A stretch of DNA of 64,000 nt from an uncultured Gammaproteobacteria bacterium. Its GTDB lineage: Bacteria; Patescibacteriota; Patescibacteriia; UBA11705; JABHMO01. Location of the stretch: contig CAZPYM010000003.1 of NCBI GenBank assembly GCA_964590105.1, positions 8,179 to 72,178 of the forward strand. The letters run 5' to 3'. Position 1 is the stretch's first letter; each line of letters begins with the position of its first letter. The position numbers and the translations under genes were made by a program. This document shows, piece by piece, positions 1-64,000 of the stretch. The notes under the pieces were generated by a model that was given only the letters and a program-made list of their open reading frames with translations, was not told the origin of the DNA and ran no database searches.

Positions 1-9
1 GATCAGATT

Positions 10-918
10 ATGAAGTTGCTCCTTGATCTGGAGTTGAATCTGAATATAAAAAAAGAATTTGCGCCAACTTCTCCTTTCCTCCGAACAATTTTATTTAGCA
101 AAGCAATTGCCAATCATTCCGGTTATGCCAATTTGCCGGAAGCAATGTCTATGGGCGAAGAACCAACACTTGAGAGCTTACATTACATAAAAGATATTAT
201 TCAGAACATGATTAAACAACATATTATTTTGACCGGCGAGCTTCGTCAGGGGAAAAAGGAAGAACCAACCGAGACAAGAGAAAAAAGATTGGTTGAAGCC
301 GCCGCATATTTTGACGAGGGGTATGCGCCGGGCGCGCCGGAATCAAAAAGGTTGGCCAAAGTTTTTTCCGTTCCTAATATAAATGAATTTTTGCAAAACA
401 GAGAAGAAAAAGCAACCGGTCAGGAGCAGGAGATTTCCATGATTCCGGACAGAGGCGTAGTCGGTGAACTGAGTGGGTACTATGCCGATGCCTGTTGGAC
501 GTCGCAATATATGTTCTTGCGAGATTGGCCAAATATTACTCCCTATAAATTTGTTATGGAGACGGAAGACGATGTCCAGAAAATTATTGGCTCGGTTCTC
601 TTGATTGAAACTGAATCAAGGAGCGGTGAAAAAGTTTTGGTTGTGCGCGGTCTCAATCCTCGTGACGAATTTCTAAATGGGTTTCAAGCAGCTGATTTTT
701 GTGAAAAGGTTTTTGAGAAAGTAAAAAGTACCGCTGAAAGAATTGGGGCGAAAAAAGTATTGGTCGCATTGAAATCTGGATCAACAAGCAATCGCGGTAG
801 TATAAATAGCTATGCTTCGAATTATGGAAAAGATGAATTTTTTGTTCCATTGCAAGAATCTGTTAATTTTAATAATTATGAAATTCAGGAAGCTTGTTAT
901 CAGGTGAGGACAGTTTAG
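10..918 (+). CDS. hypothetical protein (possibly 5'-partial; the frame is open to the window start)
   Basis: 302-aa ORF from the track; no motif recognised; the next gene starts 15 nt downstream. Confidence 0.5.
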   Translation: MKLLLDLELNLNIKKEFAPTSPFLRTILFSKAIANHSGYANLPEAMSMGEEPTLESLHYIKDIIQNMIKQHIILTGELRQGKKEEPTETREKRLVEAAAYFDEGYAPGAPESKRLAKVFSVPNINEFLQNREEKATGQEQEISMIPDRGVVGELSGYYADACWTSQYMFLRDWPNITPYKFVMETEDDVQKIIGSVLLIETESRSGEKVLVVRGLNPRDEFLNGFQAADFCEKVFEKVKSTAERIGAKKVLVALKSGSTSNRGSINSYASNYGKDEFFVPLQESVNFNNYEIQEACYQVRTV

Positions 919-932
919 TCTAAATAGATTGT

Positions 933-2252
933 ATGCGTATTATCGCTGACTTTCATATCCATTCCAAATATTCCCGAGCCACTTCTCCGCAGATGGAAGT
1001 GGGTGTTTTAGATTTGTGGGCGACAAAAAAGGGAATTGACATCATGGCGACGGGGGATTTCACGCATCCGCAGTACTTGAAGGAATTAAAAGAAAAGTTG
1101 GTTGAAGATGGAACTGGGCTTCTGAAACTCAAAGCACAAAACCCAAAATCCAAAGGAAATTTAAAATTTAAAAACCAAAGTTTAAAATTTGTATTAAGCG
1201 GGGAGATAAGTTGTATCTATAAAGACAAAGATAAAACGCGGCGATTGCATATTTTAATTTTAGCGCCGGATTTTCAGACAGTTGATAAAATAAACTCAGC
1301 TTTGAATAAATTAAATTGTAATCTAAAATCGGACGGTCGACCAATTATTGGTTTGTCGGCAAAAAAACTGGCGGAAATTTGTTTTGCGGCCAATGAAAAA
1401 ACAATGGTCATTCCGGCGCACGTCTGGACGCCGTGGTTTGCGATTTTTGGATCTAAATCAGGTTATGATTCGCTGGAAGAGTGTTTCGAAGAATTAACGC
1501 CGAGGATTTTTGCGATCGAAACAGGTCTAAGCTCTGATCCGGAAATGAATTGGCGCTTGTCGCAGTTGGACAACATCACTTTGATTTCCAATTCCGACGC
1601 TCATTCGCCCCAAAACATCGGACGCGAAGCAAATGTTTTTGATTTGCAAGAAGTTACTTATGATGAGATTCGAGAAATTTTAAAAACAAAAGACTCCGTC
1701 TCCGCCAAGGCTTCGACGGACAAGCAAAAAAGATTTTTATATACGGTTGAATTTTATCCGCAGGAAGGGCGATATCATTTTGACGGCCATCGCGACTGTA
1801 AATTTTCCTGTTCGCCGCAGGAAAGCAAAAGCAAACACAAAAACATCTGCCCTGTTTGCAAGCGGGCATTGGTCCTTGGCGTGGAACATCGCGTTGATGA
1901 TTTGGCTGACAGAAAACTTGGATTCAAACCGGGAAATTCAATACCATTCAAAAGTTTGGTTCCGCTTCGAGAAATAATTGCCGAGTGCCTGCAAAAAGGC
2001 AAAGCAACCAAAGGAGTTCAGGGGCTATATGAAAAAATGTTGGAACAAAAAACCGAATTTGAAATTTTGCTGGATTTGAATAGGAGCCAAATAAAAGAAA
2101 TCTCCAATGAAATTATTGCCGAAGCTATTATGCGTGTGCGTGAGGGAAAAATTGTGATTAAGCCAGGGTTTGACGGCGAGTACGGAGTGGTAAAAGTTTT
2201 TAATGAGAAAGAAATAAAAAATTTATTGCCAACACAGAATAAGTTGATTTGA
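933..2252 (+). CDS. PHP (polymerase/histidinol phosphatase) domain protein, endonuclease Q-like
   Basis: The N-terminus 'IADFHIHSKYSRA' is the classic PHP metal-binding start. A C-terminal Cys cluster 'CPVCKRALVLGVEHRVDD' (zinc-finger-like) and the ~440-aa length resemble EndoQ-type PHP nucleases. Confidence 0.6.
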   Translation: MRIIADFHIHSKYSRATSPQMEVGVLDLWATKKGIDIMATGDFTHPQYLKELKEKLVEDGTGLLKLKAQNPKSKGNLKFKNQSLKFVLSGEISCIYKDKDKTRRLHILILAPDFQTVDKINSALNKLNCNLKSDGRPIIGLSAKKLAEICFAANEKTMVIPAHVWTPWFAIFGSKSGYDSLEECFEELTPRIFAIETGLSSDPEMNWRLSQLDNITLISNSDAHSPQNIGREANVFDLQEVTYDEIREILKTKDSVSAKASTDKQKRFLYTVEFYPQEGRYHFDGHRDCKFSCSPQESKSKHKNICPVCKRALVLGVEHRVDDLADRKLGFKPGNSIPFKSLVPLREIIAECLQKGKATKGVQGLYEKMLEQKTEFEILLDLNRSQIKEISNEIIAEAIMRVREGKIVIKPGFDGEYGVVKVFNEKEIKNLLPTQNKLI

Positions 2253-2253
2253 A

Positions 2254-2302
2254 TTTATAATTTATAATCTATAATCTATAATCTATAATCTATAATTTAT
2301 TA
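2254..2302. repeat. tandem heptamer repeat (ttataat/ctataat) x7
   Basis: Seen directly: aatttataatttataatctataatctataatctataatctataatttat, immediately after the stop codon of the PHP gene. Each unit contains a TATAAT hexamer. Confidence 0.8.
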
Positions 2303-2315
2303 TTTGTTGTTTACC

Positions 2316-2342
2316 AAAAAAGCCCCGAATGGGGCTTTTTTA
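2316..2342. terminator. bidirectional intrinsic terminator
   Basis: aaaaa-AGCCCCgaatGGGGCT-tttttt: a GC hairpin flanked by an A-run and a T-run. It serves the + gene ending at 2252 and the - strand small ORF ending at 2356. Confidence 0.7.
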
Positions 2343-2355
2343 GTTATAGGGCTAT

Positions 2356-2508
2356 TTATCTCTTCTTGCGTTTTGCCGCTTTCTTTTTCTTAGGAGCAGC
2401 TTTTCTCTTTTTTGGAGCAGCTTTCCTTTTCTTAGGAGCCGCTTTTCTCTTTTTTGGAGCAGCTTTCCTTTTCTTAGGAGCCGCTTTCTTTCTTTTTTTT
2501 GCTGGCAT
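2356..2508 (-). CDS. small lysine-rich tandem-repeat protein (50 aa; histone H1/Hc-like basic repeat)
   Basis: Not in the ORF track (under 60 aa). Hand translation of the minus strand gives MPAKKRKKAAPKKRKAAPKKRKAAPKKRKAAPKKRKAAKRKKR*. The start codon is preceded by AAGGAAAAAATT (Shine-Dalgarno, SD) and followed by the terminator above. The nucleotide sequence shows 4 perfect 21-nt repeats. Confidence 0.5.
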   Translation of the reverse strand: MPAKKRKKAAPKKRKAAPKKRKAAPKKRKAAPKKRKAAPKKKKAAKRKKR

Positions 2509-2805
2509 AATTTTTTCCTTAAAACTTTTTAAGTAGAAAATAAATTTTCTTTCCTAAAAAATTTATAAAGATTTTTTTATTTTTTATTAATTTTTATTTT
2601 TAATCGGCCTTTCAATTTAATTATAAATCTTTTTTGCGAGATTAACAATAGTTTTTTGGAAAAAAAATAAAAAATGGGGATAACTTTTTAAATTGAGGTT
2701 GACGACAACAAAACACTGAAGCGACGAAACAAGAAAATAAAAAGAAAAAATAAAACAGCTCGCATGGGCGAGCTGTGAAGAAAAAGGAAATGAATTACTT
2801 GAATT

Positions 2806-3369
2806 TTAGTCGTTTGATTTTTTATAAATGAATATTTGCACGGAATTTTTTTTGTTCGGGAGAGTGTCAACGACTTTTTGGGGCCGCCAGGTGGGAAAGT
2901 AGCTTTCATTAGCAATAACAATCGCGCCGGGTTTTAATTCAGCCAGTAATTTTTTTTCCAGGGGCGGCATTGTCGAATACCATAGGTAAGTAAAAATAAT
3001 ATCTGTCTTGCTTAGGTCCAGATTAAAAATATTTGCCCTTGAAAAGTTTACTCCGCGTTTGAAGAATTTATTTTTGAGCTTGGCCAGGCTAATGCGTAAA
3101 AAATTGTTGTCGCTGGCGTAAACATTTAGTTTTGGAAACCTTTTTTTTAGATTCAGCGAAAACGTGCCGCGCGCGCAACCCAGATCGTAAAAAGTTTTGT
3201 CTTGCAAGCTGTTTTGTTCAATGATTCGATAAACAATATTCTGCGCTTCCCGGTTTGAATTGACGTCATGGCCCAGTATTACCAAATCAAGTAAAAAGAT
3301 AAAACAAAGCAGGGAGATAATTATTAGAATTAGTCCCAAGAAAATTAGAAACACCATGAATAGTGTCAT
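2806..3369 (-). CDS. class I SAM-dependent methyltransferase with N-terminal TM helix
   Basis: Motif I 'YDLGCARGTFSL' (GxGxG-type SAM binding). The N-terminus is hydrophobic. A 4-nt ATGA overlap with the upstream ATP-grasp gene indicates an operon. Confidence 0.7.
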   Translation of the reverse strand: MTLFMVFLIFLGLILIIISLLCFIFLLDLVILGHDVNSNREAQNIVYRIIEQNSLQDKTFYDLGCARGTFSLNLKKRFPKLNVYASDNNFLRISLAKLKNKFFKRGVNFSRANIFNLDLSKTDIIFTYLWYSTMPPLEKKLLAELKPGAIVIANESYFPTWRPQKVVDTLPNKKNSVQIFIYKKSND

Positions 3370-4586
3370 AAATAATATTTTAGTACCATGTTAACTAAAG
3401 CTTTGGCCGGATTTTGCGGCTGGCCATAAGTTGGTCGATGATGCATTTCAATGCAAGGCAGACTATTTAGCTCGAGCACGGCAGACGGCTGATTTTTCCA
3501 GGACTTGGAAATGTCAGCTGTGATAAAATCAAGGCCAACGACCCTGGAGTCAAAATATTTAGCAATGTCAAAGAAAAGTTTAGAATTATCAGGATGCACT
3601 TGATCAGTCACCTCGGCAATGTCGCCGCCATATTTCATAAAAGGATCTTTTTGCAAAAAAATTGTTTTATCCGATTGCGGAATGCTTTGCAAGGTTAGTC
3701 CTTGCTCTGTTAAAAGTGATTCAGAGGCGGTATTAAATTTTAATTTGTGCAAAAATTTTTCATCGCGGCGCGGATCATTGTTTTTTTTCCGGATTAATTC
3801 TTCGATGCAATCTTGTCCGTTCCCTATTACGTGAGCGGAAATTTGTTTGGCGCAGGCCAGAAACGTAAAATCAATTATTGTTGCTCTATGCACGAAGCTA
3901 TTCGGAACAAATTTTTCAATAATAAAGGCCGGTGAGTATTGTCCGGATTTTTTTATGGCCGCGCGCAATTGTTCTGTGTTGTTAATATTGGTTGTGACGT
4001 GCCGACTGACCGAGCCGCTGCGAGGTTTAACAACCAAGGGAAACCCAAGCTGGCTTTCGCCGTAATTTAGGGCTTTGTTTTTTTGCCAAAGCCAGAAAGC
4101 GCGCCCCTCCGCCACCGGAAAGCCGCCTTGCTTCAGTAGTTGTTTGCATTTATGCTTGTCGTCAATCACGGCGGCATTTTTGGAATTGGCGAATTGTGCA
4201 GTCGGCAGATTGTCAAAACGAATTTTTTTACCTTGATAAAACATTTGAAAATGATTGGTCACGCCAAATCGACTGCGTAGAATATTAAAAGTAAATCCGT
4301 GCTTTTTTGCTTCTTCAATAAAATAAAAAGTGCGTAATTGCAATTCGTCATCTGAAAAAGTCTCATCAATCTTTGCGAGATTGATGGCGGTAAAAACATT
4401 TTCCATGATCGCGTCGATTTGACCATCCAGTTTTCTTGACCAATTTCCTGTTGCTTTTGGCAGGAAAACATTGGTAATCAATTCTTCCAGCCAGGTGTGG
4501 ATGTGATGCGACCGCGGCATTTCGCAGTCAGGGCAGTATTTATTGTTGGTATTATTTTGCATAATTAAGCTTGTTTGCTCTTTCAT
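3366..4586 (-). CDS. ATP-grasp domain protein (RimK/cyanophycin-synthetase-like peptide ligase fold)
   Basis: 'GFPLVVKPRSGSVSRHVT' is the typical ATP-grasp phosphate-binding segment, with a later 'VVGLDFI...LELNSLP' segment. 406 aa. Confidence 0.65.
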   Translation of the reverse strand: MKEQTSLIMQNNTNNKYCPDCEMPRSHHIHTWLEELITNVFLPKATGNWSRKLDGQIDAIMENVFTAINLAKIDETFSDDELQLRTFYFIEEAKKHGFTFNILRSRFGVTNHFQMFYQGKKIRFDNLPTAQFANSKNAAVIDDKHKCKQLLKQGGFPVAEGRAFWLWQKNKALNYGESQLGFPLVVKPRSGSVSRHVTTNINNTEQLRAAIKKSGQYSPAFIIEKFVPNSFVHRATIIDFTFLACAKQISAHVIGNGQDCIEELIRKKNNDPRRDEKFLHKLKFNTASESLLTEQGLTLQSIPQSDKTIFLQKDPFMKYGGDIAEVTDQVHPDNSKLFFDIAKYFDSRVVGLDFITADISKSWKNQPSAVLELNSLPCIEMHHRPTYGQPQNPAKALVNMVLKYYL

Positions 4587-4744
4587 CTTAGCAAAAAAAA
4601 ACGGATAATACTAGCGTCGGCAACTTGACGGAGGCCTTGGAAACTGCTAGTATGTAATTACTTATTTTGTTGGAATCAGAAACAAAATAAATTATTTCAT
4701 TTACAATAGGTTTATCCAGAGCCTGAATTAATGAAGTATATAAG

Positions 4745-4821
4745 GGGCCCGTAGCTCAGTTGGCTAGAGCGCCTCGCTTGCACCGAGGAGGTCACAGGTT
4801 CGATTCCTGCCGGGTCCACCA
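4745..4821 (+). tRNA. tRNA-Ala (anticodon TGC)
   Basis: A cloverleaf can be drawn by hand: acceptor gggcccg/cgggtcc with the G3:U70 Ala identity pair, anticodon loop ctTGCac, T-loop ttcgatt, and CCA encoded. Confidence 0.9.
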
Positions 4822-4980
4822 AAAACCATTCACTTTTTTAGAAAGTGGATGGTTTTTGAATTGAGAGGAGTTCAGGTTCGTGGTAAACCATGAACTACTT
4901 ATTTTTTCTGAAAGTGGGTGGTTTTTCGTTATGGGTAAGGACATTAAAGGAGCGTTTTCGCTAAAATTAAATAATACATA

Positions 4981-5009
4981 TTGACAAAAGCATAAAAGTA
5001 TGCTACAAT
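4981..5009 (+). promoter_or_regulatory. sigma70-like promoter TTGACA-N17-TACAAT
   Basis: ttgacaaaagcataaaagtatgctacaat, located 44 nt upstream of the GGAGG SD and ATG of the 5053 gene. Confidence 0.55.
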
Positions 5010-5052
5010 TAAAATTGTAATTTGAATATTGACAATTAATGGAGGAAGAAAG

Positions 5053-5889
5053 ATGAAGGAATTCGTACTGGATTCTGTGACCAAGATGGATGCGGTGTGC
5101 TGGCTGTTTGTCCTGGCCTTTTTCTGCGGCTGCGCTCTGCTGTGCGGCGGTGATGTCAGAATGGCGTTCATCGGAGCCTGGGGCGTGATCGGCACGATGT
5201 TTCTGATCAGCGTCTCAATCGAGATGATCATCGAAACGCTGAAGAACATGCGCGGACTTGGGACTATCGTAGGATTCATTACAAATGGTCCGGAAGCCCT
5301 GTGTCTGATCGTCGGCTTACTGGCTGGCGACGTGCTGTTCGCGGCTTCCACGCCGCTCGGCTCGAACTTCATGAATCCAGTTCTTTTGGTGATTGCCGCG
5401 ATAGTGACAAAGCGAGCGATCGCTACCTGGCGGACGAACAGAGCGTACAGTCTGACCTGCATTGGACTCACGGCTGCATTTGCCGCGGAGTTTTATTTCC
5501 TGCCGGAAAAGCTTTATTGGATTTGGTGGGGAGCGGCGGCGATCATGACGGCTGTCCTGTTTTTTTGGCGGCCGAAAGAGAAAGAGCCTGAGAGCAAGGA
5601 AGAAGCCGCTTTTTCCAAGCTGTGGCTGATTCCCGCAGTGGCAGTAATGCTTACGGCCGGATATTTCCTGGATCCGGTCGTGTCATTCGCTTCGGCGCAA
5701 TCACATGCGCCGAAAAATCTCATCGGGTTCTTGGTTTTGGCCACGCTTACCAGCTGGCCGGAATTCAAGTCCTGCCTGGTCCTTTTCCGAAGGGGCCGAG
5801 TGCTCTCCGCGATTCTCAATATCACGGTGAGCAACATTACCAACATCTGGCTGGCAATGCTCGGTGCCGGGATCTACCTCGTTTTCTAA
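5053..5889 (+). CDS. multi-pass membrane protein, Ca2+/cation antiporter (CaCA)-like; GC-rich gene
   Basis: Start taken at the ATG (5053) preceded by GGAGGAAGAAAG, rather than the track's 5029. Two alpha-repeat-like segments, 'GFITNGPEALCLIVGLLAG' and 'ATLTSWPEF', resemble the G(T/S)SxPE motifs of YrbG/CaCA exchangers. GC content is visibly about 55%, against about 38% in the surroundings. Confidence 0.55.
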   Translation: MKEFVLDSVTKMDAVCWLFVLAFFCGCALLCGGDVRMAFIGAWGVIGTMFLISVSIEMIIETLKNMRGLGTIVGFITNGPEALCLIVGLLAGDVLFAASTPLGSNFMNPVLLVIAAIVTKRAIATWRTNRAYSLTCIGLTAAFAAEFYFLPEKLYWIWWGAAAIMTAVLFFWRPKEKEPESKEEAAFSKLWLIPAVAVMLTAGYFLDPVVSFASAQSHAPKNLIGFLVLATLTSWPEFKSCLVLFRRGRVLSAILNITVSNITNIWLAMLGAGIYLVF

Positions 5890-5908
5890 ATTTCACAAAA
5901 AGAAAAAA

Positions 5909-5943
5909 GGGAGTCATGCATCGCCATGTGTGACTCCTTTTTG
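5909..5943 (+). terminator. intrinsic terminator
   Basis: GGGAGTCA-tgcatcgccatgtg-TGACTCC-TTTTT, directly after the stop at 5889. Confidence 0.7.
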
Positions 5944-5952
5944 ATTTCATTA

Positions 5953-5981
5953 TTGACATTGCAAAGCCTGCCTGATATTAT
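5953..5981 (+). promoter_or_regulatory. consensus promoter TTGACA-N17-TATTAT driving a non-coding transcript
   Basis: ttgacattgcaaagcctgcctgatattat. No ORF with an RBS follows; a terminator lies about 200 nt downstream. Confidence 0.55.
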
Positions 5982-5988
5982 GATAGCG

Positions 5989-6196
5989 ACAACCTCAAAA
6001 GCGCTTGATCTTAGCTATCCCTAAGAGAGCTCAAAAAGCGCGCTGCCAAAAGAACCCTTTCGACGTTGCTCAGGGGGAGCGCGGAGAATCGTTAGTAGAT
6101 TTGGCCGGGTAAGCCCGTAACAGCCGTTAATTAAGTAAAAGCTCAAGCTGGTACCTTCTGGCATTGCAGAAGCTTGGCACGCCGAGCTTTTTTTGT
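5989..6196 (+). ncRNA. candidate small structured RNA (~200 nt; identity unresolved, SRP RNA or 6S-like possible)
   Basis: Bounded by the promoter above and by the hairpin AGCTTGG-cacg-CCGAGCT plus T7 terminator (6171-6196). It is GC-rich relative to its flanks. It contains GGCCGGG-UAAG-CCCG-UAACAGCC, a short hairpin with a 3' asymmetric UAACA bulge, loosely reminiscent of SRP domain IV. The only ORF here (6021..6209, minus strand) has no support. Confidence 0.4.
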
Positions 6197-6214
6197 TTGT
6201 ATAAGACAAGATAA

Positions 6215-6275
6215 GGGTACTTAGCTCAGTCGGTTAGAGCGTACGGTTCACATCCGTAAGATCACAGGTTCGAGC
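6215..6275 (+). pseudogene. truncated tRNA-Val(CAC)-like 5' fragment (acceptor 5' half through T-loop; no 3' T-stem or acceptor strand)
   Basis: gggtact-ta-gctc-agtcggtta-gagc-g-tacgg-ttCACat-ccgta-agatc-acagg-ttcgagc is followed by ataatgcc..., not by cctgt + agtaccc. The cloverleaf cannot be closed. Confidence 0.55.
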
Positions 6276-6384
6276 ATAATGCCTCACGGTTTATAAATGG
6301 AAGCTAAAATCGATAAGATAGAGTTTAGTAGTTTTCGGTCTCCATGTCACTATTTATTAGGCAGTTAAATTTTTATAATTTTAT

Positions 6385-6885
6385 ATGATAGATATTAAGC
6401 CAATTAAACAATCTGTGGGAATGTGTGGCCCTATTTCCTTTAAGATGGTTATGGATTTTTACGGATTTGACAGGCCCGTAGAGTATTGGAAAGAGGTAAC
6501 TGGAAAAGAGTTTATCAATGGTGATACTGGAGCCGTTGAATTTGGATACTGGGATGAAATGTTTGTAGACAACGTCAAGAAATTAGGTTATCAAGGTTTT
6601 TGTAAGGACAATTCTAGCATTGACGAGATTAAAGATTATATTAGTAGAGAGATTCCGGTAATTGTTAATTGGTTTTCTCCTGAACAAGGCTCTCATTTCT
6701 CGGTGGTGTCGGGTGTTGAGGGAGATAAAATTTATTTTGCTGATCCATGCTTTGGTGAAATCAAGGAATATAACGTAAATTGGTTTTTGGAAAGATGGTC
6801 GGACCATGGATTGGTGCCAATGGATTATCCAGATAATGATCCAGGCTGGGTGCATAGAATATGCGTAGTTTATCCTAATAAGTAA
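6385..6885 (+). CDS. peptidase C39-like (papain-fold cysteine peptidase) domain protein
   Basis: 'SVGMCGPISFKMVMDFYG' matches the C39 catalytic-Cys region (nDCGpaaL..l.yyG), and the downstream 'GSHFSVVSGVEGDKIYFADP' matches the His region. 166 aa, standalone, with no ABC transporter fused. Confidence 0.55.
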   Translation: MIDIKPIKQSVGMCGPISFKMVMDFYGFDRPVEYWKEVTGKEFINGDTGAVEFGYWDEMFVDNVKKLGYQGFCKDNSSIDEIKDYISREIPVIVNWFSPEQGSHFSVVSGVEGDKIYFADPCFGEIKEYNVNWFLERWSDHGLVPMDYPDNDPGWVHRICVVYPNK

Positions 6886-6971
6886 AAGTATGGCCATAAC
6901 TCTTTGCAAAAAAACATTGAAGCAATTAGAGAAGTCAATACTCAGGGCTGGTTAGGGCGCAGTTTTTTTAT

Positions 6972-7048
6972 GGTTGCTTAGCTCAGTTGGTTAGAGCGCT
7001 GCACTCACATTGCAGAGGTCCTGGGTTCAAATCCCAGAGCAACCACCA
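6972..7048 (+). tRNA. tRNA-Val (anticodon CAC)
   Basis: Acceptor ggttgct/agcaacc, D-arm gctcagttggttagagc, anticodon stem-loop ctgca-ctCACat-tgcag, T-arm ctggg-ttcaaat-cccag, CCA encoded. Confidence 0.9.
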
Positions 7049-7136
7049 AACTTTTAATCATTTAAACAAAAAACATTTATTTACTACTGGTTTTACTTAT
7101 TTTTTTTATAATTCATTATTAATTTATATTTATTTT

Positions 7137-10100
7137 ATGAAGGAAAAATCGCTGTTTGCGCAAAATGAAGAAAAAATAATTAATTATTGGGAAGAGAAAA
7201 ATATTTTCCAAAAAACTTTGGACAAAAAATCAGCCAAAGGCAATTTTATTTTTTTTGAAGGCCCGCCGACCGCCAATGGGAAACCTGGTATTCATCATAT
7301 TCTAGCGCGCGCTTTCAAAGATGTTATTCCGCGGTTCAAAACAATGCAAGGCTATCATGTTGAAAGAAAAGCCGGCTGGGATACGCACGGCCTGCCGGTT
7401 GAGCTTCAGGTTGAAAAAGAACTGAAAATTTCTGGTAAACCGGACATTGAAAAATATGGGATTGAAGAATTTAATACTAAATGCAAGGAAAGCGTTTGGA
7501 AATATAAAAAAGAATGGGAAGAAATGACTCGACGGATTGCTTTTTGGTTGGACATGGAAGATCCATATGTCACTTATTCCAATGATTATATTGAAACGCT
7601 GTGGTGGATTTTGAGTGAAGCAAATAAAAAGGGTTTGGTTTATAAAGGTTACAAAGTTGTTCCTCAATGTCCGCGTTGCGGCACGGCTCTTTCTTCGCAC
7701 GAAGTGGCACAAGGTTACAAAAACGTGGAGGAAAATTCAGTTTATCTTAAATTCAAAGTTAAAGGCGAACAAAATACTTATATTCTTTCGTGGACAACAA
7801 CGCCGTGGACATTGCCCGGAAATGTGGCGCTCGCAGTTGGAGAAAAAATTGATTATGTGAAAGTTGATTATCAGGGAGACAAATTAATTTTAGCCAAGGC
7901 TTTGATTAATGATGTTTTTGACGGGCCAGTAAAAGTTGTTGAAGAAATAAAAGGAGCAGATTTGGTTGGCTTGGAATATGAACCATTGTTCCCGGGCGCA
8001 TTAGATCCCGGCGACAAAAAAGCCTGGTACGTTGGCAAGGCGGATTTTGTTTCAATTACAGACGGCACGGGCGTGGTGCATACGGCGGTAATGTATGGTG
8101 AAGATGATTTTCAATTTGGTTTGGAAAATGATTTGCCGTTTGTTCATACTGTGGAAGAAGACGGGACGTTCAAGCCGAGTGTTGCAAAGTGGGCGGGAAA
8201 GTTTGTCAAAGATCCGGAAGTTGAAAAACAAATTGTTAATGATTTAAAAGAACGCGGTTTATTATTCAAGGAAAAAATATACGCGCATGATTATCCTTTT
8301 TGCTGGCGTTGCGACAGTCCGCTCCTTTATTACGCGAAAGATTCTTGGTTTATAAAAATGACAGCCTTGAAAAATGAGATGATTGATAATAATGAGCAAA
8401 CCAACTGGGTGCCTGAACATATTAAGCACGGTCGTTTTGGTGAATGGTTGGAAAATATCAAAGACTGGGCAATTTCGCGGCAGCGATATTGGGGTACGCC
8501 GATCCCGATCTGGGAATGCGAAGATTGCAAAGCGTTTGAAGTGATTGGTAGTTTTGAAGATTTGGGCCAAAAAGCGTGTAAAAAAATTACCAGCCTGCTT
8601 TTTGTGAGACATGCGGAGAGCGAGAAAAACGTTCTGGGTTTTAAATCCTGTAGCTTAGACAAGCATCCGCTCACGAAAAAGGGAATTAAACAGGCGGAGC
8701 AAATGTCCGGACAATTGAACAAAGTTGATTTAATTATTTCGTCGCCGGTTTTGCGGGCGAGGCAAACGGCGGAAATAATAAGTAAAAAACTAAAAGTGGA
8801 GGTTGTTTTTGACGAATTGATTTCTGAGCATAATGTCGGGAAGTGGAATGATATTTTGAAAGAGGATTTGGAGAAAGATAATAAAGAGTATGGCGAATAC
8901 AGCCAGTTGCAGGGAGAACGAAAATATGATTTCAAGTCCGGCATTGATGGAGAATCTCGCCGGGAAGTTGTGGCGCGGGCAGAAAAATTTATAAAGAACG
9001 TAGTATCAAAGTACGCTGGTAAAACGGTCCTGATTGTTGGGCACGGTTGTACCTACGGAGCCTTTTCCAAAGTAATAAATAATTGCAGTTATGAGGAGTT
9101 TTTCCAAAAAGAAAACATTAAATTCCAAAACGTAAAAAGTTTTCAATTGGATGAGGATGGAAAATTGTTTGATCCGCACAAGCCGTTCATTGATTCATAT
9201 GAGTACGGTTGCAAATGCGGTGGCCGGATGAAGCGCGTGCCGGATGTTTTTGATTGTTGGTTTGATTCCGGCGCCATGCCTTTTGCTCAGTATCATTATC
9301 CGTTTGAAAATAAAAAATTAATTGACGCGGGCGAGCAGTATCCAGCGGAATATATTTCCGAAGCAATTGATCAGACGCGGGGCTGGTTTTACACTTTGCT
9401 CGCGATTTCCACTTTGCTTGGCAAGGGCGCCTGTTATAAAAATGTGATTTGCCTGGGGCATATTCGCGATAAGGAAGGAAAGAAAATGAGTAAATCAAAA
9501 GGCAATGTTATTGATCCCATGACAATCATTGACCAGTATGGAGTTGATGCTTTGCGCATGCATTTGTATACGATCAATCAGCCGGGCGATCCAAAGAATT
9601 TTGATGAGAACTCGGTTAAAGATGTTTTGCGGAAAACTGTAATGCTTCTTGGAAACGTGGTTAACTTCTATATGATGTATGGGGAAGGTAAAAGTCCAAA
9701 GATAAAAGGTAAAAGTAATAATGTGCTGGATGTATGGATCGGAGCAAAATTAAATTTGTTGATTCAAGATGTGACAAAAGATTTGGAAGATTATCATATT
9801 TTCGAGGCGGCCAGAAATATTATTGAATTTATTGATGAGCTTTCGACCTGGTACGTGCGGCGTTCGCGCGAGCGATTTAAAGCTGAGGGCGAAGATAAGG
9901 AAAATGCGGTGGCAACTTTGAATTTAGTTTTGGGTGAACTGGTGAAATTAATCGCGCCGTTTATGCCATTTGCCGCGGAAAGTTTTTATCAGAAACTTGG
10001 CAATGAAAAAGAATCAGTCCATTTGGAAGACTGGCCGGTGTTTGATGAAAAATTAATTGATGAAACTGTTTTGAAAGACATGGAATTAGCTCGGCAAGTT

Positions 10101-10583
10101 GTTGAACTTGGATTGTCTGCGCGTGATGAAAAACAAATTAAGGTTCGACAGCCATTGCAAACACTTGAATACGATGGAAAGAAATTTGACAAGGATTTAG
10201 AACAAATAATTGCGGAAGAGCTGAATGTTAAAAACGTTGAAAATGTAAAAGTTGTACAAGGTGATAATTTGGTTATCAAAGAAGCGGGGGGCGTTGTAGT
10301 TGGATTAAACATTGAATTAACTGAAGAACTTAAACTTGAAGGACTGGTTCGTGAATTAACTCGTCAGATAAACAATCTTCGCAAAAATCAGGGATTAACC
10401 AGGGATGATCAGGTTAAATTGATTTATAGCACAGAGGGCGAGCAGTTGAAAAAACTTTTTGCCAATGCCGAATCAGTTGAAAGGTTGAAGCAGGCGACTT
10501 TGTTGTCCGGAGTTGAAGAGGGTAAGGGAGCGAATAAGGTTAAAGTGAATGATGAAGAGGTTGAAGTAGAACTATTGAAATAA
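7137..10583 (+). CDS. ileS: isoleucine--tRNA ligase (type 2 / eukaryote-like IleRS) with an inserted histidine-phosphatase (PGAM-like) domain
   Basis: The track ORF (6987..) begins inside the tRNA-Val; the ATG at 7137 (MKEKSLFAQNEEKIINYWEE) is the plausible start. Class I motifs are present: 'PTANGKPGIHH' (HIGH), 'WDTHGLP', 'WISRQRYWGTPIPIW', 'DCWFDSGAMPFAQ', 'GIDQTRGWFYT', 'KMSKSKGN'. Between 'IGSFEDL' and 'DPHKPFID...CKCGGRMKRVP' lies a roughly 190-aa insert containing 'LLFVRHAESEKN...PLTKKGIKQAEQ...SSPVLRARQTAEII...LIVGHGCTYGAF'. Confidence 0.9.
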   Translation: MKEKSLFAQNEEKIINYWEEKNIFQKTLDKKSAKGNFIFFEGPPTANGKPGIHHILARAFKDVIPRFKTMQGYHVERKAGWDTHGLPVELQVEKELKISGKPDIEKYGIEEFNTKCKESVWKYKKEWEEMTRRIAFWLDMEDPYVTYSNDYIETLWWILSEANKKGLVYKGYKVVPQCPRCGTALSSHEVAQGYKNVEENSVYLKFKVKGEQNTYILSWTTTPWTLPGNVALAVGEKIDYVKVDYQGDKLILAKALINDVFDGPVKVVEEIKGADLVGLEYEPLFPGALDPGDKKAWYVGKADFVSITDGTGVVHTAVMYGEDDFQFGLENDLPFVHTVEEDGTFKPSVAKWAGKFVKDPEVEKQIVNDLKERGLLFKEKIYAHDYPFCWRCDSPLLYYAKDSWFIKMTALKNEMIDNNEQTNWVPEHIKHGRFGEWLENIKDWAISRQRYWGTPIPIWECEDCKAFEVIGSFEDLGQKACKKITSLLFVRHAESEKNVLGFKSCSLDKHPLTKKGIKQAEQMSGQLNKVDLIISSPVLRARQTAEIISKKLKVEVVFDELISEHNVGKWNDILKEDLEKDNKEYGEYSQLQGERKYDFKSGIDGESRREVVARAEKFIKNVVSKYAGKTVLIVGHGCTYGAFSKVINNCSYEEFFQKENIKFQNVKSFQLDEDGKLFDPHKPFIDSYEYGCKCGGRMKRVPDVFDCWFDSGAMPFAQYHYPFENKKLIDAGEQYPAEYISEAIDQTRGWFYTLLAISTLLGKGACYKNVICLGHIRDKEGKKMSKSKGNVIDPMTIIDQYGVDALRMHLYTINQPGDPKNFDENSVKDVLRKTVMLLGNVVNFYMMYGEGKSPKIKGKSNNVLDVWIGAKLNLLIQDVTKDLEDYHIFEAARNIIEFIDELSTWYVRRSRERFKAEGEDKENAVATLNLVLGELVKLIAPFMPFAAESFYQKLGNEKESVHLEDWPVFDEKLIDETVLKDMELARQVVELGLSARDEKQIKVRQPLQTLEYDGKKFDKDLEQIIAEELNVKNVENVKVVQGDNLVIKEAGGVVVGLNIELTEELKLEGLVRELTRQINNLRKNQGLTRDDQVKLIYSTEGEQLKKLFANAESVERLKQATLLSGVEEGKGANKVKVNDEEVEVELLK

Positions 10584-10652
10584 TTTGCAGGTAAATATAA
10601 AAAAGAATGGGATTTTCCCGTTCTTTTTTATTAGCGGAAATAGTTAGTCTGA

Positions 10653-11918
10653 TTATTTTTTATATAATTTCCTAAATATTTTCGTTTCGCCGGCTTTTTT
10701 AAGGGCACTTAAAAATCTTGACCTTAGTTGTTCATTGGCGATCAAAAATTTTGCGGGACTTAGCGCGAGCAAAATACCCAGAAGGCGACGCAAGAGCTCA
10801 TTTGTCCATAGGGCATAATTGTCAAAAATATAATTTTGCAGTTTGCCTTTTTCAATAGCATTCAAAACACATCTTTCAAAAGTATTTTTTGGAACAAAGG
10901 CGGTTTTTGGGCGTCTTTTTATTTCAATCGCCTTGGTATTGCAATCTCGATGACAGACACCGCAACCCAGGCATTCGGATAAATCAATTTCCGCTTTTTT
11001 ATTTTTAATTTTAATAATTTCAAGCGGACATTTCTGGGCGCACAGTCCGCAACCGGTGCATTTTTCTAAATTAACTTCAGCAAAAAAACTGCTGCTCAGC
11101 CGATCATAATCACCGATTTTTTTGTACGCCAATATCGCCTCGCAACAACAGCCGCAGCAATTGCAAATCCAGCCCACACCCTCTTGGGTATTGTCGCCGA
11201 TCTGAACGAGACCATAATCAACGCACTGGTCCAGTATCCGGTGAGATTCTTCCCTGGAAATTTTTCTGGCAATGCCGTGTTTAGTCAAGGTTTTTGCGGC
11301 GTTATTAAAAGTCAGGCAAACATCCTGCGGTGCCTCGCACGCTTTGCCTATGTGTTCCATTTTGTGTCGGCAATAACAGATGCCCACTGCGTGGCAAGTT
11401 GCAGTATTAATTACTTCACTGGCTTTTTCATAATTAAGAATTTCGGAATTTTCGGTCAGGCTTTTTTCGTGAACAAAGGTGCGCGCCATAGAAGTTTTTT
11501 GATTCATGGTTTGCTCGACAAAGTCATCCTCTACATTAATATATTGATAATAAAGCTCTGACAATACCTGGCGGTCAAACTTGCCGTCCGTTCTCATCAG
11601 GGAAAATTCAAAAAACCCGGCCATGGTCGGTGCCATTGTATAGGTTTGGTTTTTCCCATCATAAATATCGAATAAAATTCCTTTATCTGCCAGCTCGTTT
11701 AGAGTTTTTTGAGCTTCAGTCGCTGAAGTCTCCCAGCGTTTAGCGGCCAGCTCAACTGAAAATGGTTTTATCGGCAATAGTGAAACTTTTTCAGCTTCGT
11801 CTTTGGTAAATAAGATTTCCAGAATTTTAAACAACGTTTCTGACTCGGGCGCGCCTTGGGCATTCATGTCAAGACGTTTTTGAAGTTTTAAAAATGATTT
11901 GGAGGTTATGTGGCCCAT
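10653..11918 (-). CDS. 4Fe-4S cluster-binding protein (two ferredoxin-type CxxCxxCxxxCP motifs plus an extra Cys cluster)
   Basis: 'CTGCGLCAQKCP', 'CLGCGVCHRDC' and 'CNCCGCCCE' are present; the N-terminal half is non-Cys. Confidence 0.6.
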   Translation of the reverse strand: MGHITSKSFLKLQKRLDMNAQGAPESETLFKILEILFTKDEAEKVSLLPIKPFSVELAAKRWETSATEAQKTLNELADKGILFDIYDGKNQTYTMAPTMAGFFEFSLMRTDGKFDRQVLSELYYQYINVEDDFVEQTMNQKTSMARTFVHEKSLTENSEILNYEKASEVINTATCHAVGICYCRHKMEHIGKACEAPQDVCLTFNNAAKTLTKHGIARKISREESHRILDQCVDYGLVQIGDNTQEGVGWICNCCGCCCEAILAYKKIGDYDRLSSSFFAEVNLEKCTGCGLCAQKCPLEIIKIKNKKAEIDLSECLGCGVCHRDCNTKAIEIKRRPKTAFVPKNTFERCVLNAIEKGKLQNYIFDNYALWTNELLRRLLGILLALSPAKFLIANEQLRSRFLSALKKAGETKIFRKLYKK

Positions 11919-12168
11919 AGATTTTCAATTGTTCGTGATAAAAATCAACTCAAAAGTAAAGTGATTGTATTTTAACTTAAATCCAAGATTTTTTCAATGA
12001 ATTGCCCGGGGTTTGTCGGTGGAGTTTGTGATTATAGAAGGAAATTAGTTAATCCTCGATAAATTGAAGTTTGAAAGAGTTGATAAAAAAATATATGGTT
12101 TTTTTGTTGTATAATTACCATAATTTTGGAGCCAAAATGGAAATATGTGCGTACGCATAATCCAGCCC

Positions 12169-12197
12169 TTGACAAAATTATAGTTATGTGCTATACT
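12169..12197 (+). promoter_or_regulatory. consensus promoter TTGACA-N17-TATACT
   Basis: ttgacaaaattatagttatgtgctatact, immediately upstream of a roughly 600-nt GC-rich non-coding stretch. Confidence 0.55.
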
Positions 12198-12203
12198 GTG
12201 GGC

Positions 12204-12808
12204 GCGATTGTAGCTGATGAGAGCTGGCTACGCAACGTCTTTGTGAAGGGCTTCGGCACCCTAAATATGGGGTGCGGGAGCATGGTCAAAAACCTGCGGC
12301 GAAAAAGGAGGAAAGAATGTGTCGATAGAGGAAGCGTCTCGGAATTGTAAGCCGCCGAGGCGTGGATACAGGGGATGAAAATTCCTGAGGGTTTACCGGC
12401 GCAAGTGCATAAGCGCGCAATATGTGCGTGGGATGTGGCCTGTTGGATCAGTGAAAGCAAGTAAGCGGCCAGCAAAAAACTGAATGCCGTTTGAAAGCAA
12501 GTAATTGGGTTAATGGGCTCCCTGGTGACAGGGAATGACTGCATCCATGTCGGAGTCTCTTTCCCGTGGCTCGCGGCGGCTGTAATAGTCCACCGTAAAT
12601 CGCACTGGGAAATGTCAGGTTCCGGCGCGTCGTTAGGTTCGCCACCAAAGCACTCGAGGCGCAAGTTTGTCAGCGGCGCTGTGCCGGTTAAACAGCGAAA
12701 CTGAATAGGTTTTTCCTGGACGCCGAGAATGAGATCAGGACTCCGGACGCGGAGGCAAATAATACGTTTCTGGGACGAGTCGCAACATGCGGCTCGTCCC
12801 AATTTTTT
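12204..12808 (+). ncRNA. rnpB: candidate RNase P RNA (bacterial type A-like), possibly with leader/insertions
   Basis: A GC-rich block of ~600 nt (~55% GC) with no convincing ORF, framed by the promoter and a strong terminator (GGGACGAG-tcgcaacatgcgg-CTCGTCCC-aaTTTTTTT, 12772-12809). Several segments resemble conserved E. coli M1 RNA regions:
- AGGAGGAAAG, near CR-I GGAAAG
- GGAUCAGUGAAAGCAAGUAAGCGG, compared with GGAUCAGGUAAGGGUGAAAGGGUGCGGUAAGAGCG
- GGCUGUAAUAGUCCACCGUAAAUCGCAC, compared with GGCUGGUAACAGUCCGUGGCACGGUAAACUCCAC
- ACAGCGAAACUGAAUAGG, compared with GCAAGGCCAAAUAGGGG
- CAGGACUCCGGAC, compared with ACAGAACCCGGCU
The P4 pairing could not be verified by hand. Confidence 0.5.
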
Positions 12809-12962
12809 TGTTTGTAAAAAATGAAGTTTGTGATAGTATTAAAGAAGATAAGGTGGACTTCTTGGCCGTGCGGCGGATCGCCGCAAAAGCGTTGTTGAAT
12901 TTATAGTTTTTAATTTTGGATTTTGTTTGGACTTTGGACTTTGAACTTTGAGTTTTAAAAAT

Positions 12963-13592
12963 ATGGACATTGGGATTGAAAGAGCTGTTACTAATTCAAA
13001 AAAAGGATTTTCCAGATTCGGGAGAAGAGTAATTTTTATTTTTTTGATTTTTTGTTTTATTGTTTTATTGATTTTGTGGCGCGTTCAGTTTAAATACAGT
13101 TACAAAATAATTAATGGTAATGATCTGACTCCGCCAAACATTGGTTTGGTTTTTGGCGCGGGGCTGAAAGCCAAGGGCGTGCCGGGAGCAGTTCTGGAAG
13201 ATCGAATTTTAACTGCGATTAAACTTTATCAGGACGGAAAGATCGGAAAGTTTATTTTTAGCGGCGACAACAGCACCGCCGGACATAATGAAGTAAAGGC
13301 CATGAAGAATCTGGCGATAGAACTGGGATTGCCGGAAGACGCTATTTTGGAAGACCATGCCGGCCTTAGTACGCGGGAAAGCTGTTTGCATGTGAAAGAA
13401 AATTTTGGATTAAGCGAAATAATTTTAATAACTCAGAAATATCATTTGCGTCGGGCGCTTTATACTTGTAATGAACTTGGAATTGACGCGGAGGGCGTAG
13501 CGGCGGAAAATCGCGGCTATCCTAATCAATGGAAATACAGCCTTCGCGAGCTTGGCGCCAGCGTAGCGGCGTGGCTTAAAATAAAAGGCTGA
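12963..13592 (+). CDS. DUF218 / YdcF-SanA family protein with N-terminal TM
   Basis: 'GDNSTAGHNEVKAMK' and 'LITQKYHLRRAL' are typical of the YdcF/ElyC fold. The ATG at 12963 is preferred over the upstream TTG at 12948. Confidence 0.6.
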   Translation: MDIGIERAVTNSKKGFSRFGRRVIFIFLIFCFIVLLILWRVQFKYSYKIINGNDLTPPNIGLVFGAGLKAKGVPGAVLEDRILTAIKLYQDGKIGKFIFSGDNSTAGHNEVKAMKNLAIELGLPEDAILEDHAGLSTRESCLHVKENFGLSEIILITQKYHLRRALYTCNELGIDAEGVAAENRGYPNQWKYSLRELGASVAAWLKIKG

Positions 13593-13667
13593 TTGGTTGT
13601 TGGCTGAGGCAGTTTCATTTTGATCAACCAATTAACCAATTAACTAATTAACCAATTAATAATAATT

Positions 13668-14609
13668 ATGACTGTAGAACAAATTTTCAACCTGGCAATT
13701 CAACTTGGAATCAAGGCTGACCTGCGCGGCGAGAAGCGCGTCTTGCATTTGCAAAAAAAGCTGAAAGAAAAATACGAAAAATTAACAGCGGACAAGAAAA
13801 AAGATTTTGACAAAAGTCGATTAGATAATCCGTATCCTGATTCGCAGATTTTGTTTGATTCAAAAAAAGAAGTTAAGAAAGTTTTGTGCGGCATTGATAT
13901 TGACACTTCAGAATTGCTGTTAGCCAAGGAATTGGGCGACATTGATTTGGTAATATCGCATCATCCTATTGGTAAGGGACTGGCTAATTTGGCGGACGTC
14001 ATGCCTTTGCAGGTGGAAGTTCTGGCGGATTACGGCGTGCCGATTAATATTGCGGAGGGCTGTTTTAAAATGCGAATTGACGAGGTGGCGCGCGGCGTCA
14101 GTCCGATCAATCATTACAAAACCGTTGATTCGGCGACTCTTTTGAAGATCAGCCTCATGTGCGCGCATACGCCGTGCGACAATTTAGTGGCGTCATTTTT
14201 GAAAGATAAAATTCTCCGTAAAAAATTTGAATATGTATCTGAGGTTCTGGAATTATTGGAAAGTATCCCGGAATATGCCGAAGCAAAAAAAAGAGGCGCG
14301 GGGCCCAGGTTGTTTGCCGGGTCGTCGGAAAATTTTTGCGGCAAAATCGCCTTGACCGAAATTACCGGCGGCACGGAAGGCTCGGCAAAAATTTATGAAA
14401 AAATGGCGCAGGCTGGGATCGGCACGATCATTGGCATGCATATGAGCGAGGAGCACAAAAAAGAAGCGGAAAAAAATCATATCAACGCCATTGTCGCCGG
14501 CCATATTTCTTCGGATTCAATCGGTGTGAATTTATTTTTGGATCAATTGGAGAAAAAAGGGATTAAAGTGATAACAAATTCCGGTTTGATTCGGGTGAAG
14601 CGGAAATAA
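13668..14609 (+). CDS. Nif3-like dinuclear metal centre protein (GTP cyclohydrolase 1 type 2 homolog)
   Basis: 'DLVISHHP' (metal-binding HH, compare E. coli YbgI 'VIVHHG') and C-terminal 'AGHISSDS' (compare AGHHATE). Confidence 0.65.
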   Translation: MTVEQIFNLAIQLGIKADLRGEKRVLHLQKKLKEKYEKLTADKKKDFDKSRLDNPYPDSQILFDSKKEVKKVLCGIDIDTSELLLAKELGDIDLVISHHPIGKGLANLADVMPLQVEVLADYGVPINIAEGCFKMRIDEVARGVSPINHYKTVDSATLLKISLMCAHTPCDNLVASFLKDKILRKKFEYVSEVLELLESIPEYAEAKKRGAGPRLFAGSSENFCGKIALTEITGGTEGSAKIYEKMAQAGIGTIIGMHMSEEHKKEAEKNHINAIVAGHISSDSIGVNLFLDQLEKKGIKVITNSGLIRVKRK

Positions 14610-14675
14610 TTAAATAGAGGATACAAAAAGATGCTGTTGAAAATTCAGCATCTTTTTTATTAAAGATGTTTGGGA

Positions 14676-15080
14676 TTAGTCTACGGTTTGGAGGATAGCT
14701 TGTGAAGAAACCGTCTGAGCTTTCCCTAAATATTTTTTATTCAGATCTTCGATTGCCAGATAATATTCATCCCAGAGGTTGTCTTTGCTTGTCAGGTCAG
14801 TCGGAGGAATAGCTTTTATTTTTAGGCGCAGAGCGTCGGCCAGAGCTTTTTTCTTTTGTTTTAATTCTAATGACAGTTCATCAAAGCCCGTACTGATTGT
14901 CGCTGTTGCGGTCAGCGCTTTTGTTGTCCTATTTTCAACTTCTCTCGCCAAGGCGGCATCGAGCGCCTGATAAAAAGAATCAGTAGCGCCTTCTTTTTCA
15001 AATAAATCAATAAAGGTCCTTTTTTCATCATCTGTTAAAAAGGAGGTATTAATGAAATCGATTATAGTTTTTTCTTCCAT
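14676..15080 (-). CDS. hypothetical protein
   Basis: 134-aa ORF immediately downstream of the 15082 gene on the same strand; acidic/helical; no motif. Confidence 0.45.
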   Translation of the reverse strand: MEEKTIIDFINTSFLTDDEKRTFIDLFEKEGATDSFYQALDAALAREVENRTTKALTATATISTGFDELSLELKQKKKALADALRLKIKAIPPTDLTSKDNLWDEYYLAIEDLNKKYLGKAQTVSSQAILQTVD

Positions 15081-15081
15081 A

Positions 15082-15951
15082 TTATTTTCTAAAAGTGTTT
15101 AGATACAAAGCTGCGGTTTTTCCGCTGGCCCCAAATAGTTTGGCGGCGGCGGCTGTGCCTGCGCCAAGAGCTTTTAGTGAAGATTTCATGGCTGAGAAAA
15201 AACCATTGAGATTCCTTTGTTGCAATACCTGCCACGCTCCGCCCAGAATACCGCCGAGCATTTTCATCGGCGCATCCAGGAGCATTACTTGTAACGATTC
15301 AGCGGAAGTTTTTTTGAGTTGTTCAAGGGATTTTTCAAATTGCAATTCCCTTCCAAACATTCGTTCGTGTTTTTCCAGGTTTTGTTTTGATTGAAAAAGT
15401 TTTCCGATATCAGCGCCCATTTCCGGATGGGATCGTAAAAGTGCTTCAAGGTCGTCCGTATTAGACATATTGCTTGTGATGTCCAGATTTAGGCGCCTTA
15501 ATAATCGATTCATCATTTCAATGTTTTCAGCTGAATCCTCAATAATCGCCCGGTCAGGTGCGTCGCCGTTAAATTTTTTTTGATAATATTTTTCTTGTTG
15601 TTTTTCCTGAGCCGCTGAAACAGAGAAAGTTAAATTGCGAAATACGGCCGGATTTTTAGCATCTGTTGTTGCCCTGTCTGTTGCTGATTTTGATAAAGTT
15701 TCATTAATTGCCGCTTGGAAATCGCGCCATTTTTTTGAATCAGAATCCAGGGCGCCAGTTCTGGTTTCCCGGCCGACGGAGCTAATGTAATCGTTAAAAA
15801 TTTTTTTTTCTGCAACTTCTCTTGTCGTGCCATGATCTCGCGCATAGTCATCAACCGTATTGCGGAATTTTACCTCCGGTCCGCGACCGACGATTTTTTC
15901 GCCGGTTTCCTTGAGAAATTTGCCTGCTTTTTCGAACACCATATGATTCAA
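15082..15951 (-). CDS. hypothetical protein
   Basis: 289-aa ORF with coiled-coil-like composition; no motif recognised. Confidence 0.45.
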   Translation of the reverse strand: MNHMVFEKAGKFLKETGEKIVGRGPEVKFRNTVDDYARDHGTTREVAEKKIFNDYISSVGRETRTGALDSDSKKWRDFQAAINETLSKSATDRATTDAKNPAVFRNLTFSVSAAQEKQQEKYYQKKFNGDAPDRAIIEDSAENIEMMNRLLRRLNLDITSNMSNTDDLEALLRSHPEMGADIGKLFQSKQNLEKHERMFGRELQFEKSLEQLKKTSAESLQVMLLDAPMKMLGGILGGAWQVLQQRNLNGFFSAMKSSLKALGAGTAAAAKLFGASGKTAALYLNTFRK

Positions 15952-16420
15952 GAATTATATCTGTAATATGTTTCGATTATAGCTGAAATAACTGTTGTTG
16001 TAAATAAGATTCGATCTTTATCGACTTATGACAAAAGAGTGGCGATTTCATCGTCTATGCCATAGAACCATTTGGATTTTATATAATGAAAAAGGTATTA
16101 TTGACAAATTGCAGCATTTTAGCTATTATTTAATGTTGACGTAACAGATTAAATTTAGTTTCGTCATATATAATGTATGAATTGGAATAAACACAATTAT
16201 CTTATGGTCATGGGCACTGATTGCACATCAGCTGCTGTTTTTGGCATTCAGCCGAAAACAAGCAAAGCTGGTTTGACCAGAAAGATTATTGGGATAATTG
16301 TGTTTAAATATTTAAACTAGATTCTTCTTCCATAACCAATAATGCGTCTGGCCGGATCGGCTTGACGCATTTTTGATTGCGTACAGGACGGTTTGCCAAA
16401 AAAACAATGGAGGTGTCGCT

Positions 16421-17596
16421 ATGGTGCGAAAAATTGTCCGCAGCTATCTGATTTTTAATGTTCTTTTCAATTTAGCTTTTTCTTTTCACTTCGCTACGTT
16501 TGTGCTGTTTTTGCGCCGCAATGATATGAGTATAACGCAAATCGGCTTTATTAATTTTGCTTTTATGATTGCGGTTTTTTTGTTTGAAATTCCGACCGGC
16601 GTGGTGGCGGATCGTTTTGGCCGCAAAGTATCGGTTGTGCTCGGCACGTTTGTGGCCAGTCTCGGGTTTTTGTTTTATTTTTTGAGCAATGGTTTTTGGC
16701 AATTTATTTTGTCGGAAAGCACGATCGCTCTCGGATCCAGTTTAATTTCAGGCGCGCTGGATGCTTGGATTAAGGATTCGCTGGATTTAAATGGCTACAA
16801 AAAAGACATTGGCGTTATTTTTTCCTGGGGCGATATAGCTATCAAGGGCGCCAGCTTGGCCGGCGGAGTGGTCGGCGGAATTATTGCCGTGGGAAATATC
16901 CGATTGCCCTGGCTCATGTCATCAATCGGGCTCGTGATTTGCGGAATTGTGGCGTTGAAAATAATTCGCGAGGATTATTTTACCGACAAAAAAACATCCA
17001 TGATGGATATTTGTCGGCAAAGCGTGCGCTATGGATATAAAAACAAACAGATCTGGACATTGATCTTGATAGGAAGCCTGCTGATGTTTTTTTTCCAGCC
17101 CTTAAACATGCAGTGGTCAATTCTGTTTGACCAAGCTTATGGAATCGGCGTTCTTTGGTTGGTCTGGACCGGTATCAGAGTTTTTGAGATGGTCGGTATT
17201 TTTATTGCCGGCAAACTAATGAATAGAGGATTTGATCGAGCTCGGATCATGTCATTCTCTATAATTCTGACCGGCGCGGCGATTGTTCTGGCGTCTATTG
17301 TGCCTTATGCTGGCCTGACACTGTTCGCTTTCTGGATTCACGAATCCGGAAGAGGATTTTTCGCGCCGACGCAAAAAGCCTATCTGCATGACAATATTCC
17401 GTCGGACAAGCGGGCGACCATTGGTTCTTTTAATTCAATGATTGCAAAGCTTGGCGCGGCCGCAGGTTGGCTCGGCGGCGGACTTCTTGCCGAAGTGATA
17501 GGCATTAAACCATGCTGGCTTTTGGCCGGAATATTGCTTTTCGTCGTATTGCCATTGGTTGGAAAATTAAAAAATAAATCCAACCGGGCAATTTAA
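16421..17596 (+). CDS. MFS transporter
   Basis: 'FEIPTGVVADRFGRKVSVVLG' is the MFS signature between TM2 and TM3, with roughly 12 hydrophobic segments. The start is taken at the ATG (MVRKIV) preceded by GGAGG. Confidence 0.75.
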   Translation: MVRKIVRSYLIFNVLFNLAFSFHFATFVLFLRRNDMSITQIGFINFAFMIAVFLFEIPTGVVADRFGRKVSVVLGTFVASLGFLFYFLSNGFWQFILSESTIALGSSLISGALDAWIKDSLDLNGYKKDIGVIFSWGDIAIKGASLAGGVVGGIIAVGNIRLPWLMSSIGLVICGIVALKIIREDYFTDKKTSMMDICRQSVRYGYKNKQIWTLILIGSLLMFFFQPLNMQWSILFDQAYGIGVLWLVWTGIRVFEMVGIFIAGKLMNRGFDRARIMSFSIILTGAAIVLASIVPYAGLTLFAFWIHESGRGFFAPTQKAYLHDNIPSDKRATIGSFNSMIAKLGAAAGWLGGGLLAEVIGIKPCWLLAGILLFVVLPLVGKLKNKSNRAI

Positions 17597-17642
17597 AAAA
17601 ATAAAGGACGCAGTCTCAAGGAGATATGCGTCCTTTTCTTGT

Positions 17643-19139
17643 TTATGCAATGCCCTCTACGTATTCGGGCTTGCATTCGTCAATTGCAATCGGTCGCAGA
17701 ATGGCCTGCGCCTGTTCTGCCACTATTTGCGGTGTCAGTGTTGTGCCGCCTTTGATATAGATGACAAACTTCGTCGGCTGAAATAGGAAAATGTCCGCTG
17801 TCGGATCCATTTCACTCAGCCGTTGATACAGATCATCCATGCCGTTCAAGCGGTTGTCCTGTACCCTTGTTACTCCGAGATTAAACGTGTTGTTTTTCAT
17901 GTCACGATAGGTCGCGACAACCACATCAATCTCATCTCGGTAGTACCGACGAAGTTGATACCGGATTACCTTGCTCGTAAGCGTTGTTTCCGGCAATAGC
18001 GCAAAGGTCAGGCCGCCTGCCCTGGTAATCTGCGCCGTTTCGAGCAGTTTTTGTACTTTTCCTCGAATTGCCTTTTTGTGATGCCAGGCCTTCAGCATGA
18101 AAAGCCCGATCATGGTGCGAACCAGTTCCTGGTAGCTGTCGTCCGGCAGTAACCGGAGGATTTCCCAGGGCCCCTTTCGGAGAACCACGGGGACCACCTT
18201 GTTGTCTCGGCCGGCATTGAAATCAGCCAGCTGGTCAGTCAGCATCTGTCGAAAGCTACCGGTTTCAGTTGTTTCGCCAAAGGGCGAACCCTCGGCCTGC
18301 ATCTGATTCACGAAAGCCACAAGTTCTTTCAGGACTGGGTCGTCTTGAAGTTTTTCGTTTCGTTCGAAAACTACCTGTGTGGCGCTCGGAAGCACTGAAG
18401 CGTCAAAGCGTTCACACTGCTTTTGTACTGCTTCTCTCTCATTTGGCTTATTGGGCCAATCGCCCCAGGTGAGCAAAGTGAGATAAGTTGCAGTGAGTTT
18501 GTCGAACGAATCAATCTGATCCTCGGAAAACGGAGGCAGCTCGGTGGTCCGGCGTTGATTCTTGTGCCAGGCCTCGAGCATGATCAGCCCGACTGCCAGC
18601 TTTTCCTCGTCGCGAACCTCATTGGTCTCCACTTCAAGGTTGGCCACAAGATCAATCAATTCCCATGGACCTTTTTGCTCGGTAATCAAAATCACCGGCT
18701 CCTCGCGGCCCTGGTTGTATTCTTTCAACTGTTCATTGAAAGCTGACCGTAGTTTACGCGCGTCAGCGTCCTCGGTGTTAACTGAGCTACCGCTGTCCAC
18801 CCGATCTGTCAGAGACACTATGTCCCCGACAAATGGATCGTGGCTCAGCTCAGGAAATCTTTCAACAACGGTTCCCGCCGCGCTTGGCCAGCGTCGACGA
18901 TTTTGATGATGATCAAATTCAAATGTCCCAAACCGTCCGCCGGTATCTAGATGGACAACCCTTGTGTTTCGGTTCAAATCTCTCTCATAAAAACGCTTCC
19001 CCGGAGGTACGAAAACGTACTCCAGTCGGTAGTCGCTAATATGAAAACTATTTGCCAAAAGCCACAAGTAAGTTGTCGCAATGGAATCAAAATCCGGCGA
19101 CTGGTGATTCACCAGTATATACCGAGTTTCGGGATTCAT
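17643..19139 (-). CDS. DHH-family phosphoesterase-like N-terminal domain protein with an internally duplicated C-terminal domain; GC-rich
   Basis: 'LVNHQSPDFDSIATTY' (DHH motif I/II-like) and 'FEFDHHQN' (DHH motif III) are present. Two paralogous internal segments ('...KGPWELIDL...LEAWHKNQRR' and '...KGPWEILRL...LKAWHHKKAIR') are seen. GC is visibly about 50%. Confidence 0.5.
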   Translation of the reverse strand: MNPETRYILVNHQSPDFDSIATTYLWLLANSFHISDYRLEYVFVPPGKRFYERDLNRNTRVVHLDTGGRFGTFEFDHHQNRRRWPSAAGTVVERFPELSHDPFVGDIVSLTDRVDSGSSVNTEDADARKLRSAFNEQLKEYNQGREEPVILITEQKGPWELIDLVANLEVETNEVRDEEKLAVGLIMLEAWHKNQRRTTELPPFSEDQIDSFDKLTATYLTLLTWGDWPNKPNEREAVQKQCERFDASVLPSATQVVFERNEKLQDDPVLKELVAFVNQMQAEGSPFGETTETGSFRQMLTDQLADFNAGRDNKVVPVVLRKGPWEILRLLPDDSYQELVRTMIGLFMLKAWHHKKAIRGKVQKLLETAQITRAGGLTFALLPETTLTSKVIRYQLRRYYRDEIDVVVATYRDMKNNTFNLGVTRVQDNRLNGMDDLYQRLSEMDPTADIFLFQPTKFVIYIKGGTTLTPQIVAEQAQAILRPIAIDECKPEYVEGIA

Positions 19140-19370
19140 CGCGCCCCCCTTTCCTTTTCTGGATGGTTAAATTGTACAATGATCTAAGAAGTTATTATAG
19201 CTTATTTAATTGGATTTGTCAATGATTTTGAAGGGATATGAAGATCTTTATATGTAATTGTGTAAAATTAGTCAAAAAGTCTTATATAAATGAGCCGGAT
19301 TTGCATAATTACTGATTACCTATATAATTTAGGATAATGTTGCCTGAAGTTTATTATCTATTTAATAATT

Positions 19371-20633
19371 ATGGAATTAGTCGCCCCAGCAGGAAATTTG
19401 AATAAACTTAAAACTGCAATCGCTTTTGGCGCCGACGCGGTTTATTGCGGTATTCCGGAGTTTTCTTTGCGAACCAGAATCAATCAATTTGACCTGAAAA
19501 TATTACGGCAAGGAATTGAATATGCGCACAAACATGGCAAAAAAGTATTTGTCACCGCAAATATTGTTGCGCACAATCGGCATTTGAGAGCGTTTGAAAA
19601 ATATTTTTCCGCGTTAAAAAAGATCAAACCGGATGCAATCATAGTTTCTGATCCGGGCATTTTTTTATTGGCAAAAAAAATCTGGCCCAAAGCAAAACTC
19701 CATCTTTCTACTCAGGCCAATTGCACTAATTGGCAAGCGGCGAAATTTTGGTATGATCTCGGAGTGTCAAGAATTATTCTGGGCCGAGAAGTTACTCTCA
19801 GAGAGATAAAAGAGATTCACAAAAAAGTTTCAAAAGTTGAGCTGGAATATTTTGTTCACGGCGCCATGTGCATGTCGTATTCAGGCCGTTGTTTGTTATC
19901 AAAATATTATACGGATCGAAGCGCTAATTTGGGCGATTGTACCCAGCCGTGTCGTTGGAAATATAATGTTTCTAACGTAGGGGCAGAACATTATTCTGCC
20001 CACCTTCAAGAAATTCAACGGCCGGAGGAGTTGTTAAAAATAGAAGAAGACCAGCACGGTTCATATATAATGAATTCAAAAGATTTGTGTTTGGTAGAAT
20101 ATTTAAAAGAATTAAAAAATGCCGGCATTAGCGCCTTCAAAATAGAGGGCCGAGCTAAAAGTTTTTACTATGTTGGCAACACAGTAAAGGTATATCGAGA
20201 AATAATGGATCATGGAACGCGAAATATTAAACAACCTTTTGAAGAATTGAAAAAAACGCAGAACCGAGGCTTTACCACCGGATTTTTATTTGGCCAAGAA
20301 AAATGTGAACAAAATATTACCAGCAGTCATGAAAATTGCGGCTGGGAATTCTGCGGGGTGGTTACTACTTACGAATCTGCTACGAATCTACAAAACGCTA
20401 CTGATAAAAATCAGATTGTAATAAAAGTGCATAATAAGATTCGGGTCGGGGATCAGGTGGAGTTTATTGTGCCGTTCGGGGAAAATTTTAAATACAAAAT
20501 AAAAAAAATGTTTGACGATAATATGCGGGAGATTGATAGCGCCCACGGCGGGCAGGGGCAGGTAATTTTTTTGCCGTTAAAAAAGAAATTGCCGGAATAC
20601 ACTTTGGTGCGTAGAAAGGTGGGGAAAGCATAG
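19371..20633 (+). CDS. peptidase U32 family protein (collagenase-like; tRNA 5-hydroxyuridine synthase TrhP-like)
   Basis: 'EYFVHGAMCMSYSGRCLLS' matches the U32 signature E-x-F-x2-G-[SA]-[LIVM]-C-x4-G-x-C-x-[LIVM]-S. Confidence 0.8.
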   Translation: MELVAPAGNLNKLKTAIAFGADAVYCGIPEFSLRTRINQFDLKILRQGIEYAHKHGKKVFVTANIVAHNRHLRAFEKYFSALKKIKPDAIIVSDPGIFLLAKKIWPKAKLHLSTQANCTNWQAAKFWYDLGVSRIILGREVTLREIKEIHKKVSKVELEYFVHGAMCMSYSGRCLLSKYYTDRSANLGDCTQPCRWKYNVSNVGAEHYSAHLQEIQRPEELLKIEEDQHGSYIMNSKDLCLVEYLKELKNAGISAFKIEGRAKSFYYVGNTVKVYREIMDHGTRNIKQPFEELKKTQNRGFTTGFLFGQEKCEQNITSSHENCGWEFCGVVTTYESATNLQNATDKNQIVIKVHNKIRVGDQVEFIVPFGENFKYKIKKMFDDNMREIDSAHGGQGQVIFLPLKKKLPEYTLVRRKVGKA

Positions 20634-20825
20634 TTTAATATAAAGTACGGCGGTCAATAGAAAGGATTAGGTTGGACTGGCGGTTATAAAGTTTGTTTTT
20701 TATGGCGATTGTTCGTGGAAAAAAAGTTAAATTTCAAGTTTGCGGCATAACTGTGGATGCCTTTGCGAAGTTTACTTTTTTTGAGATTTTTATTACAATA
20801 AAATTATAATTCATAAGTTTGATTT

Positions 20826-21191
20826 ATGGACAAAAGACAAGGTGGAGCAGGTTCTTTTGAAGTACCATCTGATGACGTGGTAGTTCATGATAGGGCTACA
20901 ACGAAAGATAGTTTTTACGTTGAAGTGGCGCCGGGAGAGTTGCGCGACGCCATTGATTTCTTGGGACATGAAGAGGCGGATCTTTTTTATGTCATGGAAG
21001 ACAAGCCAGGCATGACTTATGAGGTCAGGAAGGCTCAGGCTACAAAGCTGGCGGAAAAATTTCGTGATCCTAAGGTCCGGGAAAAAGTATTAGAATTAGC
21101 AGAAAAAAAGAGAAAATTGCAAACAGAAATTGAGGCAACGGAATTGGAATTTCATAAATTGGTTGGCAAAACAAATGCTTGGCTGGGCTAA
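20826..21191 (+). CDS. hypothetical protein
   Basis: 121-aa charged ORF; no motif. Confidence 0.45.
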   Translation: MDKRQGGAGSFEVPSDDVVVHDRATTKDSFYVEVAPGELRDAIDFLGHEEADLFYVMEDKPGMTYEVRKAQATKLAEKFRDPKVREKVLELAEKKRKLQTEIEATELEFHKLVGKTNAWLG

Positions 21192-21342
21192 TTAGTGGTT
21201 TGTAGATAAAAAAAAGATTCTTGGAGTCTTTTTTTATACATGCGAGTGGCTTTTCCTACGGCGCATTCAATAAAAGCAGCTCATCCCAGTGTGCCGTAAA
21301 AGCTGTCCGACTGAGTAAATGTCTGGCCGCTTTGGACATGTT

Positions 21343-21713
21343 TTGCCGTTAAAAAAGCAATTGTCGGAATATACTTTGGTGCGCCGGCTGATGTTTTGTT
21401 GAAAGCAAAACAGGGCGATGAAGTTGAGCTTTTTTCTCATCAGTACGTGCGCGAGGCCGTCATTCAGCTGTTTGATTTTTTCAAATATGAAGAACTGCAT
21501 TTGTTTGAACAGCTAATTTCTGTTTTCGGCATTGGCCCGAAAACTGCCATGGCGGTATTTGTTGAAGCTAAATTGGAAGATATTATTTTTGCCATTATGC
21601 ATGGCGATTTTTTTCTAATCGTGGGAATGAGGAGAACTAATGGTTACCTAGAAGGAGAAGATTTGGCGATTGACAACGCTTGCCCTCGTGGTATACTCAT
21701 GGTGGATATTTGA
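21343..21713 (+). pseudogene. chimeric remnant: 3' end of the U32 peptidase gene fused to an internal ruvA fragment
   Basis: 21343-21388 (ttttgccgttaaaaaagcaattgtcggaatatactttggtgcg) copies 20569-20612, the end of the U32 gene. It is joined directly to a roughly 210-nt stretch about 80% identical to ruvA 23206-23420. The 105-aa ORF 21396..21713 reads 'QGDEVELFSHQYVREAVIQLF..EQLISVFGIGPKTAMAVFVEAKLEDII', against RuvA 'QDDEVALFTHQHVREDAIQLF..EQLISVSGIGPKTALAVFAEAKLEDII', then diverges and terminates. Confidence 0.6.
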
Positions 21714-21726
21714 AAGGAGAAATGCT

Positions 21727-22056
21727 ATGGGTAAAATATTGGTAAAGCTTCGGCGATTTTTAAATCAGCCAGCCACTTGGAAATTAAAAGTGGTTGATTG
21801 CTCGGGTTTGGATTTGTCGTTGTTTTATGGGAGCCTCGGAAATTTTTTTGAGGAGGTGTTCTTCAATGCGGAGAAATACCCGCAGTATGTTTTGCCCCGA
21901 GAAGGCGTCGTTTATATCGGCGCGGACGATGGCAAAATGGCAAGCGGAGATTTGTCTTGCACTTGTCTTAATGTGTCCTTTGAAGAAAAGGAAATATCGT
22001 TGAATGAAATTCGTAATGCGTTAGACAAATTAGGAATCAAGACCGTTGTGGTGTAA
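21727..22056 (+). CDS. hypothetical protein
   Basis: The start is taken at the ATG (MGKILVKL) preceded by AAAGGAG, rather than the track's 21670. Confidence 0.4.
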   Translation: MGKILVKLRRFLNQPATWKLKVVDCSGLDLSLFYGSLGNFFEEVFFNAEKYPQYVLPREGVVYIGADDGKMASGDLSCTCLNVSFEEKEISLNEIRNALDKLGIKTVVV

Positions 22057-22121
22057 CGTTGCCATCAAGAGGCATGAAATACATGTCTATTGCGGGGTAA
22101 CCTCAGATAGCGGGGGCTGAC

Positions 22122-22796
22122 ATGAAGAAGTTTGCTCAGTATCTGTGTCTGGCGGGGATTCTTTTTGGATTTCTCTTCGTCGGTTCCTGCGCGTCGCAGG
22201 AAGACGAAGAAGATGCAACCGTTGTTCAGGAGGAGCTCAGTGTTCAGCTCACGATGGATAACGAACAGAACGTCGTCGCGGAGTTCAGCAACGGGCAGGC
22301 GGCTTACGGATGGGTCGAGTACGAGGAGATGGTGCAAAGCCTCTATGCAGAGGGCCAGTTTCTCACGAACGTGGCGATCCAGTATGAATCAAGCCCCGAA
22401 CAGACGTCTGTGGGCGACGGATTTGAAACGCAGCTGAATCCGCTTACCGTCAAGGTGCCGTTCACGTCATACTACATCACCATCACGAGCCCGCATAAGA
22501 ATTATGTTGGCGGGTGCATCGGTAAGACGGTAACGCATGTGAATTTCATCATCAACCAAAAAGGAGGAACGTTGTATTTGGATCTGCATCTCGCTGTTTG
22601 GATGAGCAATGGCAAGCCCTGCGTTGGTGTTTACATCACGCCTTCCAAGTGGTGCTCGAAAATCTGCGGGCCATCGATGGATCAGATCAGAAAGGCAATA
22701 AAATCAGCGTTGGTTGCCGCAGGTATCTCTGCCGCGGCGGCGGCTGTCATTGCCGAGGTCTTGGCACCCATCGGAGTGGCGGCGCTGGCGCTGTAA
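22122..22796 (+). CDS. putative lipoprotein, GC-rich
   Basis: Signal peptide with lipobox 'FLFVGSC', an Ala/Gly-rich hydrophobic C-terminus, and visibly high GC (about 55-60%). Confidence 0.5.
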   Translation: MKKFAQYLCLAGILFGFLFVGSCASQEDEEDATVVQEELSVQLTMDNEQNVVAEFSNGQAAYGWVEYEEMVQSLYAEGQFLTNVAIQYESSPEQTSVGDGFETQLNPLTVKVPFTSYYITITSPHKNYVGGCIGKTVTHVNFIINQKGGTLYLDLHLAVWMSNGKPCVGVYITPSKWCSKICGPSMDQIRKAIKSALVAAGISAAAAAVIAEVLAPIGVAALAL

Positions 22797-23119
22797 AGCG
22801 GCACGCGAAAAGAAATCAGGCCGTCTTAGGACATTGTTCTCAGGCGGCTTTTTGTTTTGACCGGGGAAGAACGGGGGAGAGCGAGGCAAAACGGGGCGAA
22901 ATAAGGCGCAATGAGGCAATGGGATCTATAAATGAAAAGGGAAAACAGGGGAATATAAAATTTTGATACGTTGTTTTGAAGGCGACTTTTCGTTTTTGTC
23001 TTGTGGCGCCTGTTGCCATATTGCCTTTTTTTGCCATTTAATCCTATTCCTCCCTGTGCGTGCGTGTTGAAAACGCCCGAACATTGTGTTACGATTACCA
23101 TTGTTAAACCAAGAAAAAT

Positions 23120-23695
23120 ATGATTGCATATATTAAAGGAAAAGTCAGGATGAAAACTGGAAATTTTTTGGTAATTGAAGCTGGTGATATCGGTTACAAG
23201 GTTTTTGCGCCGGCTGATGTTTTATTGAAGACAAAGCAGGACGATGAAGTGGCGCTTTTCACGCATCAGCATGTGCGCGAGGACGCGATACAGCTTTTTG
23301 GTTTTTTAAAATTTGAAGAATTGAATTTGTTTGAGCAGCTTATTTCCGTTTCAGGTATCGGGCCGAAAACCGCTTTGGCTGTTTTTGCGGAGGCCAAATT
23401 GGAGGATATTATTTCAGCCATTGTGAACGGCGATGCTTCAATTCTCAAGCGCGTTTCCGGCATTGGTTCGAAAACAGCAGAGCGCATTGTGCTCGAGCTC
23501 AAAAACAAAATCGCGGCCGGCGCGGCAATTGAAAATATTAAAACCGGACAAGAGCTCGGCGCTGACGCTGACGCGGTGGAGGCCCTAGTCAGTCTTGGGT
23601 ATTCAGTGAGTCAGTCGCGCGAAGCTTTGAAGCGAGTGTCGGTTGAAATAACCGACGCTGGAGAAAAGGTGCGAGAAGCATTGAAGAATATATGA
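23120..23695 (+). CDS. ruvA: Holliday junction branch migration complex subunit RuvA
   Basis: N-terminal OB domain, two HhH motifs ('SGIGPKTA', 'VSGIGSKTAERI') and a C-terminal RuvB-interaction domain. 191 aa. Confidence 0.85.
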   Translation: MIAYIKGKVRMKTGNFLVIEAGDIGYKVFAPADVLLKTKQDDEVALFTHQHVREDAIQLFGFLKFEELNLFEQLISVSGIGPKTALAVFAEAKLEDIISAIVNGDASILKRVSGIGSKTAERIVLELKNKIAAGAAIENIKTGQELGADADAVEALVSLGYSVSQSREALKRVSVEITDAGEKVREALKNI

Positions 23696-23696
23696 C

Positions 23697-23893
23697 AAAT
23701 ATTAAAACAAATATTGAACGAATATTAAAACAAATATTGAACGAATATTGAACGAATATTAAAACAAATATTGAACGAATATTAAAACAAATATTAAAAC
23801 AAATATTGAACGAATATTAAAACAAATATTAAAACAAATATTGAACGAATATTAAAATAAATATTGAAACAAATATTGAACAAATATTGTAGA
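23697..23893. repeat. tandem array of ~17 AATATT-core 11/12-nt units (caaatattgaac / gaatattaaaa)
   Basis: Seen directly, filling the whole ruvA-to-next-gene spacer up to the start codon at 23899. Confidence 0.85.
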
Positions 23894-23898
23894 AATAC

Positions 23899-24279
23899 AT
23901 GACGGATAAATATATTCCAATTGAAGAAGTTTTTGTTTATAAAATATCTAGGGAATTGTGTGATTTAGGCTGGGAAATTTATGAACCTTTGGATTGGCGT
24001 GATAAAAAGACCATGGGGGATCAATTTATCTCAGCAGTAGATTCAAATGCTGCCAATATTGTCGAAGGTTATGGTCGTTTTCACTATCTTGATAGAATAA
24101 AATTTTATTACAATGCTCGCGCTTCATTAATGGAGTCAAAGCATTGGTGTGAATTGCTATATGTGAGAGATAAGATTTTAGAAGAAAAATATAAGCAGTT
24201 TATAGAACGAGCAGGACAGGTGCATTATCAATTAAACAAATGGATAAAATTAACTTATTCTTCAAAGGATTCAAAGTAA
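23899..24279 (+). CDS. four-helix-bundle protein (TIGR02436 / 23S rRNA IVS protein / bAvd-like family)
   Basis: 'IVEGYGRFHYLDRIKFYYNARASLMESKHW' is the family signature (GYGRFhy..k..FyynARGSl.E). It is a paralog of the 63045..63464 ORF ('IAEGYGRFHYGDKNKFYYNARGSLLESRHW'). Confidence 0.7.
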   Translation: MTDKYIPIEEVFVYKISRELCDLGWEIYEPLDWRDKKTMGDQFISAVDSNAANIVEGYGRFHYLDRIKFYYNARASLMESKHWCELLYVRDKILEEKYKQFIERAGQVHYQLNKWIKLTYSSKDSK

Positions 24280-24282
24280 AGA

Positions 24283-24396
24283 ACGAATATTAAAATAAAT
24301 ATTGTCGAATATTGAACTAATATTTAAATAATATTTGTGTAATATCTGCGTAATATTTGAGTAATATTAGTGTAATATTTGAGTAATATCTGATTT
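24283..24396. repeat. second tandem array of ~10 AATATT/AATATC-core 11-nt units
   Basis: gaatattaaaata aatattgtc gaatattgaac taatatttaaa taatatttgtg taatatctgcg taatatttgag taatattagtg taatatttgag taatatctg, ending at the ATG of the femAB-like gene. Confidence 0.8.
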
Positions 24397-24397
24397 T

Positions 24398-25471
24398 ATG
24401 CAAATCCGCGAAGCCACAATTAACGATAAAGAAAGATGGAACGAATTCATCCGCGCCAATCAGGGCGGTTCTTTTTTGCAATCGTGGGAATGGGGGGAAT
24501 TAATGGCTACGCAGAAGGAGAAAATCTGGAGATTGATTGTATGTAATGCGAATGCCGTGAATCTTCATGCAAATGATGCGAATAGCGAATATGCAAATGA
24601 CTCAAATGAAGAATGGCTGGCGGTAATTTTTTTATTCAAGTCAAAATTAAAATTCGGCCGGTCAATATTGTACGCTCCGCGCGGACCGGTGGTTAATGAC
24701 AATTGTAAAATGGCGGATGACAAATTGATGGCCTTGATCATGGAAAAAATTGATTTGGTTGCAAAGCAGGAGCAGGTGATGAATTTCCAGCTGGACCCGT
24801 ATTCAAATGACGCGGACTGGGAAAGAATTTTTGATGAGCAGGGTTTTGAAAAATCAGAACGCGATATTCAGCCGCGCCACACCTTGCTCCTTGACGTGCG
24901 CGCCGGCGAAGAAGAACTGCTCGCGCAAATGAATCAGAAAACTCGGTACAATATCGGGTTGGCGCGCAAAAAAGGAGTTGAAATCGAAGTGGACAATGGC
25001 GCTTACAAAGGATTTTATGAATTGTTGAAAAAAACAGAAGTGCGGCAAAAAATAAAATTTTTTCAAGCTGATTATTTCAAAGAAATTTTGAAAGTCCCGT
25101 TTGTTAAGCTGTGTTTGGCAAAATATCAGGGAAAGGTTATTGCCGCGAATATAATGATTTTCTGGAATGACACCGCCACCTATTTATTCGGCGCCTCTGA
25201 TTATGAATATAGAAATGTAATGGCCCCGCACCTCTTGCAGTGGCAAGCGATCAAGGATGCCAAGAAAGAAGGCTTGTGGTTTTACGATTTTTGGGGCGCC
25301 GCGCCGCCGGAGTCAAAGGGCCGCGAACAAAATTGGGCTGGATTCACTAAATTCAAAATGGGATTTTCTCCGGAAGCTGAAATAACTGAATATATTGGCA
25401 CTTATGAAAAAAAATATCAGCCTGTTAAGCTGGGATTGTATCGGTTTCTTCAGTATCGTTTCAAAAAATAA
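24398..25471 (+). CDS. FemAB-family peptidoglycan bridge aminoacyltransferase (lipid II:amino acid transferase)
   Basis: 'ILYAPRGPVV', 'NQKTRYNIGLARKKGVEI' and 'APHLLQWQAIKDAKKEGLWFYDFWGA' are typical FemX/FemA motifs. Confidence 0.7.
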   Translation: MQIREATINDKERWNEFIRANQGGSFLQSWEWGELMATQKEKIWRLIVCNANAVNLHANDANSEYANDSNEEWLAVIFLFKSKLKFGRSILYAPRGPVVNDNCKMADDKLMALIMEKIDLVAKQEQVMNFQLDPYSNDADWERIFDEQGFEKSERDIQPRHTLLLDVRAGEEELLAQMNQKTRYNIGLARKKGVEIEVDNGAYKGFYELLKKTEVRQKIKFFQADYFKEILKVPFVKLCLAKYQGKVIAANIMIFWNDTATYLFGASDYEYRNVMAPHLLQWQAIKDAKKEGLWFYDFWGAAPPESKGREQNWAGFTKFKMGFSPEAEITEYIGTYEKKYQPVKLGLYRFLQYRFKK

Positions 25472-25477
25472 AAATAT

Positions 25478-26515
25478 ATGGCCAGAATTATTTACAGTTT
25501 GGCCGGCCAAGGCGCCGGGCATGGCTCCAGATCAAAAGAAATAATTACGCATCTGATCAGTCGGGGGCATGAGCTGAAAATTTTGTCTCATAATCAGGGG
25601 TATGATTTGTTGAAAAAGTTTTTTAAGGTTGAAAAGATTTTTGGTTTAACTTTTGATTACCGCCACAACAAAGTGCGCATCTTGCCGACGGTGTATAAGA
25701 ATACTCTGTGTCTGCCGGAGGCCAGGGTCAGTTTGCAAAAGATTCTTAAACTGATTAAAAGTTTTAAGCCGGATTTGATTATTACTGACTTTGAACCGCT
25801 GTCTTGTATTGCGGCAAATTTAAAAAATATTCCCCTGATTTCCATTGACAATCAGCACGTCTTGACTGATACGGTTGTTCAATATCCGCGTCAGTATAAA
25901 AAAGACGCCACCTTGGCTAAAACAGTAACAAAGTTAATGATTTTCAATACCAAAATAAATTTAACAACTTCTTTTTTTAAAGCTAAGGTAAAAAATAAAA
26001 AAACTTTTGTTTTCCCTCCGATTTTGAGAGCAGAAGTTTTGCGAGCCAAATCAAAACAGGGTGATTATGTCTTGGTTTATGTTACTTCGCCAATGGACAA
26101 TCTGGAACAGTTATTACAAAAAATTAATTGTAAATTTATTTGTTATGGTTTTAATAAAGACGGAAAGGACGAGAATCTGATTTTTAAGCAACCAAACAAA
26201 GAACAATTTTTTAAGGATTTGGCCAATTGTCGAGCGGTAATCGCGAGCTCAGGTTTTACTTTGATCGGTGAAGCGTTGTATCTGGGGAAACCCTATCTGG
26301 CTTGTCCAGTCCAGGCGCAGTTTGAACAAATTTTCAATGCCTATTATATTGATAAGTTGGGTTATGGCAAATATGTAATCAAATTGGAACAGCCGGCAAT
26401 TGAGAATTTTTTAAAAAACATTGCGAAATACAAGCAAAATCTGAAAAAATACCCCCGGCAAGACAATAGTGAAATCTTGAAAAAGGTTGATCAGATTGTC
26501 GCGGCTTACAGTTAG
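25478..26515 (+). CDS. glycosyltransferase (GT28 / MurG-like fold)
   Basis: N-terminal 'GQGAGHGSRS' Gly-rich loop and C-terminal 'ASSGFTLIGEALYLGKP' (MurG/GT-B C-terminal motif). Confidence 0.6.
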   Translation: MARIIYSLAGQGAGHGSRSKEIITHLISRGHELKILSHNQGYDLLKKFFKVEKIFGLTFDYRHNKVRILPTVYKNTLCLPEARVSLQKILKLIKSFKPDLIITDFEPLSCIAANLKNIPLISIDNQHVLTDTVVQYPRQYKKDATLAKTVTKLMIFNTKINLTTSFFKAKVKNKKTFVFPPILRAEVLRAKSKQGDYVLVYVTSPMDNLEQLLQKINCKFICYGFNKDGKDENLIFKQPNKEQFFKDLANCRAVIASSGFTLIGEALYLGKPYLACPVQAQFEQIFNAYYIDKLGYGKYVIKLEQPAIENFLKNIAKYKQNLKKYPRQDNSEILKKVDQIVAAYS

Positions 26516-26519
26516 CAAT

Positions 26520-27599
26520 ATGAGCGAATATTTAGAATTAGCCAGACAATTAATGGCAGTCCCTTCGGTGACACAAGATCAAGCCAAAGTAAAACTTTGC
26601 GCGCAAATTATTATTGATTATCTGGGGCCTGATTTTCAAGTTCAAACAGTTGAGTCCGAAGGATTTACTTCATATGTTGTCAGTCGACATCTAATCAAAG
26701 ACTTTGACGTATTTTTATATGGTCATTTGGACGTGGTTCCTGGCGATGTTAATAGCTTTAATCCCAAAGTTAGTGATGAAAAATTATTGGGTCGTGGCGG
26801 ATTTGACATGAAGGCAGCTACTGCGGTTGAAGCTGAATTAATTAAAAAAGTTGGCTTGAATAATTTAAAGGTTGCTTTAGTTCTAGTTCCGGATGAAGAA
26901 GTGGGCGGACAGAATGGTTTACGCAAAGTGCTGGAAGCCGGCTATACGGCCAAAGTTGCGATCGTGCCGGATGGCGGTTTTGGCGACAGTATTGTGATTG
27001 CGGAAAAAGGCGTTAGTATTTACAAATTAAAATCTCGCGGCAGTGGTGGCCATTCTTCCAGGCCTTGGGAAGGTGAAAATCAAATTGAAAAGCTATATCG
27101 AGTTTATCAGACGTTATTAAGTGATTTGACAATAAAAAATGATTATCAGGATTTTGGTTTGACCGTCAACCTGGGAGTTATGCGAGGTGGCGATAAGTTT
27201 AATTCAATTCCCGAGTGGGCTGAAATGGAGCTGGACTTTCGTTATTATTCTGAGGAAGATAAAGCGAGGATTGAAAATTATTTTACTGGAATGAATGATC
27301 AGGGCATTGAGTATGAAAAGGGTGTTGAGGCGGATATTTTTAAGATTGCGCCTGAAAATAAATTTTTGCAGATATTTAAACCGATAGCGGAAAAACATTT
27401 TGTTAAAGAATTGCCATTTACTAAACAATTTGGCTCTTCCGATGCTAGGTATTTTTCAGCTTATAATATTCCGGCAATTAACTTCCAGCCAACGGGCGCG
27501 GATAACCATAAAAAAAATGAATGGGTCTCTCTCTTGGGTTTAAGCCGATTTTATCAGACCGTGCAAGATTTTTTATTGCAATTAGACAGTTATGCTTAA
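26520..27599 (+). CDS. M20 family metallopeptidase (ArgE/DapE-like)
   Basis: 'LYGHLDVVPG', 'PDEEVGG' and 'GGHSSRPW' are M20 metal-binding motifs. The ATG at 26520 is chosen, directly after the upstream stop. Confidence 0.7.
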   Translation: MSEYLELARQLMAVPSVTQDQAKVKLCAQIIIDYLGPDFQVQTVESEGFTSYVVSRHLIKDFDVFLYGHLDVVPGDVNSFNPKVSDEKLLGRGGFDMKAATAVEAELIKKVGLNNLKVALVLVPDEEVGGQNGLRKVLEAGYTAKVAIVPDGGFGDSIVIAEKGVSIYKLKSRGSGGHSSRPWEGENQIEKLYRVYQTLLSDLTIKNDYQDFGLTVNLGVMRGGDKFNSIPEWAEMELDFRYYSEEDKARIENYFTGMNDQGIEYEKGVEADIFKIAPENKFLQIFKPIAEKHFVKELPFTKQFGSSDARYFSAYNIPAINFQPTGADNHKKNEWVSLLGLSRFYQTVQDFLLQLDSYA

Positions 27600-29523
27600 T
27601 CAAAGGAAAATAACAATTGCGACGATTTTTTATCTTATATTACTTTTTCTTAATGTGATCTATTTTTTTATTTATTTTTCCCTACTTAATTTGCCGTTCA
27701 ATCTATTGCAATTATTTTTTATTGTAATCTCTACAGCCAGTTATTTCCTGTTGCTAAGTTTTTTGCGTCATCCGCTGTGGCAGGCAGTCTGCTATGGCGT
27801 GGCGTTCATGCTGTATATCTCTTCCCTAGCAAATTTTGCCTATTACCAAGTATTTCGAGCTTTTATCGATTTTAGTTTGAATCAAGCCGGGCAACTTGGC
27901 TCAGGCGGAATGATAAATCAGTTAAAGGATTTTTACTTTTTAGTCCCAGCAAAACTGTATTGGTTTTCCGCGATCATATTTCTGAGTGTTTTATTTAATT
28001 CAGTGCTTTATCTAAAGTTTTCCAGCCGAGAAGTTGAAAAGTTTTTGTTTAATTTTTCTTGGTGGACGGTAGTTTCAAAAAAAGGACCGCGATCCGCGCG
28101 ACAAATATTGGTTTTGGTGATGCTTTTTTGCGCTGTTAATTTAATGGCTTTCGGCGCTTCGTCATATTTGTATAATAATCCGCGGGAGACCTGGTGGGAT
28201 CTCAAAAATCAGTTTTCAGATTTGGGCTTTTTGGGATATTTTTACACGCAGGTTTACGCCAAGTCAGGGGATGAAGAAAAAGTAGCGGCTGATTGTAGTT
28301 ATTTCGAACAAACAAAAGCTGACTATGCCATGATGGCTGATCTTGGCGGGGGGGCGGGCGAGAGCCTGACTTTGCCGGCTTATGACAGCCCGCCGAATAT
28401 TTTGGTTATTCAGTTGGAATCGGCCGGCAGTTGGGCGATCGAAAACAATCCTTCGCCAATGCCATATTTGCGGGAGCTTATGAACAACAATGTTTCATTT
28501 GAAAATTTTCAGGCCAATAGCTGCGAAACAGTCAATGCTGAATTTAGTTCTTTGTGCAGTTTTTGGCCCAATTCATATGAGCCGGTCGGCTATTCTCATC
28601 AGAAAAATGATTATAATTGTTTGCCGAGAATTTTGAAACAAGATTATGGGTATGAAAGTTATTATTTCCATTCTGATACGCCGGAATTTTGGAATCGCGA
28701 TGTCCTGATTCCAAAGTGGGGATTTGAAAATACTTTTTTTACTCCATATTTTAGACAGAAGCAGGATGACGCAAGCGTGTTCAGTCAGTCTATTGAAGTC
28801 CTGGCTGATTCACCGAAACCGTTTTTCGGTTATATGATCAGTTTCACCAGCCACTCACCGCACAATCAGGAGCTAATTGATTATCAGGCGGAGAAAAACA
28901 ATTTACAGATAGCGCCGTTCAAGGGAAAACTTGATCCGTGGCTTATAGAAAACTCCGAATTGTCGGAAAAGGAAATTCGTTTGTATTTTGGATTCTTGCG
29001 CTCGGTTGACGACGCTCTCAAAATTACCTTTGATAAATTAGAACAAAAAAAATTACTGAAAAATACAATTGTTATTATTTATAATGATCATCGGTATTAT
29101 AGCTTTAAAGAGGATGAACAATTGGCCGCGTTCAAGGCGTACAATCGGAGCCCTATGGTGATTGTTTTCCCGCATGGCCGCCGGCAGAAGATCAGCGCGC
29201 CGGTTTCCCATCTGGATATTGCTCCGACAATCCTGAATTTGATTGAAGGCGAAAATTATCAGCCGCCGGAAAATTTTTTGGGCGCGAGTTTGTTTTCAAC
29301 CGACCGTCCGGCGCAGATTTTAAACAAATGTTTAGGGCAAATTTATTTTGTTAATGATAATCTGATCATTGCGGGTAGCGCCAAAGCAGATAGGTATCAG
29401 ATTCTGGATTCAAAAAAAGAATTGCGTGGGATTGAAAAAGATCGTTGGCTTGATTTAATTAGTGAGCTGGTAAAAGATAGCGACCAGGCTATTTACAATA
29501 ATGAACTCGTGGTGGAGGATTAG
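27592..29523 (+). CDS. LTA synthase / sulfatase (alkaline-phosphatase superfamily) membrane protein
   Basis: About five N-terminal TM helices, then 'VIQLESAGSW' and 'FTSHSPH' sulfatase-domain motifs. 8-nt overlap with the upstream gene. Confidence 0.65.
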   Translation: MLNQRKITIATIFYLILLFLNVIYFFIYFSLLNLPFNLLQLFFIVISTASYFLLLSFLRHPLWQAVCYGVAFMLYISSLANFAYYQVFRAFIDFSLNQAGQLGSGGMINQLKDFYFLVPAKLYWFSAIIFLSVLFNSVLYLKFSSREVEKFLFNFSWWTVVSKKGPRSARQILVLVMLFCAVNLMAFGASSYLYNNPRETWWDLKNQFSDLGFLGYFYTQVYAKSGDEEKVAADCSYFEQTKADYAMMADLGGGAGESLTLPAYDSPPNILVIQLESAGSWAIENNPSPMPYLRELMNNNVSFENFQANSCETVNAEFSSLCSFWPNSYEPVGYSHQKNDYNCLPRILKQDYGYESYYFHSDTPEFWNRDVLIPKWGFENTFFTPYFRQKQDDASVFSQSIEVLADSPKPFFGYMISFTSHSPHNQELIDYQAEKNNLQIAPFKGKLDPWLIENSELSEKEIRLYFGFLRSVDDALKITFDKLEQKKLLKNTIVIIYNDHRYYSFKEDEQLAAFKAYNRSPMVIVFPHGRRQKISAPVSHLDIAPTILNLIEGENYQPPENFLGASLFSTDRPAQILNKCLGQIYFVNDNLIIAGSAKADRYQILDSKKELRGIEKDRWLDLISELVKDSDQAIYNNELVVED

Positions 29524-29664
29524 TGATTAGTGAGTTTCGACTTACCACCTGCCACTTATTACTCAAAGGTCCCGCAAGTCGGGTTTTCTTTCTTGTGTGT
29601 CCGGTTTTTGATTCGCCACTTATCTTCTGTTATGATATTAGTAATTATTTATCACTCTTAACGT

Positions 29665-30681
29665 ATGTCATTGACTCTAAAAGAAAGAAAGATTTTAAAA
29701 TCCATTATCGTGGCTTCGGAAAATAATCCGCGAAAGCCGGAGTTTCCGCCCGATGATCCGAAATTTCCCGCTACGCCGACTTATAAAATTAAAGTTCCGG
29801 GCTTTACAAACGTTTGGCTGAAAGATGAAAGCAAAAATTTGACCGGCACGCACAAGGATCGCATGGCGTGGGAAATGGTGGTAACATATAAAGAATTTTT
29901 AAGCGCCAAGCAAAAAGGCATTATTGGCAAGCTGCCGGAATTGTCAATTTTAAGTTCCGGTTCAGCTGCTCTGGCCATCCAAACTCAACTCCGAAAATAT
30001 GGCTTGCCGGACTTGCGCGTTTTAATGGATTTGCACGCAGATCCGAAGATTTTGAAAAGTTTAAAAAAAATCGGATGCAAGATGTTTCTAAAAGATTTGG
30101 TGCGCGGTATATTAATGTGGGAACAAATTTTGAAATACACGAAAAACAAAAACGGTTTTGATATTACCTCCAATGAAGCGTATGATCCGACGATCAGATT
30201 TTATGATTGGTTGAGCTATGAGATTATCAATAGCAAAGCTGAGTATGTTTTTGTGCCGTTCGGCACGGGCCAGCTTTATGAAAATATAATGAACATCATC
30301 AAGCGCGAATTGGGGTACAAAGTTCACGACCCGAGATTTCAGGGCCGATTAAAAAATTTGGAGCGGACTTCGATCCTCGGCGCCACTACGAGTAATCCAA
30401 AGAGCAAAGCTGATAAACTTTACGCGCCGTTTTTGCCCTTTGCCAATTATTCACAGCAATGGATCAGGTTTTATCGTTGCACGGGATTGACCGGCGAGCT
30501 TAGCCGGGTTTATAATTTGCAGGAAAAATATCTTGACGAAGCGATCGAACTTGCGAAGAGTCAGGGGATTGATTGCGAGCCGTCGGGGATTGCCGGTCTG
30601 GGACTTCTTTTGCAAATGAAAAATAAAATTCCGAAAAATAAAAAGATTTTGATTGTAAATACCGGCAAGACAAAGATTTAA
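29665..30681 (+). CDS. PLP-dependent enzyme, fold-type II (threonine-synthase / cysteine-synthase-like)
   Basis: 'ESKNLTGTHKDRMAW' matches the PALP lysine motif (xSFKDRG-like). Confidence 0.55.
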   Translation: MSLTLKERKILKSIIVASENNPRKPEFPPDDPKFPATPTYKIKVPGFTNVWLKDESKNLTGTHKDRMAWEMVVTYKEFLSAKQKGIIGKLPELSILSSGSAALAIQTQLRKYGLPDLRVLMDLHADPKILKSLKKIGCKMFLKDLVRGILMWEQILKYTKNKNGFDITSNEAYDPTIRFYDWLSYEIINSKAEYVFVPFGTGQLYENIMNIIKRELGYKVHDPRFQGRLKNLERTSILGATTSNPKSKADKLYAPFLPFANYSQQWIRFYRCTGLTGELSRVYNLQEKYLDEAIELAKSQGIDCEPSGIAGLGLLLQMKNKIPKNKKILIVNTGKTKI

Positions 30682-30746
30682 CAAATTAAATGATTTAAAA
30701 TGAAAAAGCCCTGGCGCGTTGCGTCGGGGCTTTGCGGTTGAGCGCG

Positions 30747-31376
30747 TTACACCCTTTCATTCCATGCCAGATCTTCCAGCCTGTCGTGGATTATCCGGAA
30801 TAGAGGCATAGTCAAAAACACATTATCCTCCGTGTGTTCGAGATGGAATTTTTCGATTCCTTCGAAAAAGCGAATCGAGCGTGTCCGCTCGAAAGTGCCT
30901 CTGACGGTCTGCGTGAGGGCTGCGAGGCACTGGTTTAGCGCATCTGTCCACGCCTTTGATACAACATCAGCATGGGCGCTGACAAACGATTGGAGCACTT
31001 GAAGTGCCCGTCCGCGGCTGTAATCGCCGCGGACGGGCATGGGCTCATGGCCGAACTCATGCAACTTGTCGCCGAGCTTGAACAGCTCGTTGGCAAGCAT
31101 GGCTTTGAGTTCGGCCTGTTCGGGAAGGGCGGCCTCGGGCCCGGCGAAGAATTTCTTCAGCTTCTCGTTAAAATGAATGTTCAAGTCGGGGATTTTTTCG
31201 TCCCGGAACTTCACTACGAGGCAAGGCTCCGACAAGATAGCCTCAATATAGGAGGTGAGATCCTGGCGAAATTGTTCGGGCAGATCTTTTCTGTCTTGAA
31301 TTACCGTGCAAAGAAGCAGTGCAGTGTCTTCGCAGTTTACCTCGCCATGAAAATTCGCAACTAAAGTGTATAACAT
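30747..31376 (-). CDS. hypothetical protein (contains HEFGH); GC-rich
   Basis: The start is taken at the ATG (MLYTLVANFHGE) preceded by AAAGGAGG, rather than the track's 31457. It contains 'LHEFGHEP' (an HExxH-like motif). GC is visibly above 50%. Confidence 0.45.
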   Translation of the reverse strand: MLYTLVANFHGEVNCEDTALLLCTVIQDRKDLPEQFRQDLTSYIEAILSEPCLVVKFRDEKIPDLNIHFNEKLKKFFAGPEAALPEQAELKAMLANELFKLGDKLHEFGHEPMPVRGDYSRGRALQVLQSFVSAHADVVSKAWTDALNQCLAALTQTVRGTFERTRSIRFFEGIEKFHLEHTEDNVFLTMPLFRIIHDRLEDLAWNERV

Positions 31377-31396
31377 TTGCGGTCCTCCTTTGATTT

Positions 31397-31738
31397 TTAT
31401 TTCCACGGTGACGAATATAAATTGTCCAGCGCCTGGGCGAAAAACTGCAAGTCCCACATGATGGTTTTGTAAATCGGCAGGTCCGGTAGTTGTTGATCTC
31501 CGAAGGCGAGTTTTTGCCGGAATTTGTGGAAAGTCCAGTCATGAATGTGCTCGGCGTATCTCATTTTGACAGCCAGTCCGGCTACATCGCAAGTCAGTGT
31601 CTGGTATAGAAACTCGTCGATCAGAAGCCGCTTCCATTTGGGAATGAGGTCTGACTGAGCAATAAAACCGGCGAGAACGTCCCATTTTTGTCTGGCAAAT
31701 TCGTCTAAAATGAAAGGCTTTTCGTAATTATGTGACAT
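31397..31738 (-). CDS. hypothetical protein; GC-rich, co-transcribed with 30747..31376
   Basis: 113-aa ORF with a 20-nt gap to the downstream gene that contains its SD. No motif recognised. Confidence 0.45.
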   Translation of the reverse strand: MSHNYEKPFILDEFARQKWDVLAGFIAQSDLIPKWKRLLIDEFLYQTLTCDVAGLAVKMRYAEHIHDWTFHKFRQKLAFGDQQLPDLPIYKTIMWDLQFFAQALDNLYSSPWK

Positions 31739-31794
31739 TTTCTTTCTCCTTTTGTTATTGTTAATGAACTTTCAATTGAGCATTATAGCACGTA

Positions 31795-31823
31795 TTGACA
31801 ATTTTGTCGAGGCATGCTATAAT
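31795..31823 (+). promoter_or_regulatory. perfect consensus promoter TTGACA-N17-TATAAT
   Basis: ttgacaattttgtcgaggcatgctataat, upstream of the TrmB-like gene. A divergent extended -10 (gTGcTATAAT) is present on the other strand for the minus-strand pair. Confidence 0.6.
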
Positions 31824-31894
31824 GGTTGTGTTATTGTGTGCGATATTACATTTAATTTTACATAATTGATTGTCGGTGGTAAATCTACAACAAT

Positions 31895-32665
31895 ATGAAT
31901 AAAAACATCAAACCATTGCTAGCAGAGCTGGGATTTATGGAAAAAGAAGCGGCTATTTACATCGCGCTACTTGAAAATGGAAGCTCTAAAGCTTCTGACT
32001 TGGCTAAAATCACCGACCTAAATCGCGTGAGCGTTTATGATCAATTGGAAGCTTTGATCAAGCGTGGGGTGGTGAGCAAGTTCAAAAAGGAATCAGCAAC
32101 TTTTTACAGCGCCCATGATCCGGGCCAGCTTTTGAATTATTTGGATCGGGAAAAGGATGAGCAAGTCAAACGAATTGAAAAACAAAAAAGCCGTGTGGAA
32201 AGCGTCCTGCCAGACTTGAAGGGGATGATGAATTTCGCGCGCAAAACGCGGCCGCAGGTTAGATTCTTTGAGGGTGAGAAAGGCATGCGCGAAGCATATG
32301 AAGATACGCTCACCTCGTCCGAGCCGATTATGGCTTTTGCCAATATCAAAACCATGCGCGAAGGTTTGCCTGGATTTTTTCCGGATTATTTCAAGCGCCG
32401 CGCGGCGAAAAAACTTTATATTCGTGGTATTGTGCCGAAAAATGAAGAATGGATTGAGCAAGCCAAACACAACAAGGAAGAAATGCGCGATATTCGTTAT
32501 TTACCCGAGGGAAAAACTTTTTCGCCGGAAGTTAATTTTTACGATAATAAAATGTTGATTGCTTCATGGAAAGAAAAAATGGCGATTATCATTGAATCGA
32601 AAGAACTGGTTGAGCTGATGAAGCTGAATTATGAACTTTTGTGGCAGAGTTTGTCAAAGGAATAA
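31895..32665 (+). CDS. TrmB-family transcriptional regulator
   Basis: N-terminal wHTH 'LGFMEKEAAIYIALLENGSSKASDLAKITDLNRVSVYDQLEALIKRGVV'. It is a paralog of the 51130..51906 ORF. Confidence 0.6.
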   Translation: MNKNIKPLLAELGFMEKEAAIYIALLENGSSKASDLAKITDLNRVSVYDQLEALIKRGVVSKFKKESATFYSAHDPGQLLNYLDREKDEQVKRIEKQKSRVESVLPDLKGMMNFARKTRPQVRFFEGEKGMREAYEDTLTSSEPIMAFANIKTMREGLPGFFPDYFKRRAAKKLYIRGIVPKNEEWIEQAKHNKEEMRDIRYLPEGKTFSPEVNFYDNKMLIASWKEKMAIIIESKELVELMKLNYELLWQSLSKE

Positions 32666-32698
32666 GAAATAACACTGACCCCACTGAAGTGGCGGGAT

Positions 32699-34003
32699 AT
32701 GAAACTCACCAAATCCCAAAATTTTTTTTGCGCCTGTTTAATCGTTATTCTGCTGGAAATATGCTGGGCGATTTTTTATTCGCCGACATTCAACGAGAAG
32801 CACATTTCTTTTTATAATGACACACAGCAAACTTTTCAGGCGGTTGTTTCCGAAGAGCCGGATGTGCGGCTGGATCATCAGAAGTTAACAGTCGAGCCGA
32901 CAGAATTGAAAGGAAAAGTTCTTTTGCGGACTCAGCTGTATCCGGAATATGAATATGGGGACTTATTGGAAGTAAATTGTAAACTGCAAACTCCGGAACC
33001 AATTGAAAATTTTAAATACGATAAATATTTGGCGCGAAGCGGGATCTATTCGGTTTGTTATTCGCCTCAAATAAAAGTAATTGAAAAAAATAAAGCCGGT
33101 CGTTTCGTTGCCGGAATCCTGCGATTCAAGAAAAACATTGAAAAGAAAATTAACCGTACTGTTGCCGAGCCGGAAGCCGCGCTGGTCGGCGGCATTTTGC
33201 TCGGCACGCGCCAGGGAATTCCGCAGAATTTGCTAAGCAAATTCAACACAACGGGAATCACTCATATTATCGCTATTTCCGGTTATAACATTACTATCAT
33301 TGTGGTGGTGCTGTTGAATTTTTTCATTTCCTTGCGAATTAATCGCAAGAAAGCGACCTGGGGAATCCTCGCGGCTTTATTTTTCTTTGTAATTTTAACC
33401 GGTGCCAGCGCCTCAGTTGTCCGTGCGGCAATAATGGGGAGTCTGGTTTTGCTGGCCGGGTATTTGGGACGCAAGGGCAATATTCGAAACGCTTTAATTC
33501 TTTCCGCGGCAATCATGGCCTTGTTTAATCCTAAAATTTTAATCTGGGACGCGGGCTTTCAGCTTTCGTTTTTGTCAACAATCGGCCTGGTGTATTTATC
33601 GCCAAAGCTTTTGAAGTATTTTAAATGGGCGCCGGAAAAATTTGGCTTGCGAGAAAATTTAACTTCAACTTTATCCGCTATTATTTTTACTCTGCCTTTA
33701 ATCCTGTTCCAGTTCGGCCGGTTGTCAATTGTAGCGCCGATTGTTAATTTGCTTGTTTTGCCAATAATCCCCATCGCCATGCTGGCCGGCTTTGTTCAGT
33801 TCATCTGCGCTTCAATTCATTTATTCCTTGGCCAGATCGTCGGTTGGTTTAGCTGGCTTTTGCTTGGGTTTGTTGTAAAGGTGGTTGAAATTTTTTCATC
33901 ATTTTCATGGGCGTCGATTGAAATAAAAATAAGCTGGTGGGTGATGGTTGCTTTGTATTTACTTTTATTTGCAGTTATAATAAGAAGAGACTTAAATAAA
34001 TGA
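32699..34003 (+). CDS. comEC: ComEC/Rec2 family competence membrane protein (DUF4131 + competence domain, no MBL domain)
   Basis: 'GITHIIAISGYNITIIV' and 'SASVVRAAIMGSLVLLAGYLGR' are typical of the ComEC competence domain, with multiple TM helices. Confidence 0.7.
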   Translation: MKLTKSQNFFCACLIVILLEICWAIFYSPTFNEKHISFYNDTQQTFQAVVSEEPDVRLDHQKLTVEPTELKGKVLLRTQLYPEYEYGDLLEVNCKLQTPEPIENFKYDKYLARSGIYSVCYSPQIKVIEKNKAGRFVAGILRFKKNIEKKINRTVAEPEAALVGGILLGTRQGIPQNLLSKFNTTGITHIIAISGYNITIIVVVLLNFFISLRINRKKATWGILAALFFFVILTGASASVVRAAIMGSLVLLAGYLGRKGNIRNALILSAAIMALFNPKILIWDAGFQLSFLSTIGLVYLSPKLLKYFKWAPEKFGLRENLTSTLSAIIFTLPLILFQFGRLSIVAPIVNLLVLPIIPIAMLAGFVQFICASIHLFLGQIVGWFSWLLLGFVVKVVEIFSSFSWASIEIKISWWVMVALYLLLFAVIIRRDLNK

Positions 34004-34009
34004 TAATCT

Positions 34010-34972
34010 TTGTTTATGACACAAGGTAAGGAGCTCTTCATGCACCACCTGCATGAAGATGTGCTAAAAAAGGGTTTTCGCGAGGCTATGAGGAGCCCTG
34101 AAGATATTCAAAATTTGCTGGCCGCCGTTGGTCTGGAAAACCTGCCGAAGGGTATTGCAGAGAGGCTAAGTAAACTTTCTGAATTAAAAGAAGGGAGACG
34201 GAACTCTCATTTTCAGGATGCTCTCGAAATTTCAGAAATCATTGACAATTTGGTGGTCGGCGATTTGTCGGAAAAGGAAATGAATGAGTTGCGGCAGGCA
34301 AGCCTGCTTCATGATGTTGGAAAGTCCGGGCCGGCCGAAGCATTGCTTGAGGAACAGGATGCTTATGTTGAAGTTTTTAATTTTAATTTTATACATGATC
34401 ATTATCAAATAAATGACAGACAAGTTGTGGTGCCTAATCTACCGCTGAAACAAGCGTTAAGAATAAAAGTTGAAGAAGGCGTTTTGTCGCAGGAAAGGGC
34501 GGATGATATCTTAAAAAAAATTCTTTCTGCCGGCAAAAGACAGAAAAGATTAAACCTCAAAACCAGTATAAACGCCACTACGCCCATGATCAAGTTTTGG
34601 TCAGCGCATGTTTACTGGACATATGATATACTCCAGGCAGAGGGAATTAAAGAAAGAGTAACTGAAGTTGCGGCCAGTCATCATTTGATTGACGGACATG
34701 ATCCGGCCGGGGTGGGATTGGAAAGGGCTGATATTTCCATTGCTTCACTCGAGATGGCTGACAAATACCAGGCTTTTCGAATAAGATTGATTTTGGCCGA
34801 CAAATATCAGGCTTTCCGAACCAGGAGCGCCAAAAACCATGAGGAAGCAGTTGCGATTTTGGAAAAAATTATTTTGGAAAAATTATTCGGTAAAGTGCAA
34901 TCGCTTTATCTCGGCGTTTTAAAACTTATTGATGAAAACAAAGAGCTTCTTGAAAAAGAGCTGGAACTGTAA
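34010..34972 (+). CDS. HD domain protein
   Basis: 'ASLLHDVGKSG' matches the HD motif, with a later 'AASHHLIDGHDP'. It carries an in-frame tandem duplication, ADKYQAFRIRLILADKYQAFRTR. Confidence 0.55.
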   Translation: MFMTQGKELFMHHLHEDVLKKGFREAMRSPEDIQNLLAAVGLENLPKGIAERLSKLSELKEGRRNSHFQDALEISEIIDNLVVGDLSEKEMNELRQASLLHDVGKSGPAEALLEEQDAYVEVFNFNFIHDHYQINDRQVVVPNLPLKQALRIKVEEGVLSQERADDILKKILSAGKRQKRLNLKTSINATTPMIKFWSAHVYWTYDILQAEGIKERVTEVAASHHLIDGHDPAGVGLERADISIASLEMADKYQAFRIRLILADKYQAFRTRSAKNHEEAVAILEKIILEKLFGKVQSLYLGVLKLIDENKELLEKELEL

Positions 34973-35034
34973 AAGCGCGAATCGTATATTATTTTTTTAC
35001 TTTCAACTTTTTAACTTTTAACCTTTAACTTATT

Positions 35035-35553
35035 ATGTCTATTTACAAAGAACAGCGCGTCGGAGTTTTAATTGATATTCAAAACCTGTATTACAGCGCC
35101 CGCGTGTTGTATCAGAGCAAGGTTAATTTTGCCGCGGTTGTTAAAGAAAGCGTCGGCGACAGAAAATTGATCCGCACTATTGCCTACGGCATCAAAACAA
35201 TGGAAGGCCTGGAAAAAAACTTTTTTGAAGCCCTAGAAAAAGCCGGCATTGAAGTCAAAACAAAAGATTTGCAGATTTTTCCCGGCGGAGCGAAAAAAGG
35301 CGACTGGGACGTGGGTATTGCCATTGACGCGATCAAATTTTCTAAAAGCTTGGATGTGATTGTCTTGGCTTCGGGTGACGGCGACTATATTCCGCTGGTT
35401 GAATATATTCAGACTACTAGCGGCTGCCGCGTGGAAGTGATTGCTTTTGCCGAATCAACCAGCGCCAAGCTGATAGAAGCGGCGGATAGCTTTATGAATA
35501 TCAGTGAGAACAAGCGTAAATTTTTAATTTCTGGTATAATAAAAAGGAAGTAA
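35035..35553 (+). CDS. NYN domain protein (LabA/DUF88-like)
   Basis: 'VGVLIDIQNLYYS' and 'VIVLASGDGDYIPLVEYIQ' match the NYN/LabA motifs. Confidence 0.65.
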   Translation: MSIYKEQRVGVLIDIQNLYYSARVLYQSKVNFAAVVKESVGDRKLIRTIAYGIKTMEGLEKNFFEALEKAGIEVKTKDLQIFPGGAKKGDWDVGIAIDAIKFSKSLDVIVLASGDGDYIPLVEYIQTTSGCRVEVIAFAESTSAKLIEAADSFMNISENKRKFLISGIIKRK

Positions 35554-35615
35554 TGTGTTGATCTATAAATAAATATAATATATCGAAGTAAGTAATTACT
35601 ATCAAATTTTAATTT

Positions 35616-37991
35616 ATGCAAACGCAAACAACAACAGAGACAAAATCAAAAGTCCGAACTGGTGTAGTCACGGCAGTTATTGGCGCGGCCCTGATCGCCG
35701 CCGCCGCCGCCGGTCTAGTTATTAAAAGTCAGGACACGGGGCTTAGTATTGGTGGCAGCACTTTTAATTTTGGTAAAGTAATGACCAAGGAAACCGTGGA
35801 AAAGGTTTTTGTTTTACAAAACACTGAAAAGCGAGGCGATTTTCAATTGAAGATAGCAGAACCGGGTGGCGCTTTTGTTATTAATAAGGAAGTAAGCACA
35901 TGTCAGACGACGCTGGCGGCGGGTAAGTCGTGCAAGTTGGCTGTTAAGTTCACGCCGAGCAAAGCGGTTAAATACAAAAAAACATTTATCGTGCGTTATG
36001 TTTTTAATAAAAAAACAAAGAGCGTGACTTTGAAATTACAGGGTGAAGGCGTGCCAAGTGAAACTGACGGCGCCTGCGTGGATAGCGATGTGACCGACAA
36101 AAATTTTGCCGGTATGTCGATCCAGACTTATAAATATGTAAATGTTTTTAAGATGGGCCATGTCAAGGGCTTGAATCCAAGTACGCAGAAATTTATGGAA
36201 GCTGATGATAAGTGCTGGAACGAAAAAAGAATCTTAGAATATTATTGTAATGAAAAAACCGGATTAGTCAGTTGGAACAGTTATGATTGTCCAGGCATTT
36301 GTGAAGATGGCGAATGCAAGGAAGTTGAATGTAGTTCAGAATTGCCTAATTCAAAAGGAGTCGCTCTTAACGGCAGTTGTTCCTGGGAATGCAGTGATCC
36401 ATGGACAAATGAAGATGGAAAAGAAGAAAATGGCTGTGAATGCAATACTGAAACCAAAGAAGGCTGTCCAGTTTCAAAATGCAATGACAGCGATGGCGGC
36501 ATTGTTTTTGAAAAAATGGGGATGATCCAGGGTCTAAATCCTGTGACAGGGGAAATAATTGTAAAAACAGATAGCTGCCCTGACATTTTTAAGGTGTCAG
36601 AATATTATTGCGACGGAGACTATGTTGCGGTAGACAATCAAACACCGGGCGCTCCGCCGCTAACCAGCGACGGAACAAAATGTCCTGAAGGCATGGCTTG
36701 TTATGATAATGCCTGCAAACCTTGTGTTTGGAAAGACTTGGGCTATACAGCATGTAAGAAAATTGGTAATAAATATTATGAATCCAAAGTGTCGCTAACT
36801 CCTAATTGTGAAATATCTGCAACAAATAGTGTGGACGGTATTAAGTATTGTGGAGATACTGCAACTTCGTGTGTCGACGGCAAATGCGTTCAGATGTGCC
36901 AGGATTCTGATAATGGAGAAGATATTTATACTCAAGGAATCGTTAAAGGTCATTGGGGTTGTCCTGAAGAAAATGAACCTATTGTTAAAGAAGAAGACGT
37001 CTGTGTCGACGAGAATCATGTTACAGAATTTATATGTAATGCTGGTTGTGATAATATTTTAAGTACGGAAATAGAATGTCCGACTGGAACATCTTGTAGT
37101 CAGGGGGCGTGCAAAGAATTGGCTACTGCCACCCAAATGCCAGATGATAATACGCCTACGCCAGCAGAATTGCCGGTACCTTCACAAGCCATGGCTGATT
37201 TGGCATTTATAGCTGATCCAACTTTTAATGTTTCAGGCACGAGCGAGCAACATTATATTAATTCGAAATTAGAAATTCAAAATATTGGTACGGCCTCTGT
37301 TTCATCTCCGTTTTATGTCTCATTAGCTTTAAAAAGAGGAAACGGAGAAGAAGTAAAGTTGGTTACGACCGGAGGAATCAAGGCTGACTGGTATGACGAA
37401 CAAGAAGGATGGAAGAATTATAATCTTAGTTTGTTATCGGATGGCCGTGTTGGTATATATGTAGACAAGGATATCGCTGCCGGTTCGAATATTAGTATTA
37501 CTGTGAGATTGCCAAGCAGTATTGTTAGAAGTGGTGTTGAAGAAATTTTAGCAATTATTGATCCTACTAATGAAATAACAGAGATTGAGAAAGCTAATAA
37601 TTCAAAGGTAATAAATTTTAGTAGCATATTAGTGGATTATGAGATTACAAACGTGACGTTCAATCTGAGTGCTACCCAATCAATTTATAAGAGTGCGGTA
37701 GTCGAAGTCACTAATAAAGGCAACGGCCCGGCGACTTATCTAAGTCAAGGATTGTATGTTATATGGAAAGATGCTTCTCAAAAAATTCTTTTCACGCAAA
37801 CATATCCATTGAGGGCGATGAATCCTGGAGCAGTGGAACAATACTTCATAAACTTTCCGCCATATGAAGAGGATGCCGCTATGGTAAATTCTTTGGATAT
37901 CAGGGTCGCAGCAAATGCATCAGCGGGGGTAGCTCTTGTAATGGAAACTAATTTCTCCAATAATATTCAGGAGAATGTTATAGTAGAGTAG
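35616..37991 (+). CDS. large membrane-anchored cysteine-rich surface protein with C-terminal CARDB-like domains
   Basis: N-terminal TM anchor, repeated Cys-rich modules (CxDSD, EYYC...), and two C-terminal segments with the CARDB-like pattern ('LEIQNIGTASVSSPFYVSLAL', 'VEVTNKGNGPA'). Confidence 0.5.
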   Translation: MQTQTTTETKSKVRTGVVTAVIGAALIAAAAAGLVIKSQDTGLSIGGSTFNFGKVMTKETVEKVFVLQNTEKRGDFQLKIAEPGGAFVINKEVSTCQTTLAAGKSCKLAVKFTPSKAVKYKKTFIVRYVFNKKTKSVTLKLQGEGVPSETDGACVDSDVTDKNFAGMSIQTYKYVNVFKMGHVKGLNPSTQKFMEADDKCWNEKRILEYYCNEKTGLVSWNSYDCPGICEDGECKEVECSSELPNSKGVALNGSCSWECSDPWTNEDGKEENGCECNTETKEGCPVSKCNDSDGGIVFEKMGMIQGLNPVTGEIIVKTDSCPDIFKVSEYYCDGDYVAVDNQTPGAPPLTSDGTKCPEGMACYDNACKPCVWKDLGYTACKKIGNKYYESKVSLTPNCEISATNSVDGIKYCGDTATSCVDGKCVQMCQDSDNGEDIYTQGIVKGHWGCPEENEPIVKEEDVCVDENHVTEFICNAGCDNILSTEIECPTGTSCSQGACKELATATQMPDDNTPTPAELPVPSQAMADLAFIADPTFNVSGTSEQHYINSKLEIQNIGTASVSSPFYVSLALKRGNGEEVKLVTTGGIKADWYDEQEGWKNYNLSLLSDGRVGIYVDKDIAAGSNISITVRLPSSIVRSGVEEILAIIDPTNEITEIEKANNSKVINFSSILVDYEITNVTFNLSATQSIYKSAVVEVTNKGNGPATYLSQGLYVIWKDASQKILFTQTYPLRAMNPGAVEQYFINFPPYEEDAAMVNSLDIRVAANASAGVALVMETNFSNNIQENVIVE

Positions 37992-38169
37992 GTTAGAATT
38001 AGTATCTTAAAAAATTGCTCCAGAAATGGGGCAATTTTGTTTTAAGTTGCGGCTTGGTTGCGTTTAGTAGCTACCCTCTGGTTTCGTAGTATATCCGGGC
38101 GGCGTGGAGCGTGCGATATCAAATTAACAATAAATTTATTATCCTGCCGAATTTTGATATAATAAAGGC

Positions 38170-39177
38170 ATGAAGAACAAAATTACAAAAATAGTATTTG
38201 GATTATTGATATTGGTTTTGGTTTTGATTGGAATCACGCTTTTGAATGGCTCACGTGGCGGTGATGACGTCGCTGATGTAGCCGATGTGAGGGGTCAAAA
38301 GCTGGAACCCTTACAGCAGAATGAGAGATTGCAGGTATATTTTTTGGATGTTGGCCAGGGCGATTCGATCTATATCCGTACGCCGGGTGAGCAGGATATT
38401 TTAATTGATGGCGGACCGGACAAAAGCGTTTTGAATCAGCTGGGCGAAGTAATGCCTTTTTGGGATCGGGAAATTGATGTGATGATTTTAACTCATCCGC
38501 ATTCGGATCATGTTACCGGATTAGTTGAAGTGCTTCGCAGATACAGCGTAAAACAAATTTATTATACGGGCGCTTTGCACACAGCGCCGGATTATTTGGC
38601 TTGGCTCGAAGAAATAAAAAAGCAAAATCTGGATTTAAAAATTGTTGAGCATCCTTTTGAAATTGATTTTGGTAATGAAGTTAAACTGCAGTTTTTGTTT
38701 CCGCAAAAAAGTTTGCTTAATCAAAAGATGGAGGAGCTGAACAACAGTTCCATTGTCAATAAATTGGTTTACAAAAATGTCAGTTTTTTATTTATGGGCG
38801 ACGTGGAGGAGCCGGTTGAAGAAGAGTTGCTGAAAAGCTCTCCGGCCGCTGTTGTCATTTCGACCGAAGTGGAGAAATCTACAACAGCGATCGGAATGAC
38901 AACTGCGACCGAGCAAGACGATCAGTTCTTGAGTTTGAAGGCCGATGTTTTGAAAGTCGGACATCACGGCAGTTCGAGCTCAAGCAGTGAAGAATTTCTT
39001 GAAGCGGTTAGTCCGCAAATTGCTGTTATCCAAGTTGGAAAAGACAATGAGTTCGGCCATCCGCATTTGAAAATTTTGAAAAGATTGGAGAGGCTCGGCG
39101 TCAAAATATGGAGAAATGATGAAGATGGTCGGATTTTGTTGGCAAGTGACGGTAATCAAATCTTTATTGACGAATAG
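38170..39177 (+). CDS. ComEC-type metallo-beta-lactamase domain protein (standalone, N-terminal TM)
   Basis: 'VYFLDVGQGDSIYIRTPGEQDILIDGGP' is the characteristic start of the ComEC MBL domain, with 'ILTHPHSDHVTGL' (HxHxDH) and 'VGHHGS'. Confidence 0.7.
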   Translation: MKNKITKIVFGLLILVLVLIGITLLNGSRGGDDVADVADVRGQKLEPLQQNERLQVYFLDVGQGDSIYIRTPGEQDILIDGGPDKSVLNQLGEVMPFWDREIDVMILTHPHSDHVTGLVEVLRRYSVKQIYYTGALHTAPDYLAWLEEIKKQNLDLKIVEHPFEIDFGNEVKLQFLFPQKSLLNQKMEELNNSSIVNKLVYKNVSFLFMGDVEEPVEEELLKSSPAAVVISTEVEKSTTAIGMTTATEQDDQFLSLKADVLKVGHHGSSSSSSEEFLEAVSPQIAVIQVGKDNEFGHPHLKILKRLERLGVKIWRNDEDGRILLASDGNQIFIDE

Positions 39178-39239
39178 TTCTTTTTACCTTAAGTTTATGT
39201 TATAATGTCGATATATTAATATTCTAAATTTTAAATTGT

Positions 39240-41042
39240 ATGGAAAACCAATTGCCGGTTATTGAACCTCGAATCCCAAATCCAAGCAAGTGGCCGATGG
39301 TAGTTTTAATCGTTGTTATTGCCCTGCTGGTAATTTCAAATTCTCTGACGATCCATTTTTTAATTAATCAAAAACCAAAAGTTGTTGTAATAGATCCCAT
39401 GGAAGGGGCTCTAGTTATTGAGGATAAAGAAGTCGAGCCAGTTTTGGATCAACCGGAGGAGGCGATTGCGGTGGAAATAAAAAAAGACTTGATGGCCGGG
39501 GAGGTCGCCGTTGAGTGGCTGGAGTTTCCCAAGTCGGTTTATACAGACAATTTGCTTGATTATCAACAGTTAAAAGGAAATTTCAGTACAGTCAATGAAA
39601 AACTGAAAGAAGCGGTTTCATCGATTGTTTTGGCCGGTACAGCGCAATCAACGCCTTATGAAAATTCAGCAGTTTATTTGATTGAAGAAACGCAGGAAGG
39701 AATGGCTTTGCACGGGAATTATTTGTGGGTTATCAAAGAACCTGAAACAAGCAAATTAATTGTTTTGGGAAAATACTCTGATGGAGGAGGTTGGCCGATT
39801 CTGCAGGAATTATTTGTTTTTAACGATCAATTAACATTTAAGAACTGGGAAACGTCGAAGACTATTGCTGTTCCAAATAGCAAATATGAATTAGTGAAAT
39901 CAGAAATGGGATATACAAAAATGCTTTCGAGTTATGACTTGATTAAGCAGTTTAAATTCAACGATGATGAATATGTTTACTGGGATAAAATGTCAGGCTG
40001 TTTTGTGATCAGGCGACCGGGTAATACGGCGCAGGAATATTATATAAATATAGACTTTCTGGCCGGTAATAGAACATCCGGTTACAATACTGAAGCGATG
40101 AGTCAAGTGATTGATTTTACTTGGAGTGACGGTTCAAAAAATGAAATTGAATACCAGACAACTTCTCTGACCGGCTGTGGAACCAACGGCTGTTATTCTT
40201 ATCCGGAAAATATTAACACCAAAGAATTAATTGTTGTTGGTAAAACAAAAAATGATGGTAATATTTACGCTTACAAAATTGACCTTGCGGAAAAGTCCCT
40301 CAGCAAGGAACATCGATTGTCTTTGACTTATGAACATTATTACCCTGGTTATAATAATGAAACCAATGGCGCTTTAGAAAAAAAGCCTTTCAAAGAATTT
40401 GTCGAAGATTACCCGCTGCTTTACTGGCAGGATCCGTTCGGCCGTTGGATGGAGTTTTTGAACATTAAATATCAGCCGGCTGTGGAATGCGGCAAGCCGG
40501 TAATTTATCTTTATCCGGAAGAAGATATGAATGTTAATGTTAAAGTTGAACCGAACGGTGGCATTCGATTGAGCGAACCAAGTTATGGCCGCGGTTGGTC
40601 AGTGTTTGCTTCGACTAAAAGCGAACTTTATAATTTTAGCGACCGCCAAACTTATCCTTATTTGTTCTGGGAAGGCTTTGGTTATGATTATTCTCAATCA
40701 GACAAGGGCTATGTTGTTACGGAGAGAGAAGTTGAGCCTTTCTTGAAATATATTTTGGCTGAGCTTGGTCTGAATGAAAAAGAAACCGCTCACTTCAATA
40801 AATTTTGGGTGCCGAAAATAAAAGAACAAAAAAAGCCGTATTATTTTATTACCTTTTTACCAAAAAATGAATTTGATAAAATTGCTCCATTGACTGTTGA
40901 GCCAAAGCCGGATACAGTGATTCGCGTATTCATGGATTATCAGGGGTTGGATCAGTTTAAAAATGTAGAACCTTTGCGAATTGTAACTCCGGAGCGGAAA
41001 GGCTTCACTGTAGTTGAATGGGGCGGCGCTTTGCATGACTAA
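39240..41042 (+). CDS. hypothetical membrane-anchored protein
   Basis: 600-aa ORF with an N-terminal TM; no motif recognised. Confidence 0.45.
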   Translation: MENQLPVIEPRIPNPSKWPMVVLIVVIALLVISNSLTIHFLINQKPKVVVIDPMEGALVIEDKEVEPVLDQPEEAIAVEIKKDLMAGEVAVEWLEFPKSVYTDNLLDYQQLKGNFSTVNEKLKEAVSSIVLAGTAQSTPYENSAVYLIEETQEGMALHGNYLWVIKEPETSKLIVLGKYSDGGGWPILQELFVFNDQLTFKNWETSKTIAVPNSKYELVKSEMGYTKMLSSYDLIKQFKFNDDEYVYWDKMSGCFVIRRPGNTAQEYYINIDFLAGNRTSGYNTEAMSQVIDFTWSDGSKNEIEYQTTSLTGCGTNGCYSYPENINTKELIVVGKTKNDGNIYAYKIDLAEKSLSKEHRLSLTYEHYYPGYNNETNGALEKKPFKEFVEDYPLLYWQDPFGRWMEFLNIKYQPAVECGKPVIYLYPEEDMNVNVKVEPNGGIRLSEPSYGRGWSVFASTKSELYNFSDRQTYPYLFWEGFGYDYSQSDKGYVVTEREVEPFLKYILAELGLNEKETAHFNKFWVPKIKEQKKPYYFITFLPKNEFDKIAPLTVEPKPDTVIRVFMDYQGLDQFKNVEPLRIVTPERKGFTVVEWGGALHD

Positions 41043-41901
41043 ATTAAACGCAATCTTAATGGTTATAGTAATTCTCCTTGTGATCTTGCAGGGAGGATTG
41101 CTTTTTTTTATTTTTACGTCGGAGCCACCGGTTAGAGATGAACATCGAAGTCTTTATATTACGCGCGGTTTTTATGATGAAGCTTATGAATTGGCAGGAG
41201 CTGGATTTGAATTGAAAAATAATAAAGTGGTGGCGGCGATTGTTCCGCATCACTTATTTGTCAAAGACAGAATTGCGAGGCTGTTTAAAAGTTTAGAAAA
41301 ATTTGATTATGACCAGATAATAATGATCGGGCCGGATCATTTGAATGACGCGGGTTTTGATATTGTAACTTCAAGCGCGGATTGGGCCACTCCTTACGGA
41401 AAGTTAAACGGTAATTCTGGGTTCACCGATCAATTGCTGCAAACTGAGTTTGTTGATCTGAATGAAAAAGCCATGGCCAGAGAATTTGCCATTAGCGGTT
41501 TGGTTCCTTTCGTCAAAAAAACCTGGCCCAAAGCCAAGTTTGTTCCGTTAATTTTATCTTCAAAAGTTAAAAAAGAAAAACTTGATCAGCTTATAAATTT
41601 TATTCAAAATGATAAAAGTCAGAAAACCTTGTTGATTGCCAGTGTAGATTTTTCTCATTATCAATCACCGGAAGCGGCGGAAAAGGAAGATGAAGTCAGT
41701 AATCTCGTAATAAAAAATTTTGAGGTGGAGAAAGCGCTGGAAATCCCCGTTGATTCGCCGCAGTCCATTTATGTAATTCTAAATTATGCTCTGCAAAATG
41801 GAGCGAGCAATTCTGAATTATTGTCCCACACTAATACCGGATTGATTCAACCCTGGTCATCGGAAACTGCAGTGACGCATAATGTCTGGATTTTTTATTA
41901 A
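41035..41901 (+). CDS. MEMO1 / AmmeMemoRadiSam system protein B-like
   Basis: 'AAIVPHHLFV' (compare Memo 'vPHAGy') and 'ASVDFSHYQSPE' (compare 'sADfSHy'). The ATG at 41035 overlaps the upstream stop (ATGACTAA). Confidence 0.45.
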   Translation: MTKLNAILMVIVILLVILQGGLLFFIFTSEPPVRDEHRSLYITRGFYDEAYELAGAGFELKNNKVVAAIVPHHLFVKDRIARLFKSLEKFDYDQIIMIGPDHLNDAGFDIVTSSADWATPYGKLNGNSGFTDQLLQTEFVDLNEKAMAREFAISGLVPFVKKTWPKAKFVPLILSSKVKKEKLDQLINFIQNDKSQKTLLIASVDFSHYQSPEAAEKEDEVSNLVIKNFEVEKALEIPVDSPQSIYVILNYALQNGASNSELLSHTNTGLIQPWSSETAVTHNVWIFY

Positions 41902-41925
41902 AATCGGTTTTATATTATTTTTTTA

Positions 41926-41954
41926 TTGACAGTCAAAGCCAGATATCATACGAT
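41926..41954 (+). promoter_or_regulatory. promoter TTGACA-N17-TACGAT
   Basis: ttgacagtcaaagccagatatcatacgat, upstream of the GC-rich MBL gene. Confidence 0.5.
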
Positions 41955-42027
41955 TAAATTGAGAGATGCTGGTCTCTCGCGCCCAATGCTCCTGTCCTTC
42001 GCCTGTAAGCCGCGAAAGGAGGGCAAG

Positions 42028-43017
42028 ATGAGGGTAACAACCTACGGTACCAGGGGATCAATCCCCATTGCGAACGCAAAAAGTGTCAGGTACGGCGGTA
42101 ACACCACCTGCTTGCGGGTGGAATCATGTTGTTTGCCGGATGGCCAGTGGTTGATCATTGATGCCGGTTCCGGCTATGTTCCGGCGTCGACAGATGCTTT
42201 GAAAAGTGGAGTGAAGCAGGTCAACCTGTTCTTCACCCACCATCACCACGATCACAATCAGGGACTGCCCCTGTCTCCTTTGACCTTTATCAAAGCCATT
42301 CCGGTCCATGTGTACGGGCCGGTGGATAATGGTTGGGGGCCGAAGGAAGTGATCGAATCTGTCATGCAAAAACCGGTTTTTCCGGTACCTTTCAAGATCG
42401 TGGCTTCGCACTTTCACTTCCACCGGTTGGAGTATCCGACAACCCTGGTGATCTTGATCCACCCGCGCGGCGGCTTCAAGACACTCGGCGTGGATGTGTT
42501 TGAGCGGCTCCTTGCCAAAGGAGAGCCCATTCCTTTCAGACAAAAGATGTCGTTCCCCGTGGCGGAATGTCTGGTGGTCTGGATGCATCGCACTGATCAT
42601 CCGGAAGCCACCATTTCGTACCGCTTTGAGGAGCGTCCGACAGGCAAAGTGTTTTGCCTGCTGACAGATCATGAAAACCAGGACGGAGTGCCGCAGAGCC
42701 TGCTCGCTCACCTGGCGAATGCGGATTTCCTGATTCAAGACGCCCAGTATGATCCGGACACGTACGCGAAAAGGACGGCCGGCTTTGGCCACGCCACTCC
42801 CACGTACGCAGTTCGCCTGGCTAATCAGGCTGGGGTTAAGAAGCTGGGATTCACCCACCACGATCCGGGCGCTGACGACGAGGCAGTGGACAGGATCGTG
42901 GAGATCGGACGAACTCTGGCCAAAGAGGCACGGGAAGACGACGGCAAAAAGAAGAGCAATCTTCTTCAGCCGGCTGACATCTTTGCCTGCGCCGATTATC
43001 AGGTTTACGAAGTCTAA
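42028..43017 (+). CDS. MBL-fold metallo-hydrolase (RNase Z/PhnP-like); GC-rich gene
   Basis: The start is taken at the ATG (MRVTTYGTRGS) preceded by AAAGGAGGG. 'THHHHDHNQGLP' is the HxHxDH motif. GC is visibly about 58%. The antisense ORF 42124..42861 is considered spurious. Confidence 0.6.
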   Translation: MRVTTYGTRGSIPIANAKSVRYGGNTTCLRVESCCLPDGQWLIIDAGSGYVPASTDALKSGVKQVNLFFTHHHHDHNQGLPLSPLTFIKAIPVHVYGPVDNGWGPKEVIESVMQKPVFPVPFKIVASHFHFHRLEYPTTLVILIHPRGGFKTLGVDVFERLLAKGEPIPFRQKMSFPVAECLVVWMHRTDHPEATISYRFEERPTGKVFCLLTDHENQDGVPQSLLAHLANADFLIQDAQYDPDTYAKRTAGFGHATPTYAVRLANQAGVKKLGFTHHDPGADDEAVDRIVEIGRTLAKEAREDDGKKKSNLLQPADIFACADYQVYEV

Positions 43018-43091
43018 CCCACAGCGCCAAGCGCGCCTGGCGGAAAAAGACGGACATTGAAAAGCGAATGACCAGCTCTCGTGGGCCTTTC

Positions 43092-43128
43092 CTCGGAAAG
43101 GCCCTTTTTCTTTTTTTTTACGAATTGC
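43092..43128 (+). terminator. intrinsic terminator
   Basis: GGGCCTTTCC-tcg-GAAAGGCCC-TTTTTCTTTTTTTTT. Confidence 0.75.
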
Positions 43129-43308
43129 AAACTATTCTAAATATTGGGCTATAATTACGACGGTTATTTAAATCCTTGATTTTACCGGCATATTTGCTAT
43201 ACTGTGCTCAGATTCAGTGAAAAATTATAATGAAAAAATGACCAATGACAAATAATAAATTATAGACATGAAGTTTGTTATTTGATTTTTGGCATTTGAT
43301 ATTAAATT

Positions 43309-44388
43309 ATGCGCGATTATGAAAAAAATTATCCATTAGTCTCGACTAAAGTGGAGGGTTTAGGTAAAAAATTTGATTTGTCCGACAAAGCGGACAGAGC
43401 TGATTATTTTCAACAAAAAGTTGGCGCTGAAATTGCCAAGTTAAGGGAATTCATGTCCAATAATGTCTTTGTTGGGTTTTGGCTGGGAAAGAAAAATTCA
43501 GGAAAAGGAACTTATTCCAAATTAATGGCTGAAATTTTTGGTGAGGATAAAATTGGGCATATTTCAGTTGGCGATGTTGTTCGAGCTGCGCACGCGGACA
43601 TGGAAGATGAGGTGAAGAAAGCCGAGATTGTTGATTATTTAAAAAAGAATTACCGTGGCTATATTTCAGTGGAGCAAGCGCTGGACGCTTTGCTCGGACG
43701 AGACACGAAAACTCTTTTGCCAACTGAATTTATCATGGCGCTGGTAAAAAGACAGGTTGAAAGTATGCCGCACAAAACTTTATTTCTTGACGGATTTCCT
43801 CGGGAAATTGACCAGGTCTCATATTCTTTATTTTTCCGCAAATTGATTGGTTATGACAAGGACCAGGATTTATTTATTTGCATTGATATTCCGGAAGCGG
43901 TGATTGACGAGCGCATGAAATACCGGGTTGTTTGTCCAAAATGCAAAACTCCGCGAAACTTGAAATTACTAGCAACTAAATTTGTCGGTTATGACAAGGA
44001 AACCGGTAAGTTCAAAATGATGTGTGATAATCCTGAGTGCGAAAAAGCAGTAATGGTTTCAAAAGAAGGAGATGAACTTGGCATTGAAACAATTCGCGAG
44101 CGTTTGAATCTGGATCAAAGTCTGATTGAGAAGGTAATGTCTATTTACGGCGTTCCAAAAATTCTGCTTCGTAATGCCGTGCCGGCTGATAGAACTACTG
44201 AATTAACCGATGATTATGAAGTGACGCCGGAATACGTCTTTAAGTATAATGAAGCGACTGATCAAGTGGATGTTTCTGAAAAACCATGGTCAATAAAAGA
44301 CGATTTTGGCATTGAATCGAACAGTTTGCTGTCTCCGCCAGTGGTAGTTTCATTGATCCGGCAGCTGGCAAAGGTTTTGGGTTTGTAG
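43309..44388 (+). CDS. adenylate kinase family protein (long, atypical NMP kinase with Cys4 LID)
   Basis: 'LGKKNSGKGTYSKLM' (P-loop), 'HISVGDVVRAA' (compare ISTGDmLR), 'LFLDGFPREIDQV' (compare LLDGFPRT), and a LID with 'CPKCKT...CDNPEC'. 359 aa with N- and C-terminal extensions. Confidence 0.55.
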   Translation: MRDYEKNYPLVSTKVEGLGKKFDLSDKADRADYFQQKVGAEIAKLREFMSNNVFVGFWLGKKNSGKGTYSKLMAEIFGEDKIGHISVGDVVRAAHADMEDEVKKAEIVDYLKKNYRGYISVEQALDALLGRDTKTLLPTEFIMALVKRQVESMPHKTLFLDGFPREIDQVSYSLFFRKLIGYDKDQDLFICIDIPEAVIDERMKYRVVCPKCKTPRNLKLLATKFVGYDKETGKFKMMCDNPECEKAVMVSKEGDELGIETIRERLNLDQSLIEKVMSIYGVPKILLRNAVPADRTTELTDDYEVTPEYVFKYNEATDQVDVSEKPWSIKDDFGIESNSLLSPPVVVSLIRQLAKVLGL

Positions 44389-44461
44389 GAGGGCGAAAGA
44401 AGAATAGGTGTTTCTAAAATTTAATGTTTTGCATTTGTTATTCACTTTGTTACAATATAAT

Positions 44462-44600
44462 TGAACCCCAATCTTGCTGGTGTTATTTCGGGTCAAACAT
44501 GATTCCATGGGAGGCTCATATCTCTGCGTTCCGTGGAGCGCATTTGCGGCCACCCACCTGGCTTTTAGCCGGAATCGTCCAGCTGAGGGGTTCTTTTAGT
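44462..44600 (+). ncRNA. candidate small structured RNA (unknown class)
   Basis: A GC-enriched ~140-nt stretch in a 445-nt AT-rich spacer. The 5' GAACCCCaaucuuGCUGG pairs with the 3' CCAGCugaGGGGUUC, followed by UUUU; there is an internal CCGGAA-containing hairpin. A weak TTGCAT-N16-TACAAT promoter lies upstream. The only ORF (44424..44606) is Cys/aromatic-rich with no RBS. Confidence 0.3.
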
Positions 44601-44833
44601 TTGTAATGCCTGAAAAAGTATTATAATATAGTAGGCGCGGAAATTTGAATTTATTCTCATTATAAAATGGGCTTGAACAAGGCTAAATAGGGAAATAAGA
44701 TAGAGCGGAAATATATTCAGGTTTAACTGTTTGTTTAGTTTTTTACTTCTAGAACTTTTATCATTTCTATCACATCTTTTTCCTCTATCTTTTTCCTCTA
44801 TCTTTTTCCGTCTCTTATTATTAATTTTATCTT

Positions 44834-45556
44834 ATGCCGGAGCAATCTCAAATTAATAACGAAAAAACAAACGTGGGCAGGCCGCAAAATATGCCGGCCA
44901 AAAAATTGCGGCACGATGATGCCGCCAGAGAAGAGTTTGAAGCGGGATTTGAAAAGGGAGGAGTTGATGTCGAGGGAGAAAAAAGAGAACGGTCAATCGA
45001 CCCCGTGGTCAGATTTGTGCGGGCGATTGAAGAGCATGATTTGTATGAAGCTTACGTTGAATTGCGCGGTTTGCGCTTTTCCTCGCGAAAGTATACTGAT
45101 TTGAAAGAAGACTTTGTTGATTTGGTTGATCATTTTTTAAATCAGGAAGGAGCTGATTTGGTGGAGAAATACAGATCAGATTTAATGCTTCTTCGCGAGA
45201 GCGTGAGACAAAATAAGCTGGATTATCTTATTATCAGCGAAGGAATGTTAAAGGGCCTGTCTGAATTTGGCAGGTTAAAATTTCAGCAACAGCTGGAAGA
45301 AAAAGTAGAAAAAGTTGAACGAGAAATAGTGATTACCCGTTTTCGAGCTTTGATGGAGCAGGAAAACGTTGATGCTTATGATATCTTTTTCCAACTGGTA
45401 AAAGCGCGCGAAAAGGCAATGCCTGAATTTGAAGAAATGAAAATAAAATTTTTGGAATGGCTGGATAAAGAAATATTAGCTGATTCGCGGGACTTGGAAA
45501 AGGCAACAAAAGTGCATTTAGTGAAATTGCGTCAGAGGCTTCGTGAGCAAGAATAA
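44834..45556 (+). CDS. hypothetical acidic coiled-coil protein
   Basis: 240-aa ORF; no motif. Confidence 0.45.
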   Translation: MPEQSQINNEKTNVGRPQNMPAKKLRHDDAAREEFEAGFEKGGVDVEGEKRERSIDPVVRFVRAIEEHDLYEAYVELRGLRFSSRKYTDLKEDFVDLVDHFLNQEGADLVEKYRSDLMLLRESVRQNKLDYLIISEGMLKGLSEFGRLKFQQQLEEKVEKVEREIVITRFRALMEQENVDAYDIFFQLVKAREKAMPEFEEMKIKFLEWLDKEILADSRDLEKATKVHLVKLRQRLREQE

Positions 45557-45565
45557 AAAAACAAG

Positions 45566-45597
45566 CCGGCGCGAGGGCCGGGCTTGATTGTGGAAAT
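45566..45597 (-). terminator. intrinsic terminator for the minus-strand gene
   Basis: The minus strand reads CAAGCCCGGCC-ctcg-CGCCGGCTTG-TTTTTTTATT. Confidence 0.65.
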
Positions 45598-45599
45598 GT

Positions 45600-45920
45600 T
45601 TAAGAATATTGTTCCAGGTATTTCCTGGGATTTACGCGGCCATTCGGCCGCGACGTTCGCTGAGTGATGTTTCCGGCCAGCTCACCGGTCTGGCAGTTGC
45701 CGGCTTCGTCGAGCTGACGCAGGATCCGGATGACTTCATCGTTGTTCATGCACGGTTCTTGGTTAAACCCCCGGCTTTCATCCGGCGACTTTGGCGGCAG
45801 TTTACCGCGTTCCGAGGAATCATCCTGCTTGTCCGCTGATGTCTGCTTGGCAGAGAGTTCGCCGGCAAACGTACCGAGAAAAAAACAACAGAGCAGTGCC
45901 GTCCACAGGATTTTGGTCAT
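45600..45920 (-). CDS. small secreted protein (signal peptide); GC-rich
   Basis: 'MTKILWTALLCCFFLGTFAGELSA' signal peptide; GC about 57%; no motif. Confidence 0.45.
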   Translation of the reverse strand: MTKILWTALLCCFFLGTFAGELSAKQTSADKQDDSSERGKLPPKSPDESRGFNQEPCMNNDEVIRILRQLDEAGNCQTGELAGNITQRTSRPNGRVNPRKYLEQYS

Positions 45921-46090
45921 GTTCTCCTCCGTTTGATTTGAAAAAGTATCATTGAACTAAACTAGTATACACGGTTATAAACGATTTGTCAATACTTGCG
46001 TCAATTTCAAGTAAATTTAGATATCGAGAATAGGCGCAAGCGTCTTGATTTTTTGTATTGGAAGTGTAATAATAGCGATGAAATCAAAGT

Positions 46091-46166
46091 CGGGCTGTAG
46101 CGCAGTTGGTAGCGCGCGTCGTTCGGGACGACGAGGCCGGCGGTTCAAGTCCGCTCAGCCCGACCA
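46091..46166 (+). tRNA. tRNA-Pro (anticodon CGG)
   Basis: Acceptor cgggctg/cagcccg, anticodon stem-loop cgtcg-ttCGGga-cgacg, T-arm gcggttcaagtccgc, CCA encoded. Confidence 0.9.
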
Positions 46167-46184
46167 ATTTTTTAGAATTATTAT

Positions 46185-47204
46185 ATGAAAAAAAATAAAA
46201 AACAAAATATAAACAATCATTCATTACCAATTGTTGATTTCCCGGTTAACTCTGCCGCCAGGATCATGACAAAAGCCGTGCCCGTTGTCTCGCCGCAGGC
46301 GACAATTGCGGACATTGAAAAGCTTTTGCTGGATAAACCCAATGAATTTGAATCGATCAATTATGTTTATGTAGTTAATTCTGACGGTATTTTGAAAGGC
46401 GCCATTTCTGTAAAGGAAATTTTTCGTCAGTCAAAATCAGCCAAGGTGGCGGACATAATGGTGAAGGATTTGATTGTGGCAAAACAAAGCTCAAGCCAAT
46501 TAAAGGCAGCTTATTTGGCGCTTCAACACAATATTAAGGCCGTGCCTGTAGTTGATAAAGGTGGGAAATTTGTGGGAGTGGTTATGAGTGAGGATATAAT
46601 GGATATTATTTATGCGGAAACCAATCGTCACGTGTTTGCTTTTTCTGGTCAGCAAAGGCCTGAAATGTTTATTGATAATGTTTTTTCAATGTCAATTTGG
46701 AAATCTTTAAAACACCGTTTGCCGTGGCTTTTGATTGGGCTTCTTGGGGGACTACTAGCGGCGAAAATTATTGGCGGATTTGAATCAACGCTCGGACAAA
46801 ACCTTATTTTGGCGGCGTTCATTCCTTTGATTGTTTACATGGCTGACGCAGTCGGCACGCAGGTTGAGGCGTTTTTCATTCGCGATTCGGCGATTCATTT
46901 GGATTTAAATTTTCTTGCTTATTTCTTACGCCAGATGTTGATTGTATTTTTGATTGCCGTGGTTTCAGGCGTGGTTTTGATGAGCATTAGTTCAGTTTTA
47001 TATAATGACTTTACCATTGGCATAGTTTTGGCAATTTCCTTGTTTTGCGCTATTATGTCAGCGGTTTTGTCCGGCTTGATCGTACCGTATTTTTTGAGCA
47101 AAATGCGTCTAGATCCGGCCAATGCCAGCGGGCCGATTGCCACGATTATTCAGGATATTTTGAGCGTAACAATTTATTTTAGCGTAGCCGCCTGGTTATT
47201 GTGA
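46185..47204 (+). CDS. mgtE: magnesium transporter MgtE
   Basis: Tandem CBS domains followed by 5 TM helices with 'AAFIPLIVYMADAVGTQ' and 'PANASGPIATIIQDI' (MgtE TM motifs). Confidence 0.8.
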   Translation: MKKNKKQNINNHSLPIVDFPVNSAARIMTKAVPVVSPQATIADIEKLLLDKPNEFESINYVYVVNSDGILKGAISVKEIFRQSKSAKVADIMVKDLIVAKQSSSQLKAAYLALQHNIKAVPVVDKGGKFVGVVMSEDIMDIIYAETNRHVFAFSGQQRPEMFIDNVFSMSIWKSLKHRLPWLLIGLLGGLLAAKIIGGFESTLGQNLILAAFIPLIVYMADAVGTQVEAFFIRDSAIHLDLNFLAYFLRQMLIVFLIAVVSGVVLMSISSVLYNDFTIGIVLAISLFCAIMSAVLSGLIVPYFLSKMRLDPANASGPIATIIQDILSVTIYFSVAAWLL

Positions 47205-47236
47205 TTTGAAGAGATTTTTTTGAATGAAAAAGTTCT

Positions 47237-47312
47237 GGGCCCGTAGCTCATCTGGTAGAGCGCGGCATTCGCATTGCCGAGGTAAGGGGTTCGAGTCCCC
47301 TCGGGTCCACCA
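47237..47312 (+). tRNA. tRNA-Ala (anticodon CGC)
   Basis: Acceptor gggcccg/cgggtcc with G3:U70, anticodon stem-loop cggca-ttCGCat-tgccg, T-arm aggggttcgagtcccct, CCA encoded. Confidence 0.9.
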
Positions 47313-47443
47313 GACTCTTTCCGCCTACTGCGAAAAGAGAAATTACAAATTACAAGCTACAAATTACAAAAAATAAAAAACAAATTACCCCAAGAGGATC
47401 CCTTTGGGACAAAAAAATAAATAGTAAATAAGATATAAATCAT

Positions 47444-47532
47444 GTCGCGGTGGTGAAATTGGTATACACGTATGCTTCAGGAGCATATGGGGGCAACCCC
47501 GTGGAGGTTCAAGTCCTCTCCGCGGCACCATG
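47444..47532 (+). tRNA. tRNA-Leu (anticodon CAG), type II with long variable arm
   Basis: Acceptor gtcgcgg/ccgcggc, anticodon stem-loop tatgc-ttCAGga-gcata, variable arm tgggggcaaccccg, T-arm ggaggttcaagtcctct, CCA encoded. Confidence 0.85.
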
Positions 47533-47617
47533 AACCATTCCCCCGCCAGGGCGGGGTCAGGTTTATGGTAAACCATGTTTTTAGAGGTTTATAATAAACA
47601 ATTTAAGAGGGTTTATT

Positions 47618-48208
47618 ATGAAAACAGAATTTGAAGCGACTTTCATTGATATTGATGTCAATGAGGTACGGAAAAAATTAAAAGCGCTTGGCGCGAAATT
47701 AATCAGACCGGAGGCATTGATGCGCCGGGTTAATTTTTATCCGCCAATTGACGATAATACCGGCTGGATGCGGGTACGCGATGAGGGAAACCGGATTACA
47801 TTAAGTTACAAAAGATTTTTGGGTTATAAAAAGGGCAATGATGAAATGAAAAATCAGCAGGAAATTTTTTTGGAAATAAATGATTTTGGTCAGGGCGTTC
47901 AATTGCTTGAAGTTTGCGGCGCCAGAAAAAAGTCGTATCAGGAAACAAAAAGAGAAGATTGGGAATACCAAGGTTTGGAAGTCTCTATTGATACCTGGCC
48001 CGGGCTGGAGCCTTTTGTGGAAATTGAAGGCAGGGACGAGCAAACTGTGAAACAAGCGGCGGAAGAATTGGGTTTTGATTATTCAAAAGCGATTTTTGGT
48101 CCGGTTGGATTGATTTATGAAAAAAAACTGGGCATTCCTCCTCAAGTTATTAATAATGAAACACCGGAAATTACTTTTGAAAATCCACCTGAAAAATATA
48201 ACAGCTGA
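47618..48208 (+). CDS. CYTH domain protein (class IV adenylyl cyclase / triphosphatase-like)
   Basis: N-terminal 'MKTEFEATFIDID' (EXEXK-type start), 'RVR', and 'FVEIEGRDE' are typical of CYTH/CyaB. Confidence 0.6.
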   Translation: MKTEFEATFIDIDVNEVRKKLKALGAKLIRPEALMRRVNFYPPIDDNTGWMRVRDEGNRITLSYKRFLGYKKGNDEMKNQQEIFLEINDFGQGVQLLEVCGARKKSYQETKREDWEYQGLEVSIDTWPGLEPFVEIEGRDEQTVKQAAEELGFDYSKAIFGPVGLIYEKKLGIPPQVINNETPEITFENPPEKYNS

Positions 48209-48310
48209 TGTTTCTTTGCGATTTGTTTTAAGTCTATGTATTGAGTTTTTATTTTTTTTAATTTAAATTTGTTTTGGACTTTGAGTTTTTGACTTTGTGT
48301 TTTGAAATGT

Positions 48311-48388
48311 CGGGGCGTGGCTCAGCTGGTCTAGAGTGCCGGGCTGGGGGTCCGGAGATCGTGAGTTCAAATCTCACCGCCCCGACCA
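48311..48388 (+). tRNA. tRNA-Pro (anticodon GGG)
   Basis: Acceptor cggggcg/cgccccg, anticodon stem-loop ccggg-ctGGGgg-tccgg, T-arm gtgagttcaaatctcac, CCA encoded. Confidence 0.85.
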
Positions 48389-48415
48389 AAAAATTTAAAA
48401 CTAAAATAAAAAATT

Positions 48416-49399
48416 ATGAAAAATGAATCAACTTTGAAGAATGAGGCGCATGAACTCTCGGCGGTGAAAGGACCGAAAGCTCTGTTTTGGTTTTTGTCGC
48501 TGTTTTTTTCCCTCGGCGTAACAGCTTTTTCCACCGGCGGACTGTGGTTTCAGTTTATAAACAAATGGTTCCCGACGGAAGTTAATTACGGTTTGGTGAT
48601 GCAGCCGTTCAGCCAATCGATTTTGAAAATGCAAATCGCTTCGCTCCTTGTCGCGGTGCCGGTTTTTGTGATTTTGAGCATTCTTATCCGCCGCGCGCTT
48701 GGCAGTGGCCTGCTCGCGGTCGCGAATAAAGTGCGACTTTGGATTACTTACATTATTTTGTTCGCCACAGTGGCAACCGCTGTTGGCGATTTGATTCGAA
48801 TTGTTTTTTCGCTTTTGAATGGCGACTTTACAGCCAGATTTTTACTCAAGGCGGCGGTGGTGCTTATTATCGTGTGCTGGGTTTTTATTTACTATTGGTT
48901 GGAAATTCGTTCCGCGAGTGCGTTGACTGCTTCCCGCTTCCCGAAAATCGCCATGATTGTTTCGCTGGTCGTGGTGATTTTATCCTTTTTGGGCAGTTTC
49001 CTAATTGTCGAATCGCCGCTGCAAGCAAGACGTAATGCTTTTGATCGGACGCGCGTCAGTGATTTACAGCAGATCAAATACGCGGCCGATGATTATTATC
49101 GAGAATACGATAAATTGCCTGCTTCACTTGATGACTTGAAAAACGCGCGTGGCTATATCAAAATTGTAGATTCCAAGAGCGGCCAGATTTACGAATATGC
49201 TGTAAAAGACAAAGACAAGTTTGAATTGTGCGCCGACTTTGAAGCTTCCAATAAAGTTGTTTCTCCTGATTATGCTTATGACACGGCTTATACGGAATTT
49301 TTGCATGATGCCGGCCGAGTCTGCTTTTCACGAGAAGTGAGCAAAGATCTTGGCGTCGATAAGATGGGAGTACCGATTCCTGTGCCAGTTAATAAATAA
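48416..49399 (+). CDS. membrane protein with C-terminal type IV pilin/pseudopilin-like domain
   Basis: About five TM helices, then 'ARRNAFDRTRVSDLQQIKYAADDYYREYDKLPASLDDL', which matches the conserved pilin-fold segment (ARd.qR.sDl..i..al..Yy.d.g.yP). Confidence 0.45.
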   Translation: MKNESTLKNEAHELSAVKGPKALFWFLSLFFSLGVTAFSTGGLWFQFINKWFPTEVNYGLVMQPFSQSILKMQIASLLVAVPVFVILSILIRRALGSGLLAVANKVRLWITYIILFATVATAVGDLIRIVFSLLNGDFTARFLLKAAVVLIIVCWVFIYYWLEIRSASALTASRFPKIAMIVSLVVVILSFLGSFLIVESPLQARRNAFDRTRVSDLQQIKYAADDYYREYDKLPASLDDLKNARGYIKIVDSKSGQIYEYAVKDKDKFELCADFEASNKVVSPDYAYDTAYTEFLHDAGRVCFSREVSKDLGVDKMGVPIPVPVNK

Positions 49400-49440
49400 G
49401 CAGATTTAATCAAGTCGGGTCAGCAGACTATAAATAATTT

Positions 49441-49779
49441 ATGCAACAAATAACTTGGGATGAGTTTGAGAAAGTTGAGTTGAGAGTCGGTACAATTACA
49501 AAAGTAGAAGATTTTCCCGAGGCTAATAAACCCGCTTATAAATTGGAAGTTGATTTTGGTTTAGAAATTGGAACAAAGAAATCCAGCGCTCGAATTGTTG
49601 ATTTGTATTCCAAGTCGGAGTTACTTGGCAAGCAGATTGTTGGTGTAGTTAATTTTCCTCCAAAACAAATCGGACCGTTTGTTTCAGAATGTTTAATTAC
49701 GGGATTTTATAATCAAAAGGGGGAAGTTGTGCTCGCGGTGCCGGAAAAGAATGTTGATAATGGCGCCAAGCTTGGTTAG
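49441..49779 (+). CDS. tRNA-binding protein (CsaA/Trbp111-like OB fold)
   Basis: 'VELRVGTITKVEDFPEANKPAYKLEVDFG' matches the myf/EMAP tRNA-binding domain. Confidence 0.65.
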   Translation: MQQITWDEFEKVELRVGTITKVEDFPEANKPAYKLEVDFGLEIGTKKSSARIVDLYSKSELLGKQIVGVVNFPPKQIGPFVSECLITGFYNQKGEVVLAVPEKNVDNGAKLG

Positions 49780-49884
49780 GGTTTTATTTTAGAAGTTTGC
49801 AATAGTAGTTCACTGTCTGTGTAATATTTGTCAATTTTTTTGAATAATGAAAAAACAGGCTATCGTTGATAGCCTGTTTTGTGT

Positions 49885-50148
49885 TTAGCGTTCCTTTTTT
49901 CGAAATGACATTGCAATCAGTGCGGTTACTCCGAGGAGGGTAAATGTTGCCGGCGCGTAGATGCCTTTGCTCAGGAGGCCGAGCGAGCTGATGGGAATCG
50001 CAATTGTAATAAACGTTCCGACAATGATGGCCCCTCCTTCGAGAAGCTTGTGGCTTTCTGAGTCAACCAAGTAGCTCGCGCCATAGAGGAAGCCAACCGA
50101 CGCTATCCAAATTAGAGCCGCAATAAGTTCAATCATTTTTTTCTCCAT
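49885..50148 (-). CDS. small membrane protein; GC-rich
   Basis: 87 aa with two hydrophobic helices; GC about 52%. Confidence 0.4.
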   Translation of the reverse strand: MEKKMIELIAALIWIASVGFLYGASYLVDSESHKLLEGGAIIVGTFITIAIPISSLGLLSKGIYAPATFTLLGVTALIAMSFRKKER

Positions 50149-50243
50149 TGTTTATAAATGTTCAAGTCTCCAACTTCTAATTCCTTACAAGAGAAATAAG
50201 CAGTTGAAGAGGGGAATCGCGTTGCGATTCCCCTCGGTTGGGG

Positions 50244-50840
50244 TTAGAAGCTGAACTTGACGCCGAAGAGGGAATTTTTCGGATCAAACTTAGCCTTTTC
50301 GCTGGCAAGTGGCGCCCAGCTGGCCCAGAGTGTGGCCTTGCCGACCGTAACTTCAGCCAGCGGACCTACTCCGGATGGACGTCGATCTTTGAGACCTATC
50401 GTCAGATAGGGAAGAACTTTGTACTTTAACGCTAGGTCGTACCAGAGAGCAGAGTCGTCACCGCTGTAGGCAACTTTTCCCGCTTCTACGATTCCGAGGA
50501 AGCTGACCTTGTCGTGGCCCAGCCAAAGCGAGTAGGCTGTTCGCAGGTCGAAACCTTCAACGCCCTGTTCCATGCCGACACTCAGTCCGAGCGTCATCCA
50601 GTCGGTGGGCGACCATTCCGGCCCGGCATAGGCTTCTGCCCAGCCGGCGGTAGTCAGGAAAAAGCTGCTGACTGACCAGTGCGAATCGAGCTTGTGCGTG
50701 AGGTAGCTGTCTACCGTTAGGCTTTTGAAAGCCTTGGGCGTCGCAGACTGCAACTCTCCGAAGCCTCTCGTCTGGGCGGTAGCGGTAAGGGATGCGCAAA
50801 GGTAAACAAGTACAGTCAGCGGCTGGAGGAACTTTCTCAT
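50244..50840 (-). CDS. outer-membrane beta-barrel-like protein (signal peptide, C-terminal ...GVKFSF); GC-rich
   Basis: The start is taken at the ATG (MRKFLQPLTVLVYLCASLTATAQT) preceded by AAGGGAG. The protein shows alternating hydrophobic beta-strand-like segments and ends in an aromatic residue (F), as OMPs do. GC is about 57%. A TTGACA-N17-TACAAT promoter lies on the minus strand at 50937-50965. Confidence 0.45.
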   Translation of the reverse strand: MRKFLQPLTVLVYLCASLTATAQTRGFGELQSATPKAFKSLTVDSYLTHKLDSHWSVSSFFLTTAGWAEAYAGPEWSPTDWMTLGLSVGMEQGVEGFDLRTAYSLWLGHDKVSFLGIVEAGKVAYSGDDSALWYDLALKYKVLPYLTIGLKDRRPSGVGPLAEVTVGKATLWASWAPLASEKAKFDPKNSLFGVKFSF

Positions 50841-51020
50841 AATTTTCTCCCTTTGCCCCTTGGGGCTTTGCAAAAGTTATTTAATGAACCGCACTTAAGA
50901 TGGATTGTCTCCTTGACTTTCTCATCTTGACATTGCATTGTATCACGAAATGGGCATTTTGTCAATGTCGGCTCAACAAATATTATTTCTCATTGTCTAA
51001 ATATAAATAAAAAAATGCTG

Positions 51021-51049
51021 TTGACGTGACTTCAACAACATGCTATAAT
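51021..51049 (+). promoter_or_regulatory. promoter TTGACG-N17-TATAAT with 5'-UTR octamer repeats
   Basis: ttgacgtgacttcaacaacatgctataat. The -10 context 'catgctataatgg' is identical to that of the other TrmB-like gene's promoter (31813-31826). It is followed by taatctct/taatcact x7 (51071-51118). Confidence 0.55.
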
Positions 51050-51129
51050 GGATGTAGGAGGTTGCGTTATTACTAATCTTTAATCTCTAATCTCTAATCA
51101 CTAATCACTAATCACTAATCACTAGAACA

Positions 51130-51906
51130 ATGATTGAAGATACATTGAAACAGCTCGGCTTTAATGAAAAAGAAACCAGCGTTTACTTGGCCGTTCTTCA
51201 GCATGGCAAGATGGCGCCGGTTGATATTGCTAAATTAACACGAATAAATCGAACGACTGTTTATAGTACAGCTAAGGAATTAGTAAAAAAGGGCGTATTA
51301 ATAGAGGATTTAGGCGGGATAACCAGATCATTTATTGCGGTTCCGCCTGAGCAGTTTGAACAGCTTATTAAAAAAGAAGAAGAAAAACTGGAAAACAAGA
51401 AGTTAATAACAATGAGGGCAATTCGCGAGCTCGGCGCTTATGCGCAAGATGCAAAATACGCTGTGCCGAAAATTGTTTTTGTGGAGGAACAGGATATTGA
51501 AAGTCATTTATATAAACAATCGCCGATCTGGAATCAAAGTATAATTGAGAGGAATTCAGATTGGTGGGGTTTTCAGGACAGCAGTTTTGTAGAACATTAT
51601 CAGAAATGGATTGACTGGTATTGGACCGAGGAGCCGACTTCAGAAAAAATTAATTTGAAATTATTAAGTACTGTTGAAGCGGAAAAAATTAAAAAAAAGA
51701 AATTCGAACGCCGGCAGATCAAATTTTGGAAAAAAGCAAAAGATTTTTCCGCGACGACTTGGATAATGGGGGACTATATTACTTCGATTGTTACAAATAC
51801 AAAACCGCACTACCTGGTGGAAATTCATGATCAAACATTAGCTCACAATATGCGCGAGGTTTACACTGGGTTGTGGGAAGAGTTGTTTGCTGATAAGAAG
51901 AAGTAA
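51130..51906 (+). CDS. TrmB-family transcriptional regulator (paralog of 31895..32665)
   Basis: 'LGFNEKETSVYLAVLQHGKMAPVDIAKLTRINRTTVYSTAKELVKKGVL' wHTH. Confidence 0.6.
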   Translation: MIEDTLKQLGFNEKETSVYLAVLQHGKMAPVDIAKLTRINRTTVYSTAKELVKKGVLIEDLGGITRSFIAVPPEQFEQLIKKEEEKLENKKLITMRAIRELGAYAQDAKYAVPKIVFVEEQDIESHLYKQSPIWNQSIIERNSDWWGFQDSSFVEHYQKWIDWYWTEEPTSEKINLKLLSTVEAEKIKKKKFERRQIKFWKKAKDFSATTWIMGDYITSIVTNTKPHYLVEIHDQTLAHNMREVYTGLWEELFADKKK

Positions 51907-51986
51907 GGAAATTGTTCTCTTGTAAATTTAATTTTGGATATTAAAAAGACTCTCGTTCGGAGAGTCTTTTTCAAAAAGAGTAAAAT

Positions 51987-52454
51987 CTATCTTTGTACGC
52001 TGATTGCCGCGCCGCCTTCCGGGTCGCAGGCGCCGATTGTCAGAGTGCCGGTTGCCGCTCTCATCATGTAATAATCAGTCATAGCGGCTGTACCTGTGCT
52101 CGGATCCATTGGCACTAACGGAAGATAGCCTTCTGTCGCAAGCGCGGTAAGATCAGCGCAGGCCGCTTGAGTTACTTGCGCGGTGCAGCCAGCATCGCCA
52201 CCAGCGGCGCAGGTGCCGATGGTGTAAAAACTACCGGCTGTTAAGTTGGCAATAGCCGCGACATAGGTGCCGCCGTTGTCAACCTGGTCCAGCTTAGCTG
52301 AGTCCAAAACAGCTGCCACATCGCTCCAGCGCTCTGCATCGCGAGCATCCTGAAAACGAGTCAGCGGATCAAGCGCGACAAAAACAATCACTGCCAAGAT
52401 TGCAATAATGGCAATGACAATTAATAACTCAATTAATGTAAAACCTTTTTTCAT
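51987..52454 (-). CDS. type IV pilin (prepilin-type N-terminal cleavage/methylation domain)
   Basis: The start is taken at MKKGFTLIELLIVIAIIAILA (class III signal, G|FTLIE). 'ARDAERWSDVAAVLDSAKL' is the pilin-fold motif. Confidence 0.75.
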   Translation of the reverse strand: MKKGFTLIELLIVIAIIAILAVIVFVALDPLTRFQDARDAERWSDVAAVLDSAKLDQVDNGGTYVAAIANLTAGSFYTIGTCAAGGDAGCTAQVTQAACADLTALATEGYLPLVPMDPSTGTAAMTDYYMMRAATGTLTIGACDPEGGAAISVQR

Positions 52455-52543
52455 AGATTTTGGCTTATTTATATTAGTAATTATTTTGTTTGAATAGTAT
52501 AGCATTTTTTCCTTTGTTTGTAAAAACGTTTTATCAACAAGCT

Positions 52544-52936
52544 CTAATTATCCCAGCTTTGGCTGGCAATATTAATGTTCAGTGTTCGGTAATAATTATT
52601 TAAGCTTCCTGTAATTATTAGATCAGCGTCATATCCTTCGCCGGCCACTGAAACATCGCATGTCCCTTCGCTAATGTTGAAAATTCCGCCGGTATAAGAA
52701 GGATCGCGGTGATACTGGATTAGGCTTTCCTGAATACAGCCTTCAGTAAAATATTGCACTTCAAGGTCGCGCAGAGAAATATCGGAAACAGTCAAGCCGG
52801 TGATTGAATTCAAGGCTGTTTTGATCATAATAACCGAAACAATGGCGGCAATAATAATTACAATAATAATCATTGCGATCCCTTTATTGTCTTTTGCGGA
52901 CAGTGATTGAAGTTGTCCATGAGTTTTGCGCTTCAT
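52544..52936 (-). CDS. pilus-associated small membrane protein (putative minor pseudopilin)
   Basis: Hydrophobic N-terminus 'IAMIIIVIIIAAIVSVIM'. The start is ambiguous (52936 or the internal ATG at about 52873), and the ORF overlaps the upstream gene's end. Confidence 0.4.
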   Translation of the reverse strand: MKRKTHGQLQSLSAKDNKGIAMIIIVIIIAAIVSVIMIKTALNSITGLTVSDISLRDLEVQYFTEGCIQESLIQYHRDPSYTGGIFNISEGTCDVSVAGEGYDADLIITGSLNNYYRTLNINIASQSWDN

Positions 52937-53417
52937 AGGATTTTGTTTCCGATGGATTAATCGCGGACAGAGTTAATTCAATATTTATTGTGACGGCGCT
53001 CGCGTTTGACGAGTCGGTAATTACAAAATTTGAAACATTGATTTTGTCGCCGGTCAAATCAACGGCCAGATTAGCGCCGCGCGTCAAGCGCAGTTTTGTT
53101 ATTGTCAAATCGGTGCCGCCTAAAGTTATTTGTTTGTCGTAAGTGTCAATAATCATCTGCGGGTTGGCAATATATGAGAGAATTAATTTTCCCGGATTGG
53201 CGTCATATATCGAACCGGCTTCAATGGCGTTAGATCTTTTTGTGTTATAAGTTATTTTGTCCAGAATAAATCTGCCTGCATTATTGACTTCGCTCAAATT
53301 CTCTTGCTTTGTTTGGTCGTTGATTATTGTCCAGGCAAAATTAAGTGAGGCGATGAGGATAGTCGTTATGATCGCCAGATAGATGATAATTTCGATTAGA
53401 GTAAAGCCTTTTTGCAT
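52884..53417 (-). CDS. prepilin-type pseudopilin (minor pilin)
   Basis: 'MQKGFTLIEIIIYLAIITTIL' N-terminal methylation motif. Confidence 0.65.
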   Translation of the reverse strand: MQKGFTLIEIIIYLAIITTILIASLNFAWTIINDQTKQENLSEVNNAGRFILDKITYNTKRSNAIEAGSIYDANPGKLILSYIANPQMIIDTYDKQITLGGTDLTITKLRLTRGANLAVDLTGDKINVSNFVITDSSNASAVTINIELTLSAINPSETKSYEAQNSWTTSITVRKRQ

Positions 53418-53423
53418 ATAATT

Positions 53424-54308
53424 TTATGGCACAAAAGGAGGCGTGGTCACTTCTGTAACTGAACTGCCGTCATTCATTGTTGCCGTAATAGTAAAGGTTG
53501 AGCTGTCAACTTTTTCATTGAAGCGGAATGCATCCACGTCATAGCTTTGTCCGGCGTCAAGGCCAAAGTTCACAATATCAAGCTCAGTGCCTGATGGTTG
53601 GGCGCCCTGGGGCGTGCCAATTCCATTTGTGGCGTGCCAGTAGTTGGTGGTATTGATTTTTATGTAGGTAATTTCTCCCGGTTTAGTCCAGGTCAGGGTC
53701 ATTTTGTCGATAGTAATAGGAACGGTTCCATTATTGTGCAACATAACACCTATGAGTGATTTTTGGGTGGCGTCTATTCGTGCGTTCGACACGTCAATTT
53801 CCAGACTGCCCGCTTCTCCGGCGGCGGAACAAGTGGTCGGATCATACCAGCGAGCGTAGAGCTTACTGAAGAATTTTGTTTTTGCGCCTTTGGCGGAGTT
53901 CCAGTTTACGTTGACAGTAATCATCTTGGTATCGGGATCCGGCGTGCCACCGCTTTCAATCAAATCGCAGTTGCCGTCGCGCTGAACCGGCGCAATAATA
54001 ATTGAGCGTGTATATTTTTCTTTGATTAAATTTGGTTCTGCCTGAAGTTGCCACTCGCCGGATGAATTGTTAATGCCGGATGTCCCGTCAGCCAGAGATA
54101 GCCAGGAATTGTAGCTGATACTTTGCACTGCTTCAAATCCCTGCTGGGCAATATATTTAACCTGCGTCAATTCGGCGGTAGCTGTAAAGGTGTCCAGGTA
54201 TCGGACAAGAATCATCATGCTGCCGGCGGCCACAATTAAAAAAAGACCAATGGCGATAATAATTTCAATCAGGTTTTGGCCTTGTTGATTTTTTTGTTGA
54301 ATATTCAT
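53424..54308 (-). CDS. minor pilin-like protein with degenerate prepilin N-terminus
   Basis: 'GQNLIEIIIAIGLFLIVAAGSM' resembles the GFxxxE prepilin helix. Confidence 0.5.
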   Translation of the reverse strand: MNIQQKNQQGQNLIEIIIAIGLFLIVAAGSMMILVRYLDTFTATAELTQVKYIAQQGFEAVQSISYNSWLSLADGTSGINNSSGEWQLQAEPNLIKEKYTRSIIIAPVQRDGNCDLIESGGTPDPDTKMITVNVNWNSAKGAKTKFFSKLYARWYDPTTCSAAGEAGSLEIDVSNARIDATQKSLIGVMLHNNGTVPITIDKMTLTWTKPGEITYIKINTTNYWHATNGIGTPQGAQPSGTELDIVNFGLDAGQSYDVDAFRFNEKVDSSTFTITATMNDGSSVTEVTTPPFVP

Positions 54309-54313
54309 GTTCT

Positions 54314-54742
54314 TTAATAAACTAATCCTTCGGCGTTTACCGTAATATTTTCAATGTCGGTCAGGGCGTTATGGATTATTGAAATGCTTTTTGGCGCCGC
54401 GGGTAGGGCGGATTTTATAGCAAAGTCGATTTCTTTAGTTTCGGAAAAGCTGACATTGGCGGGTAATGAGTAAATCACGTCTTCAGCTTGGTCGCGCGAA
54501 GCGTAAGTGGTCCCTTGAAAAACAATAAATTGATTATTACTAAAATAAACGCCGTGGCTTGAATCCTGATAGCCGCTTTTGGCTTTTTCTTGCGCCAGAA
54601 TGACTTGCTGGGTTACTTCTGATTTGGCTGATTCCAATAAACTGAAGGTTTGAAAATAAATATAAAAAGGCACGGTTACGCCAGCAATCATGGCGACAAT
54701 CGCCATAACTATTATTATTTCAATTAAAGTGAAGCCGTTCAT
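54314..54742 (-). CDS. prepilin-type pseudopilin (GspG/PilE-like)
   Basis: 'MNGFTLIEIIIVMAIVAMIAGV'. Confidence 0.7.
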   Translation of the reverse strand: MNGFTLIEIIIVMAIVAMIAGVTVPFYIYFQTFSLLESAKSEVTQQVILAQEKAKSGYQDSSHGVYFSNNQFIVFQGTTYASRDQAEDVIYSLPANVSFSETKEIDFAIKSALPAAPKSISIIHNALTDIENITVNAEGLVY

Positions 54743-54744
54743 AA

Positions 54745-55842
54745 TTAGCGATTAAATTGGCCGGTGATTGAATAAATTGGCGTAATGATTGACAGCGCGA
54801 GTAGGGCGACCATCAGGCCGAGAAATATGAACAAAATGGGTTCCAAGAGAGTCGTTAAATTTTGAGTGATATCATCAAGTTCATCATCATGAATACTGGC
54901 GCTGTAAGCAAGGGCATTGGCCATGGACCCCGATTCTTCGCCAACGGTAATGATCTGAACGTCGGTTGCCGGAAATAATTTCGGGTGATCCGTGAGCGCG
55001 TCGAATAGCGATCCGCCGCTTTTTATTTTTGAATTGACTATTTCCAAATGTTTTTGATAATGCACGTTGTTGATTGTTTTGGTACAGATGCGCATTCCTT
55101 CGTCAATAGTCACTCCGCTGTTGAGCAGGATGCTCAAACTGCGGTAGAACATTGACAAGTTAGAATTTCGAGAAATCTGTTTGATGAGCGGGATCATTAG
55201 AAATAATTTATGTGTAAATGGCTTGACGAATTTTTGGCGGGATAGAAATATGAACAAAACAATAATCATCACCGCAACTATTAGAGTCAGCAAGCCGTGA
55301 TTTTGAATGAAATCAGAAACAGCGATCAGCGCTTTTGTTGACCAGGGCAGTTCAACGCGAAAGCTTTTAAATAACCGACTGATTTTTGGCAGAATAAAAA
55401 CAGCGATTCCTATGCCGAGAAAAAGAATGCCGGTTATCACTATGGCCGGATAGAGCATGGCGCTGACAATTTTTTTATGCAGCTTGTAGCTTTTGTCCAG
55501 CTGATCAGCTAGATATTCCAGATTTTTTTCCAGTGTGCCTGATTGTTCTCCGATTTTTATAATATTGATGTAGATTTCAGAAAAAGTTTTTGGATATTTT
55601 GATAGTGCCAGACTAAATTCAACCCCTTTGTTTGTTTTTTCAATAATGCCGGTTAAAAGAATTTTTAGCTTGGCTGTCGCCTGTTTTTGCAGAACAGCCA
55701 ATGCTTCCGACAGAGTGGATCCGGATTTCAGCATTATGGCCAGATTTTTGGTAAATAAAAGAATTGCTTTTTGAGAAATTCCACCAAAAACGATTGGCTG
55801 GCGAAGTTTGTTTTTTCTTTTGGAATTCATAATTTTGTCCAT
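54745..55842 (-). CDS. pilC: type IV pilus assembly platform protein PilC (GspF family)
   Basis: Two T2SF repeats, 'LSRLLKSG', 'GEESGSMANAL'-type motifs, and TM helices. Confidence 0.8.
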   Translation of the reverse strand: MDKIMNSKRKNKLRQPIVFGGISQKAILLFTKNLAIMLKSGSTLSEALAVLQKQATAKLKILLTGIIEKTNKGVEFSLALSKYPKTFSEIYINIIKIGEQSGTLEKNLEYLADQLDKSYKLHKKIVSAMLYPAIVITGILFLGIGIAVFILPKISRLFKSFRVELPWSTKALIAVSDFIQNHGLLTLIVAVMIIVLFIFLSRQKFVKPFTHKLFLMIPLIKQISRNSNLSMFYRSLSILLNSGVTIDEGMRICTKTINNVHYQKHLEIVNSKIKSGGSLFDALTDHPKLFPATDVQIITVGEESGSMANALAYSASIHDDELDDITQNLTTLLEPILFIFLGLMVALLALSIITPIYSITGQFNR

Positions 55843-55851
55843 AAGAGATTG

Positions 55852-57531
55852 TTATTCGCGCGTTACCCGCAGGATTTCTTCAATAGTGGTACCGCCTTCA
55901 AGCATTCGTAAAAGGCCATCCTCCATCATTGGTAGCATGCCGAGTTCAACAGCTTTGGCTTTGATGGTTGAGGCATTGGCTTTCTCCATGATTAGTTTTT
56001 TTATTTCTTCGTTCATCTCCAAAATTTCAAATATTCCTTGCCGGCCCTGGTAGCCTGTTTGCTGGCAGGCGGCGCAACCTTTGCCATAGTAAAGAACAAG
56101 GTTTTGATCAAGTTTATACTTTTTTATAATTTCGGCGGAAAGTTGTTTTTGAATCAGTGCCAATGTTTCAGGACTGGCTTTGGTTTTATAGCGGCACTTT
56201 GGACAGATTTTTCTGACCAGGCGCTGGGCAATGGCAATGTTGATGGTTGAGGCGATTAAAAACGGTTTGACTCCCATGTCTGAGAGACGTGGGAGAGTGG
56301 TGGCCGCGTCATTGGTGTGGAGCGTGGACAGCACCAAATGGCCGGTCATGGCGGAATTAATCGCGATTTTGGCCGTTTCTTCGTCGCGGATTTCGCCGAC
56401 CATGATAATGTCCGGATCCTGCCGCACGATGGCGCGGAGCCCTTTGGAAAAGGTCAGGTTTGTTTTTGAATTGACCTGAATCTGATTGATGCCTTCAATA
56501 TCGTATTCCACCGGATCTTCAATGGTTGAAATGTTTACTTCTTCTTTGTTAAGAATTTTTATAATCGAATAAAGCGTGGTTGTTTTACCGCAGCCCGTCG
56601 GCCCGGTAACAAGGATCATGCCCCACGGCTTATCAATATTGTTTTTTATCAGCTTAAGATCACGCGGATTGAAGCCTAAATTTTCCAGATCATATTGCCG
56701 CGCTTTTTCTGACAGCAGGCGCATGACAACTTTTTCGCCGTAAATTACCGGCACGATTGATACTCTGACGTCAACTTTTATTTTATCCGCTATGAAGCGC
56801 AGTCGTCCGTCTTGGGCCGCGCGGTGTTCGTCAGTCCGCAGGCGGGACAGGATTTTAATCCTGGTGACGAGCAGGTCATGAAGATGCTTTGGCAGAACGC
56901 TTATTTCATGCAAAATTCCGTCAATGCGCAGGCGCACAACGGTTTTATCTTCATGAGGCTCAATGTGGATGTCAGACGCTTTGTTGGCGTAGCCGAGCTG
57001 GAGCAGTTTATCAACAATTTTGATAATCGGTAGATCCTCGGCTTTTGACAGCCGGTTGTCAAGCCTGGTAACCAGATCTTCAAGTTTAGAGTCCTTGGCT
57101 GAGCTAGGATATTGGTTTAGAATTTTGCTGATGCTTTCCTGGTCGGCAAAATATAAAATAACTTTCTGGTCAACGCGTTTGGAGAAGTTGTCTATGAATT
57201 CTTGGTCAGCGGGGTTATTCATCGCCAGATGGATACCGTTTTTATCTTTGCCAAAAACAACAGCCAGGCTTTTTTTTGCCACGATTTCCGGCATAATTTG
57301 CAGAATTTGGGGATCGATTTTTATTTCATCCAGGCTGATGTAATTGACATTGAAGTGTTCGGCAATCATCCTGGCCAGTTTTTCTCTGTCGATTGTTTCC
57401 TGAGTAATAACCAAATCATACAAAGAAATGGCTTCTTTCTGTGCTTGTTCCAGATATTTTTCAACTTTTCCTTGCCGGAGGATTTTATTTTTGATCAATA
57501 TTTTCCCCAGTGTTTGATCAGGTAATCTCAT
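55852..57531 (-). CDS. pilB: type IV pilus assembly ATPase PilB (GspE family)
   Basis: N-terminal T2SE_N domain, Walker A 'GPTGCGKTTTLYS', Asp/His boxes, and tetracysteine 'CPKCRYK...CAAC'. Confidence 0.85.
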   Translation of the reverse strand: MRLPDQTLGKILIKNKILRQGKVEKYLEQAQKEAISLYDLVITQETIDREKLARMIAEHFNVNYISLDEIKIDPQILQIMPEIVAKKSLAVVFGKDKNGIHLAMNNPADQEFIDNFSKRVDQKVILYFADQESISKILNQYPSSAKDSKLEDLVTRLDNRLSKAEDLPIIKIVDKLLQLGYANKASDIHIEPHEDKTVVRLRIDGILHEISVLPKHLHDLLVTRIKILSRLRTDEHRAAQDGRLRFIADKIKVDVRVSIVPVIYGEKVVMRLLSEKARQYDLENLGFNPRDLKLIKNNIDKPWGMILVTGPTGCGKTTTLYSIIKILNKEEVNISTIEDPVEYDIEGINQIQVNSKTNLTFSKGLRAIVRQDPDIIMVGEIRDEETAKIAINSAMTGHLVLSTLHTNDAATTLPRLSDMGVKPFLIASTINIAIAQRLVRKICPKCRYKTKASPETLALIQKQLSAEIIKKYKLDQNLVLYYGKGCAACQQTGYQGRQGIFEILEMNEEIKKLIMEKANASTIKAKAVELGMLPMMEDGLLRMLEGGTTIEEILRVTRE

Positions 57532-57667
57532 AATGAAGCATTATATTTTAACGTTTTAATTATAACATATTTGAGGGCAAAGCAAAATGGTTCTGGTTGA
57601 TTTTTTATGATTTATTTTGTTTAAATTAATAAAAAACGCCCTCTCGAGATAATCGAGAGGGCGGAAA

Positions 57668-58702
57668 CTAAATGTTTTTATATTTTTCGCTTCGGTTGCG
57701 GGCGATTTCCTCAGTGATCAGATCTTTTTCAAGCAATAGATTTATGGTTTGCGCCATGGAGATCATACCGTCTTTTCTCCCCGTCTGGATGGCTGAATAT
57801 ATCTGGCTGATTTTGTTTGACCGTATCTGATTGCCAATCGCCGGATTGTTAAGTAAAATTTCTCTCGCCGCTATCAGTCCTCCGCTCTTGGCTGGCAAAA
57901 GTTGCTGAGCGACAACTCCGCGCAGAACAGAGCTCAGCTGGACCAGCACTTGTTTTTGTTTATCGCCTGAGAAAACATCAACAATGCGTTCAATAGTTTC
58001 CGCGGCAGAGGAAGTGTGCAGGGTGGAGAAAACCAGGTGGCCGGTTTCTGCGGCTGTTAGCACGGTGGCAATGGTTTCCGGGTCTCTCATTTCTCCGACC
58101 ATAATTACGTCCGGATCCTGGCGCAGGACATGCTTGAGCGCGGCGGAAAAAGATTTTGTGTCGGTGCCGATTTCTCTTTGCTCAATTAAGCTTTGTTGAT
58201 CTTTGAAAATAAATTCAATCGGATCCTCAATGGTAATTATGTGGGCTTTTCTGGTCTGATTGATTTGTTCAATCAGGCTGGCAATGGTGGTTGATTTCCC
58301 GCAGCCGGCCGGACCAACAATCAGGACCAATCCGTCAATCAGGGTGGTAAAGTCGAGTAGCGGCTTTTCAAGCCCCAATTCTTTCGGGGAGGGGATTTGT
58401 TCAGGAATAAGTCTGGCGGCTAAGCCTATTTTTCCTTGTTGCCGATGCAAATTTATTCTAAATCGATAGTTTTCCAATTCATAACCAAAATCAAGCTCAA
58501 GATTTTTTTCAAAAGCTTTTTTTTGTTTATCATTTAAAATTTTCATTATGGCCGATTCGAGCTCAGCGCTTGGCAATAGGGAGTCTTCGATCGGGTTTAA
58601 TTCTTCCTGAATTCTCAAGATTGGTTTTTCTTCTCCAACCAGGTGCAGATCAGAAGCTTGATTTTTGACGGCCGTCAAAAAGTATTGTTTTAGCGGTTGC
58701 AT
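57668..58702 (-). CDS. pilT: type IV pilus retraction ATPase PilT
   Basis: Walker A 'GPAGCGKSTTIASLI', 'VGEMRD' and 'GHLVFSTLHT' are PilT/PilU hallmarks. 344 aa. Confidence 0.85.
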   Translation of the reverse strand: MQPLKQYFLTAVKNQASDLHLVGEEKPILRIQEELNPIEDSLLPSAELESAIMKILNDKQKKAFEKNLELDFGYELENYRFRINLHRQQGKIGLAARLIPEQIPSPKELGLEKPLLDFTTLIDGLVLIVGPAGCGKSTTIASLIEQINQTRKAHIITIEDPIEFIFKDQQSLIEQREIGTDTKSFSAALKHVLRQDPDVIMVGEMRDPETIATVLTAAETGHLVFSTLHTSSAAETIERIVDVFSGDKQKQVLVQLSSVLRGVVAQQLLPAKSGGLIAAREILLNNPAIGNQIRSNKISQIYSAIQTGRKDGMISMAQTINLLLEKDLITEEIARNRSEKYKNI

Positions 58703-58838
58703 ATAGAAGTATATTGTTAAATTGTTTTATTGTTGTAATTGTAGCATAAAGAAAGCTAAAATAAAAATGGTTGAATGAGAAGATAATTTTTAAATAAAAA
58801 AATCACCCTGGCTTGCGAGGCGATTTTTTTATTTGATT

Positions 58839-60254
58839 TTATTCAGTCGGGAAAAATTTGAATGTTGATAGGAGGTCATCTTTAAAGGAAGAGAAATCAT
58901 AGCCCTCGATGTCGCCGTTGAAAAAGAAAGTAGCGCGTCGGCCGTAGTATGAATCATTTTGGTCATAGATTTCAAAATAATGATAAGCGCTTTTGCTTGC
59001 CGGCATATTGATGCCATCTCCAACTGATGAGAGCCACTTGATATGATCAAATTCCAGTGACCAGTTGTTGTTGGTAGTGACTTGTTCAACATGATTTGTA
59101 TATTCAGATTCATTTTTTTGATTATTGTATAGCCACTGAATTTTGTCCATGTATAGATCAACGGCAAATTCACCTTGCAATTGTTTGCCGTTTTGGACAG
59201 GTGGTGTGATTTTTACTTTGTTACCATTAGCTAATGTTAATACCCAGTTCGGATCATAACAAAATTCATAATGCTCAGTGGCTTGGTAATCTTGTTTAAA
59301 GTATTTTAGATCGGCATTGGTTGGACAAGTTCCTAGAGTAATACTTGATTTCCATGCATTAACGGAATTTGCTTCAGTTTCAGTAAATTCAAAAGTATTC
59401 CAAAGGCCGTCCATAAAAAACTGCTCGTCACTATCAGCCATAAGGTAGGACAGGGTAACGAGATGTTTGCTAATTTGATTCTGGGCGACAATATGATATG
59501 CAGTGTTATCATCGAAGTCTTGAGTAATCATTTCAGCATAGGTGCCTTCTGCGTTATTTGAAGCATGCCACGTAGAGGTATTGCCCATTAGCATGGTTCG
59601 GTATTCTTGGATTGAGCTATAGAAATCAATGTCTTGACCGATTCCATCAAGAGACCCGCCTTTTAACCTTGCAAAAGAGATTGTGTGATCAGCGTTTTCT
59701 TTTACTTCGCCTTTGTCGTTATAACAAAAAGTGTATTTGTCGGTTGTGTTCGTGTAGCGTTTCATATCCATTGGACAAACTTCACCGAGATCGACATTTA
59801 AACTTGCTCCACCTGTTCCCATTTCAATTTGCTCCAGGTTCGCATTTGTGATTCCGAGCCCCATGGTTTTCATGAGTAACCAGGCATCACCTGGTTTCCC
59901 AAGTGAAAGTAGTTGTTTGTTGCTTGGGTCAATATAATAAGCCTCGCCGTTTTTTTCAACTCGTAGGACAATCCGCCCAGCGTATTGGGCCGGTGAAAAG
60001 CCGTCCCAATTATTATAGGTTTGTTCGCTGATTCCGAGCCCCAAAGTTTTCATGACATTAAAAGCGTCAATTGGGCGACCTAAATAATAGCGTTTTAAGT
60101 CAACTGGGTAAACATACCAGGCTTCGCCGTTTTCCTGAACTTGTAACAAAATTTTTCCTTTGGTGGTTTCGGCAATGGATTTCGCACTAGCAGTTGCCGC
60201 TGAACAAAAAACAATAGCCAAGATTGTGAAGAAAATTACGGTTTTCGTTTTCAT
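58839..60254 (-). CDS. secreted hypothetical protein (signal peptide), head of the pilus gene cluster
   Basis: 'MKTKTVIFFTILAIVFCSAATASA' signal. It contains two paralogous ~70-aa segments ('GRPIDAFNVMKTLGLGISEQTYNNWDG' and 'GKPGDAWLLMKTMGLGITNANLEQIEMG'). Confidence 0.5.
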   Translation of the reverse strand: MKTKTVIFFTILAIVFCSAATASAKSIAETTKGKILLQVQENGEAWYVYPVDLKRYYLGRPIDAFNVMKTLGLGISEQTYNNWDGFSPAQYAGRIVLRVEKNGEAYYIDPSNKQLLSLGKPGDAWLLMKTMGLGITNANLEQIEMGTGGASLNVDLGEVCPMDMKRYTNTTDKYTFCYNDKGEVKENADHTISFARLKGGSLDGIGQDIDFYSSIQEYRTMLMGNTSTWHASNNAEGTYAEMITQDFDDNTAYHIVAQNQISKHLVTLSYLMADSDEQFFMDGLWNTFEFTETEANSVNAWKSSITLGTCPTNADLKYFKQDYQATEHYEFCYDPNWVLTLANGNKVKITPPVQNGKQLQGEFAVDLYMDKIQWLYNNQKNESEYTNHVEQVTTNNNWSLEFDHIKWLSSVGDGINMPASKSAYHYFEIYDQNDSYYGRRATFFFNGDIEGYDFSSFKDDLLSTFKFFPTE

Positions 60255-60362
60255 AGATTTTAACTCGATTAGTTATTTGCGATTTTATTGTAACACTATG
60301 AAAAGACTTTTGAAAATTTCGATACTTCACTGCAGCCCTAAAGGGCCGTGAACTTTTTAAGG

Positions 60363-61604
60363 TTATTCATGCCTCAATGCTTCAATCGGATTTTTCTTCG
60401 CGGCCTGCCGTGCGGGATAAAGTCCGAAAATAACGCCAACAATGATTGACATTAAAACAGCAATAACTAATCCGTTCCAGGAAATTGAAAAAGCCCAGGT
60501 AAATCCTTGCGCGGTGGCGATGATGGAAACCAGCCAGGAGATTGCGATGCCGATTATAATACCAATTATGCCACCGGCTAAAGTTAAAATTATTGCTTCA
60601 GACAAAAATTGCCACAGAATATCTTTGTGCTTTGCGCCGTTAGCTTTGCGCAATCCAATTTCAAAAGTTCTCTCCGTTACAGAAACATACATGATATTCA
60701 TAATGCCTACACCGCCAACGATTAAAGAAATTGAACCGAGCGCAATTAATAAAATTTGAATTCCGTAAATCACAGTATCCATCATGGCCATCATTTGATC
60801 CATGCTGATGATTGCGAAATCATCTTTGTTTGGATCAGAAATTTTATGCTGTTCGCGCATTATTAAATTCAGGTCTTTTACTGTTTGGTCGCCTTGATCA
60901 GTGTCGTTCATTTGAGCGATTATAAAAGAAACATAATCAATGCCCAGGATTCTTTTTTGTAAAGTATTGAGTGGCATGAAAATCATATTGTCCATGTCCA
61001 TACCAAAGGAAGCGCCCTTTTCTTTCAGTGTGCCGATGACTCGGAATTTGTCTTTGTCGATTTTTATTGATTCGTTGAGCGGATCTTGTTCGCCAAACAA
61101 TTTAGATTTAATTTTAGCGCCGAGCACAACTACTTTTGTCAGACCTTTGTCTTCTTGCTCGGTAAAAAATCGGCCGGTTTCAATTTCCGCAGTATCAATG
61201 TCAATAAAATCAGCATTGGTGCCAAATAAAAGAGCTTTTTTAATTGCGCTTTCATAATTAGCTAGTTTTTGTCCCATTACGCCGGCATAATATCTTTTGA
61301 TATTTGGATGGCGGGCGACAGCTTCGGCATCTTCTTGTTTCAGTGTCGTAATAACCGAGCCGCCGATCATGGAAAAAGCATTATCTATTGAGGTTTGGGC
61401 TGTTTGCGGAGTTTTGACTTCTATTTCAATAAAGTCCGTGCCAAAAGCTTCCAGTTCACCGACGATCAAACCTTTAATCGCCTGGCCGGTTGACAGCACG
61501 ACAATTACCGCGGTGATCCCGATCACAATTCCAAGAACCGTCAGGACAGTGCGGCCCTTGTTTTTGGTGAAAGTTGATAAGGCGATTTTGATTGGGAGAA
61601 ACAT
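60363..61604 (-). CDS. ABC transporter permease, FtsX/MacB-like
   Basis: N-terminal TM plus a MacB-type periplasmic domain, and C-terminal 4-TM FtsX domain 'LRKANGAKHKDILWQFLSEAIILT'. The start is taken at the internal ATG (MFLPIKIAL). Confidence 0.7.
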   Translation of the reverse strand: MFLPIKIALSTFTKNKGRTVLTVLGIVIGITAVIVVLSTGQAIKGLIVGELEAFGTDFIEIEVKTPQTAQTSIDNAFSMIGGSVITTLKQEDAEAVARHPNIKRYYAGVMGQKLANYESAIKKALLFGTNADFIDIDTAEIETGRFFTEQEDKGLTKVVVLGAKIKSKLFGEQDPLNESIKIDKDKFRVIGTLKEKGASFGMDMDNMIFMPLNTLQKRILGIDYVSFIIAQMNDTDQGDQTVKDLNLIMREQHKISDPNKDDFAIISMDQMMAMMDTVIYGIQILLIALGSISLIVGGVGIMNIMYVSVTERTFEIGLRKANGAKHKDILWQFLSEAIILTLAGGIIGIIIGIAISWLVSIIATAQGFTWAFSISWNGLVIAVLMSIIVGVIFGLYPARQAAKKNPIEALRHE

Positions 61605-61701
61605 AGAACTGGAAACTGGAAATTTGAAATTATGGTTGAGGCAAGTTGGCGTTAACAAGATAACTTCAACCCCAGTCTCTAGTTTCTAATTTCTAGTTTT
61701 A

Positions 61702-62934
61702 TTATTCATAACGCAGAGCTGTAATCGGATCGAGCCTGGCCGCTTTTTTTGCGGGATAGATGCCGAAGATCAGGCCGATGGCAAAAGCAAAAACGCAGGA
61801 CAAAATGATTGAAAAAAGTGTAATTCTGAAATCCCAGTCGTAGTCGAGTTTATTAACGATTATTGAAATTAAATAGGAAATAAATATTCCGATCATGATT
61901 CCAATAATTGCGCCCAGAAAAGAAATTATAATTGTTTCAGTTAGAAATTGATTGGTTATCTGGTTCCCCGTGGCGCCGACTGCTTTGCGTAGACCGATTT
62001 CTTTAATTCTCTCTGTTACGGAGGCCAGCATAATATTCATGATGCCAATGCCGCCAACAATGAGCGAGATGAAAACAATGGCAATTAGAAAAAATTGTAA
62101 AGCATTAGTTACGGTGCCGAGCGCCTGCATAGCGTCGGCCGTACTACGAACAGTGAAGTCATCGTTTTCCGGATTTTCAATGTTGTGTTGATCGCGAAGC
62201 AGGAGTTTTATTTCTTCAACTGTCTGGTCCATGTTTTCTTCAGAGTCAACCCGAGCGCGGATAAATCCGAGGTGATCAATGCCGACAACTTTTTTTTGCG
62301 CGGTTGTGATTGGCAGGAAAACCATGTTGTCGATATTTTGAAAGCCGGCTGTGCCGACCGCTTCCAGCACGCCGATGACAACGAATTTATTGTTTTTTAT
62401 TTTAATTTTTTCGCCGATCGGATTTATTCCGGCAAATAACTCTTCGTTTACCTGTTGGCCGATTACTGCGCTGTCGCTAATATTGCGTTCGTCTTCTTCT
62501 GTGAAAAAACTGCCCTGAGCCGTTGTGATGTCGGCTAGTTTTGGGTAGCTGGCGGAAGTTCCGTAAATTGAAGCAGTGGTTTTTTGATTTGACCAGGAAA
62601 TGGTTTCCGTGGTGCTGACAAATGATGAGACCGCTTCTACGTGAGGAATTTTGGCGATTTCTTTTGTGTCATCGTCCGAAAGAGTGGTGATTACAATTCC
62701 CATAGCGGCCGCCGGCGGGCTGTCTTCGTCTCCGCCGCCGGGCATAATACTGATTACATTTGAGCCAATGCTTTTAAATTGATTGGTAATCAGACTTTGT
62801 GCTCCGGCAACAACAGACGTAATGATAATTATTGAAGAAATTCCGATAATAATTCCGAGCATAGTTAAAAAAGAACGCATTTTTTGAGCGCGTAGATTTT
62901 TTAGCGATTGTTTGATTGTCGTTTGGATAAACAT
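61702..62934 (-). CDS. ABC transporter permease, FtsX/MacB-like (paralog)
   Basis: Same architecture, with 'LRKAVGATGNQITNQFLTETIIIS'. Confidence 0.7.
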   Translation of the reverse strand: MFIQTTIKQSLKNLRAQKMRSFLTMLGIIIGISSIIIITSVVAGAQSLITNQFKSIGSNVISIMPGGGDEDSPPAAAMGIVITTLSDDDTKEIAKIPHVEAVSSFVSTTETISWSNQKTTASIYGTSASYPKLADITTAQGSFFTEEDERNISDSAVIGQQVNEELFAGINPIGEKIKIKNNKFVVIGVLEAVGTAGFQNIDNMVFLPITTAQKKVVGIDHLGFIRARVDSEENMDQTVEEIKLLLRDQHNIENPENDDFTVRSTADAMQALGTVTNALQFFLIAIVFISLIVGGIGIMNIMLASVTERIKEIGLRKAVGATGNQITNQFLTETIIISFLGAIIGIMIGIFISYLISIIVNKLDYDWDFRITLFSIILSCVFAFAIGLIFGIYPAKKAARLDPITALRYE

Positions 62935-63060
62935 GGGGGAATTGGAAAGTTGAAACTGGAAATTAGAAATTAGAAACTAGGGTCGAGGTTGGAAATTGAA
63001 ATTAGAAATTGGGGTTGAGGGGTACAAAAAAATCTAATTTAACCCTAATCTCCAGTTTCA
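62935..63060. repeat. intergenic repeat cluster (gaaactggaaatt / gaaattagaaa / ggggttgagg units and their inverted copies)
   Basis: Related copies occur at 61605-61700 and 63465-63530 (for example 'ctaatttccagtttcaaatttctagtttc' against 'ctaatctccagtttcaaatttctggtttc'). An inverted repeat GGTTGAGG...CTTCAACC lies at 61634-61671. Confidence 0.7.
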
Positions 63061-63464
63061 AATTTCTGGTTTCTGGTTGCTGTTTTTTTTCGATCCAGTT
63101 GTGATTTTATTAGGCCGTTCAGTTTAATTAAAATTTGTTCACTTAAGCCAATCGTTTTTTTAAATTTTTCTTTATCAATAAAGCCTCTCTCATAAAATAG
63201 TTCCAGCCAATGTCGTGATTCTAATAATGAGCCGCGAGCGTTATAATAAAATTTGTTTTTGTCCCCATAATGGAATCTTCCATATCCTTCGGCAATGTTT
63301 GCCCCGACCGAATCAGTGCTTCTAACTGCCTGATCGCCCATGATTTTTTTCATTTGCCAATCTAGCGTTTTGTAAATCTCCCAAACCAATACGCTATGTT
63401 CACGAGCTAATTTATATACATCTAAATTACATAATTCAACATAATCACGTTTTTTATTTTCCAT
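63045..63464 (-). CDS. four-helix-bundle protein (TIGR02436 / bAvd-like family), inserted between ABC transporter genes
   Basis: 'IAEGYGRFHYGDKNKFYYNARGSLLESRHW'. The start is taken at MENKKRDYVELCNL, and the gene is flanked on both sides by the repeat family above. Confidence 0.65.
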   Translation of the reverse strand: MENKKRDYVELCNLDVYKLAREHSVLVWEIYKTLDWQMKKIMGDQAVRSTDSVGANIAEGYGRFHYGDKNKFYYNARGSLLESRHWLELFYERGFIDKEKFKKTIGLSEQILIKLNGLIKSQLDRKKTATRNQKFETGD

Positions 63465-63526
63465 AGTAGTTTTATTTGAAAATTTTAGTTTCAACCCTAA
63501 TTTCCAGTTTCAAATTTCTAGTTTCT

Positions 63527-64000
63527 TTACTTCGCCAAATCGTCACCATCTTTAAAAATGTGCCGGGTTTTTACTTGTTTGTCAGTTGAAACGAGTCCGT
63601 CCCTCATGAAAATTATTCGTTTTGCCGCATCCGCCACATCTTGTTCGTGCGTAACCATGATAATTGTTTTTCCTTGTTTATTTAAATCTTGAAGTATTTT
63701 CATAATGGCGGCGCCGGATTTAGAATCAAGATTTCCCGTTGGCTCATCAGCCAGGATTACGTCCGGGTCGTTAACCAGCGCTCGCGCAATGGCTACACGT
63801 TGTTTTTCTCCGCCGGAAAGCTGATTGGAGAAATGATCTCGGCGGTGTTCCAGACCAACGGCTTTTATGGCTTTGTCTGTTTGCGTTTTGTGTTGTGAAC
63901 TTGGAAGATCGCTGTAAACAAGAGGCAATTTGACATTGTCAAAAACCGTTGTCCGGGCCAGTAGGTTAAAAGACTGAAAAACAAAACCAATTTCTTTATT
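63527..64000 (-). CDS. ABC transporter ATP-binding protein (MacB/LolD-like), 5' portion beyond the window end
   Basis: '[15 protein letters not shown]' (ABC signature), '[11 protein letters not shown]' (Walker B/D-loop) and 'MVTHEQD' (H-loop). The reading frame continues open to position 64000. Confidence 0.8.

Follow-up and report, generated by a model that had tools for sequence, protein, structure and literature searches.

Partial tRNA genes that stand beside accessory DNA and are broken in the T-loop region mark the borders of islands and prophages. The T-loop is reportedly a favoured crossover location for integrases that target tRNA genes, and integration normally rebuilds the tRNA, leaving a 3' fragment rather than a 5' one. 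The locus described here combines such a fragment with a leader that resembles another described system, the T-box. The T-box discriminator consists of helix A1, a 7-nt bulge that starts with UGGN and ends with ACC, and helix A2 (PMC7583486). T-boxes that act on transcription require, as a rule, a long Stem I, according to the same review (PMC7583486), whose passages on ileS T-boxes with an 'ultrashort' Stem I place these in Actinobacteria (Sherwood et al. 2015, as cited in PMC7583486) and describe the short-stem actinobacterial class as working on translation.

In the window, that is, the whole 64-kb stretch of DNA that we analysed, about 0.76 kb of lineage-specific DNA (a tRNA stub, a spacer and a gene for a C39-like peptidase) sits between the terminator of an ileS leader and a tRNA-Val–ileS pair. 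We favour the reading that the stub is a non-functional pseudogene, probably though by no means securely the relic of a second, canonical-type tRNA-Val(CAC) gene left by a small insertion between leader and ileS.

The truncated tRNA-Val(CAC) gene and its intact neighbour

The tRNA-Val(CAC) 5' remnant occupies positions 6215–6275 of the forward strand, 61 nt that begin 18 nt past the terminator of the ileS leader and end after the last base of the T-loop. Its letters, read directly, are GGGTACT-TA-GCTC-AGTCGGTTA-GAGC-G-TACGG-TTCACAT-CCGTA-AGATC-ACAGG-TTCGAGC; the acceptor 5' strand, D-arm, anticodon arm, variable loop, T-stem 5' strand and 7-nt T-loop are kept, and the D-arm and CAC anticodon arm pair perfectly. 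The expected CCTGT and AGTACCC(A) are absent 3' of it, leaving no 3' T-stem or acceptor strand. An earlier sequence-only reading, which had described a tRNA-Val(CAC) 5' part that simply stops, is borne out by this inspection. Among the matches listed, the 118 intact genes that share the stub's anticodon arm all run on as GGTTCGAGC followed directly by CCTGT, which places the break at the exact T-loop/T-stem boundary. At variable-loop position G46 (fragment nucleotide 47) the stub has A, where the intact genes among the matches listed have G in 118 of 118 cases; this may be a sign of decay, and a single decay substitution would imply a stub that is either young or constrained.

At default settings ARAGORN left the stub uncalled, its sole calls being tRNA-Val(CAC) at 6972–7048 and tRNA-Ala(TGC) at 4745–4821, so that the expectation of one pseudo-tRNA beside one intact gene proved correct. 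Neither allowing introns (-i, -i0,800) nor lowering the threshold (-ps80) gave a credible call for the stub, and ARAGORN found no credible intron-bearing cloverleaf across 6215–6320, a structure that the sequence-only reading had named as evidence against itself. A 'Thr(agt)' call over the stub region at -ps80, the only extra one, was rejected as spurious. The Rfam tRNA model scores 33.8 bits on the stub against a gathering score of 29, and its alignment leaves the 3' T-stem, together with some of the acceptor, as non-pairs. Of what a functional tRNA requires, the stub has the D-arm, the anticodon arm and a Val anticodon, and it lacks the complete cloverleaf closed by 3' strands. Because the acceptor/T-arm stack is needed for RNase P processing, the CCA end and charging, a stub that has lost its 3' strands, and with them this stack, should undergo neither RNase P processing nor CCA addition nor charging. 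The missing 3' piece, CCTGTAGTACCCA, for which a search had been suggested, does not occur in the 64-kb window: a search that tolerated up to 3 mismatches gave 4 hits where 4.7 were expected, and all of these chance-level hits lie away from the stub. As the window is 64 kb of a contig of at least 594 kb, this piece, or an integrase, may be located in another part of the genome. The lost 3' half may also be written as CCTGTAGTACCCACCA, or as CCTGTAGTACCC(A). The AT-rich spacer that follows the stub and reaches to the C39 gene (6276–6384, forward strand; GC 0.28) has no similarity to any retrieved sequence.

The intact tRNA-Val(CAC) downstream (6972–7048, forward strand; called by ARAGORN, Rfam 74.6 bits), also recognized correctly from the letters alone, is of a second type, with the anticodon stem CTGCA/TGCAG. 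Stub and intact gene are alike at 40 of 61 positions. Their common run is the universal D-arm only (21 of 22 positions), the acceptor stem, anticodon stem, variable loop and T-stem are all unlike, and the intact gene is not a hybrid, since its CCCAG and AGCAACC cannot pair with the stub's 5' strands. The earlier suggestion that the pair forms the usual footprint of integration or excision at a tRNA gene, or of a partial duplication, founders on these observations, the stub being a 5' piece of limited identity beside a gene that was not rebuilt from it.

Where, then, does the stub belong? A scan of genome contigs found its anticodon arm, identical, in at least 119 genomes from many phyla, among them Kuenenbacteria L126, Falkowbacteria L116 and Uhrbacteria L115. 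Over its full length the stub agrees with intact tRNA-Val(CAC) genes at up to 57 of 61 positions (median 51) among the matches listed, and with that of Kuenenbacteria L126 at 55 of 61. On these matches the stub is of the 'canonical' tRNA-Val(CAC) type of Kuenen-, Falkow-, Uhr- and Magasanikbacteria. Its GGGTACT acceptor occurs in no other gene among the matches listed, and the donor cannot be named because the anticodon arm is too widespread. In L126 and L116 the canonical gene has other neighbours than the stub has, a LytR-type gene upstream in the case of L126, and a tblastx comparison found no synteny with that native neighbourhood within the window.

The intact gene has a different affiliation. 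A descent from tRNA-Val(GAC/TAC) by anticodon shift was considered, and its best match among such genes is one tRNA-Val(GAC) in L133, at 58 of 77 positions. A second-type tRNA-Val(CAC) also stands immediately before ileS in L143/L144, where the region is collinear at 72% DNA identity; the intact gene is probably the resident partner of ileS and was probably not carried in with the C39 gene. Eleven nucleotides upstream of it lies a D-arm-like 20-mer, CTCAGGGCTGGTTAGGGCGC (6941–6960, forward strand; repeat family D7), with an alignment score of 23 that equals the best of 500 shuffles. At this marginal level, it is possibly a second, tiny tRNA scar.

The ileS leader, the inserted gene and their surroundings

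The 'small RNA' that the sequence-only reading counted as accessory is a predicted T-box-like ileS leader (5985–6196, forward strand), recognized by synteny and manual structure and kept in front of ileS in six further lineages. A sigma-70-like promoter precedes it (5953–5981, forward strand; TTGACA, 17 nt, TATTAT, TG extension; 11 of 12 match), and both hexamers are kept in the L006 alignment. Homologous leaders lie directly before ileS in L006, L003, L139 and L136, and before an M15 peptidase gene and ileS in L137. In the window the leader comprises, all on the forward strand, Stem I (6009–6014/6021–6026) with the loop CUAUCC and AUC at 6017–6019, an F-box-like GCCGTTAATT (6123–6132), helix A1 (6143–6148/6172–6177), the 7-nt bulge UGGUACC (6149–6155), helix A2 (6156–6160/6167–6171) and a terminator hairpin (6168–6191) with a U-run after it. 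According to per-sequence folds and pair counts over 7 sequences, A1/A2 is 92% paired, with 6 pairs changed on both sides and at most 55% pairing when the partners are slid. The UGGUACC bulge is invariant in 7 of 7 leaders, as is AUC (Ile) in the Stem I loop YUAUCN, whose stem covaries. Among the features of a T-box it shows the position as leader of an aminoacyl-tRNA synthetase gene, a discriminator of A1, a UGGN...ACC bulge and A2, and a matching candidate specifier codon. The Rfam T-box model RF00230 gave no match to the leader at the gathering score or at E ≤ 10, in the window and in six relatives, and a metagenome scan with the leader motif for more relatives returned 2 contigs only, neither reaching downstream.

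The gene that such a leader normally precedes, ileS (7137–10583, forward strand), encodes a 1148-aa IleRS with an inserted His_Phos_1 domain, as identified by Pfam and homologs. In the window 940 nt, a tRNA gene included, separate it from the leader. No promoter-like site is predicted on the forward strand between 6200 and 7137. Expression of all three downstream genes (C39 gene, tRNA-Val and ileS) may therefore rely on transcripts that start at the promoter of the leader (5953) and read through its terminator.

The cargo of the insertion is a gene for a stand-alone C39-like cysteine peptidase of 166 aa (6385–6885, forward strand), which had been correctly placed between the two tRNA-Val copies. 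The protein matches PF13529 (Peptidase_C39_2) at E 6.6e-12 and 46.6 bits (cut-off 24), a profile match above the curated threshold for the C39-like family, and it also matches PF12385 (34.7 bits, cut-off 19) and PF03412 (24.2 bits, cut-off 22). Its translation contains an N-terminal Q-x4-C (KQSVGMCG) and a later His (GSHF), the Cys and His of which are the putative catalytic residues. Homologs at 49–65% identity occur in unrelated contexts with no adjacent tRNA, and neither in L009–L015 nor at the at least 119 tRNA-Val loci does a C39 gene stand beside a tRNA. The distribution of the gene appears patchy and accessory.

To the left the variable interval is delimited by an intact tRNA-Ala(TGC) (4745–4821, forward strand; ARAGORN; Rfam 64.8 bits), kept in L003, L006 and L137. 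Behind it, a GC-rich gene (5053–5889, forward strand; GC3 0.68) encodes a 278-aa Na_Ca_ex-type cation exchanger (PF01699); CPR contigs that have the same neighbours contain homologs at 73%, 73% and 68%, and the next ones, at about 60%, are in Desulfobacterota. The exchanger is at the same position in L003 and L006, which have the order tRNA-Ala–transporter–leader in common with the window, and the interval from tRNA-Ala to the leader varies across the clade. None of the relatives found (L137, L139, L003, L006 and L143) has the stub or the C39 gene at the corresponding site; each presents the empty site expected of a tRNA-targeted element. The empty-site comparison thus came out as the sequence-only reading had anticipated, and on this ground its description of a decayed remnant is reasonable. 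Its accessory islet, drawn from 4.7 to 7.1 kb, survives in part. The stub and C39 gene are new, whereas the tRNA-Ala, transporter and leader are common to L003 and L006. As the leader and the transporter are older and the intact tRNA-Val is probably resident, what is new in this strain comes down to the approximately 0.76 kb of stub and C39 gene.

The nearest relative has 79% IleRS identity, none closer having been found, and the order of events at the site is consequently one that we infer. Neither intermediate state (leader, intact canonical tRNA-Val and ileS; or leader, second-type tRNA-Val and ileS without the C39 gene) is present among the relatives found. A search for a target-site duplication, or for similarity between the end of the leader and the stretch that precedes the intact tRNA, gave nothing beyond T-runs. 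Pfam detected no integrase or recombinase within about 10 kb, in agreement with the earlier reading; the scan covered seven ORFs (10–918, 933–2252, 2806–3369, 3366–4586, 5053–5889, 6385–6885 and 7137–10583), and the recombinase check also took in the Pfam matches of window positions 4700–16885 (locus L001). There is no att-type direct repeat at the far end of the insertion. A phage origin was considered and set aside: viral contigs scanned with the stub, the intact tRNA (two pattern lengths) and the C39 protein gave zero matches, and INPHARED phages and PLSDB plasmids gave generic tRNA-level matches only.

Origin of the stub

In keeping with the reading of the stub as a relic of a canonical-type gene, we propose the following course of events. 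Recombination would have joined a canonical tRNA-Val(CAC) gene to the C39 segment, with a break at the T-loop/T-stem boundary and loss of the 3' T-stem strand, the acceptor strand and CCA. The resulting stub would be inert. Redundancy would have let the canonical copy go, its loss being tolerated because a second tRNA-Val(CAC), an intact isoacceptor, stands 700 bp downstream.

It is conceivable, if unlikely, that the stub is instead a decayed attL, produced when an integrative element with a tyrosine or serine recombinase entered a canonical tRNA-Val(CAC) gene by crossover in its T-loop, and that later deletions took the 3' end that the element had supplied, as well as the integrase and attR, until only the C39 gene was left of the cargo. 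The break lies exactly at the favoured crossover place, the C39 gene is patchy and accessory, and the stub and C39 gene are missing in relatives. Comparable scars exist, too: in L126 a tRNA-Val(CAC) 3' fragment lies 90 nt past the intact gene and ahead of a DNA methylase, and L062 has a 5'-truncated second tRNA-Val(CAC) copy. These points have to be weighed against the lack of an integrase in the roughly 10 kb to the left and to the right, of a tRNA segment repeated directly at the opposite end and of a 3' piece in the window, and against the polarity of the fragment, which is the 5' part and not the 3' part that integration would ordinarily leave. Such an origin would further require two extra deletions and a prior canonical tRNA-Val at the site, which is seen in no relative.

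A broader extension of the relic interpretation, doubtful in our estimation, is that a tRNA displacement is under way. The clade's canonical tRNA-Val(CAC) would have been killed and the divergent second type, which travels with ileS, would have taken its place, and the short-Stem-I, terminator-ending leader that Rfam misses would head a unit of stub, C39 gene, tRNA-Val and ileS. If this were true, a valine tRNA and a peptidase would be made only upon read-through triggered by uncharged tRNA-Ile.

That the stub is a functional tRNA-like element is very improbable. Such an element might be one half of a split tRNA, the 5' one, completed in trans, or it might serve the C39 mRNA as a structured 5' UTR or a processing signal in the transcript under control of the leader. 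Its D-arm and anticodon arm are still fully paired, it lies inside a putative transcription unit without a promoter of its own, and it is identical in all recovered copies; these copies all represent one strain, however, so their identity is uninformative on selection, and no relative has the stub. Folding of 6197–6400 is no better than that of shuffled sequence (z = -0.27), G46 is mutated and an intact isoacceptor adjoins. The split tRNAs of Nanoarchaeum are divided in the anticodon loop, unlike the stub with its break at position 60/61. Within the 64-kb window itself no matching 3' half occurs.

Two remaining explanations are barely tenable. That the tRNA-Val(CAC) next to the stub was partially duplicated in tandem, as might be suggested by the same anticodon and strand, the distance of 757 nt and a similar 5' region of 30 nt (repeat family D1), is contradicted by the identity figures given above: the unlike stems and variable loop, a common D-arm stretch that is also found in tRNA-Ala, and a stub far nearer to the tRNA-Val of other genomes (57 of 61 positions, among the matches listed) than to its neighbour. 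An assembly chimera, in which two contigs were joined through similar tRNA sequence, might be suspected of a sequence from a metagenome. Moreover, two Logan contigs, L002 and L140, stop at 7017 within the intact tRNA, and L001 begins at 4700, 45 nt before tRNA-Ala; contig ends placed in this way, at or beside tRNA genes, suggest assembly-graph branching there. The two tRNAs are alike over 22 nt only, far under k=141, and both junctions of the stub, 6197–6215 and 6275/6276, are crossed at 100% identity in four assemblies from different pipelines: one MEGAHIT assembly from ENA, two of Logan runs and one JGI metagenome (contigs L001, L002, L140 and L141). The stub and C39 junctions are real and not an assembly artefact.

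What is the relevance of such a relic? A dead tRNA stub alone is a routine genomic scar, and its value is that of a marker. It marks a leader–synthetase spacer that can take foreign genes, a C39 peptidase here and an M15 peptidase in the nearest relative, and it indicates that tRNA-Val(CAC) genes turn over in these reduced genomes, with two types present and one of them dead here.

Comparison with described systems

Like the pseudo-tRNAs at island and prophage borders, the stub is a partial tRNA beside accessory DNA, broken in the T-loop region, and it is accompanied by a C39 accessory gene that relatives lack; similar tRNA-Val(CAC) scars are found in L126 and L062. It differs from them in being a 5' part and not a displaced 3' part (the pieces in L126 and L062 are 3' ones), in not repeating the intact gene, and in the absence of a detected integrase and a second att copy. 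Here it is another tRNA-Val(CAC), a resident one and no rebuilt hybrid, that does the work of the broken gene. The peptidase resembles the stand-alone C39-like family (PF13529/PF03412) in its Pfam match and in its Q-x4-C and His, and the window gene has no ABC-transporter fusion and no adjoining double-glycine peptide gene.

The leader compares most closely with the ultrashort-Stem-I ileS T-boxes of Actinobacteria, which it resembles in its place before ileS, its short Stem I with an AUC loop, its F-box-like motif, and its A1, UGGUACC bulge and A2. It differs from them in its CPR/Patescibacteria host, in being missed by RF00230, in the 940-nt gap to ileS with a tRNA gene inside, and in a G+C-rich hairpin with a U-run (weaker in some relatives), which, following the discriminator, would imply transcription attenuation. 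One may consider this conserved ileS T-box-like element, which the curated Rfam model misses, the more useful by-product of the analysis. If it works in this way, it would extend T-box regulation to Patescibacteria, and in a form thought unfavourable for transcriptional control.

A truncated tRNA-Val(CAC) gene of the canonical type

Direct reading of 6215-6275 gives GGGTACT TA GCTC AGTCGGTTA GAGC G TACGG TTCACAT CCGTA AGATC ACAGG TTCGAGC, the 5' portion of a tRNA-Val(CAC) gene lacking the 3' T-stem and acceptor strands (hereafter the stub), as the sequence-only reading had described it. The stub scores 33.8 bits with the Rfam tRNA model (gathering 29), in whose alignment the 3' T-stem and one acceptor pair are marked as non-pairs, and the sequence directly 3' of it, ATAATGCCTC..., is on direct reading unable to pair with ACAGG or GGGTACT. 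ARAGORN called six tRNA genes in the window, including tRNA-Ala(TGC) at 4745-4821 and, downstream of the stub as expected, the intact tRNA-Val(CAC) at 6972-7048, and none at 6215-6275. No credible cloverleaf was found there with introns of up to 800 nt or a lowered ARAGORN threshold, so the truncation stands, and the matching 3' piece, CCTGTAGTACCCA, does not occur above chance anywhere in the window. An assembly artefact at the junctions is ruled out by contigs that match the window across them at 100% identity in four assemblies (an ENA MEGAHIT contig, two Logan run assemblies and one JGI metagenome); since all recovered copies represent one strain, their identity is uninformative on conservation.

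A scan with the stub's anticodon arm, taking one genome per species, matched at least 119 genomes, and the matches listed include Kuenenbacteria (L126), Falkowbacteria (L116), Uhrbacteria (L115), Magasanikbacteria, Chloroflexota and Clostridia. Among these listed matches, the stub is identical to the best intact gene at 57 of 61 positions (55/61 for Kuenenbacteria L126) and to intact canonical genes at a median of 51/61, whereas its intact neighbour reaches a median of 41/61 against the same set and 40/61 against the stub itself. By these identities the stub belongs to the tRNA-Val(CAC) type that is usual in the clade, and its intact neighbour to a second type; judged by their sequences, the two are not repeats of each other. 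All intact canonical genes among the matches listed continue from GGTTCGAGC into CCTGT, which places the stub's break at the last T-loop base. Nucleotide 47 of the stub is A, against G in 118 of 118 intact genes among the matches listed, and we take this difference as a sign of relaxed constraint. We also considered the intact gene as a hybrid and rejected this, its 3' strands (CCCAG, AGCAACC) matching its own 5' strands and not the stub's.

Resident and strain-specific parts of the ileS locus

In the window, 940 nt (6197-7136) separate the U-run of a T-box-like leader (5985-6196) from the start codon of ileS (7137-10583); the leader–ileS arrangement of relatives serves as the reference. The homologue of 5950-6196 in L006 runs directly into the ileS start codon, and homologous leaders precede ileS in L003, L139 and L136 and, with an M15 peptidase gene interposed, in the nearest relative, L137 (79% IleRS identity). 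This Peptidase_M15_4 gene (L137 6193-7001) begins directly behind the U-run and stops 16 nt short of ileS. As at least six related lineages of CPR (Patescibacteria-type bacteria with tiny genomes) carry the leader ahead of ileS, the "small RNA" formerly assigned to an accessory islet is a conserved ileS leader.

In L143 and L144, whose IleRS is 74% identical to the window's, a tRNA-Val(CAC) lies directly upstream of ileS and shares its D-arm, anticodon arm (GCGCTGCAYTCACATTGCAGAGG) and variable loop with the window's intact gene; L143 and the window align collinearly at 72% identity over a stretch that starts within the tRNA, crosses the spacer and enters ileS. This synteny and the shared arms indicate that the intact tRNA-Val–ileS pair is common to another lineage. 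The strain-specific part is 6197-6971, comprising the stub, a 109-nt spacer (GC 0.28), the C39 gene and the 86 nt that follow it, and the empty-site comparison indeed yielded relatives with neither fragment nor C39 gene: the stub–spacer–C39 block is absent from all those compared. Between tRNA-Val and ileS, L143 carries tandem AAACTTTAC/AAACTTTAT repeats (3940-3990), and a 27-mer of it, TTTTACTTTATGAACTTTATAAACTTT, recurs in the ileS upstream spacer of L003, there preceded by the T-box-like leader and not a tRNA.

The 166-aa ORF between stub and intact tRNA (6385-6885) matches Peptidase_C39_2, C70 and C39 above curated cut-offs, bearing out its assignment as a C39-like peptidase gene. Homologs (49-65% identity) occupy unrelated contexts: in L009 the gene sits between ruvB and yebC, and in L012 it belongs to a cluster of small ORFs that also holds an Rce1-like protease gene. 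No tRNA lies near them in the retrieved contexts, no C39 gene accompanies tRNA-Val in the matches listed from the at least 119 genomes, and viral, phage and plasmid searches returned negative or generic matches only. The gene behaves as accessory and, taken with the M15 gene in L137, shows that the leader–ileS spacer took a peptidase gene at least twice. No promoter-like site is predicted on the + strand of 6200-7137, so expression of the C39 gene, tRNA-Val and ileS may rely on transcription continuing past the leader's terminator.

Upstream, the GC-rich transporter gene (5053-5889) encodes an Na_Ca_ex cation exchanger whose closest homologs (73%, 73% and 68% identity) are encoded on CPR contigs, of which one is named Kuenenbacteria; Desulfobacterota homologs follow at ~60%. 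The same CPR contigs are syntenic with the window, carrying in order methyltransferase, ATP-grasp protein, tRNA-Ala(TGC), transporter and ileS genes, and transporter GC3 is 0.56-0.68 in three diverged CPR lineages (window 5053-5889; L003 3456-4295; L006 1511-2368) versus 0.31-0.39 for ileS and neighbours. Synteny and high GC3 in all three argue for an old shared acquisition and not a recent islet; the gene looks like a cross-phylum acquisition that has not drifted toward the host's base composition. As related CPR lineages share the tRNA-Ala–transporter arrangement, the idea of a tRNA-associated accessory islet spanning 4.7-7.1 kb is not supported. Further upstream, a strongly AT-skewed stretch holds a 50-aa ORF composed almost wholly of KKRKAAP repeats (2356-2508, - strand).

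tRNA scars and the origin of the stub

Other tRNA remnants occur in the window and in other genomes. The 3' part of tRNA-Ala (variable loop, T-arm, CCA) recurs in degenerate form at 4864-4926, 69 nt after the original, together with its downstream terminator hairpin; with an alignment score of 56, where 500 shuffles reached at most 30, it is a second tRNA scar at the stub's locus. The stretch 6941-6960 (CTCAGGGCTGGTTAGGGCGC), 11 nt ahead of the intact tRNA-Val, resembles a tRNA D-arm (17/18 if a 2-nt gap is allowed); the likeness is statistically marginal, its score equalling the best of 500 shuffles. In L003, a 92-aa GIY-YIG nuclease ORF (2224-2499; Pfam E 6.8e-15) separates an intact tRNA-Ala from a second copy with inserts of about 30 and about 19 nt in D-loop and T-arm, and upstream, at 1990-2050, there is another 5' fragment of tRNA-Ala that shares this D-loop insert (region 1990-2583). 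L126 4581-4771 (Kuenenbacteria GW2011_GWA2_42_15) holds an intact canonical tRNA-Val(CAC) followed after 90 nt by a 25-nt 3' fragment of a different allele, GGTTCGAGCCCAGGTGCGACCACCA, with an N6_N4 DNA methylase gene next, an arrangement that reads as an att-like scar at the tRNA species to which the stub belongs. L062, an Omnitrophota MAG, carries at 209-405 an intact tRNA-Val(CAC) and, about 40 nt beyond it, a second copy that lacks its 5' end (it runs from D-loop to CCA) and differs in its acceptor stem. The L126 and L062 partial copies, the tRNA-Ala duplicate, the L003 GIY-YIG gene and the break at the T-loop together mark tRNA genes as recombination hot spots in the clade.

What produced the stub? 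The truncated gene, spacer and C39 gene sit just after the terminator and just before the resident tRNA-Val–ileS pair. Because a canonical tRNA-Val is missing from this position in all relatives compared, every scenario requires either two events there or import of a pre-truncated block. The sequence-only reading proposed a footprint of integration at a tRNA gene or a partial duplication; its observation is confirmed and its interpretation partly supported, the footprint as such being disfavoured by the 40/61 identity. We regard a decayed site-specific integration at tRNA-Val as unlikely: the exact T-loop break, the 3' partial copies in L126 and L062, the tRNA-Ala duplicate and the GIY-YIG gene between tRNA-Ala copies in L003 would fit it, but no integrase is encoded within about 10 kb, as previously noted, no att-type repeat was found, the window holds no 3' piece, and integration normally leaves a 3', not a 5', tRNA remnant, the opposite of the stub. 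With no acceptor/T-arm stack and no CCA end, the stub would be inert, and loss of the canonical tRNA would be tolerated because the second-type isoacceptor adjoins.

The ileS leader and comparison with known systems

The leader follows a strong promoter-like site (5953-5981). Its Stem I is a 6-bp hairpin, covarying in 7/7 sequences, whose loop is always YUAUCN (AUC = Ile); it also contains the invariant TAAGCCNGTAA, an F-box-like GCYGTNAATT and, in order, helix A1, an invariant 7-nt bulge UGGUACC and helix A2. The window's terminator hairpin (6168-6191), followed by the U-run, overlaps the 3' strands of A2 and A1. In the 7-sequence alignment, IIA, A1 and A2 are 92% paired (84% in shuffles), six pairs are changed on both sides, and sliding the partners lowers paired cells to at most 55%. 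The IleRS itself carries an inserted His_Phos_1 histidine-phosphatase domain (aa 487-657, E 2.3e-31), absent from the nearest homologs (73-79% identity, about 960 aa) and present in many more distant CPR IleRS (50-61%), one also with NUDIX-type domains.

The stub exemplifies a feature already known, the tRNA pseudogene at a recombination junction; what is unusual is that it is a 5' piece and does not repeat the neighbouring gene. The T-box-like leader and the histidine-phosphatase insert of the IleRS are more noteworthy. The Rfam T-box model did not match the leader at any threshold tried, and we therefore call it T-box-like and not a confirmed member. The T-box discriminator as described in PMC7583486 has a 7-nt bulge that opens at its 5' edge with UGGN and goes on with ACC, and the leader's UGGUACC bulge fits this description. 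It likewise fits the "ultrashort Stem I" ileS T-box class, but departs in joining a short Stem I to an intrinsic terminator, a combination that is unusual according to the same review (PMC7583486).

Follow-up and report, generated by a model that had tools for sequence, protein, structure and literature searches.

A predicted histidine phosphatase domain nested within a type-2 isoleucyl-tRNA synthetase of Patescibacteria

Introduction

The gain of additional domains by aminoacyl-tRNA synthetases is generally portrayed as a trend of eukaryotes. To our knowledge, it is rare for the catalytic region of these enzymes to house a second catalytic domain, the editing domain aside. Type-2 isoleucyl-tRNA synthetases (IleRS2), such as those of P. 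megaterium (8c8u/8c8w) and T. thermophilus (1ile), have a HUP core, a CP1 editing domain, a connective peptide (CP2) with a Zn knuckle, an anticodon-binding domain and type-2 C-terminal domains. Some carry a GXHH form of the class I signature, which is functional in IleRS2 and has been tied to mupirocin hyper-resistance (Brkic et al., 10.1101/2023.01.31.526100). For IleRS, a nested or attached second catalytic domain has precedents in the CP1 editing domain of class Ia synthetases, which is universal and acts on a product of the synthetase itself, and in the N-acetyltransferase of the enzymes described by NF040702 (isoleucine--tRNA ligase, N-acetyltransferase domain-containing).

Small branch-1 histidine phosphatases of about 200 aa, such as PhoE/YhfR (1ebb, 1h2e), the phosphoserine phosphatase PspA (4ij5), the alpha-ribazole phosphatase CobC (6nru, 6e4b) and 9mmh, are free-standing proteins. 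Domains of the RHG type are also found joined to nucleotide or nucleic-acid enzymes, as in mycobacterial MutT1 (NUDIX plus RHG, PMC11784022) and the Rv2228c-type RNase H/acid phosphatase (NF005567), although both are end-to-end fusions, unlike the insertion described here.

Results

The window (the whole 64-kb stretch of DNA analysed, in whose coordinates all features below are given, each on the + strand) contains ileS as one unbroken open reading frame of 1,148 aa without internal stops (7137..10583), assigned to a type-2 IleRS with a nested phosphatase domain based on the ORF, TIGR00392, Pfam, AF2 and Foldseek. The ATG at 7137 (MKEKSLF...) is likely the true start. A program-listed ORF at 6987..10583 begins with a TTG, and because this codon lies within tRNA-Val(CAC) (6972..7048), which adjoins ileS on the 5' side and is given for context only, the upstream extension is spurious. 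The 64-kb window contains neither another ileS nor another phosphatase domain, and the genes beside ileS share no phosphatase-linked theme.

Judged by its sequence, the body of the protein is a complete type-2 IleRS, editing domain included, sharing with the P. megaterium and T. thermophilus enzymes all of the domains listed above. It scored 905 bits with TIGR00392 ileS (cutoff 621), and Pfam matches on the full protein comprised tRNA-synt_1 (split around the insert), Anticodon_1 and DUF5915. The best PDB sequence matches were P. megaterium IleRS2 8c8w (891 bits) and TtIleRS 1ile, with type-1 enzymes far lower. The full-length AF2 model (pLDDT 91.9, pTM 0.84) aligned in Foldseek with the IleRS2 structures 8c8w, 1ile and 9wqs at target-normalised TM scores of 0.81-0.88; the alignment to 8c8w, together with the Anticodon_1 and DUF5915 matches, identifies the type-2 C-terminal anticodon-recognition domains. 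Motif tabulation placed the KMSKS loop motif at aa 783-787 (9483..9497), WFDSG at aa 708-712 and the CP1 editing motif TTTPWT at aa 220-225. The synthetase motifs flanking the insert had been described as intact in the initial annotation, which holds for KMSKS and WFDSG, but the supposed "HIGH" is in fact GIHH, a non-canonical GXHH signature (G51-I-H-H54, 7287..7298, motif tabulation) shared with hyper-resistant IleRS2 forms. This signature is equally common in insert-less relatives (74/88). The window protein scored below cutoff with the MupA and MupB exception models (849 and 847 bits versus 1900), and an identity as an acquired resistance IleRS of either kind was rejected, the relationship being that of IleRS2 only. 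It also scored well below the cutoff of NF040702 (299 bits versus 1999), whose additional domain is of another type.

The window protein differs from solved IleRS structures by about 194 extra residues (at 8c8w 476-486), for which sequence and fold searches found no counterpart in any of them. Alignment with its closest relative (P0122), 19 other insert-less relatives and 8c8w placed the nested domain and its linkers at aa ~481-674 (~194 aa, nt ~8577..9158), in agreement with the ~190-aa insert at 8584-9150 originally proposed to lie between the Zn-knuckle halves. The insertion point was confirmed against the type-2 structure 8c8w, where the alignment breaks at residue 476 and restarts at 486. 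Alignments position the first half of the Zn knuckle (C461-E-D-C464, 8517..8528) adjoining the insert on its 5' side, and the second half (C692-K-C694, 9210..9218) adjoining it on its 3' side, within CP2; the CxxC of the knuckle is kept in most relatives, with or without the insert. The best explanation has the nested phosphatase at the end of the CP2 Zn-knuckle hairpin. Insert-less relatives have just 5-14 residues in the same alignment region, including the 14-aa loop KTGALPKNGKGE of P0122. The junctions read KKITS/LLF and QLDEDG/KLF, and the edges of the insert are sharp, with similarity to the insert-less P0122 remaining high up to the domain limits. No flanking tract of donor ileS was visible at 40-aa resolution. 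The C-junction FDPHKPFID, however, resembles insert-bearing alleles rather than P0122, and this likeness is suggestive of donor ileS sequence having been brought in with the insert.

Sequence and structural models agree in identifying the insert, as first proposed, as a branch-1 histidine phosphatase; it is complete and belongs to the ~190-aa PhoE/PspA/CobC-like class. The search for His_Phos_1 recommended at the outset returned a match to PF00300 over aa 487-657 (8595..9107; core also supported by AF2 and Foldseek) far above the gathering score of 21.7, at 109.4 bits (E=2.3e-31) for the full protein and 114.4 bits (E=7e-33) for the insert alone. Modelling, likewise suggested, folded the insert as a phosphatase both by itself (AF2 pLDDT 96.5, pTM 0.92) and in the full-length model. 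Foldseek matched the isolated insert model with probability 1.00 to PhoE 1ebb/1h2e (TM 0.82-0.83), CobC 6nru, PspA 4ij6 and dPGM structures, and also to the riboflavin-pathway phosphatase 9mmh. Overall, the insert and the small free-standing branch-1 enzymes have the same fold (TM 0.74-0.83) and the same catalytic residues at 21-28% identity, with sequence E-values from 8e-14 (PspA) to 3e-7 (E. coli CobC 6e4b).

More specific identities were rejected. The initial label of "PGAM-like" is correct at the superfamily level but not for dPGM/PGAM proper: scores fell below the cutoffs of dPGM_arch (84 versus 225), GpmB (53 versus 261) and pgm_1 (32.5 versus 81.7), the domain is of the short ~190-aa form, and the best TM is with PhoE rather than with a dPGM mutase. 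PspA (88 versus 350), ribazole_cobC (79 versus 163) and PRK15004 (66 versus 250) were also far under their equivalog cutoffs, which argues against PspA or CobC as the specific identity. Similarity to the fused RHG-type domains was weak (21.5 bits with the MutT1 model; 68.6 bits with NF005567, cutoff 326). Because every NCBIfam equivalog cutoff was missed, a substrate is not transferable from known families.

All four peptides quoted for the phosphatase signature are present in the translation, namely LLFVRHAESEKN (R491-H492), PLTKKGIKQAEQ, SSPVLRARQTAEII (R540) and LIVGHGCTYGAF (H636). The window protein contains the catalytic set R491/H492/N498/R540/E564/H636, with the RH(G/A) motif reading R491-H492-A. 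Conservation was tallied across 170 embedded phosphatase copies. R491 and the predicted phospho-accepting nucleophile H492 (8607..8612) were each present in 170/170, as was the second catalytic His, H636 (9042..9044, equivalent to dPGM H184). The predicted phosphate-binding R540 (8754..8756, dPGM R62 equivalent) was Arg in 169/170, and the predicted general acid E564 (8826..8828, dPGM E89 equivalent) was Glu in 160/170 and Asp in 8/170. These five positions thus vary little or not at all among copies whose identity is otherwise only ~33%, and the full-length copies in multi-copy variants have a complete or nearly complete set. The near-invariance of the set in embedded and multi-copy forms points to selection for phosphatase chemistry, and on sequence grounds the nested phosphatase is apparently active.

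We considered whether the insert could be an artefact, arising from a chimeric assembly or from two genes fused by a frameshift, or else be an intein, and judge this to be exceedingly improbable. Nothing was found in its favour. The only frameshifts are those of L001 and L002, whose copies are fragmented with frame changes between segments; the names of these contigs bear '2x', which probably denotes low coverage, and we read the changes as sequencing or assembly indel errors rather than recoding. Against it, the ORF runs continuously through the insert with IleRS sequence picking up in frame on either side, GC content shows no break at the junctions, the identical protein occurs on 5 contigs of a public collection, and 80 genome loci carry intact ~1150-1250-aa ORFs with the same insert and the same junctions. 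A frameshift or assembly join, which the initial annotation had named as grounds for abandoning its claim, is thus contradicted. Its dismissal of an intein also stands: the Pfam matches of the protein include neither an intein nor a Hint family, and the phosphatase fold and short linkers explain the inserted residues.

The insert recurs at this position in no fewer than 150 protein clusters (50% identity) and in no fewer than 80 species genomes of Patescibacteria. In an exhaustive search, the best 150 matches were all at one site in one synthetase, using a query profile that included the IleRS flanks and so put other synthetases at a disadvantage. Although the module is present as initially reported, it is not a one-off capture, since it is widespread at this position in Patescibacteria. 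Related IleRS do commonly have an insert here, an outcome that had been put forward as counting against a captured domain, yet that insert is again the phosphatase domain rather than a variable loop of a generic kind. Some related IleRS hold 2-4 phosphatase copies, and others have additional nested domains, some at other sites: NUDIX (combined with the phosphatase in P0164), a P-loop kinase (P0339, where the insert has weak, generic kinase matches only) and GNAT (co-occurring with the phosphatase in P0358). Full-text searches, including searches for domain fusions in Parcubacteria synthetases, found no description of the phosphatase-in-IleRS architecture, and the words phosphatase, Patescibacteria and CPR are absent from a 2026 survey of IleRS domain evolution. 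Common in the CPR group, the architecture is seemingly undescribed.

Presence of the insert is patchy. P0122, the closest IleRS (79% identity over the body), is sister to the window protein (NJ bootstrap 100) but lacks the insert, as do 19 of the 21 members of the surrounding clade (NJ bootstrap 96), indicating that the insert is dispensable for IleRS function. This pattern, with the closest IleRS lacking the insert, implies repeated gain or loss. The window is also syntenic with the locus of P0123 (DUF218, NIF3, MFS), as would fit descent from a common insert-bearing locus; identity between the two proteins was 66.7% for the body and 43.9% for the insert, within the spread of possibly vertical pairs. 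In a phosphatase-domain tree of nested and free forms, all bootstraps relevant to single versus multiple capture and to the direction of descent between the two forms were <25%. The closest free-standing relatives of the insert are Patescibacteria histidine phosphatases (P0001-P0016) of 193-203 aa, which are 42-50% identical to it from end to end and, in contrast to the nested domain, are encoded by separate genes away from ileS (no ileS within 8 kb of their loci). The phosphatase therefore has a life of its own.

Discussion

We favour, with a probability of roughly 0.55, a bifunctional protein in which an IleRS houses an autonomous phosphomonoesterase that acts outside aminoacylation. The synthetase part would most likely charge tRNA-Ile as usual. 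By analogy with the mechanism of the superfamily, the nested domain would hydrolyse a phosphomonoester via a phospho-His492 intermediate, with R491, R540 and H636 holding the phosphate and E564 acting as the acid. The phosphatase would be an autonomous housekeeping enzyme in a structurally permissive loop of a protein that is essential and made constitutively, and from this location we infer that it is tethered to, and co-expressed with, its host. Supporting autonomy, unrelated small enzymes (NUDIX, GNAT, P-loop kinase) and extra phosphatase copies are also nested in IleRS. If correct, this would be a clear natural example of domain nesting as a means of anchoring a small enzyme to one that is indispensable, and would make CP2 a proven permissive site for engineering. 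Against autonomy, use of a single site in a single synthetase could reflect a link to isoleucylation and not loop permissiveness alone, and the presence of NUDIX, kinase and GNAT domains alongside it could just as well signify a shared function related to nucleotides or tRNA.

A phosphatase coupled to aminoacylation is a tentative alternative, in which the substrate would be something that IleRS makes or needs: Ap4A/Ap3A, AMP, PPi, or a tRNA 3'-terminal phosphate (end healing before charging). Such a role would constitute a new synthetase-associated activity. It is consistent with the use of one constant position in CP2, within the catalytic region, by at least 150 clusters, with the strong constraint on the active site, and with the pTM of the full-length model, which hints at a defined orientation rather than a floppy tether. 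The added NUDIX and P-loop kinase domains are of types involved in nucleotide clean-up and kinase-phosphatase RNA end-healing, respectively, and MutT1 (PMC11784022) and NF005567 provide precedents for fusion to nucleotide or nucleic-acid enzymes. However, the sister IleRS manages without the insert, free-standing homologues are unlinked to ileS, tandem arrays of 2-4 copies fit a single stoichiometric tRNA-end role poorly, the kinase domain at the second site rests on non-specific matches, and what the RHG domain of MutT1 does is itself not settled (PMC11784022). More speculative still is the proposal that the phosphatase is an integral second (or third) active site of the synthetase which, with the NUDIX, kinase and GNAT modules of sister proteins, would let Patescibacteria IleRS serve in repairing tRNA ends or in removing adenylate or dinucleotide by-products, while the module spreads between ileS alleles as a mobile cassette. 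This would represent domain accretion with new catalytic function by a prokaryotic aminoacyl-tRNA synthetase.

Many domains appended to synthetases are non-catalytic, and a structural, regulatory or RNA-binding appendage with a phosphatase-like fold would be in keeping with this, as with the lack of phosphatase activity of the MutT1 RHG domain in assays (PMC11784022). We nevertheless regard it as unlikely, given five near-invariant catalytic positions in such divergent copies and retention of the set by full-length duplicates. Less probable again is self-protection, whereby nested phosphatase, GNAT and NUDIX domains would act at the target itself against aminoacyl-adenylate mimics or natural inhibitors directed at IleRS. 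GNAT and phosphoramidase enzymes do detoxify processed microcin C-type adenylate mimics, IleRS with GNAT exist (NF040702 ileS_w_GNAT; P0358), and the host enzyme has the GXHH signature linked to mupirocin hyper-resistance. Conversely, that signature is as frequent without the insert, the data give no pointer to an inhibitor, and we know of no IleRS inhibitor that is a phosphomonoester substrate of a histidine phosphatase.

Under our preferred reading of an autonomous nested enzyme, as more broadly, an apparently active, metabolic-type phosphatase resides inside an essential synthetase in hundreds of lineages of the most genome-reduced bacteria. The module would be evolutionarily mobile among Patescibacteria ileS genes, with duplication to 2-4 copies in some lineages. 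Neighbours of the free-standing homologues offer no convincing functional clue; directly upstream of P0001 is an uncharacterised gene of ~232 aa, and of P0008 an APH-like (PF01636) gene of ~226 aa. The architecture also affects annotation, as several of the proteins bearing the insert go by the name 'class I tRNA ligase family protein' alone.

A histidine phosphatase is nested in the window's isoleucyl-tRNA synthetase

The initial annotation proposed that a phosphatase domain is inserted in isoleucyl-tRNA synthetase (IleRS) at 8584-9150, and domain searches confirmed it there. The listed ileS ORF (6987..10583, + strand) opens with a TTG inside tRNA-Val(CAC) (6972-7048), and the true start is likely the ATG at 7137 (MKEKSLFAQ...), from which a 1148-aa protein is translated with no internal stops. 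This protein scored 905 bits against the NCBIfam ileS model TIGR00392 (cutoff 621). Its Pfam matches comprised tRNA-synt_1, divided into two stretches, Anticodon_1 and DUF5915 in the C-terminal part, and His_Phos_1 at aa 487-657 (E=2.3e-31; 109 bits, far over the gathering score of 21.7). All four phosphatase peptide motifs quoted in the annotation were found in the translation.

Alignment with insert-less relatives placed the insert at aa ~481-674 (nt ~8577-9158, + strand). Through this region the insert-less close relative P0020 runs ...VIGSFEELSELSGIKTTLKSDIHKPAIDNYEITCPSCGG..., whereas the window protein has ~190 additional residues between VIGSFEDLGQKACKKITS and KLFDPHKPFIDSYEYGCKCGG; the region spans 5-14 residues in 88 insert-less relatives. 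No break in GC content was found across the insert junctions. The alignment with 8c8w, the Priestia megaterium type-2 IleRS (IleRS2) structure, ends at residue 476 and picks up at 486. Based on this gap and on the limits of the HUP catalytic core in P. megaterium IleRS2 (residues 40-168 and 513-632, separated by CP1 and CP2; Brkic et al.), we infer that CP2 houses the phosphatase, which would sit at the hairpin tip between the flanking Zn-knuckle halves (CxxC, aa 461-464; CxC, aa 692-694).

The full-length AF2 model was confident (pLDDT 91.9, pTM 0.84; insert region pLDDT 88-98) and matched IleRS2 structures with TM 0.81-0.88, normalised to the target; none of these structures had anything at the insertion site. 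The motifs KMSKS and WFDSG and the editing motif TTTPWT were all found, in keeping with the earlier description of the synthetase motifs as intact, except that the presumed HIGH is actually GIHH (window 7287-7298). This GXHH form of the class I signature motif is catalytically competent in IleRS2 and confers mupirocin hyper-resistance (Brkic et al., 10.1101/2023.01.31.526100).

An AF2 model of the insert alone (pLDDT 96.5, pTM 0.92) superposed most closely on branch-1 histidine phosphatases of the small, ~200-aa type (PhoE/YhfR, TM 0.82-0.83), followed in the fold search by CobC, PspA and a riboflavin-pathway phosphatase, and by dPGMs with larger gaps. By sequence, Hydrogenobacter PspA was the best solved relative (E=8e-14). 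Because the NCBIfam equivalogs PspA, dPGM, CobC, GpmB and SixA all scored far under cutoff, the insert is placed at the level of the histidine phosphatase superfamily only, with no specificity assignable from these models. The label "PGAM-like" therefore holds for the superfamily and not more narrowly, given the dPGM result.

The architecture is widespread among Patescibacteria

A full-length search recovered P0121, a protein identical to the window's, from contigs as long as 594 kb, and PF00300 also occurred in ~35 of the best 120 clusters, which were labelled Komeili-, Pace-, Taylorbacteria or "Patescibacteria group", some being annotated merely as "class I tRNA ligase family protein". An exhaustive search of 1.84 billion representatives, using a profile of the insert with both junctions, gave 278 matches at E<=1e-30. 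Of the best 150 (E<=9e-49), nearly all spanned the entire 280-position profile uninterrupted, around aa 440-750 in proteins of ~1150 aa; those that did not were contig-end fragments and multi-copy variants. The survey of relatives suggested by the initial annotation found the insert and its junctions in at least 80 loci, one genome per species. Among the lineages represented are Parcubacteria/Paceibacteria, Peri-/Peregrinibacteria and MAGs labelled Saccharibacteria, and two of the loci come from single-chromosome records, of which one is titled 'complete genome'. An artefact was excluded by the intact ORFs at nearly all of these loci and by the identical window protein on 5 contigs of a public collection.

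Two ENA contigs with insert-bearing ileS genes (L001, L002) showed several frame changes between segments. Their names contain '2x', probably denoting low coverage; L001 also holds a fragmented ArgRS, and the product of one of the two ileS genes (P0017) has lost the Zn-knuckle cysteines flanking the insert.

Full-text literature searches for IleRS or tRNA synthetases with histidine phosphatases, and for CPR/Patescibacteria, yielded no description of the architecture, and the words phosphatase, Patescibacteria and CPR are absent from a 2026 preprint on how IleRS domains evolved. With the sequences already public and Pfam annotation precomputed for them, we regard the architecture as a widespread variant that had gone unremarked rather than a new kind of system.

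The insert occurs patchily among related synthetases

Without its insert, the IleRS of the window shared 79.3% identity with insert-less P0122 (Falkow-/Kuenenbacteria), its sister in the neighbour-joining (NJ) tree (bootstrap 100). In the 21-member clade around them (bootstrap 96), the insert was present only in P0121 and P0123, which are not sisters, and the insert-less members conserved the loop G.LPKNKNGE.D.HRPF. Parsimony on a 179-taxon NJ tree, in which many nodes are weakly supported and sampling is biased, gave 14 state changes. It is clear that the insert was repeatedly gained, lost or swapped among the sampled ileS genes.

At 65-70% body identity, insert identity was bimodal (~50-60%, or a background of ~35%), which suggests that related IleRS bodies hold different phosphatase lineages. 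Identity of the window insert was 44-50% to two groups: the free-standing Patescibacteria phosphatases of ~200 aa (P0001-P0016) and some of the embedded copies. In a tree of the phosphatase domains, all relevant bootstraps fell below 25%. No donor-like tract was found in the insert flanks at 40-aa resolution, save a short FDPHKPFID junction. In a comparison with L091/L092, the downstream gene order ileS ... DUF218 - NIF3 ... MFS (window 12948-17596) recurred at the insert-bearing P0123 locus (NIF3 71%, DUF218 53% identical), whereas no such synteny was found within 4 kb at the locus of P0122, the closest IleRS, hinting that ileS tree and locus ancestry may be discordant.

Possible roles of the nested phosphatase

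Across 170 embedded copies, typically only ~33% identical pairwise, the active site was nearly invariant: R491, H492 and H636 were retained in all 170, R540 in 169, and E564 in 160, with D in a further 8. Some variants have two to four phosphatases, among them Peribacteria loci L074, L077 and L080, where the copies are in tandem, and P0247, P0248, P0285 and others, the proteins reaching ~1600 aa; each full-length copy has a complete or nearly complete R-H-N-R-E-H set (Ala replaces Asn in one P0247 copy). This retention in divergent and duplicated copies is strong indirect evidence that the embedded phosphatases are catalytically active, as predicted here from residue conservation, and a non-catalytic domain is less likely.

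We give a probability of roughly 55% to the insert being an autonomous phosphomonoesterase that an essential enzyme carries in a permissive loop of CP2. This is argued by near relatives without the insert, free-standing versions, sharp insert boundaries, variable copy number, and the nesting of unrelated small enzymes in other members of this protein family: P0164 has a NUDIX domain in its CP1 region, P0358 has GNAT domains (an NCBIfam model, "ileS_w_GNAT", already exists), and P0339 has a P-loop kinase whose site, a second one, follows WFESGSMPYAS. The fixed insertion site, the confident overall structure model and the nucleotide-flavoured companion domains instead favour a direct part in aminoacylation-related chemistry, acting on by-product nucleotides or in tRNA 3'-end healing, a serious rival, though a less probable one. 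MutT1 and RNase H/acid phosphatase are precedents for fusing a histidine phosphatase domain to a nucleotide or nucleic-acid enzyme; the role of the MutT1 domain is itself unsettled (PMC11784022). Inhibitor defence is also a less likely role; GXHH, the majority form among sampled Patescibacteria relatives, was equally common with or without the insert.

Genomic context added few clues to function. The genes neighbouring the window ileS were uninformative on function, no second phosphatase domain was found in the 64-kb window, and no ileS lay within 8 kb of the two free-standing homologues whose loci were inspected. Both have a gene of ~226-232 aa immediately upstream: for P0001 (L083, 7174-7872) an uncharacterised one of ~232 aa, and for P0008 (L086, 7197-7877) one of ~226 aa that matches APH (PF01636, a small-molecule kinase family), with HIT, Ham1 and HD genes nearby. 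From these annotations, the L086 APH-like gene and phosphatase would be a possible kinase-phosphatase pair.

Other features of the window

Between the Fer4 and DUF218 genes lies an apparently non-coding unit of ~610 nt (12169-12810, + strand; GC 0.53-0.56 vs ~0.36-0.42 in flanking DNA). It begins with a promoter close to consensus at 12169-12197 (TTGACA-17-TATACT plus an extended -10 TG; 11/12), closes with an intrinsic terminator of a 14-bp stem and T-run (12771-12809), and has a predicted MFE of -232 kcal/mol (z=-4.4 vs shuffles). Rfam gave no match at E<=0.1, plasmid comparison gave none, and no copy occurred in the related loci compared; the unit is a candidate large structured RNA. A third tRNA (6215-6285, + strand), called by Rfam at 33.8 bits (gathering score 29) and not reported by ARAGORN, may be divergent or degenerate. 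Finally, a membrane-protein ORF (5029-5889, + strand) with a weak Na_Ca_ex match, overlapped by a long antisense ORF, has a GC content of 0.53-0.56 vs ~0.38 in its neighbourhood and may be foreign DNA.

Follow-up and report, generated by a model that had tools for sequence, protein, structure and literature searches.

A GC-rich unit in a Kuenenbacteria-like bacterium of the Candidate Phyla Radiation probably yields a species-specific RNA of about 600 nt that is not RNase P RNA

A stretch of roughly 600 nt in the genome of a Kuenenbacteria-like bacterium of the Candidate Phyla Radiation (CPR; Patescibacteria) is framed by transcription signals and was proposed, in the original prediction, to be an independently transcribed non-coding unit carrying motifs of RNase P RNA. 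The stretch lies in a 64-kb piece of DNA, all of which was analyzed here and which we call the window, and its neighbors encode IleRS, a 4Fe-4S protein, a DUF218 protein, a NIF3-like protein and an MFS transporter. The host occurs in SRR8437217, SRR8437218 and SRR8437287 and in the JGI samples 3300028191 and 3300028168. The locus raises the question of whether the unit is an RNase P RNA, an RNA of another kind, a disguised or decayed protein gene, or functionless DNA that happens to be transcribed.

In order to assess the transcription signals, we compared the predicted promoter with the rest of the window. The promoter matches the consensus at 11 of 12 positions, with an extended -10 TG at 12189-90, and is predicted to start transcription at about position 12204 on the plus strand. 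Promoters of comparable quality occur 18 times in the window, where 2.1 would be expected by chance (an approximately 8-fold enrichment), and 13 of the 18 sit 7 to 325 nt upstream of a gene on the same strand, which indicates that a promoter this good is informative in this genome. The terminator stem has 9 GC pairs among its 14 bp and a pair probability of 0.96. The GC content of the body (positions 12204-12770) was 0.533, against 0.304 in the left flank, 0.362 in the right flank and 0.414 in the window, and the edges of this step fall at the promoter and the terminator. The framing of a GC-rich stretch by a promoter and a terminator, as originally described, was thus borne out. High GC alone is not distinctive of the unit, since the window contains about nine islands with a GC content of at least 0.5. 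Those checked for gene calls, at 30747, 45600, 50244 and 51987, were called as protein genes, and the remaining islands show coding periodicity or Pfam matches. The island at 45600-45920 was considered as a second RNA and rejected; it is a minus-strand gene for a small secreted protein with its own promoter, ribosome-binding site (RBS) and terminator.

Table 1. Features of the unit and its immediate surroundings (positions in the window)
Feature	Positions	Strand	Details
Predicted sigma-70-type promoter	12169-12197	+	TTGACA 12169-12174, 17 nt, TATACT 12192-12197
Open 203-aa frame antisense to the unit	12191-12802	-	Open end to end
Body of predicted non-coding transcript	12204-12770	+	GC 0.533, purine-rich
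Very stable 13-bp hairpin, 5' region	12248-12283	+	GCUUC-G-GCACCCUA AAUA UGGGGUGC-G-GGAGC
Shine-Dalgarno AAGGAGG, AUG 12317, two codons, UAG (Met-Cys-Arg-stop)	12305-12328	+	Read from sequence
Best-supported structured arm	12431-12546	+	Long stem, symmetric A-rich internal loop, GUGA-capped hairpin 12519-12534
13-mer UGAAAGCAAGUAA, copy 1	12452-12464	+	
13-mer UGAAAGCAAGUAA, copy 2	12492-12504	+	Faces copy 1 across arm 12431-12546
P14-like hairpin CGGCUG-UAA-UAGUCC	12573-12596	+	Resembles E. coli P14
CR-V-like string CAGGACUCCGGAC	12736-12748	+	Best partner 12546-12559, -15.5 kcal/mol, not CR-I-like region
Intrinsic terminator	12771-12809	+	14-bp stem 12771-12801, then T-run 12803-12809
Spacer with promoter block of downstream DUF218 gene	12803-12947	+	TTTGTAAAAA...TGTGATAGTATT

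We next considered whether the plus strand could encode a protein. The three plus-strand frames of the unit contain 4, 14 and 9 stops, and an alternative genetic code was rejected because TAA or TAG occurs besides TGA among the stops of every frame. The period-3 power of the unit was 1.58 (P = 0.14), compared with 3.7 to 12.7 for every one of the 12 complete genes above 400 nt that were tested in the window and 0.4 to 0.6 for rRNA and E. coli RNase P RNA (M1). A Pfam search of all six frames at an E value of 1 or less gave no match. In independent assemblies, the gene callers of JGI and Logan placed no gene in the interval of the unit; other GC-rich islands were called.

Folding predictions were then examined arm by arm and for the body as a whole. 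The 5' hairpin at 12248-12283 has a predicted energy of -23.2 kcal/mol and a z-score of -5.95 on the plus strand (none of 200 shuffles was as good) and -3.91 on the minus strand. The larger arm at 12431-12546 gave -3.51 on the plus strand (again 0 of 200) and -1.12 on the minus strand, with helix probabilities of 0.90 to 0.99 except for a single apical helix of 3 bp (0.49). Five arms were tested for plus-strand stability, and the other three were not significant. These two arms are thus predicted to fold significantly and strand-specifically. The symmetric A-rich internal loop of the larger arm is formed by the two identical copies of UGAAAGCAAGUAA; by our own arithmetic, about 0.003 identical 13-mer pairs would be expected by chance in 605 nt. 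Internal duplication of the unit was not significant. Helices predicted to link the two ends over long range had probabilities of 0.7 to 0.99. The fold of the whole body, with z-scores of -2.75 on the plus strand and -0.93 on the minus strand, is not exceptional; GC-rich protein-coding regions of the window, used as controls, scored -3.7, -4.7 and -5.9, and in a reduced scan of fold z-scores the measure did not discriminate.

No relative of the unit was found in any collection searched. Searches by blastn of phage and plasmid collections gave no match, nor did viral collections. Degenerate DNA probes made from the translations of the 203-aa antisense frame and of a 69-aa plus-strand frame found nothing in GTDB species genomes, JGI metagenomes or IMG/VR; such probes reach only sequences that are at least about 85% identical at the nucleotide level, and the host organism itself is evidently missing from the metagenome collection. 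The twin-13-mer pattern matched 36 times in GTDB genomes, always in unrelated tandem repeats, and these matches were discarded. We found no literature on large non-coding RNAs in Patescibacteria or Kuenenbacteria.

The DUF218-NIF3-MFS block is conserved in relatives, where a conserved GC-rich gene for a 182-aa protein of no known family (MNDRKNVCY...; 49 to 61% protein identity across relatives) lies upstream of it. This gene is absent here. The unit is located at a rearrangement junction and has no counterpart at the equivalent position in relatives. We considered the unit as a decayed copy of the 182-aa gene and rejected this, as there was no translated or nucleotide similarity and no nhmmer match; a chain alignment of the unit with the family gave a z-score of about 0, compared with 18 for the positive control. 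On the other side, orthologues of the left-hand 4Fe-4S neighbor (84, 73 and 66% identity) are the only gene that their loci have in common with the window, and they are preceded by ordinary small protein operons, in which nhmmer found nothing like the unit. The spacer downstream of the unit is conserved with one relative, L051, and is outside the RNA unit; homology with L051 begins at the T-run of the terminator.

The position of the unit resembles that of the GC-rich ORFan cassettes of the clade, with the same slot, a strong promoter, a GC-rich body, a terminator and then the DUF218 promoter block. The RBS, the open frame and the period-3 signal of 9 to 11 that mark these cassettes are missing from the unit (the 182-aa family itself scores 9.2 to 10.8), and no sequence is held in common. 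Location at a rearrangement junction in the cassette slot means that the unit could be recently acquired or non-functional DNA. It may be a transcribed relic of a GC-rich ORFan gene cassette, or newly acquired transcribed DNA without function, an explanation that we regard as unlikely though deserving of serious weight. Relatives carry such protein cassettes upstream of DUF218, and the one in L051, which adjoins DUF218, has both an RBS and a terminator and precedes the same DUF218 promoter block. Many of the strongest promoters of the window drive GC-rich ORFan genes, homologues were found nowhere in the collections searched, and the global fold is unexceptional. A perfect Shine-Dalgarno sequence and AUG are also kept at 12305-12319, followed by two codons only; within the Shine-Dalgarno sequence, positions 12306-12309 are predicted to pair with UCCU at 12714-12717 with a probability of 0.93. 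Against a relic stand the absence of any residual period-3 signal, the 4, 14 and 9 stops in the plus-strand frames, the lack of similarity to the 182-aa family and the predicted strand-specific stability of two arms. In addition, GC is held at 0.53 between non-coding flanks of 0.30 to 0.36, which would require either a very recent arrival or selection.

The minus strand contains the only long frame, of 203 aa, running from 12802 to 12191. It is open across the whole region, a length matched by only 24 of 3,000 composition-matched dinucleotide shuffles (0.8%), and its translation contains one hydrophobic stretch; both speak for an ORFan protein. However, it has no ATG start, and neither an RBS nor a promoter was seen on the minus strand; the sole start is a TTG within the terminator hairpin of the plus strand. 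Its codon log-odds were -0.24, compared with a minimum of +0.06 for real genes, it lacks a period-3 signal, and its composition (Cys 4.9%, Pro 8.8%, Lys 2.9%) is typical of a pyrimidine-rich antisense strand. The frame was called in no assembly, matched no Pfam family, and had no homologue in exhaustive searches of 5.8 billion protein clusters and of 1.84 billion representative proteins (full HMMER). We therefore consider a minus-strand protein very improbable; in our judgment the frame is not a gene, and it is most readily accounted for as a by-product of the pyrimidine-rich antisense strand. The earlier statement that the region has no credible ORF holds, given the absent periodicity, the poor codon statistics and the lack of protein similarity, with the qualification that it is correct for the plus strand and under-reported the end-to-end open frame on the minus strand. 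A protein-coding frame with homologues, named beforehand as what would speak against an RNA, was looked for by six-frame Pfam and two protein searches, and none was found. Together, the class of the promoter, the terminator, the sharp GC edges, the lack of coding periodicity and the lack of protein similarity support the general claim of an independently transcribed non-coding unit of about 600 nt.

The specific reading as RNase P RNA fared differently. Every RNase P-like string quoted in its favor is present in the unit: GGAUCAG at 12445, GUGAAAG at 12451, GUAAGCGG at 12461, GGCUGUAAUAGUCC at 12578, GUAAAUCGCAC at 12595, CUGAAUAGG at 12701 and CAGGACUCCGGAC at 12736. The likeness to E. coli M1 is also measurable, as a collinear alignment scored 186 for the unit and 150 +/- 8 for shuffles (z = 4.4); among the controls, about 90 comparisons in all, z was at most 2.7 and the rRNA maximum was 172. 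When the score was instead weighted by the consensus at 141 conserved positions, the unit gave 201.8 and shuffles 196.3 +/- 8.0 (z = 0.7), within the range of rRNA pieces (188 to 218) and far from true M1 (410). The excess similarity to M1 is real but sits at E. coli-specific positions at which members of the family differ from one another, for instance in the P14 stem, which is in lower case in the Rfam consensus and hence variable. Much of the RNase P-like impression can be traced to the P14-like hairpin at 12573-12596. The resemblance to M1 therefore stands as a measurable one and does not extend to the conserved positions of the family.

We then searched for the defining features of the molecule. 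The proposed comparison with Rfam was made, and no model matched the unit even at an E value of 10 or less; for the whole window, only tRNAs and noise were returned. The class A (RF00010), class B and archaeal RNase P models gave no match at the gathering score, nor at an E value of 10 or less with an 801-nt slice or the whole window, a cutoff that corresponds to about 10 to 20 bits, such that an RNase P match of 5 to 15 bits would escape listing; the E. coli RNase P control scored 318.6 bits. The universal core of class A RNase P RNA consists of CR-I, GAGGAAAGUCC, and CR-V, ACAGAA...GGCUUA, and helix P4 is formed by the 3' half of CR-I with CR-V. GAGGAAAGUCC, ACAGAA and GGCUUA are absent from the unit, and a scan of 12100-12900 as DNA found none of GAGGAAAGTCC, ACAGAA and GGCTTA. 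Of CR-I, only GGAGGAAAG is present, at 12307, and the string that had been taken for the CR-I motif is the Shine-Dalgarno string of Table 1. The duplex of 12310-12326, directly after this CR-I-like GGAGGAAAG, with the 3' tail at 12726-12770 was predicted at -7.5 kcal/mol, compared with -6.9 +/- 2.1 for shuffles (35% of which did as well) and -14.2 for E. coli. According to these energies, the P4 pseudoknot could not form in the unit. Transfer of the M1 pairs through a sequence-only alignment, a crude test, left 51 of 109 canonical (shuffles, 45.4 +/- 6.4, maximum 64; rRNA pieces, 45.7 +/- 5.8, maximum 65), and 3 of the 8 P4 pairs were kept. With no model match, no core strings and no P4, the RNase P reading is not supported; the unit is not RNase P RNA.

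A highly diverged type A RNase P RNA with expansions, as found in some CPR genomes, deserves separate consideration. In 10 of 35 circular CPR genomes the RNase P RNA fell below Rfam thresholds, and among these RNAs some carry greatly extended helices or lack helices (Lui, Nielsen and Arkin 2021, PMC8172020). The unit shares with these precedents the organism group and the failure to reach Rfam thresholds (PMC8172020). It also resembles RF00010 and E. coli M1 in being an RNA gene that stands alone and is GC-rich where the genome is AT-rich, and GGAGGAAAG, AUAG, GGAUCAG, a P14-like CGGCUG-UAA-AGUCC, GUAAA, GAAUGA and CAG.AC.CCGG are ordered as in M1 (in the unit and RNase P RNA alike, GGAGGAAAG, AUAG, GAAUGA and CAGGAC-CCGG keep this order). 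The collinear M1 score exceeds that of every control, and no rnpB was detected elsewhere within the window. However, the unit has none of the tested core features that the diverged CPR molecules (PMC8172020) would share, is about 200 nt longer than class A RNase P RNA and is apparently confined to one species. It matched no model even at the permissive E value, its consensus-weighted score (202, with 410 for true M1) lay inside the range of the rRNA controls, its helices after structure transfer were within noise, the P4 energy was close to that of shuffles, and the best partner of the CR-V-like strand is misplaced for the topology of RNase P. Furthermore, an essential housekeeping RNA should have recognizable relatives, and none were found. 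The diverged reading is close to refuted, and we give it hardly any credence.

We find it equally improbable that the unit is a cis-regulatory RNA or long 5' leader belonging to the DUF218 (SanA/YdcF-like) gene. That gene lies on the same strand 140 nt downstream, and the terminator could in principle serve as an attenuator for it. However, the terminator is strong with no obvious antiterminator beside it; a promoter-like block (TTGTAA, 16 nt, TAGTAT with TG) separates it from DUF218 and is kept in L051, where the upstream neighbor is a protein gene; no such leader precedes the DUF218 orthologues of three relatives; and no riboswitch or T-box model matched.

Other known RNA classes were examined in the same way. 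No tmRNA was found in the window by ARAGORN or among Rfam matches, and group I and group II intron models did not match the unit, which, unlike an intron, lies outside any gene, between a promoter and a terminator of its own. The OLE, ROOL and GOLLD models gave no match at an E value of 10 or less. The unit is like these RNAs in its size of about 600 nt, its independent transcription, its non-coding nature and a GC content above that of its surroundings. Typical neighbors of OLE, ROOL and GOLLD are OLE-associated protein genes and a phage or tRNA context; the unit lacks them (about 5 kb separate it from the nearest tRNA), its whole-body fold score is unexceptional, and it has no family of homologues and hence no structure supported by covariation.

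These observations suggest that the unit probably makes a species-specific RNA. The reading that we favor, with a probability of roughly 55%, is a stand-alone, lineage-specific non-coding RNA gene of the Kuenenbacteria-like bacterium, with an RNA of about 600 nt. In this gene, the near-consensus promoter would start transcription at about 12204 and the strong intrinsic terminator would end the RNA at about 12808. The RNA would be produced and stable, its ends would be joined by the long-range helices into a multi-arm body, and it would act in trans. Our best guess at a mechanism, held with low confidence, is a protein-binding or self-associating scaffold, and the likeliest site of interaction, held no more firmly, may be the symmetric A-rich internal loop of the twin UGAAAGCAAGUAA 13-mers. 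A fuller version, in which a functional, lineage-restricted large structured RNA of an undescribed class and of the size of OLE or ROOL replaced the small-protein gene and binds a dimeric protein or self-associates through the twin-13-mer loop, is speculative, and we think it distinctly unlikely. A role as an antisense RNA against translation-initiation regions of the window was considered and rejected; the best duplex (-54 kcal/mol) was within the range of shuffled RNAs, whose best duplexes averaged -49 and reached -57 kcal/mol with RNAduplex, which is crude on long sequences.

The analysis bears on how such loci are read. Non-conserved positions can produce a collinear and statistically real likeness to E. 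coli RNase P RNA, which here vanished once only the family-conserved positions and the P4 pairing were tested. What tells RNA genes apart from GC-rich ORFan protein genes in this genome is three-base periodicity; a high GC content or a low folding z-score does not. The practical value of the unit is limited at present, as it is known from one uncultured species, has no relatives for comparison and carries no pointer to function. If real and functional, it would join a very short list of large non-coding RNAs that have been proposed for the Candidate Phyla Radiation, and since CPR genomes are tiny, 600 bases of highly expressed non-coding sequence would, if true, represent a notable investment.

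The unit, a GC-rich stretch of about 600 nt at window positions 12204 to 12808 on the + strand, had been proposed from sequence alone to be a non-coding transcript framed by a promoter and a strong terminator. Our analysis confirmed a distinct GC-rich non-coding unit with both signals: a sigma-70-type promoter and a terminator are present, the GC content is 0.533 inside versus 0.304 and 0.362 in the flanks, and both GC steps fall at these signals. Near-consensus promoters (at least 11 of 12 matches) are enriched in the window, with 18 sites where chance predicts 2.1, and a same-strand gene begins 7 to 325 nt downstream of 13 of these sites; transcription of the unit from ~12204 is therefore a well-supported prediction. 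We consider the unit to be a putative stand-alone, lineage-specific and partly structured non-coding RNA, with a probability of roughly 0.55. The original prediction also had a broader fallback, some other large structured RNA, which is possible but unproven. The -35 region of the promoter (12164-12176) and positions +37 to +49 of the putative RNA (12240-12252) form a 13-nt inverted repeat with 92% complementarity; since the first arm is not transcribed, any role of this repeat would be at the DNA level.

Coordinates of features in the window and in the loci of relatives (L051, L052 and L053)
Feature	Location	Strand	Characteristics
Sigma-70-type promoter	12169-12197	+	TTGACA, 17 nt, TATACT; extended -10 TG
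Hairpin	12248-12283	+	fold z=-6.0 on +, -3.9 on -
Structured arm	12431-12546	+	fold z=-3.5 on +, -1.1 on -
Terminator	12771-12801	+	14-bp stem, 9 GC pairs; then seven Ts
Eight further GC-rich islands	5029-5889, 17643-19139, 22122-22796, 30747-31457, 41926-43017, 45600-45920, 50244-50873, 51987-52505		GC 0.50-0.56 in 0.41 genome
Small GC-rich gene, 106 aa	45600-45920	-	consensus promoter 45992-45964, GGAGGAG-N5-ATG, terminator 45581-45566
~182-aa gene	L051 3257-3805; L052 ~898-1443; L053 1935-2489		upstream of DUF218-NIF3-MFS block
~60-aa conserved companion protein	L051 2907-3101; L053 1651-1827		beside ~182-aa gene

The full unit folds at -232 kcal/mol (z=-3.9), to which the terminator contributes part; without the terminator, the z-score of the body was -2.75 for the + strand and -0.93 for the - strand. 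Because GC-rich protein-coding controls from the window folded with lower z-scores than this body (-3.7, -4.7 and -5.9), global stability is non-discriminating here. Locally, the structured arm and the hairpin stand out in a strand-specific manner, and none of the three other arms is exceptional on the + strand. Within the structured arm, identical 13-mers, UGAAAGCAAGUAA, lie face to face at 12452 and 12492 and are predicted to form a symmetric A-rich internal loop, and predicted long-range helices (probabilities 0.7 to 0.99) join both ends of the unit. No unusual antisense targets of the unit were detected among translation-initiation regions in the window.

All eight further GC-rich islands are apparently protein genes, several of them without a Pfam match; many have a near-consensus promoter in front and a terminator at the end, and their fold z-scores are strongly negative, down to -5.9 (the piece at 30800), so that such scores are useless for spotting RNA genes here. 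The 106-aa gene, whose product has a signal-peptide-like N-terminus, shows what to expect of a real small ORFan cassette in this genome. Elsewhere in the window, an isoleucyl-tRNA synthetase-like protein of 1198 aa (6987-10583, +) carries an inserted histidine phosphatase domain (PF00300, aa 537-707, E=2.5e-31) that splits the class I synthetase domain into two stretches; the JGI annotation likewise names this domain, and tRNA-Val(CAC) (6972-7048) adjoins the start of the ORF. A weak tRNA-model match at 6215-6285 (+; 33.8 bits, barely over the gathering score), absent from ARAGORN output and 234 nt downstream of a consensus promoter (5953-5981), may be an unusual or degenerate tRNA. A 149-aa protein with PF05635 (23S rRNA intervening-sequence protein) is encoded at 63045-63494 (-) between ABC-transporter genes.

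The 4Fe-4S protein encoded to the left of the unit shares 84% identity with a protein assigned to Candidatus Kuenenbacteria, and its next matches are from Parcubacteria/Patescibacteria, which indicates that the window comes from a CPR bacterium. Its three nearest orthologues have no other gene in common with the window and are preceded by small protein operons. On the right, Candidatus Kuenenbacteria (L051), L052 and Candidatus Falkowbacteria (L053) all share the block of DUF218, NIF3-like and MFS genes, and in these loci the slot 5' of DUF218 holds a conserved GC-rich protein of ~182 aa (MNDRKNVCY...; 49-61% identity among the three loci) without a Pfam match. In L051 its gene is equipped with a good RBS and with a terminator, after which comes the DUF218 promoter block that the window also has. 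Neither this protein nor its ~60-aa companion was found anywhere in the 64-kb window. Since the slot differs and homology to L051 begins exactly at the terminator T-run, we infer that the whole unit, promoter and terminator hairpin included, is lineage-specific DNA at a rearrangement junction. L051 also has a consensus promoter at 782-810 (TTGACA, 17 nt, TATTAT with TG), followed by ~1.6 kb without a called gene. This region (782-2400) has no Rfam match at E<=1 and no sequence relationship to the candidate, and may represent a further non-coding element; a ~90-nt piece of it (roughly 1574-1667) is conserved at L053 602-691 (nhmmer E=5e-8).

Homologues of the candidate were sought with degenerate multi-seed probes based on two reading phases, with a twin-13-mer probe, with nhmmer on every fetched locus, and with blastn. 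These searches, which reach fairly close relatives only, returned none from GTDB species genomes, JGI metagenomes, IMG/VR, phages or plasmids. Five independent assemblies of the source organism carry the region at 100% identity; in L001 and L002, the two whose flanks are long enough to judge, gene callers left the interval empty.

An unlikely explanation, but one that carries some weight, is that the unit is a transcribed relic or non-functional cassette. A relic of the relatives' slot genes is disfavored, as neither the ~182-aa nor the ~60-aa gene resembles the candidate in nucleotide or translated sequence. Three-base periodicity was the cleanest discriminator among the coding tests. The candidate scored 1.58 (p=0.14), below the 3.7 to 12.7 of all 12 whole window genes >400 nt tested, GC-rich ORFans included; the 182-aa family scored 9.2 to 10.8, and E. 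coli RNase P RNA (M1), 16S and 23S RNA scored 0.4 to 0.6. On the coding tests taken together, the region is not a gene, nor one that decayed recently.

A protein gene on the minus strand is very improbable. A single frame of 203 aa is open from end to end there, a length matched in only 24 of 3,000 dinucleotide shuffles, but it lacks an ATG start, an RBS and a promoter, its codon log-odds are -0.24 (minimum +0.06 among 39 training genes), and its amino-acid composition is of the kind that a pyrimidine-rich antisense strand typically gives. It had no Pfam match and no relative among 5.8 billion protein clusters, nor among 1.84 billion representatives searched with full HMMER. The + frames contain 4, 14 and 9 stops, and all six frames, with stops masked, gave no Pfam match at E<=1. 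The view that the unit holds no credible ORF thus stands, and no conserved coding frame with homologues emerged from Pfam for any of the six frames or from the two protein collections for the 203-aa frame.

The original suggestion that the unit may be an RNase P RNA is not supported, and we regard this identity as highly improbable. Rfam searches of an 801-nt slice and of the whole window, at the gathering score and at E<=10, gave no RNase P match. The candidate was tested past this negative because Lui et al. 2021 (PMC8172020) report that, among 35 circular CPR genomes, 10 have an RNase P RNA that scores under Rfam thresholds, and that large helix extensions occur in some of these RNAs. The RNase P-like strings quoted in the prediction are all present, and in collinear alignment with cheap gaps the impression of likeness to authentic M1 proved measurably right: the candidate scored 186 against 150 +/- 8 for shuffles (z=4.4; 0 of 300 as high), with shared blocks in RNase P order. 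The reverse complement scored 133, GC-rich coding controls 129-152 and rRNA pieces at most 172, and about 90 control comparisons in all gave z<=2.7. However, this likeness fails tests of family-defining features. On 141 conserved positions of the class A consensus (RF00010), the candidate scored 201.8 versus 196 +/- 8 for shuffles (z=0.7), 188-218 for rRNA pieces and 410 for true M1; its matches fall on E. coli-specific, variable positions, among them the P14 stem, which the consensus writes in lower case. Transfer of the M1 structure (101 Rfam pairs and 8 P4 pairs) gave 51 canonical pairs, close to shuffles (45 +/- 6) and rRNA pieces (46 +/- 6). The P4 pairing fared no better: the duplex between the segment 3' of GGAGGAAAG and the 3' tail has an energy of -7.5 kcal/mol, near shuffles (-6.9 +/- 2.1), whereas the E. 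coli duplex reaches -14.2. The best partner of the CR-V-like strand is 12546-12559, the wrong topology for RNase P, and the core strings GAGGAAAGUCC, ACAGAA and GGCUUA are absent from the candidate. The CR-I-like string doubles as a perfect Shine-Dalgarno sequence and AUG, followed by a two-codon frame.

That the unit is a leader of DUF218, the gene to its right, is equally improbable; the unit ends in its own terminator. Explanations outside these five readings have a small share of the probability. The unit is an orphan in an uncultured organism, with no handle on function, but its limits are well defined and such a feature is unusual in a reduced genome.
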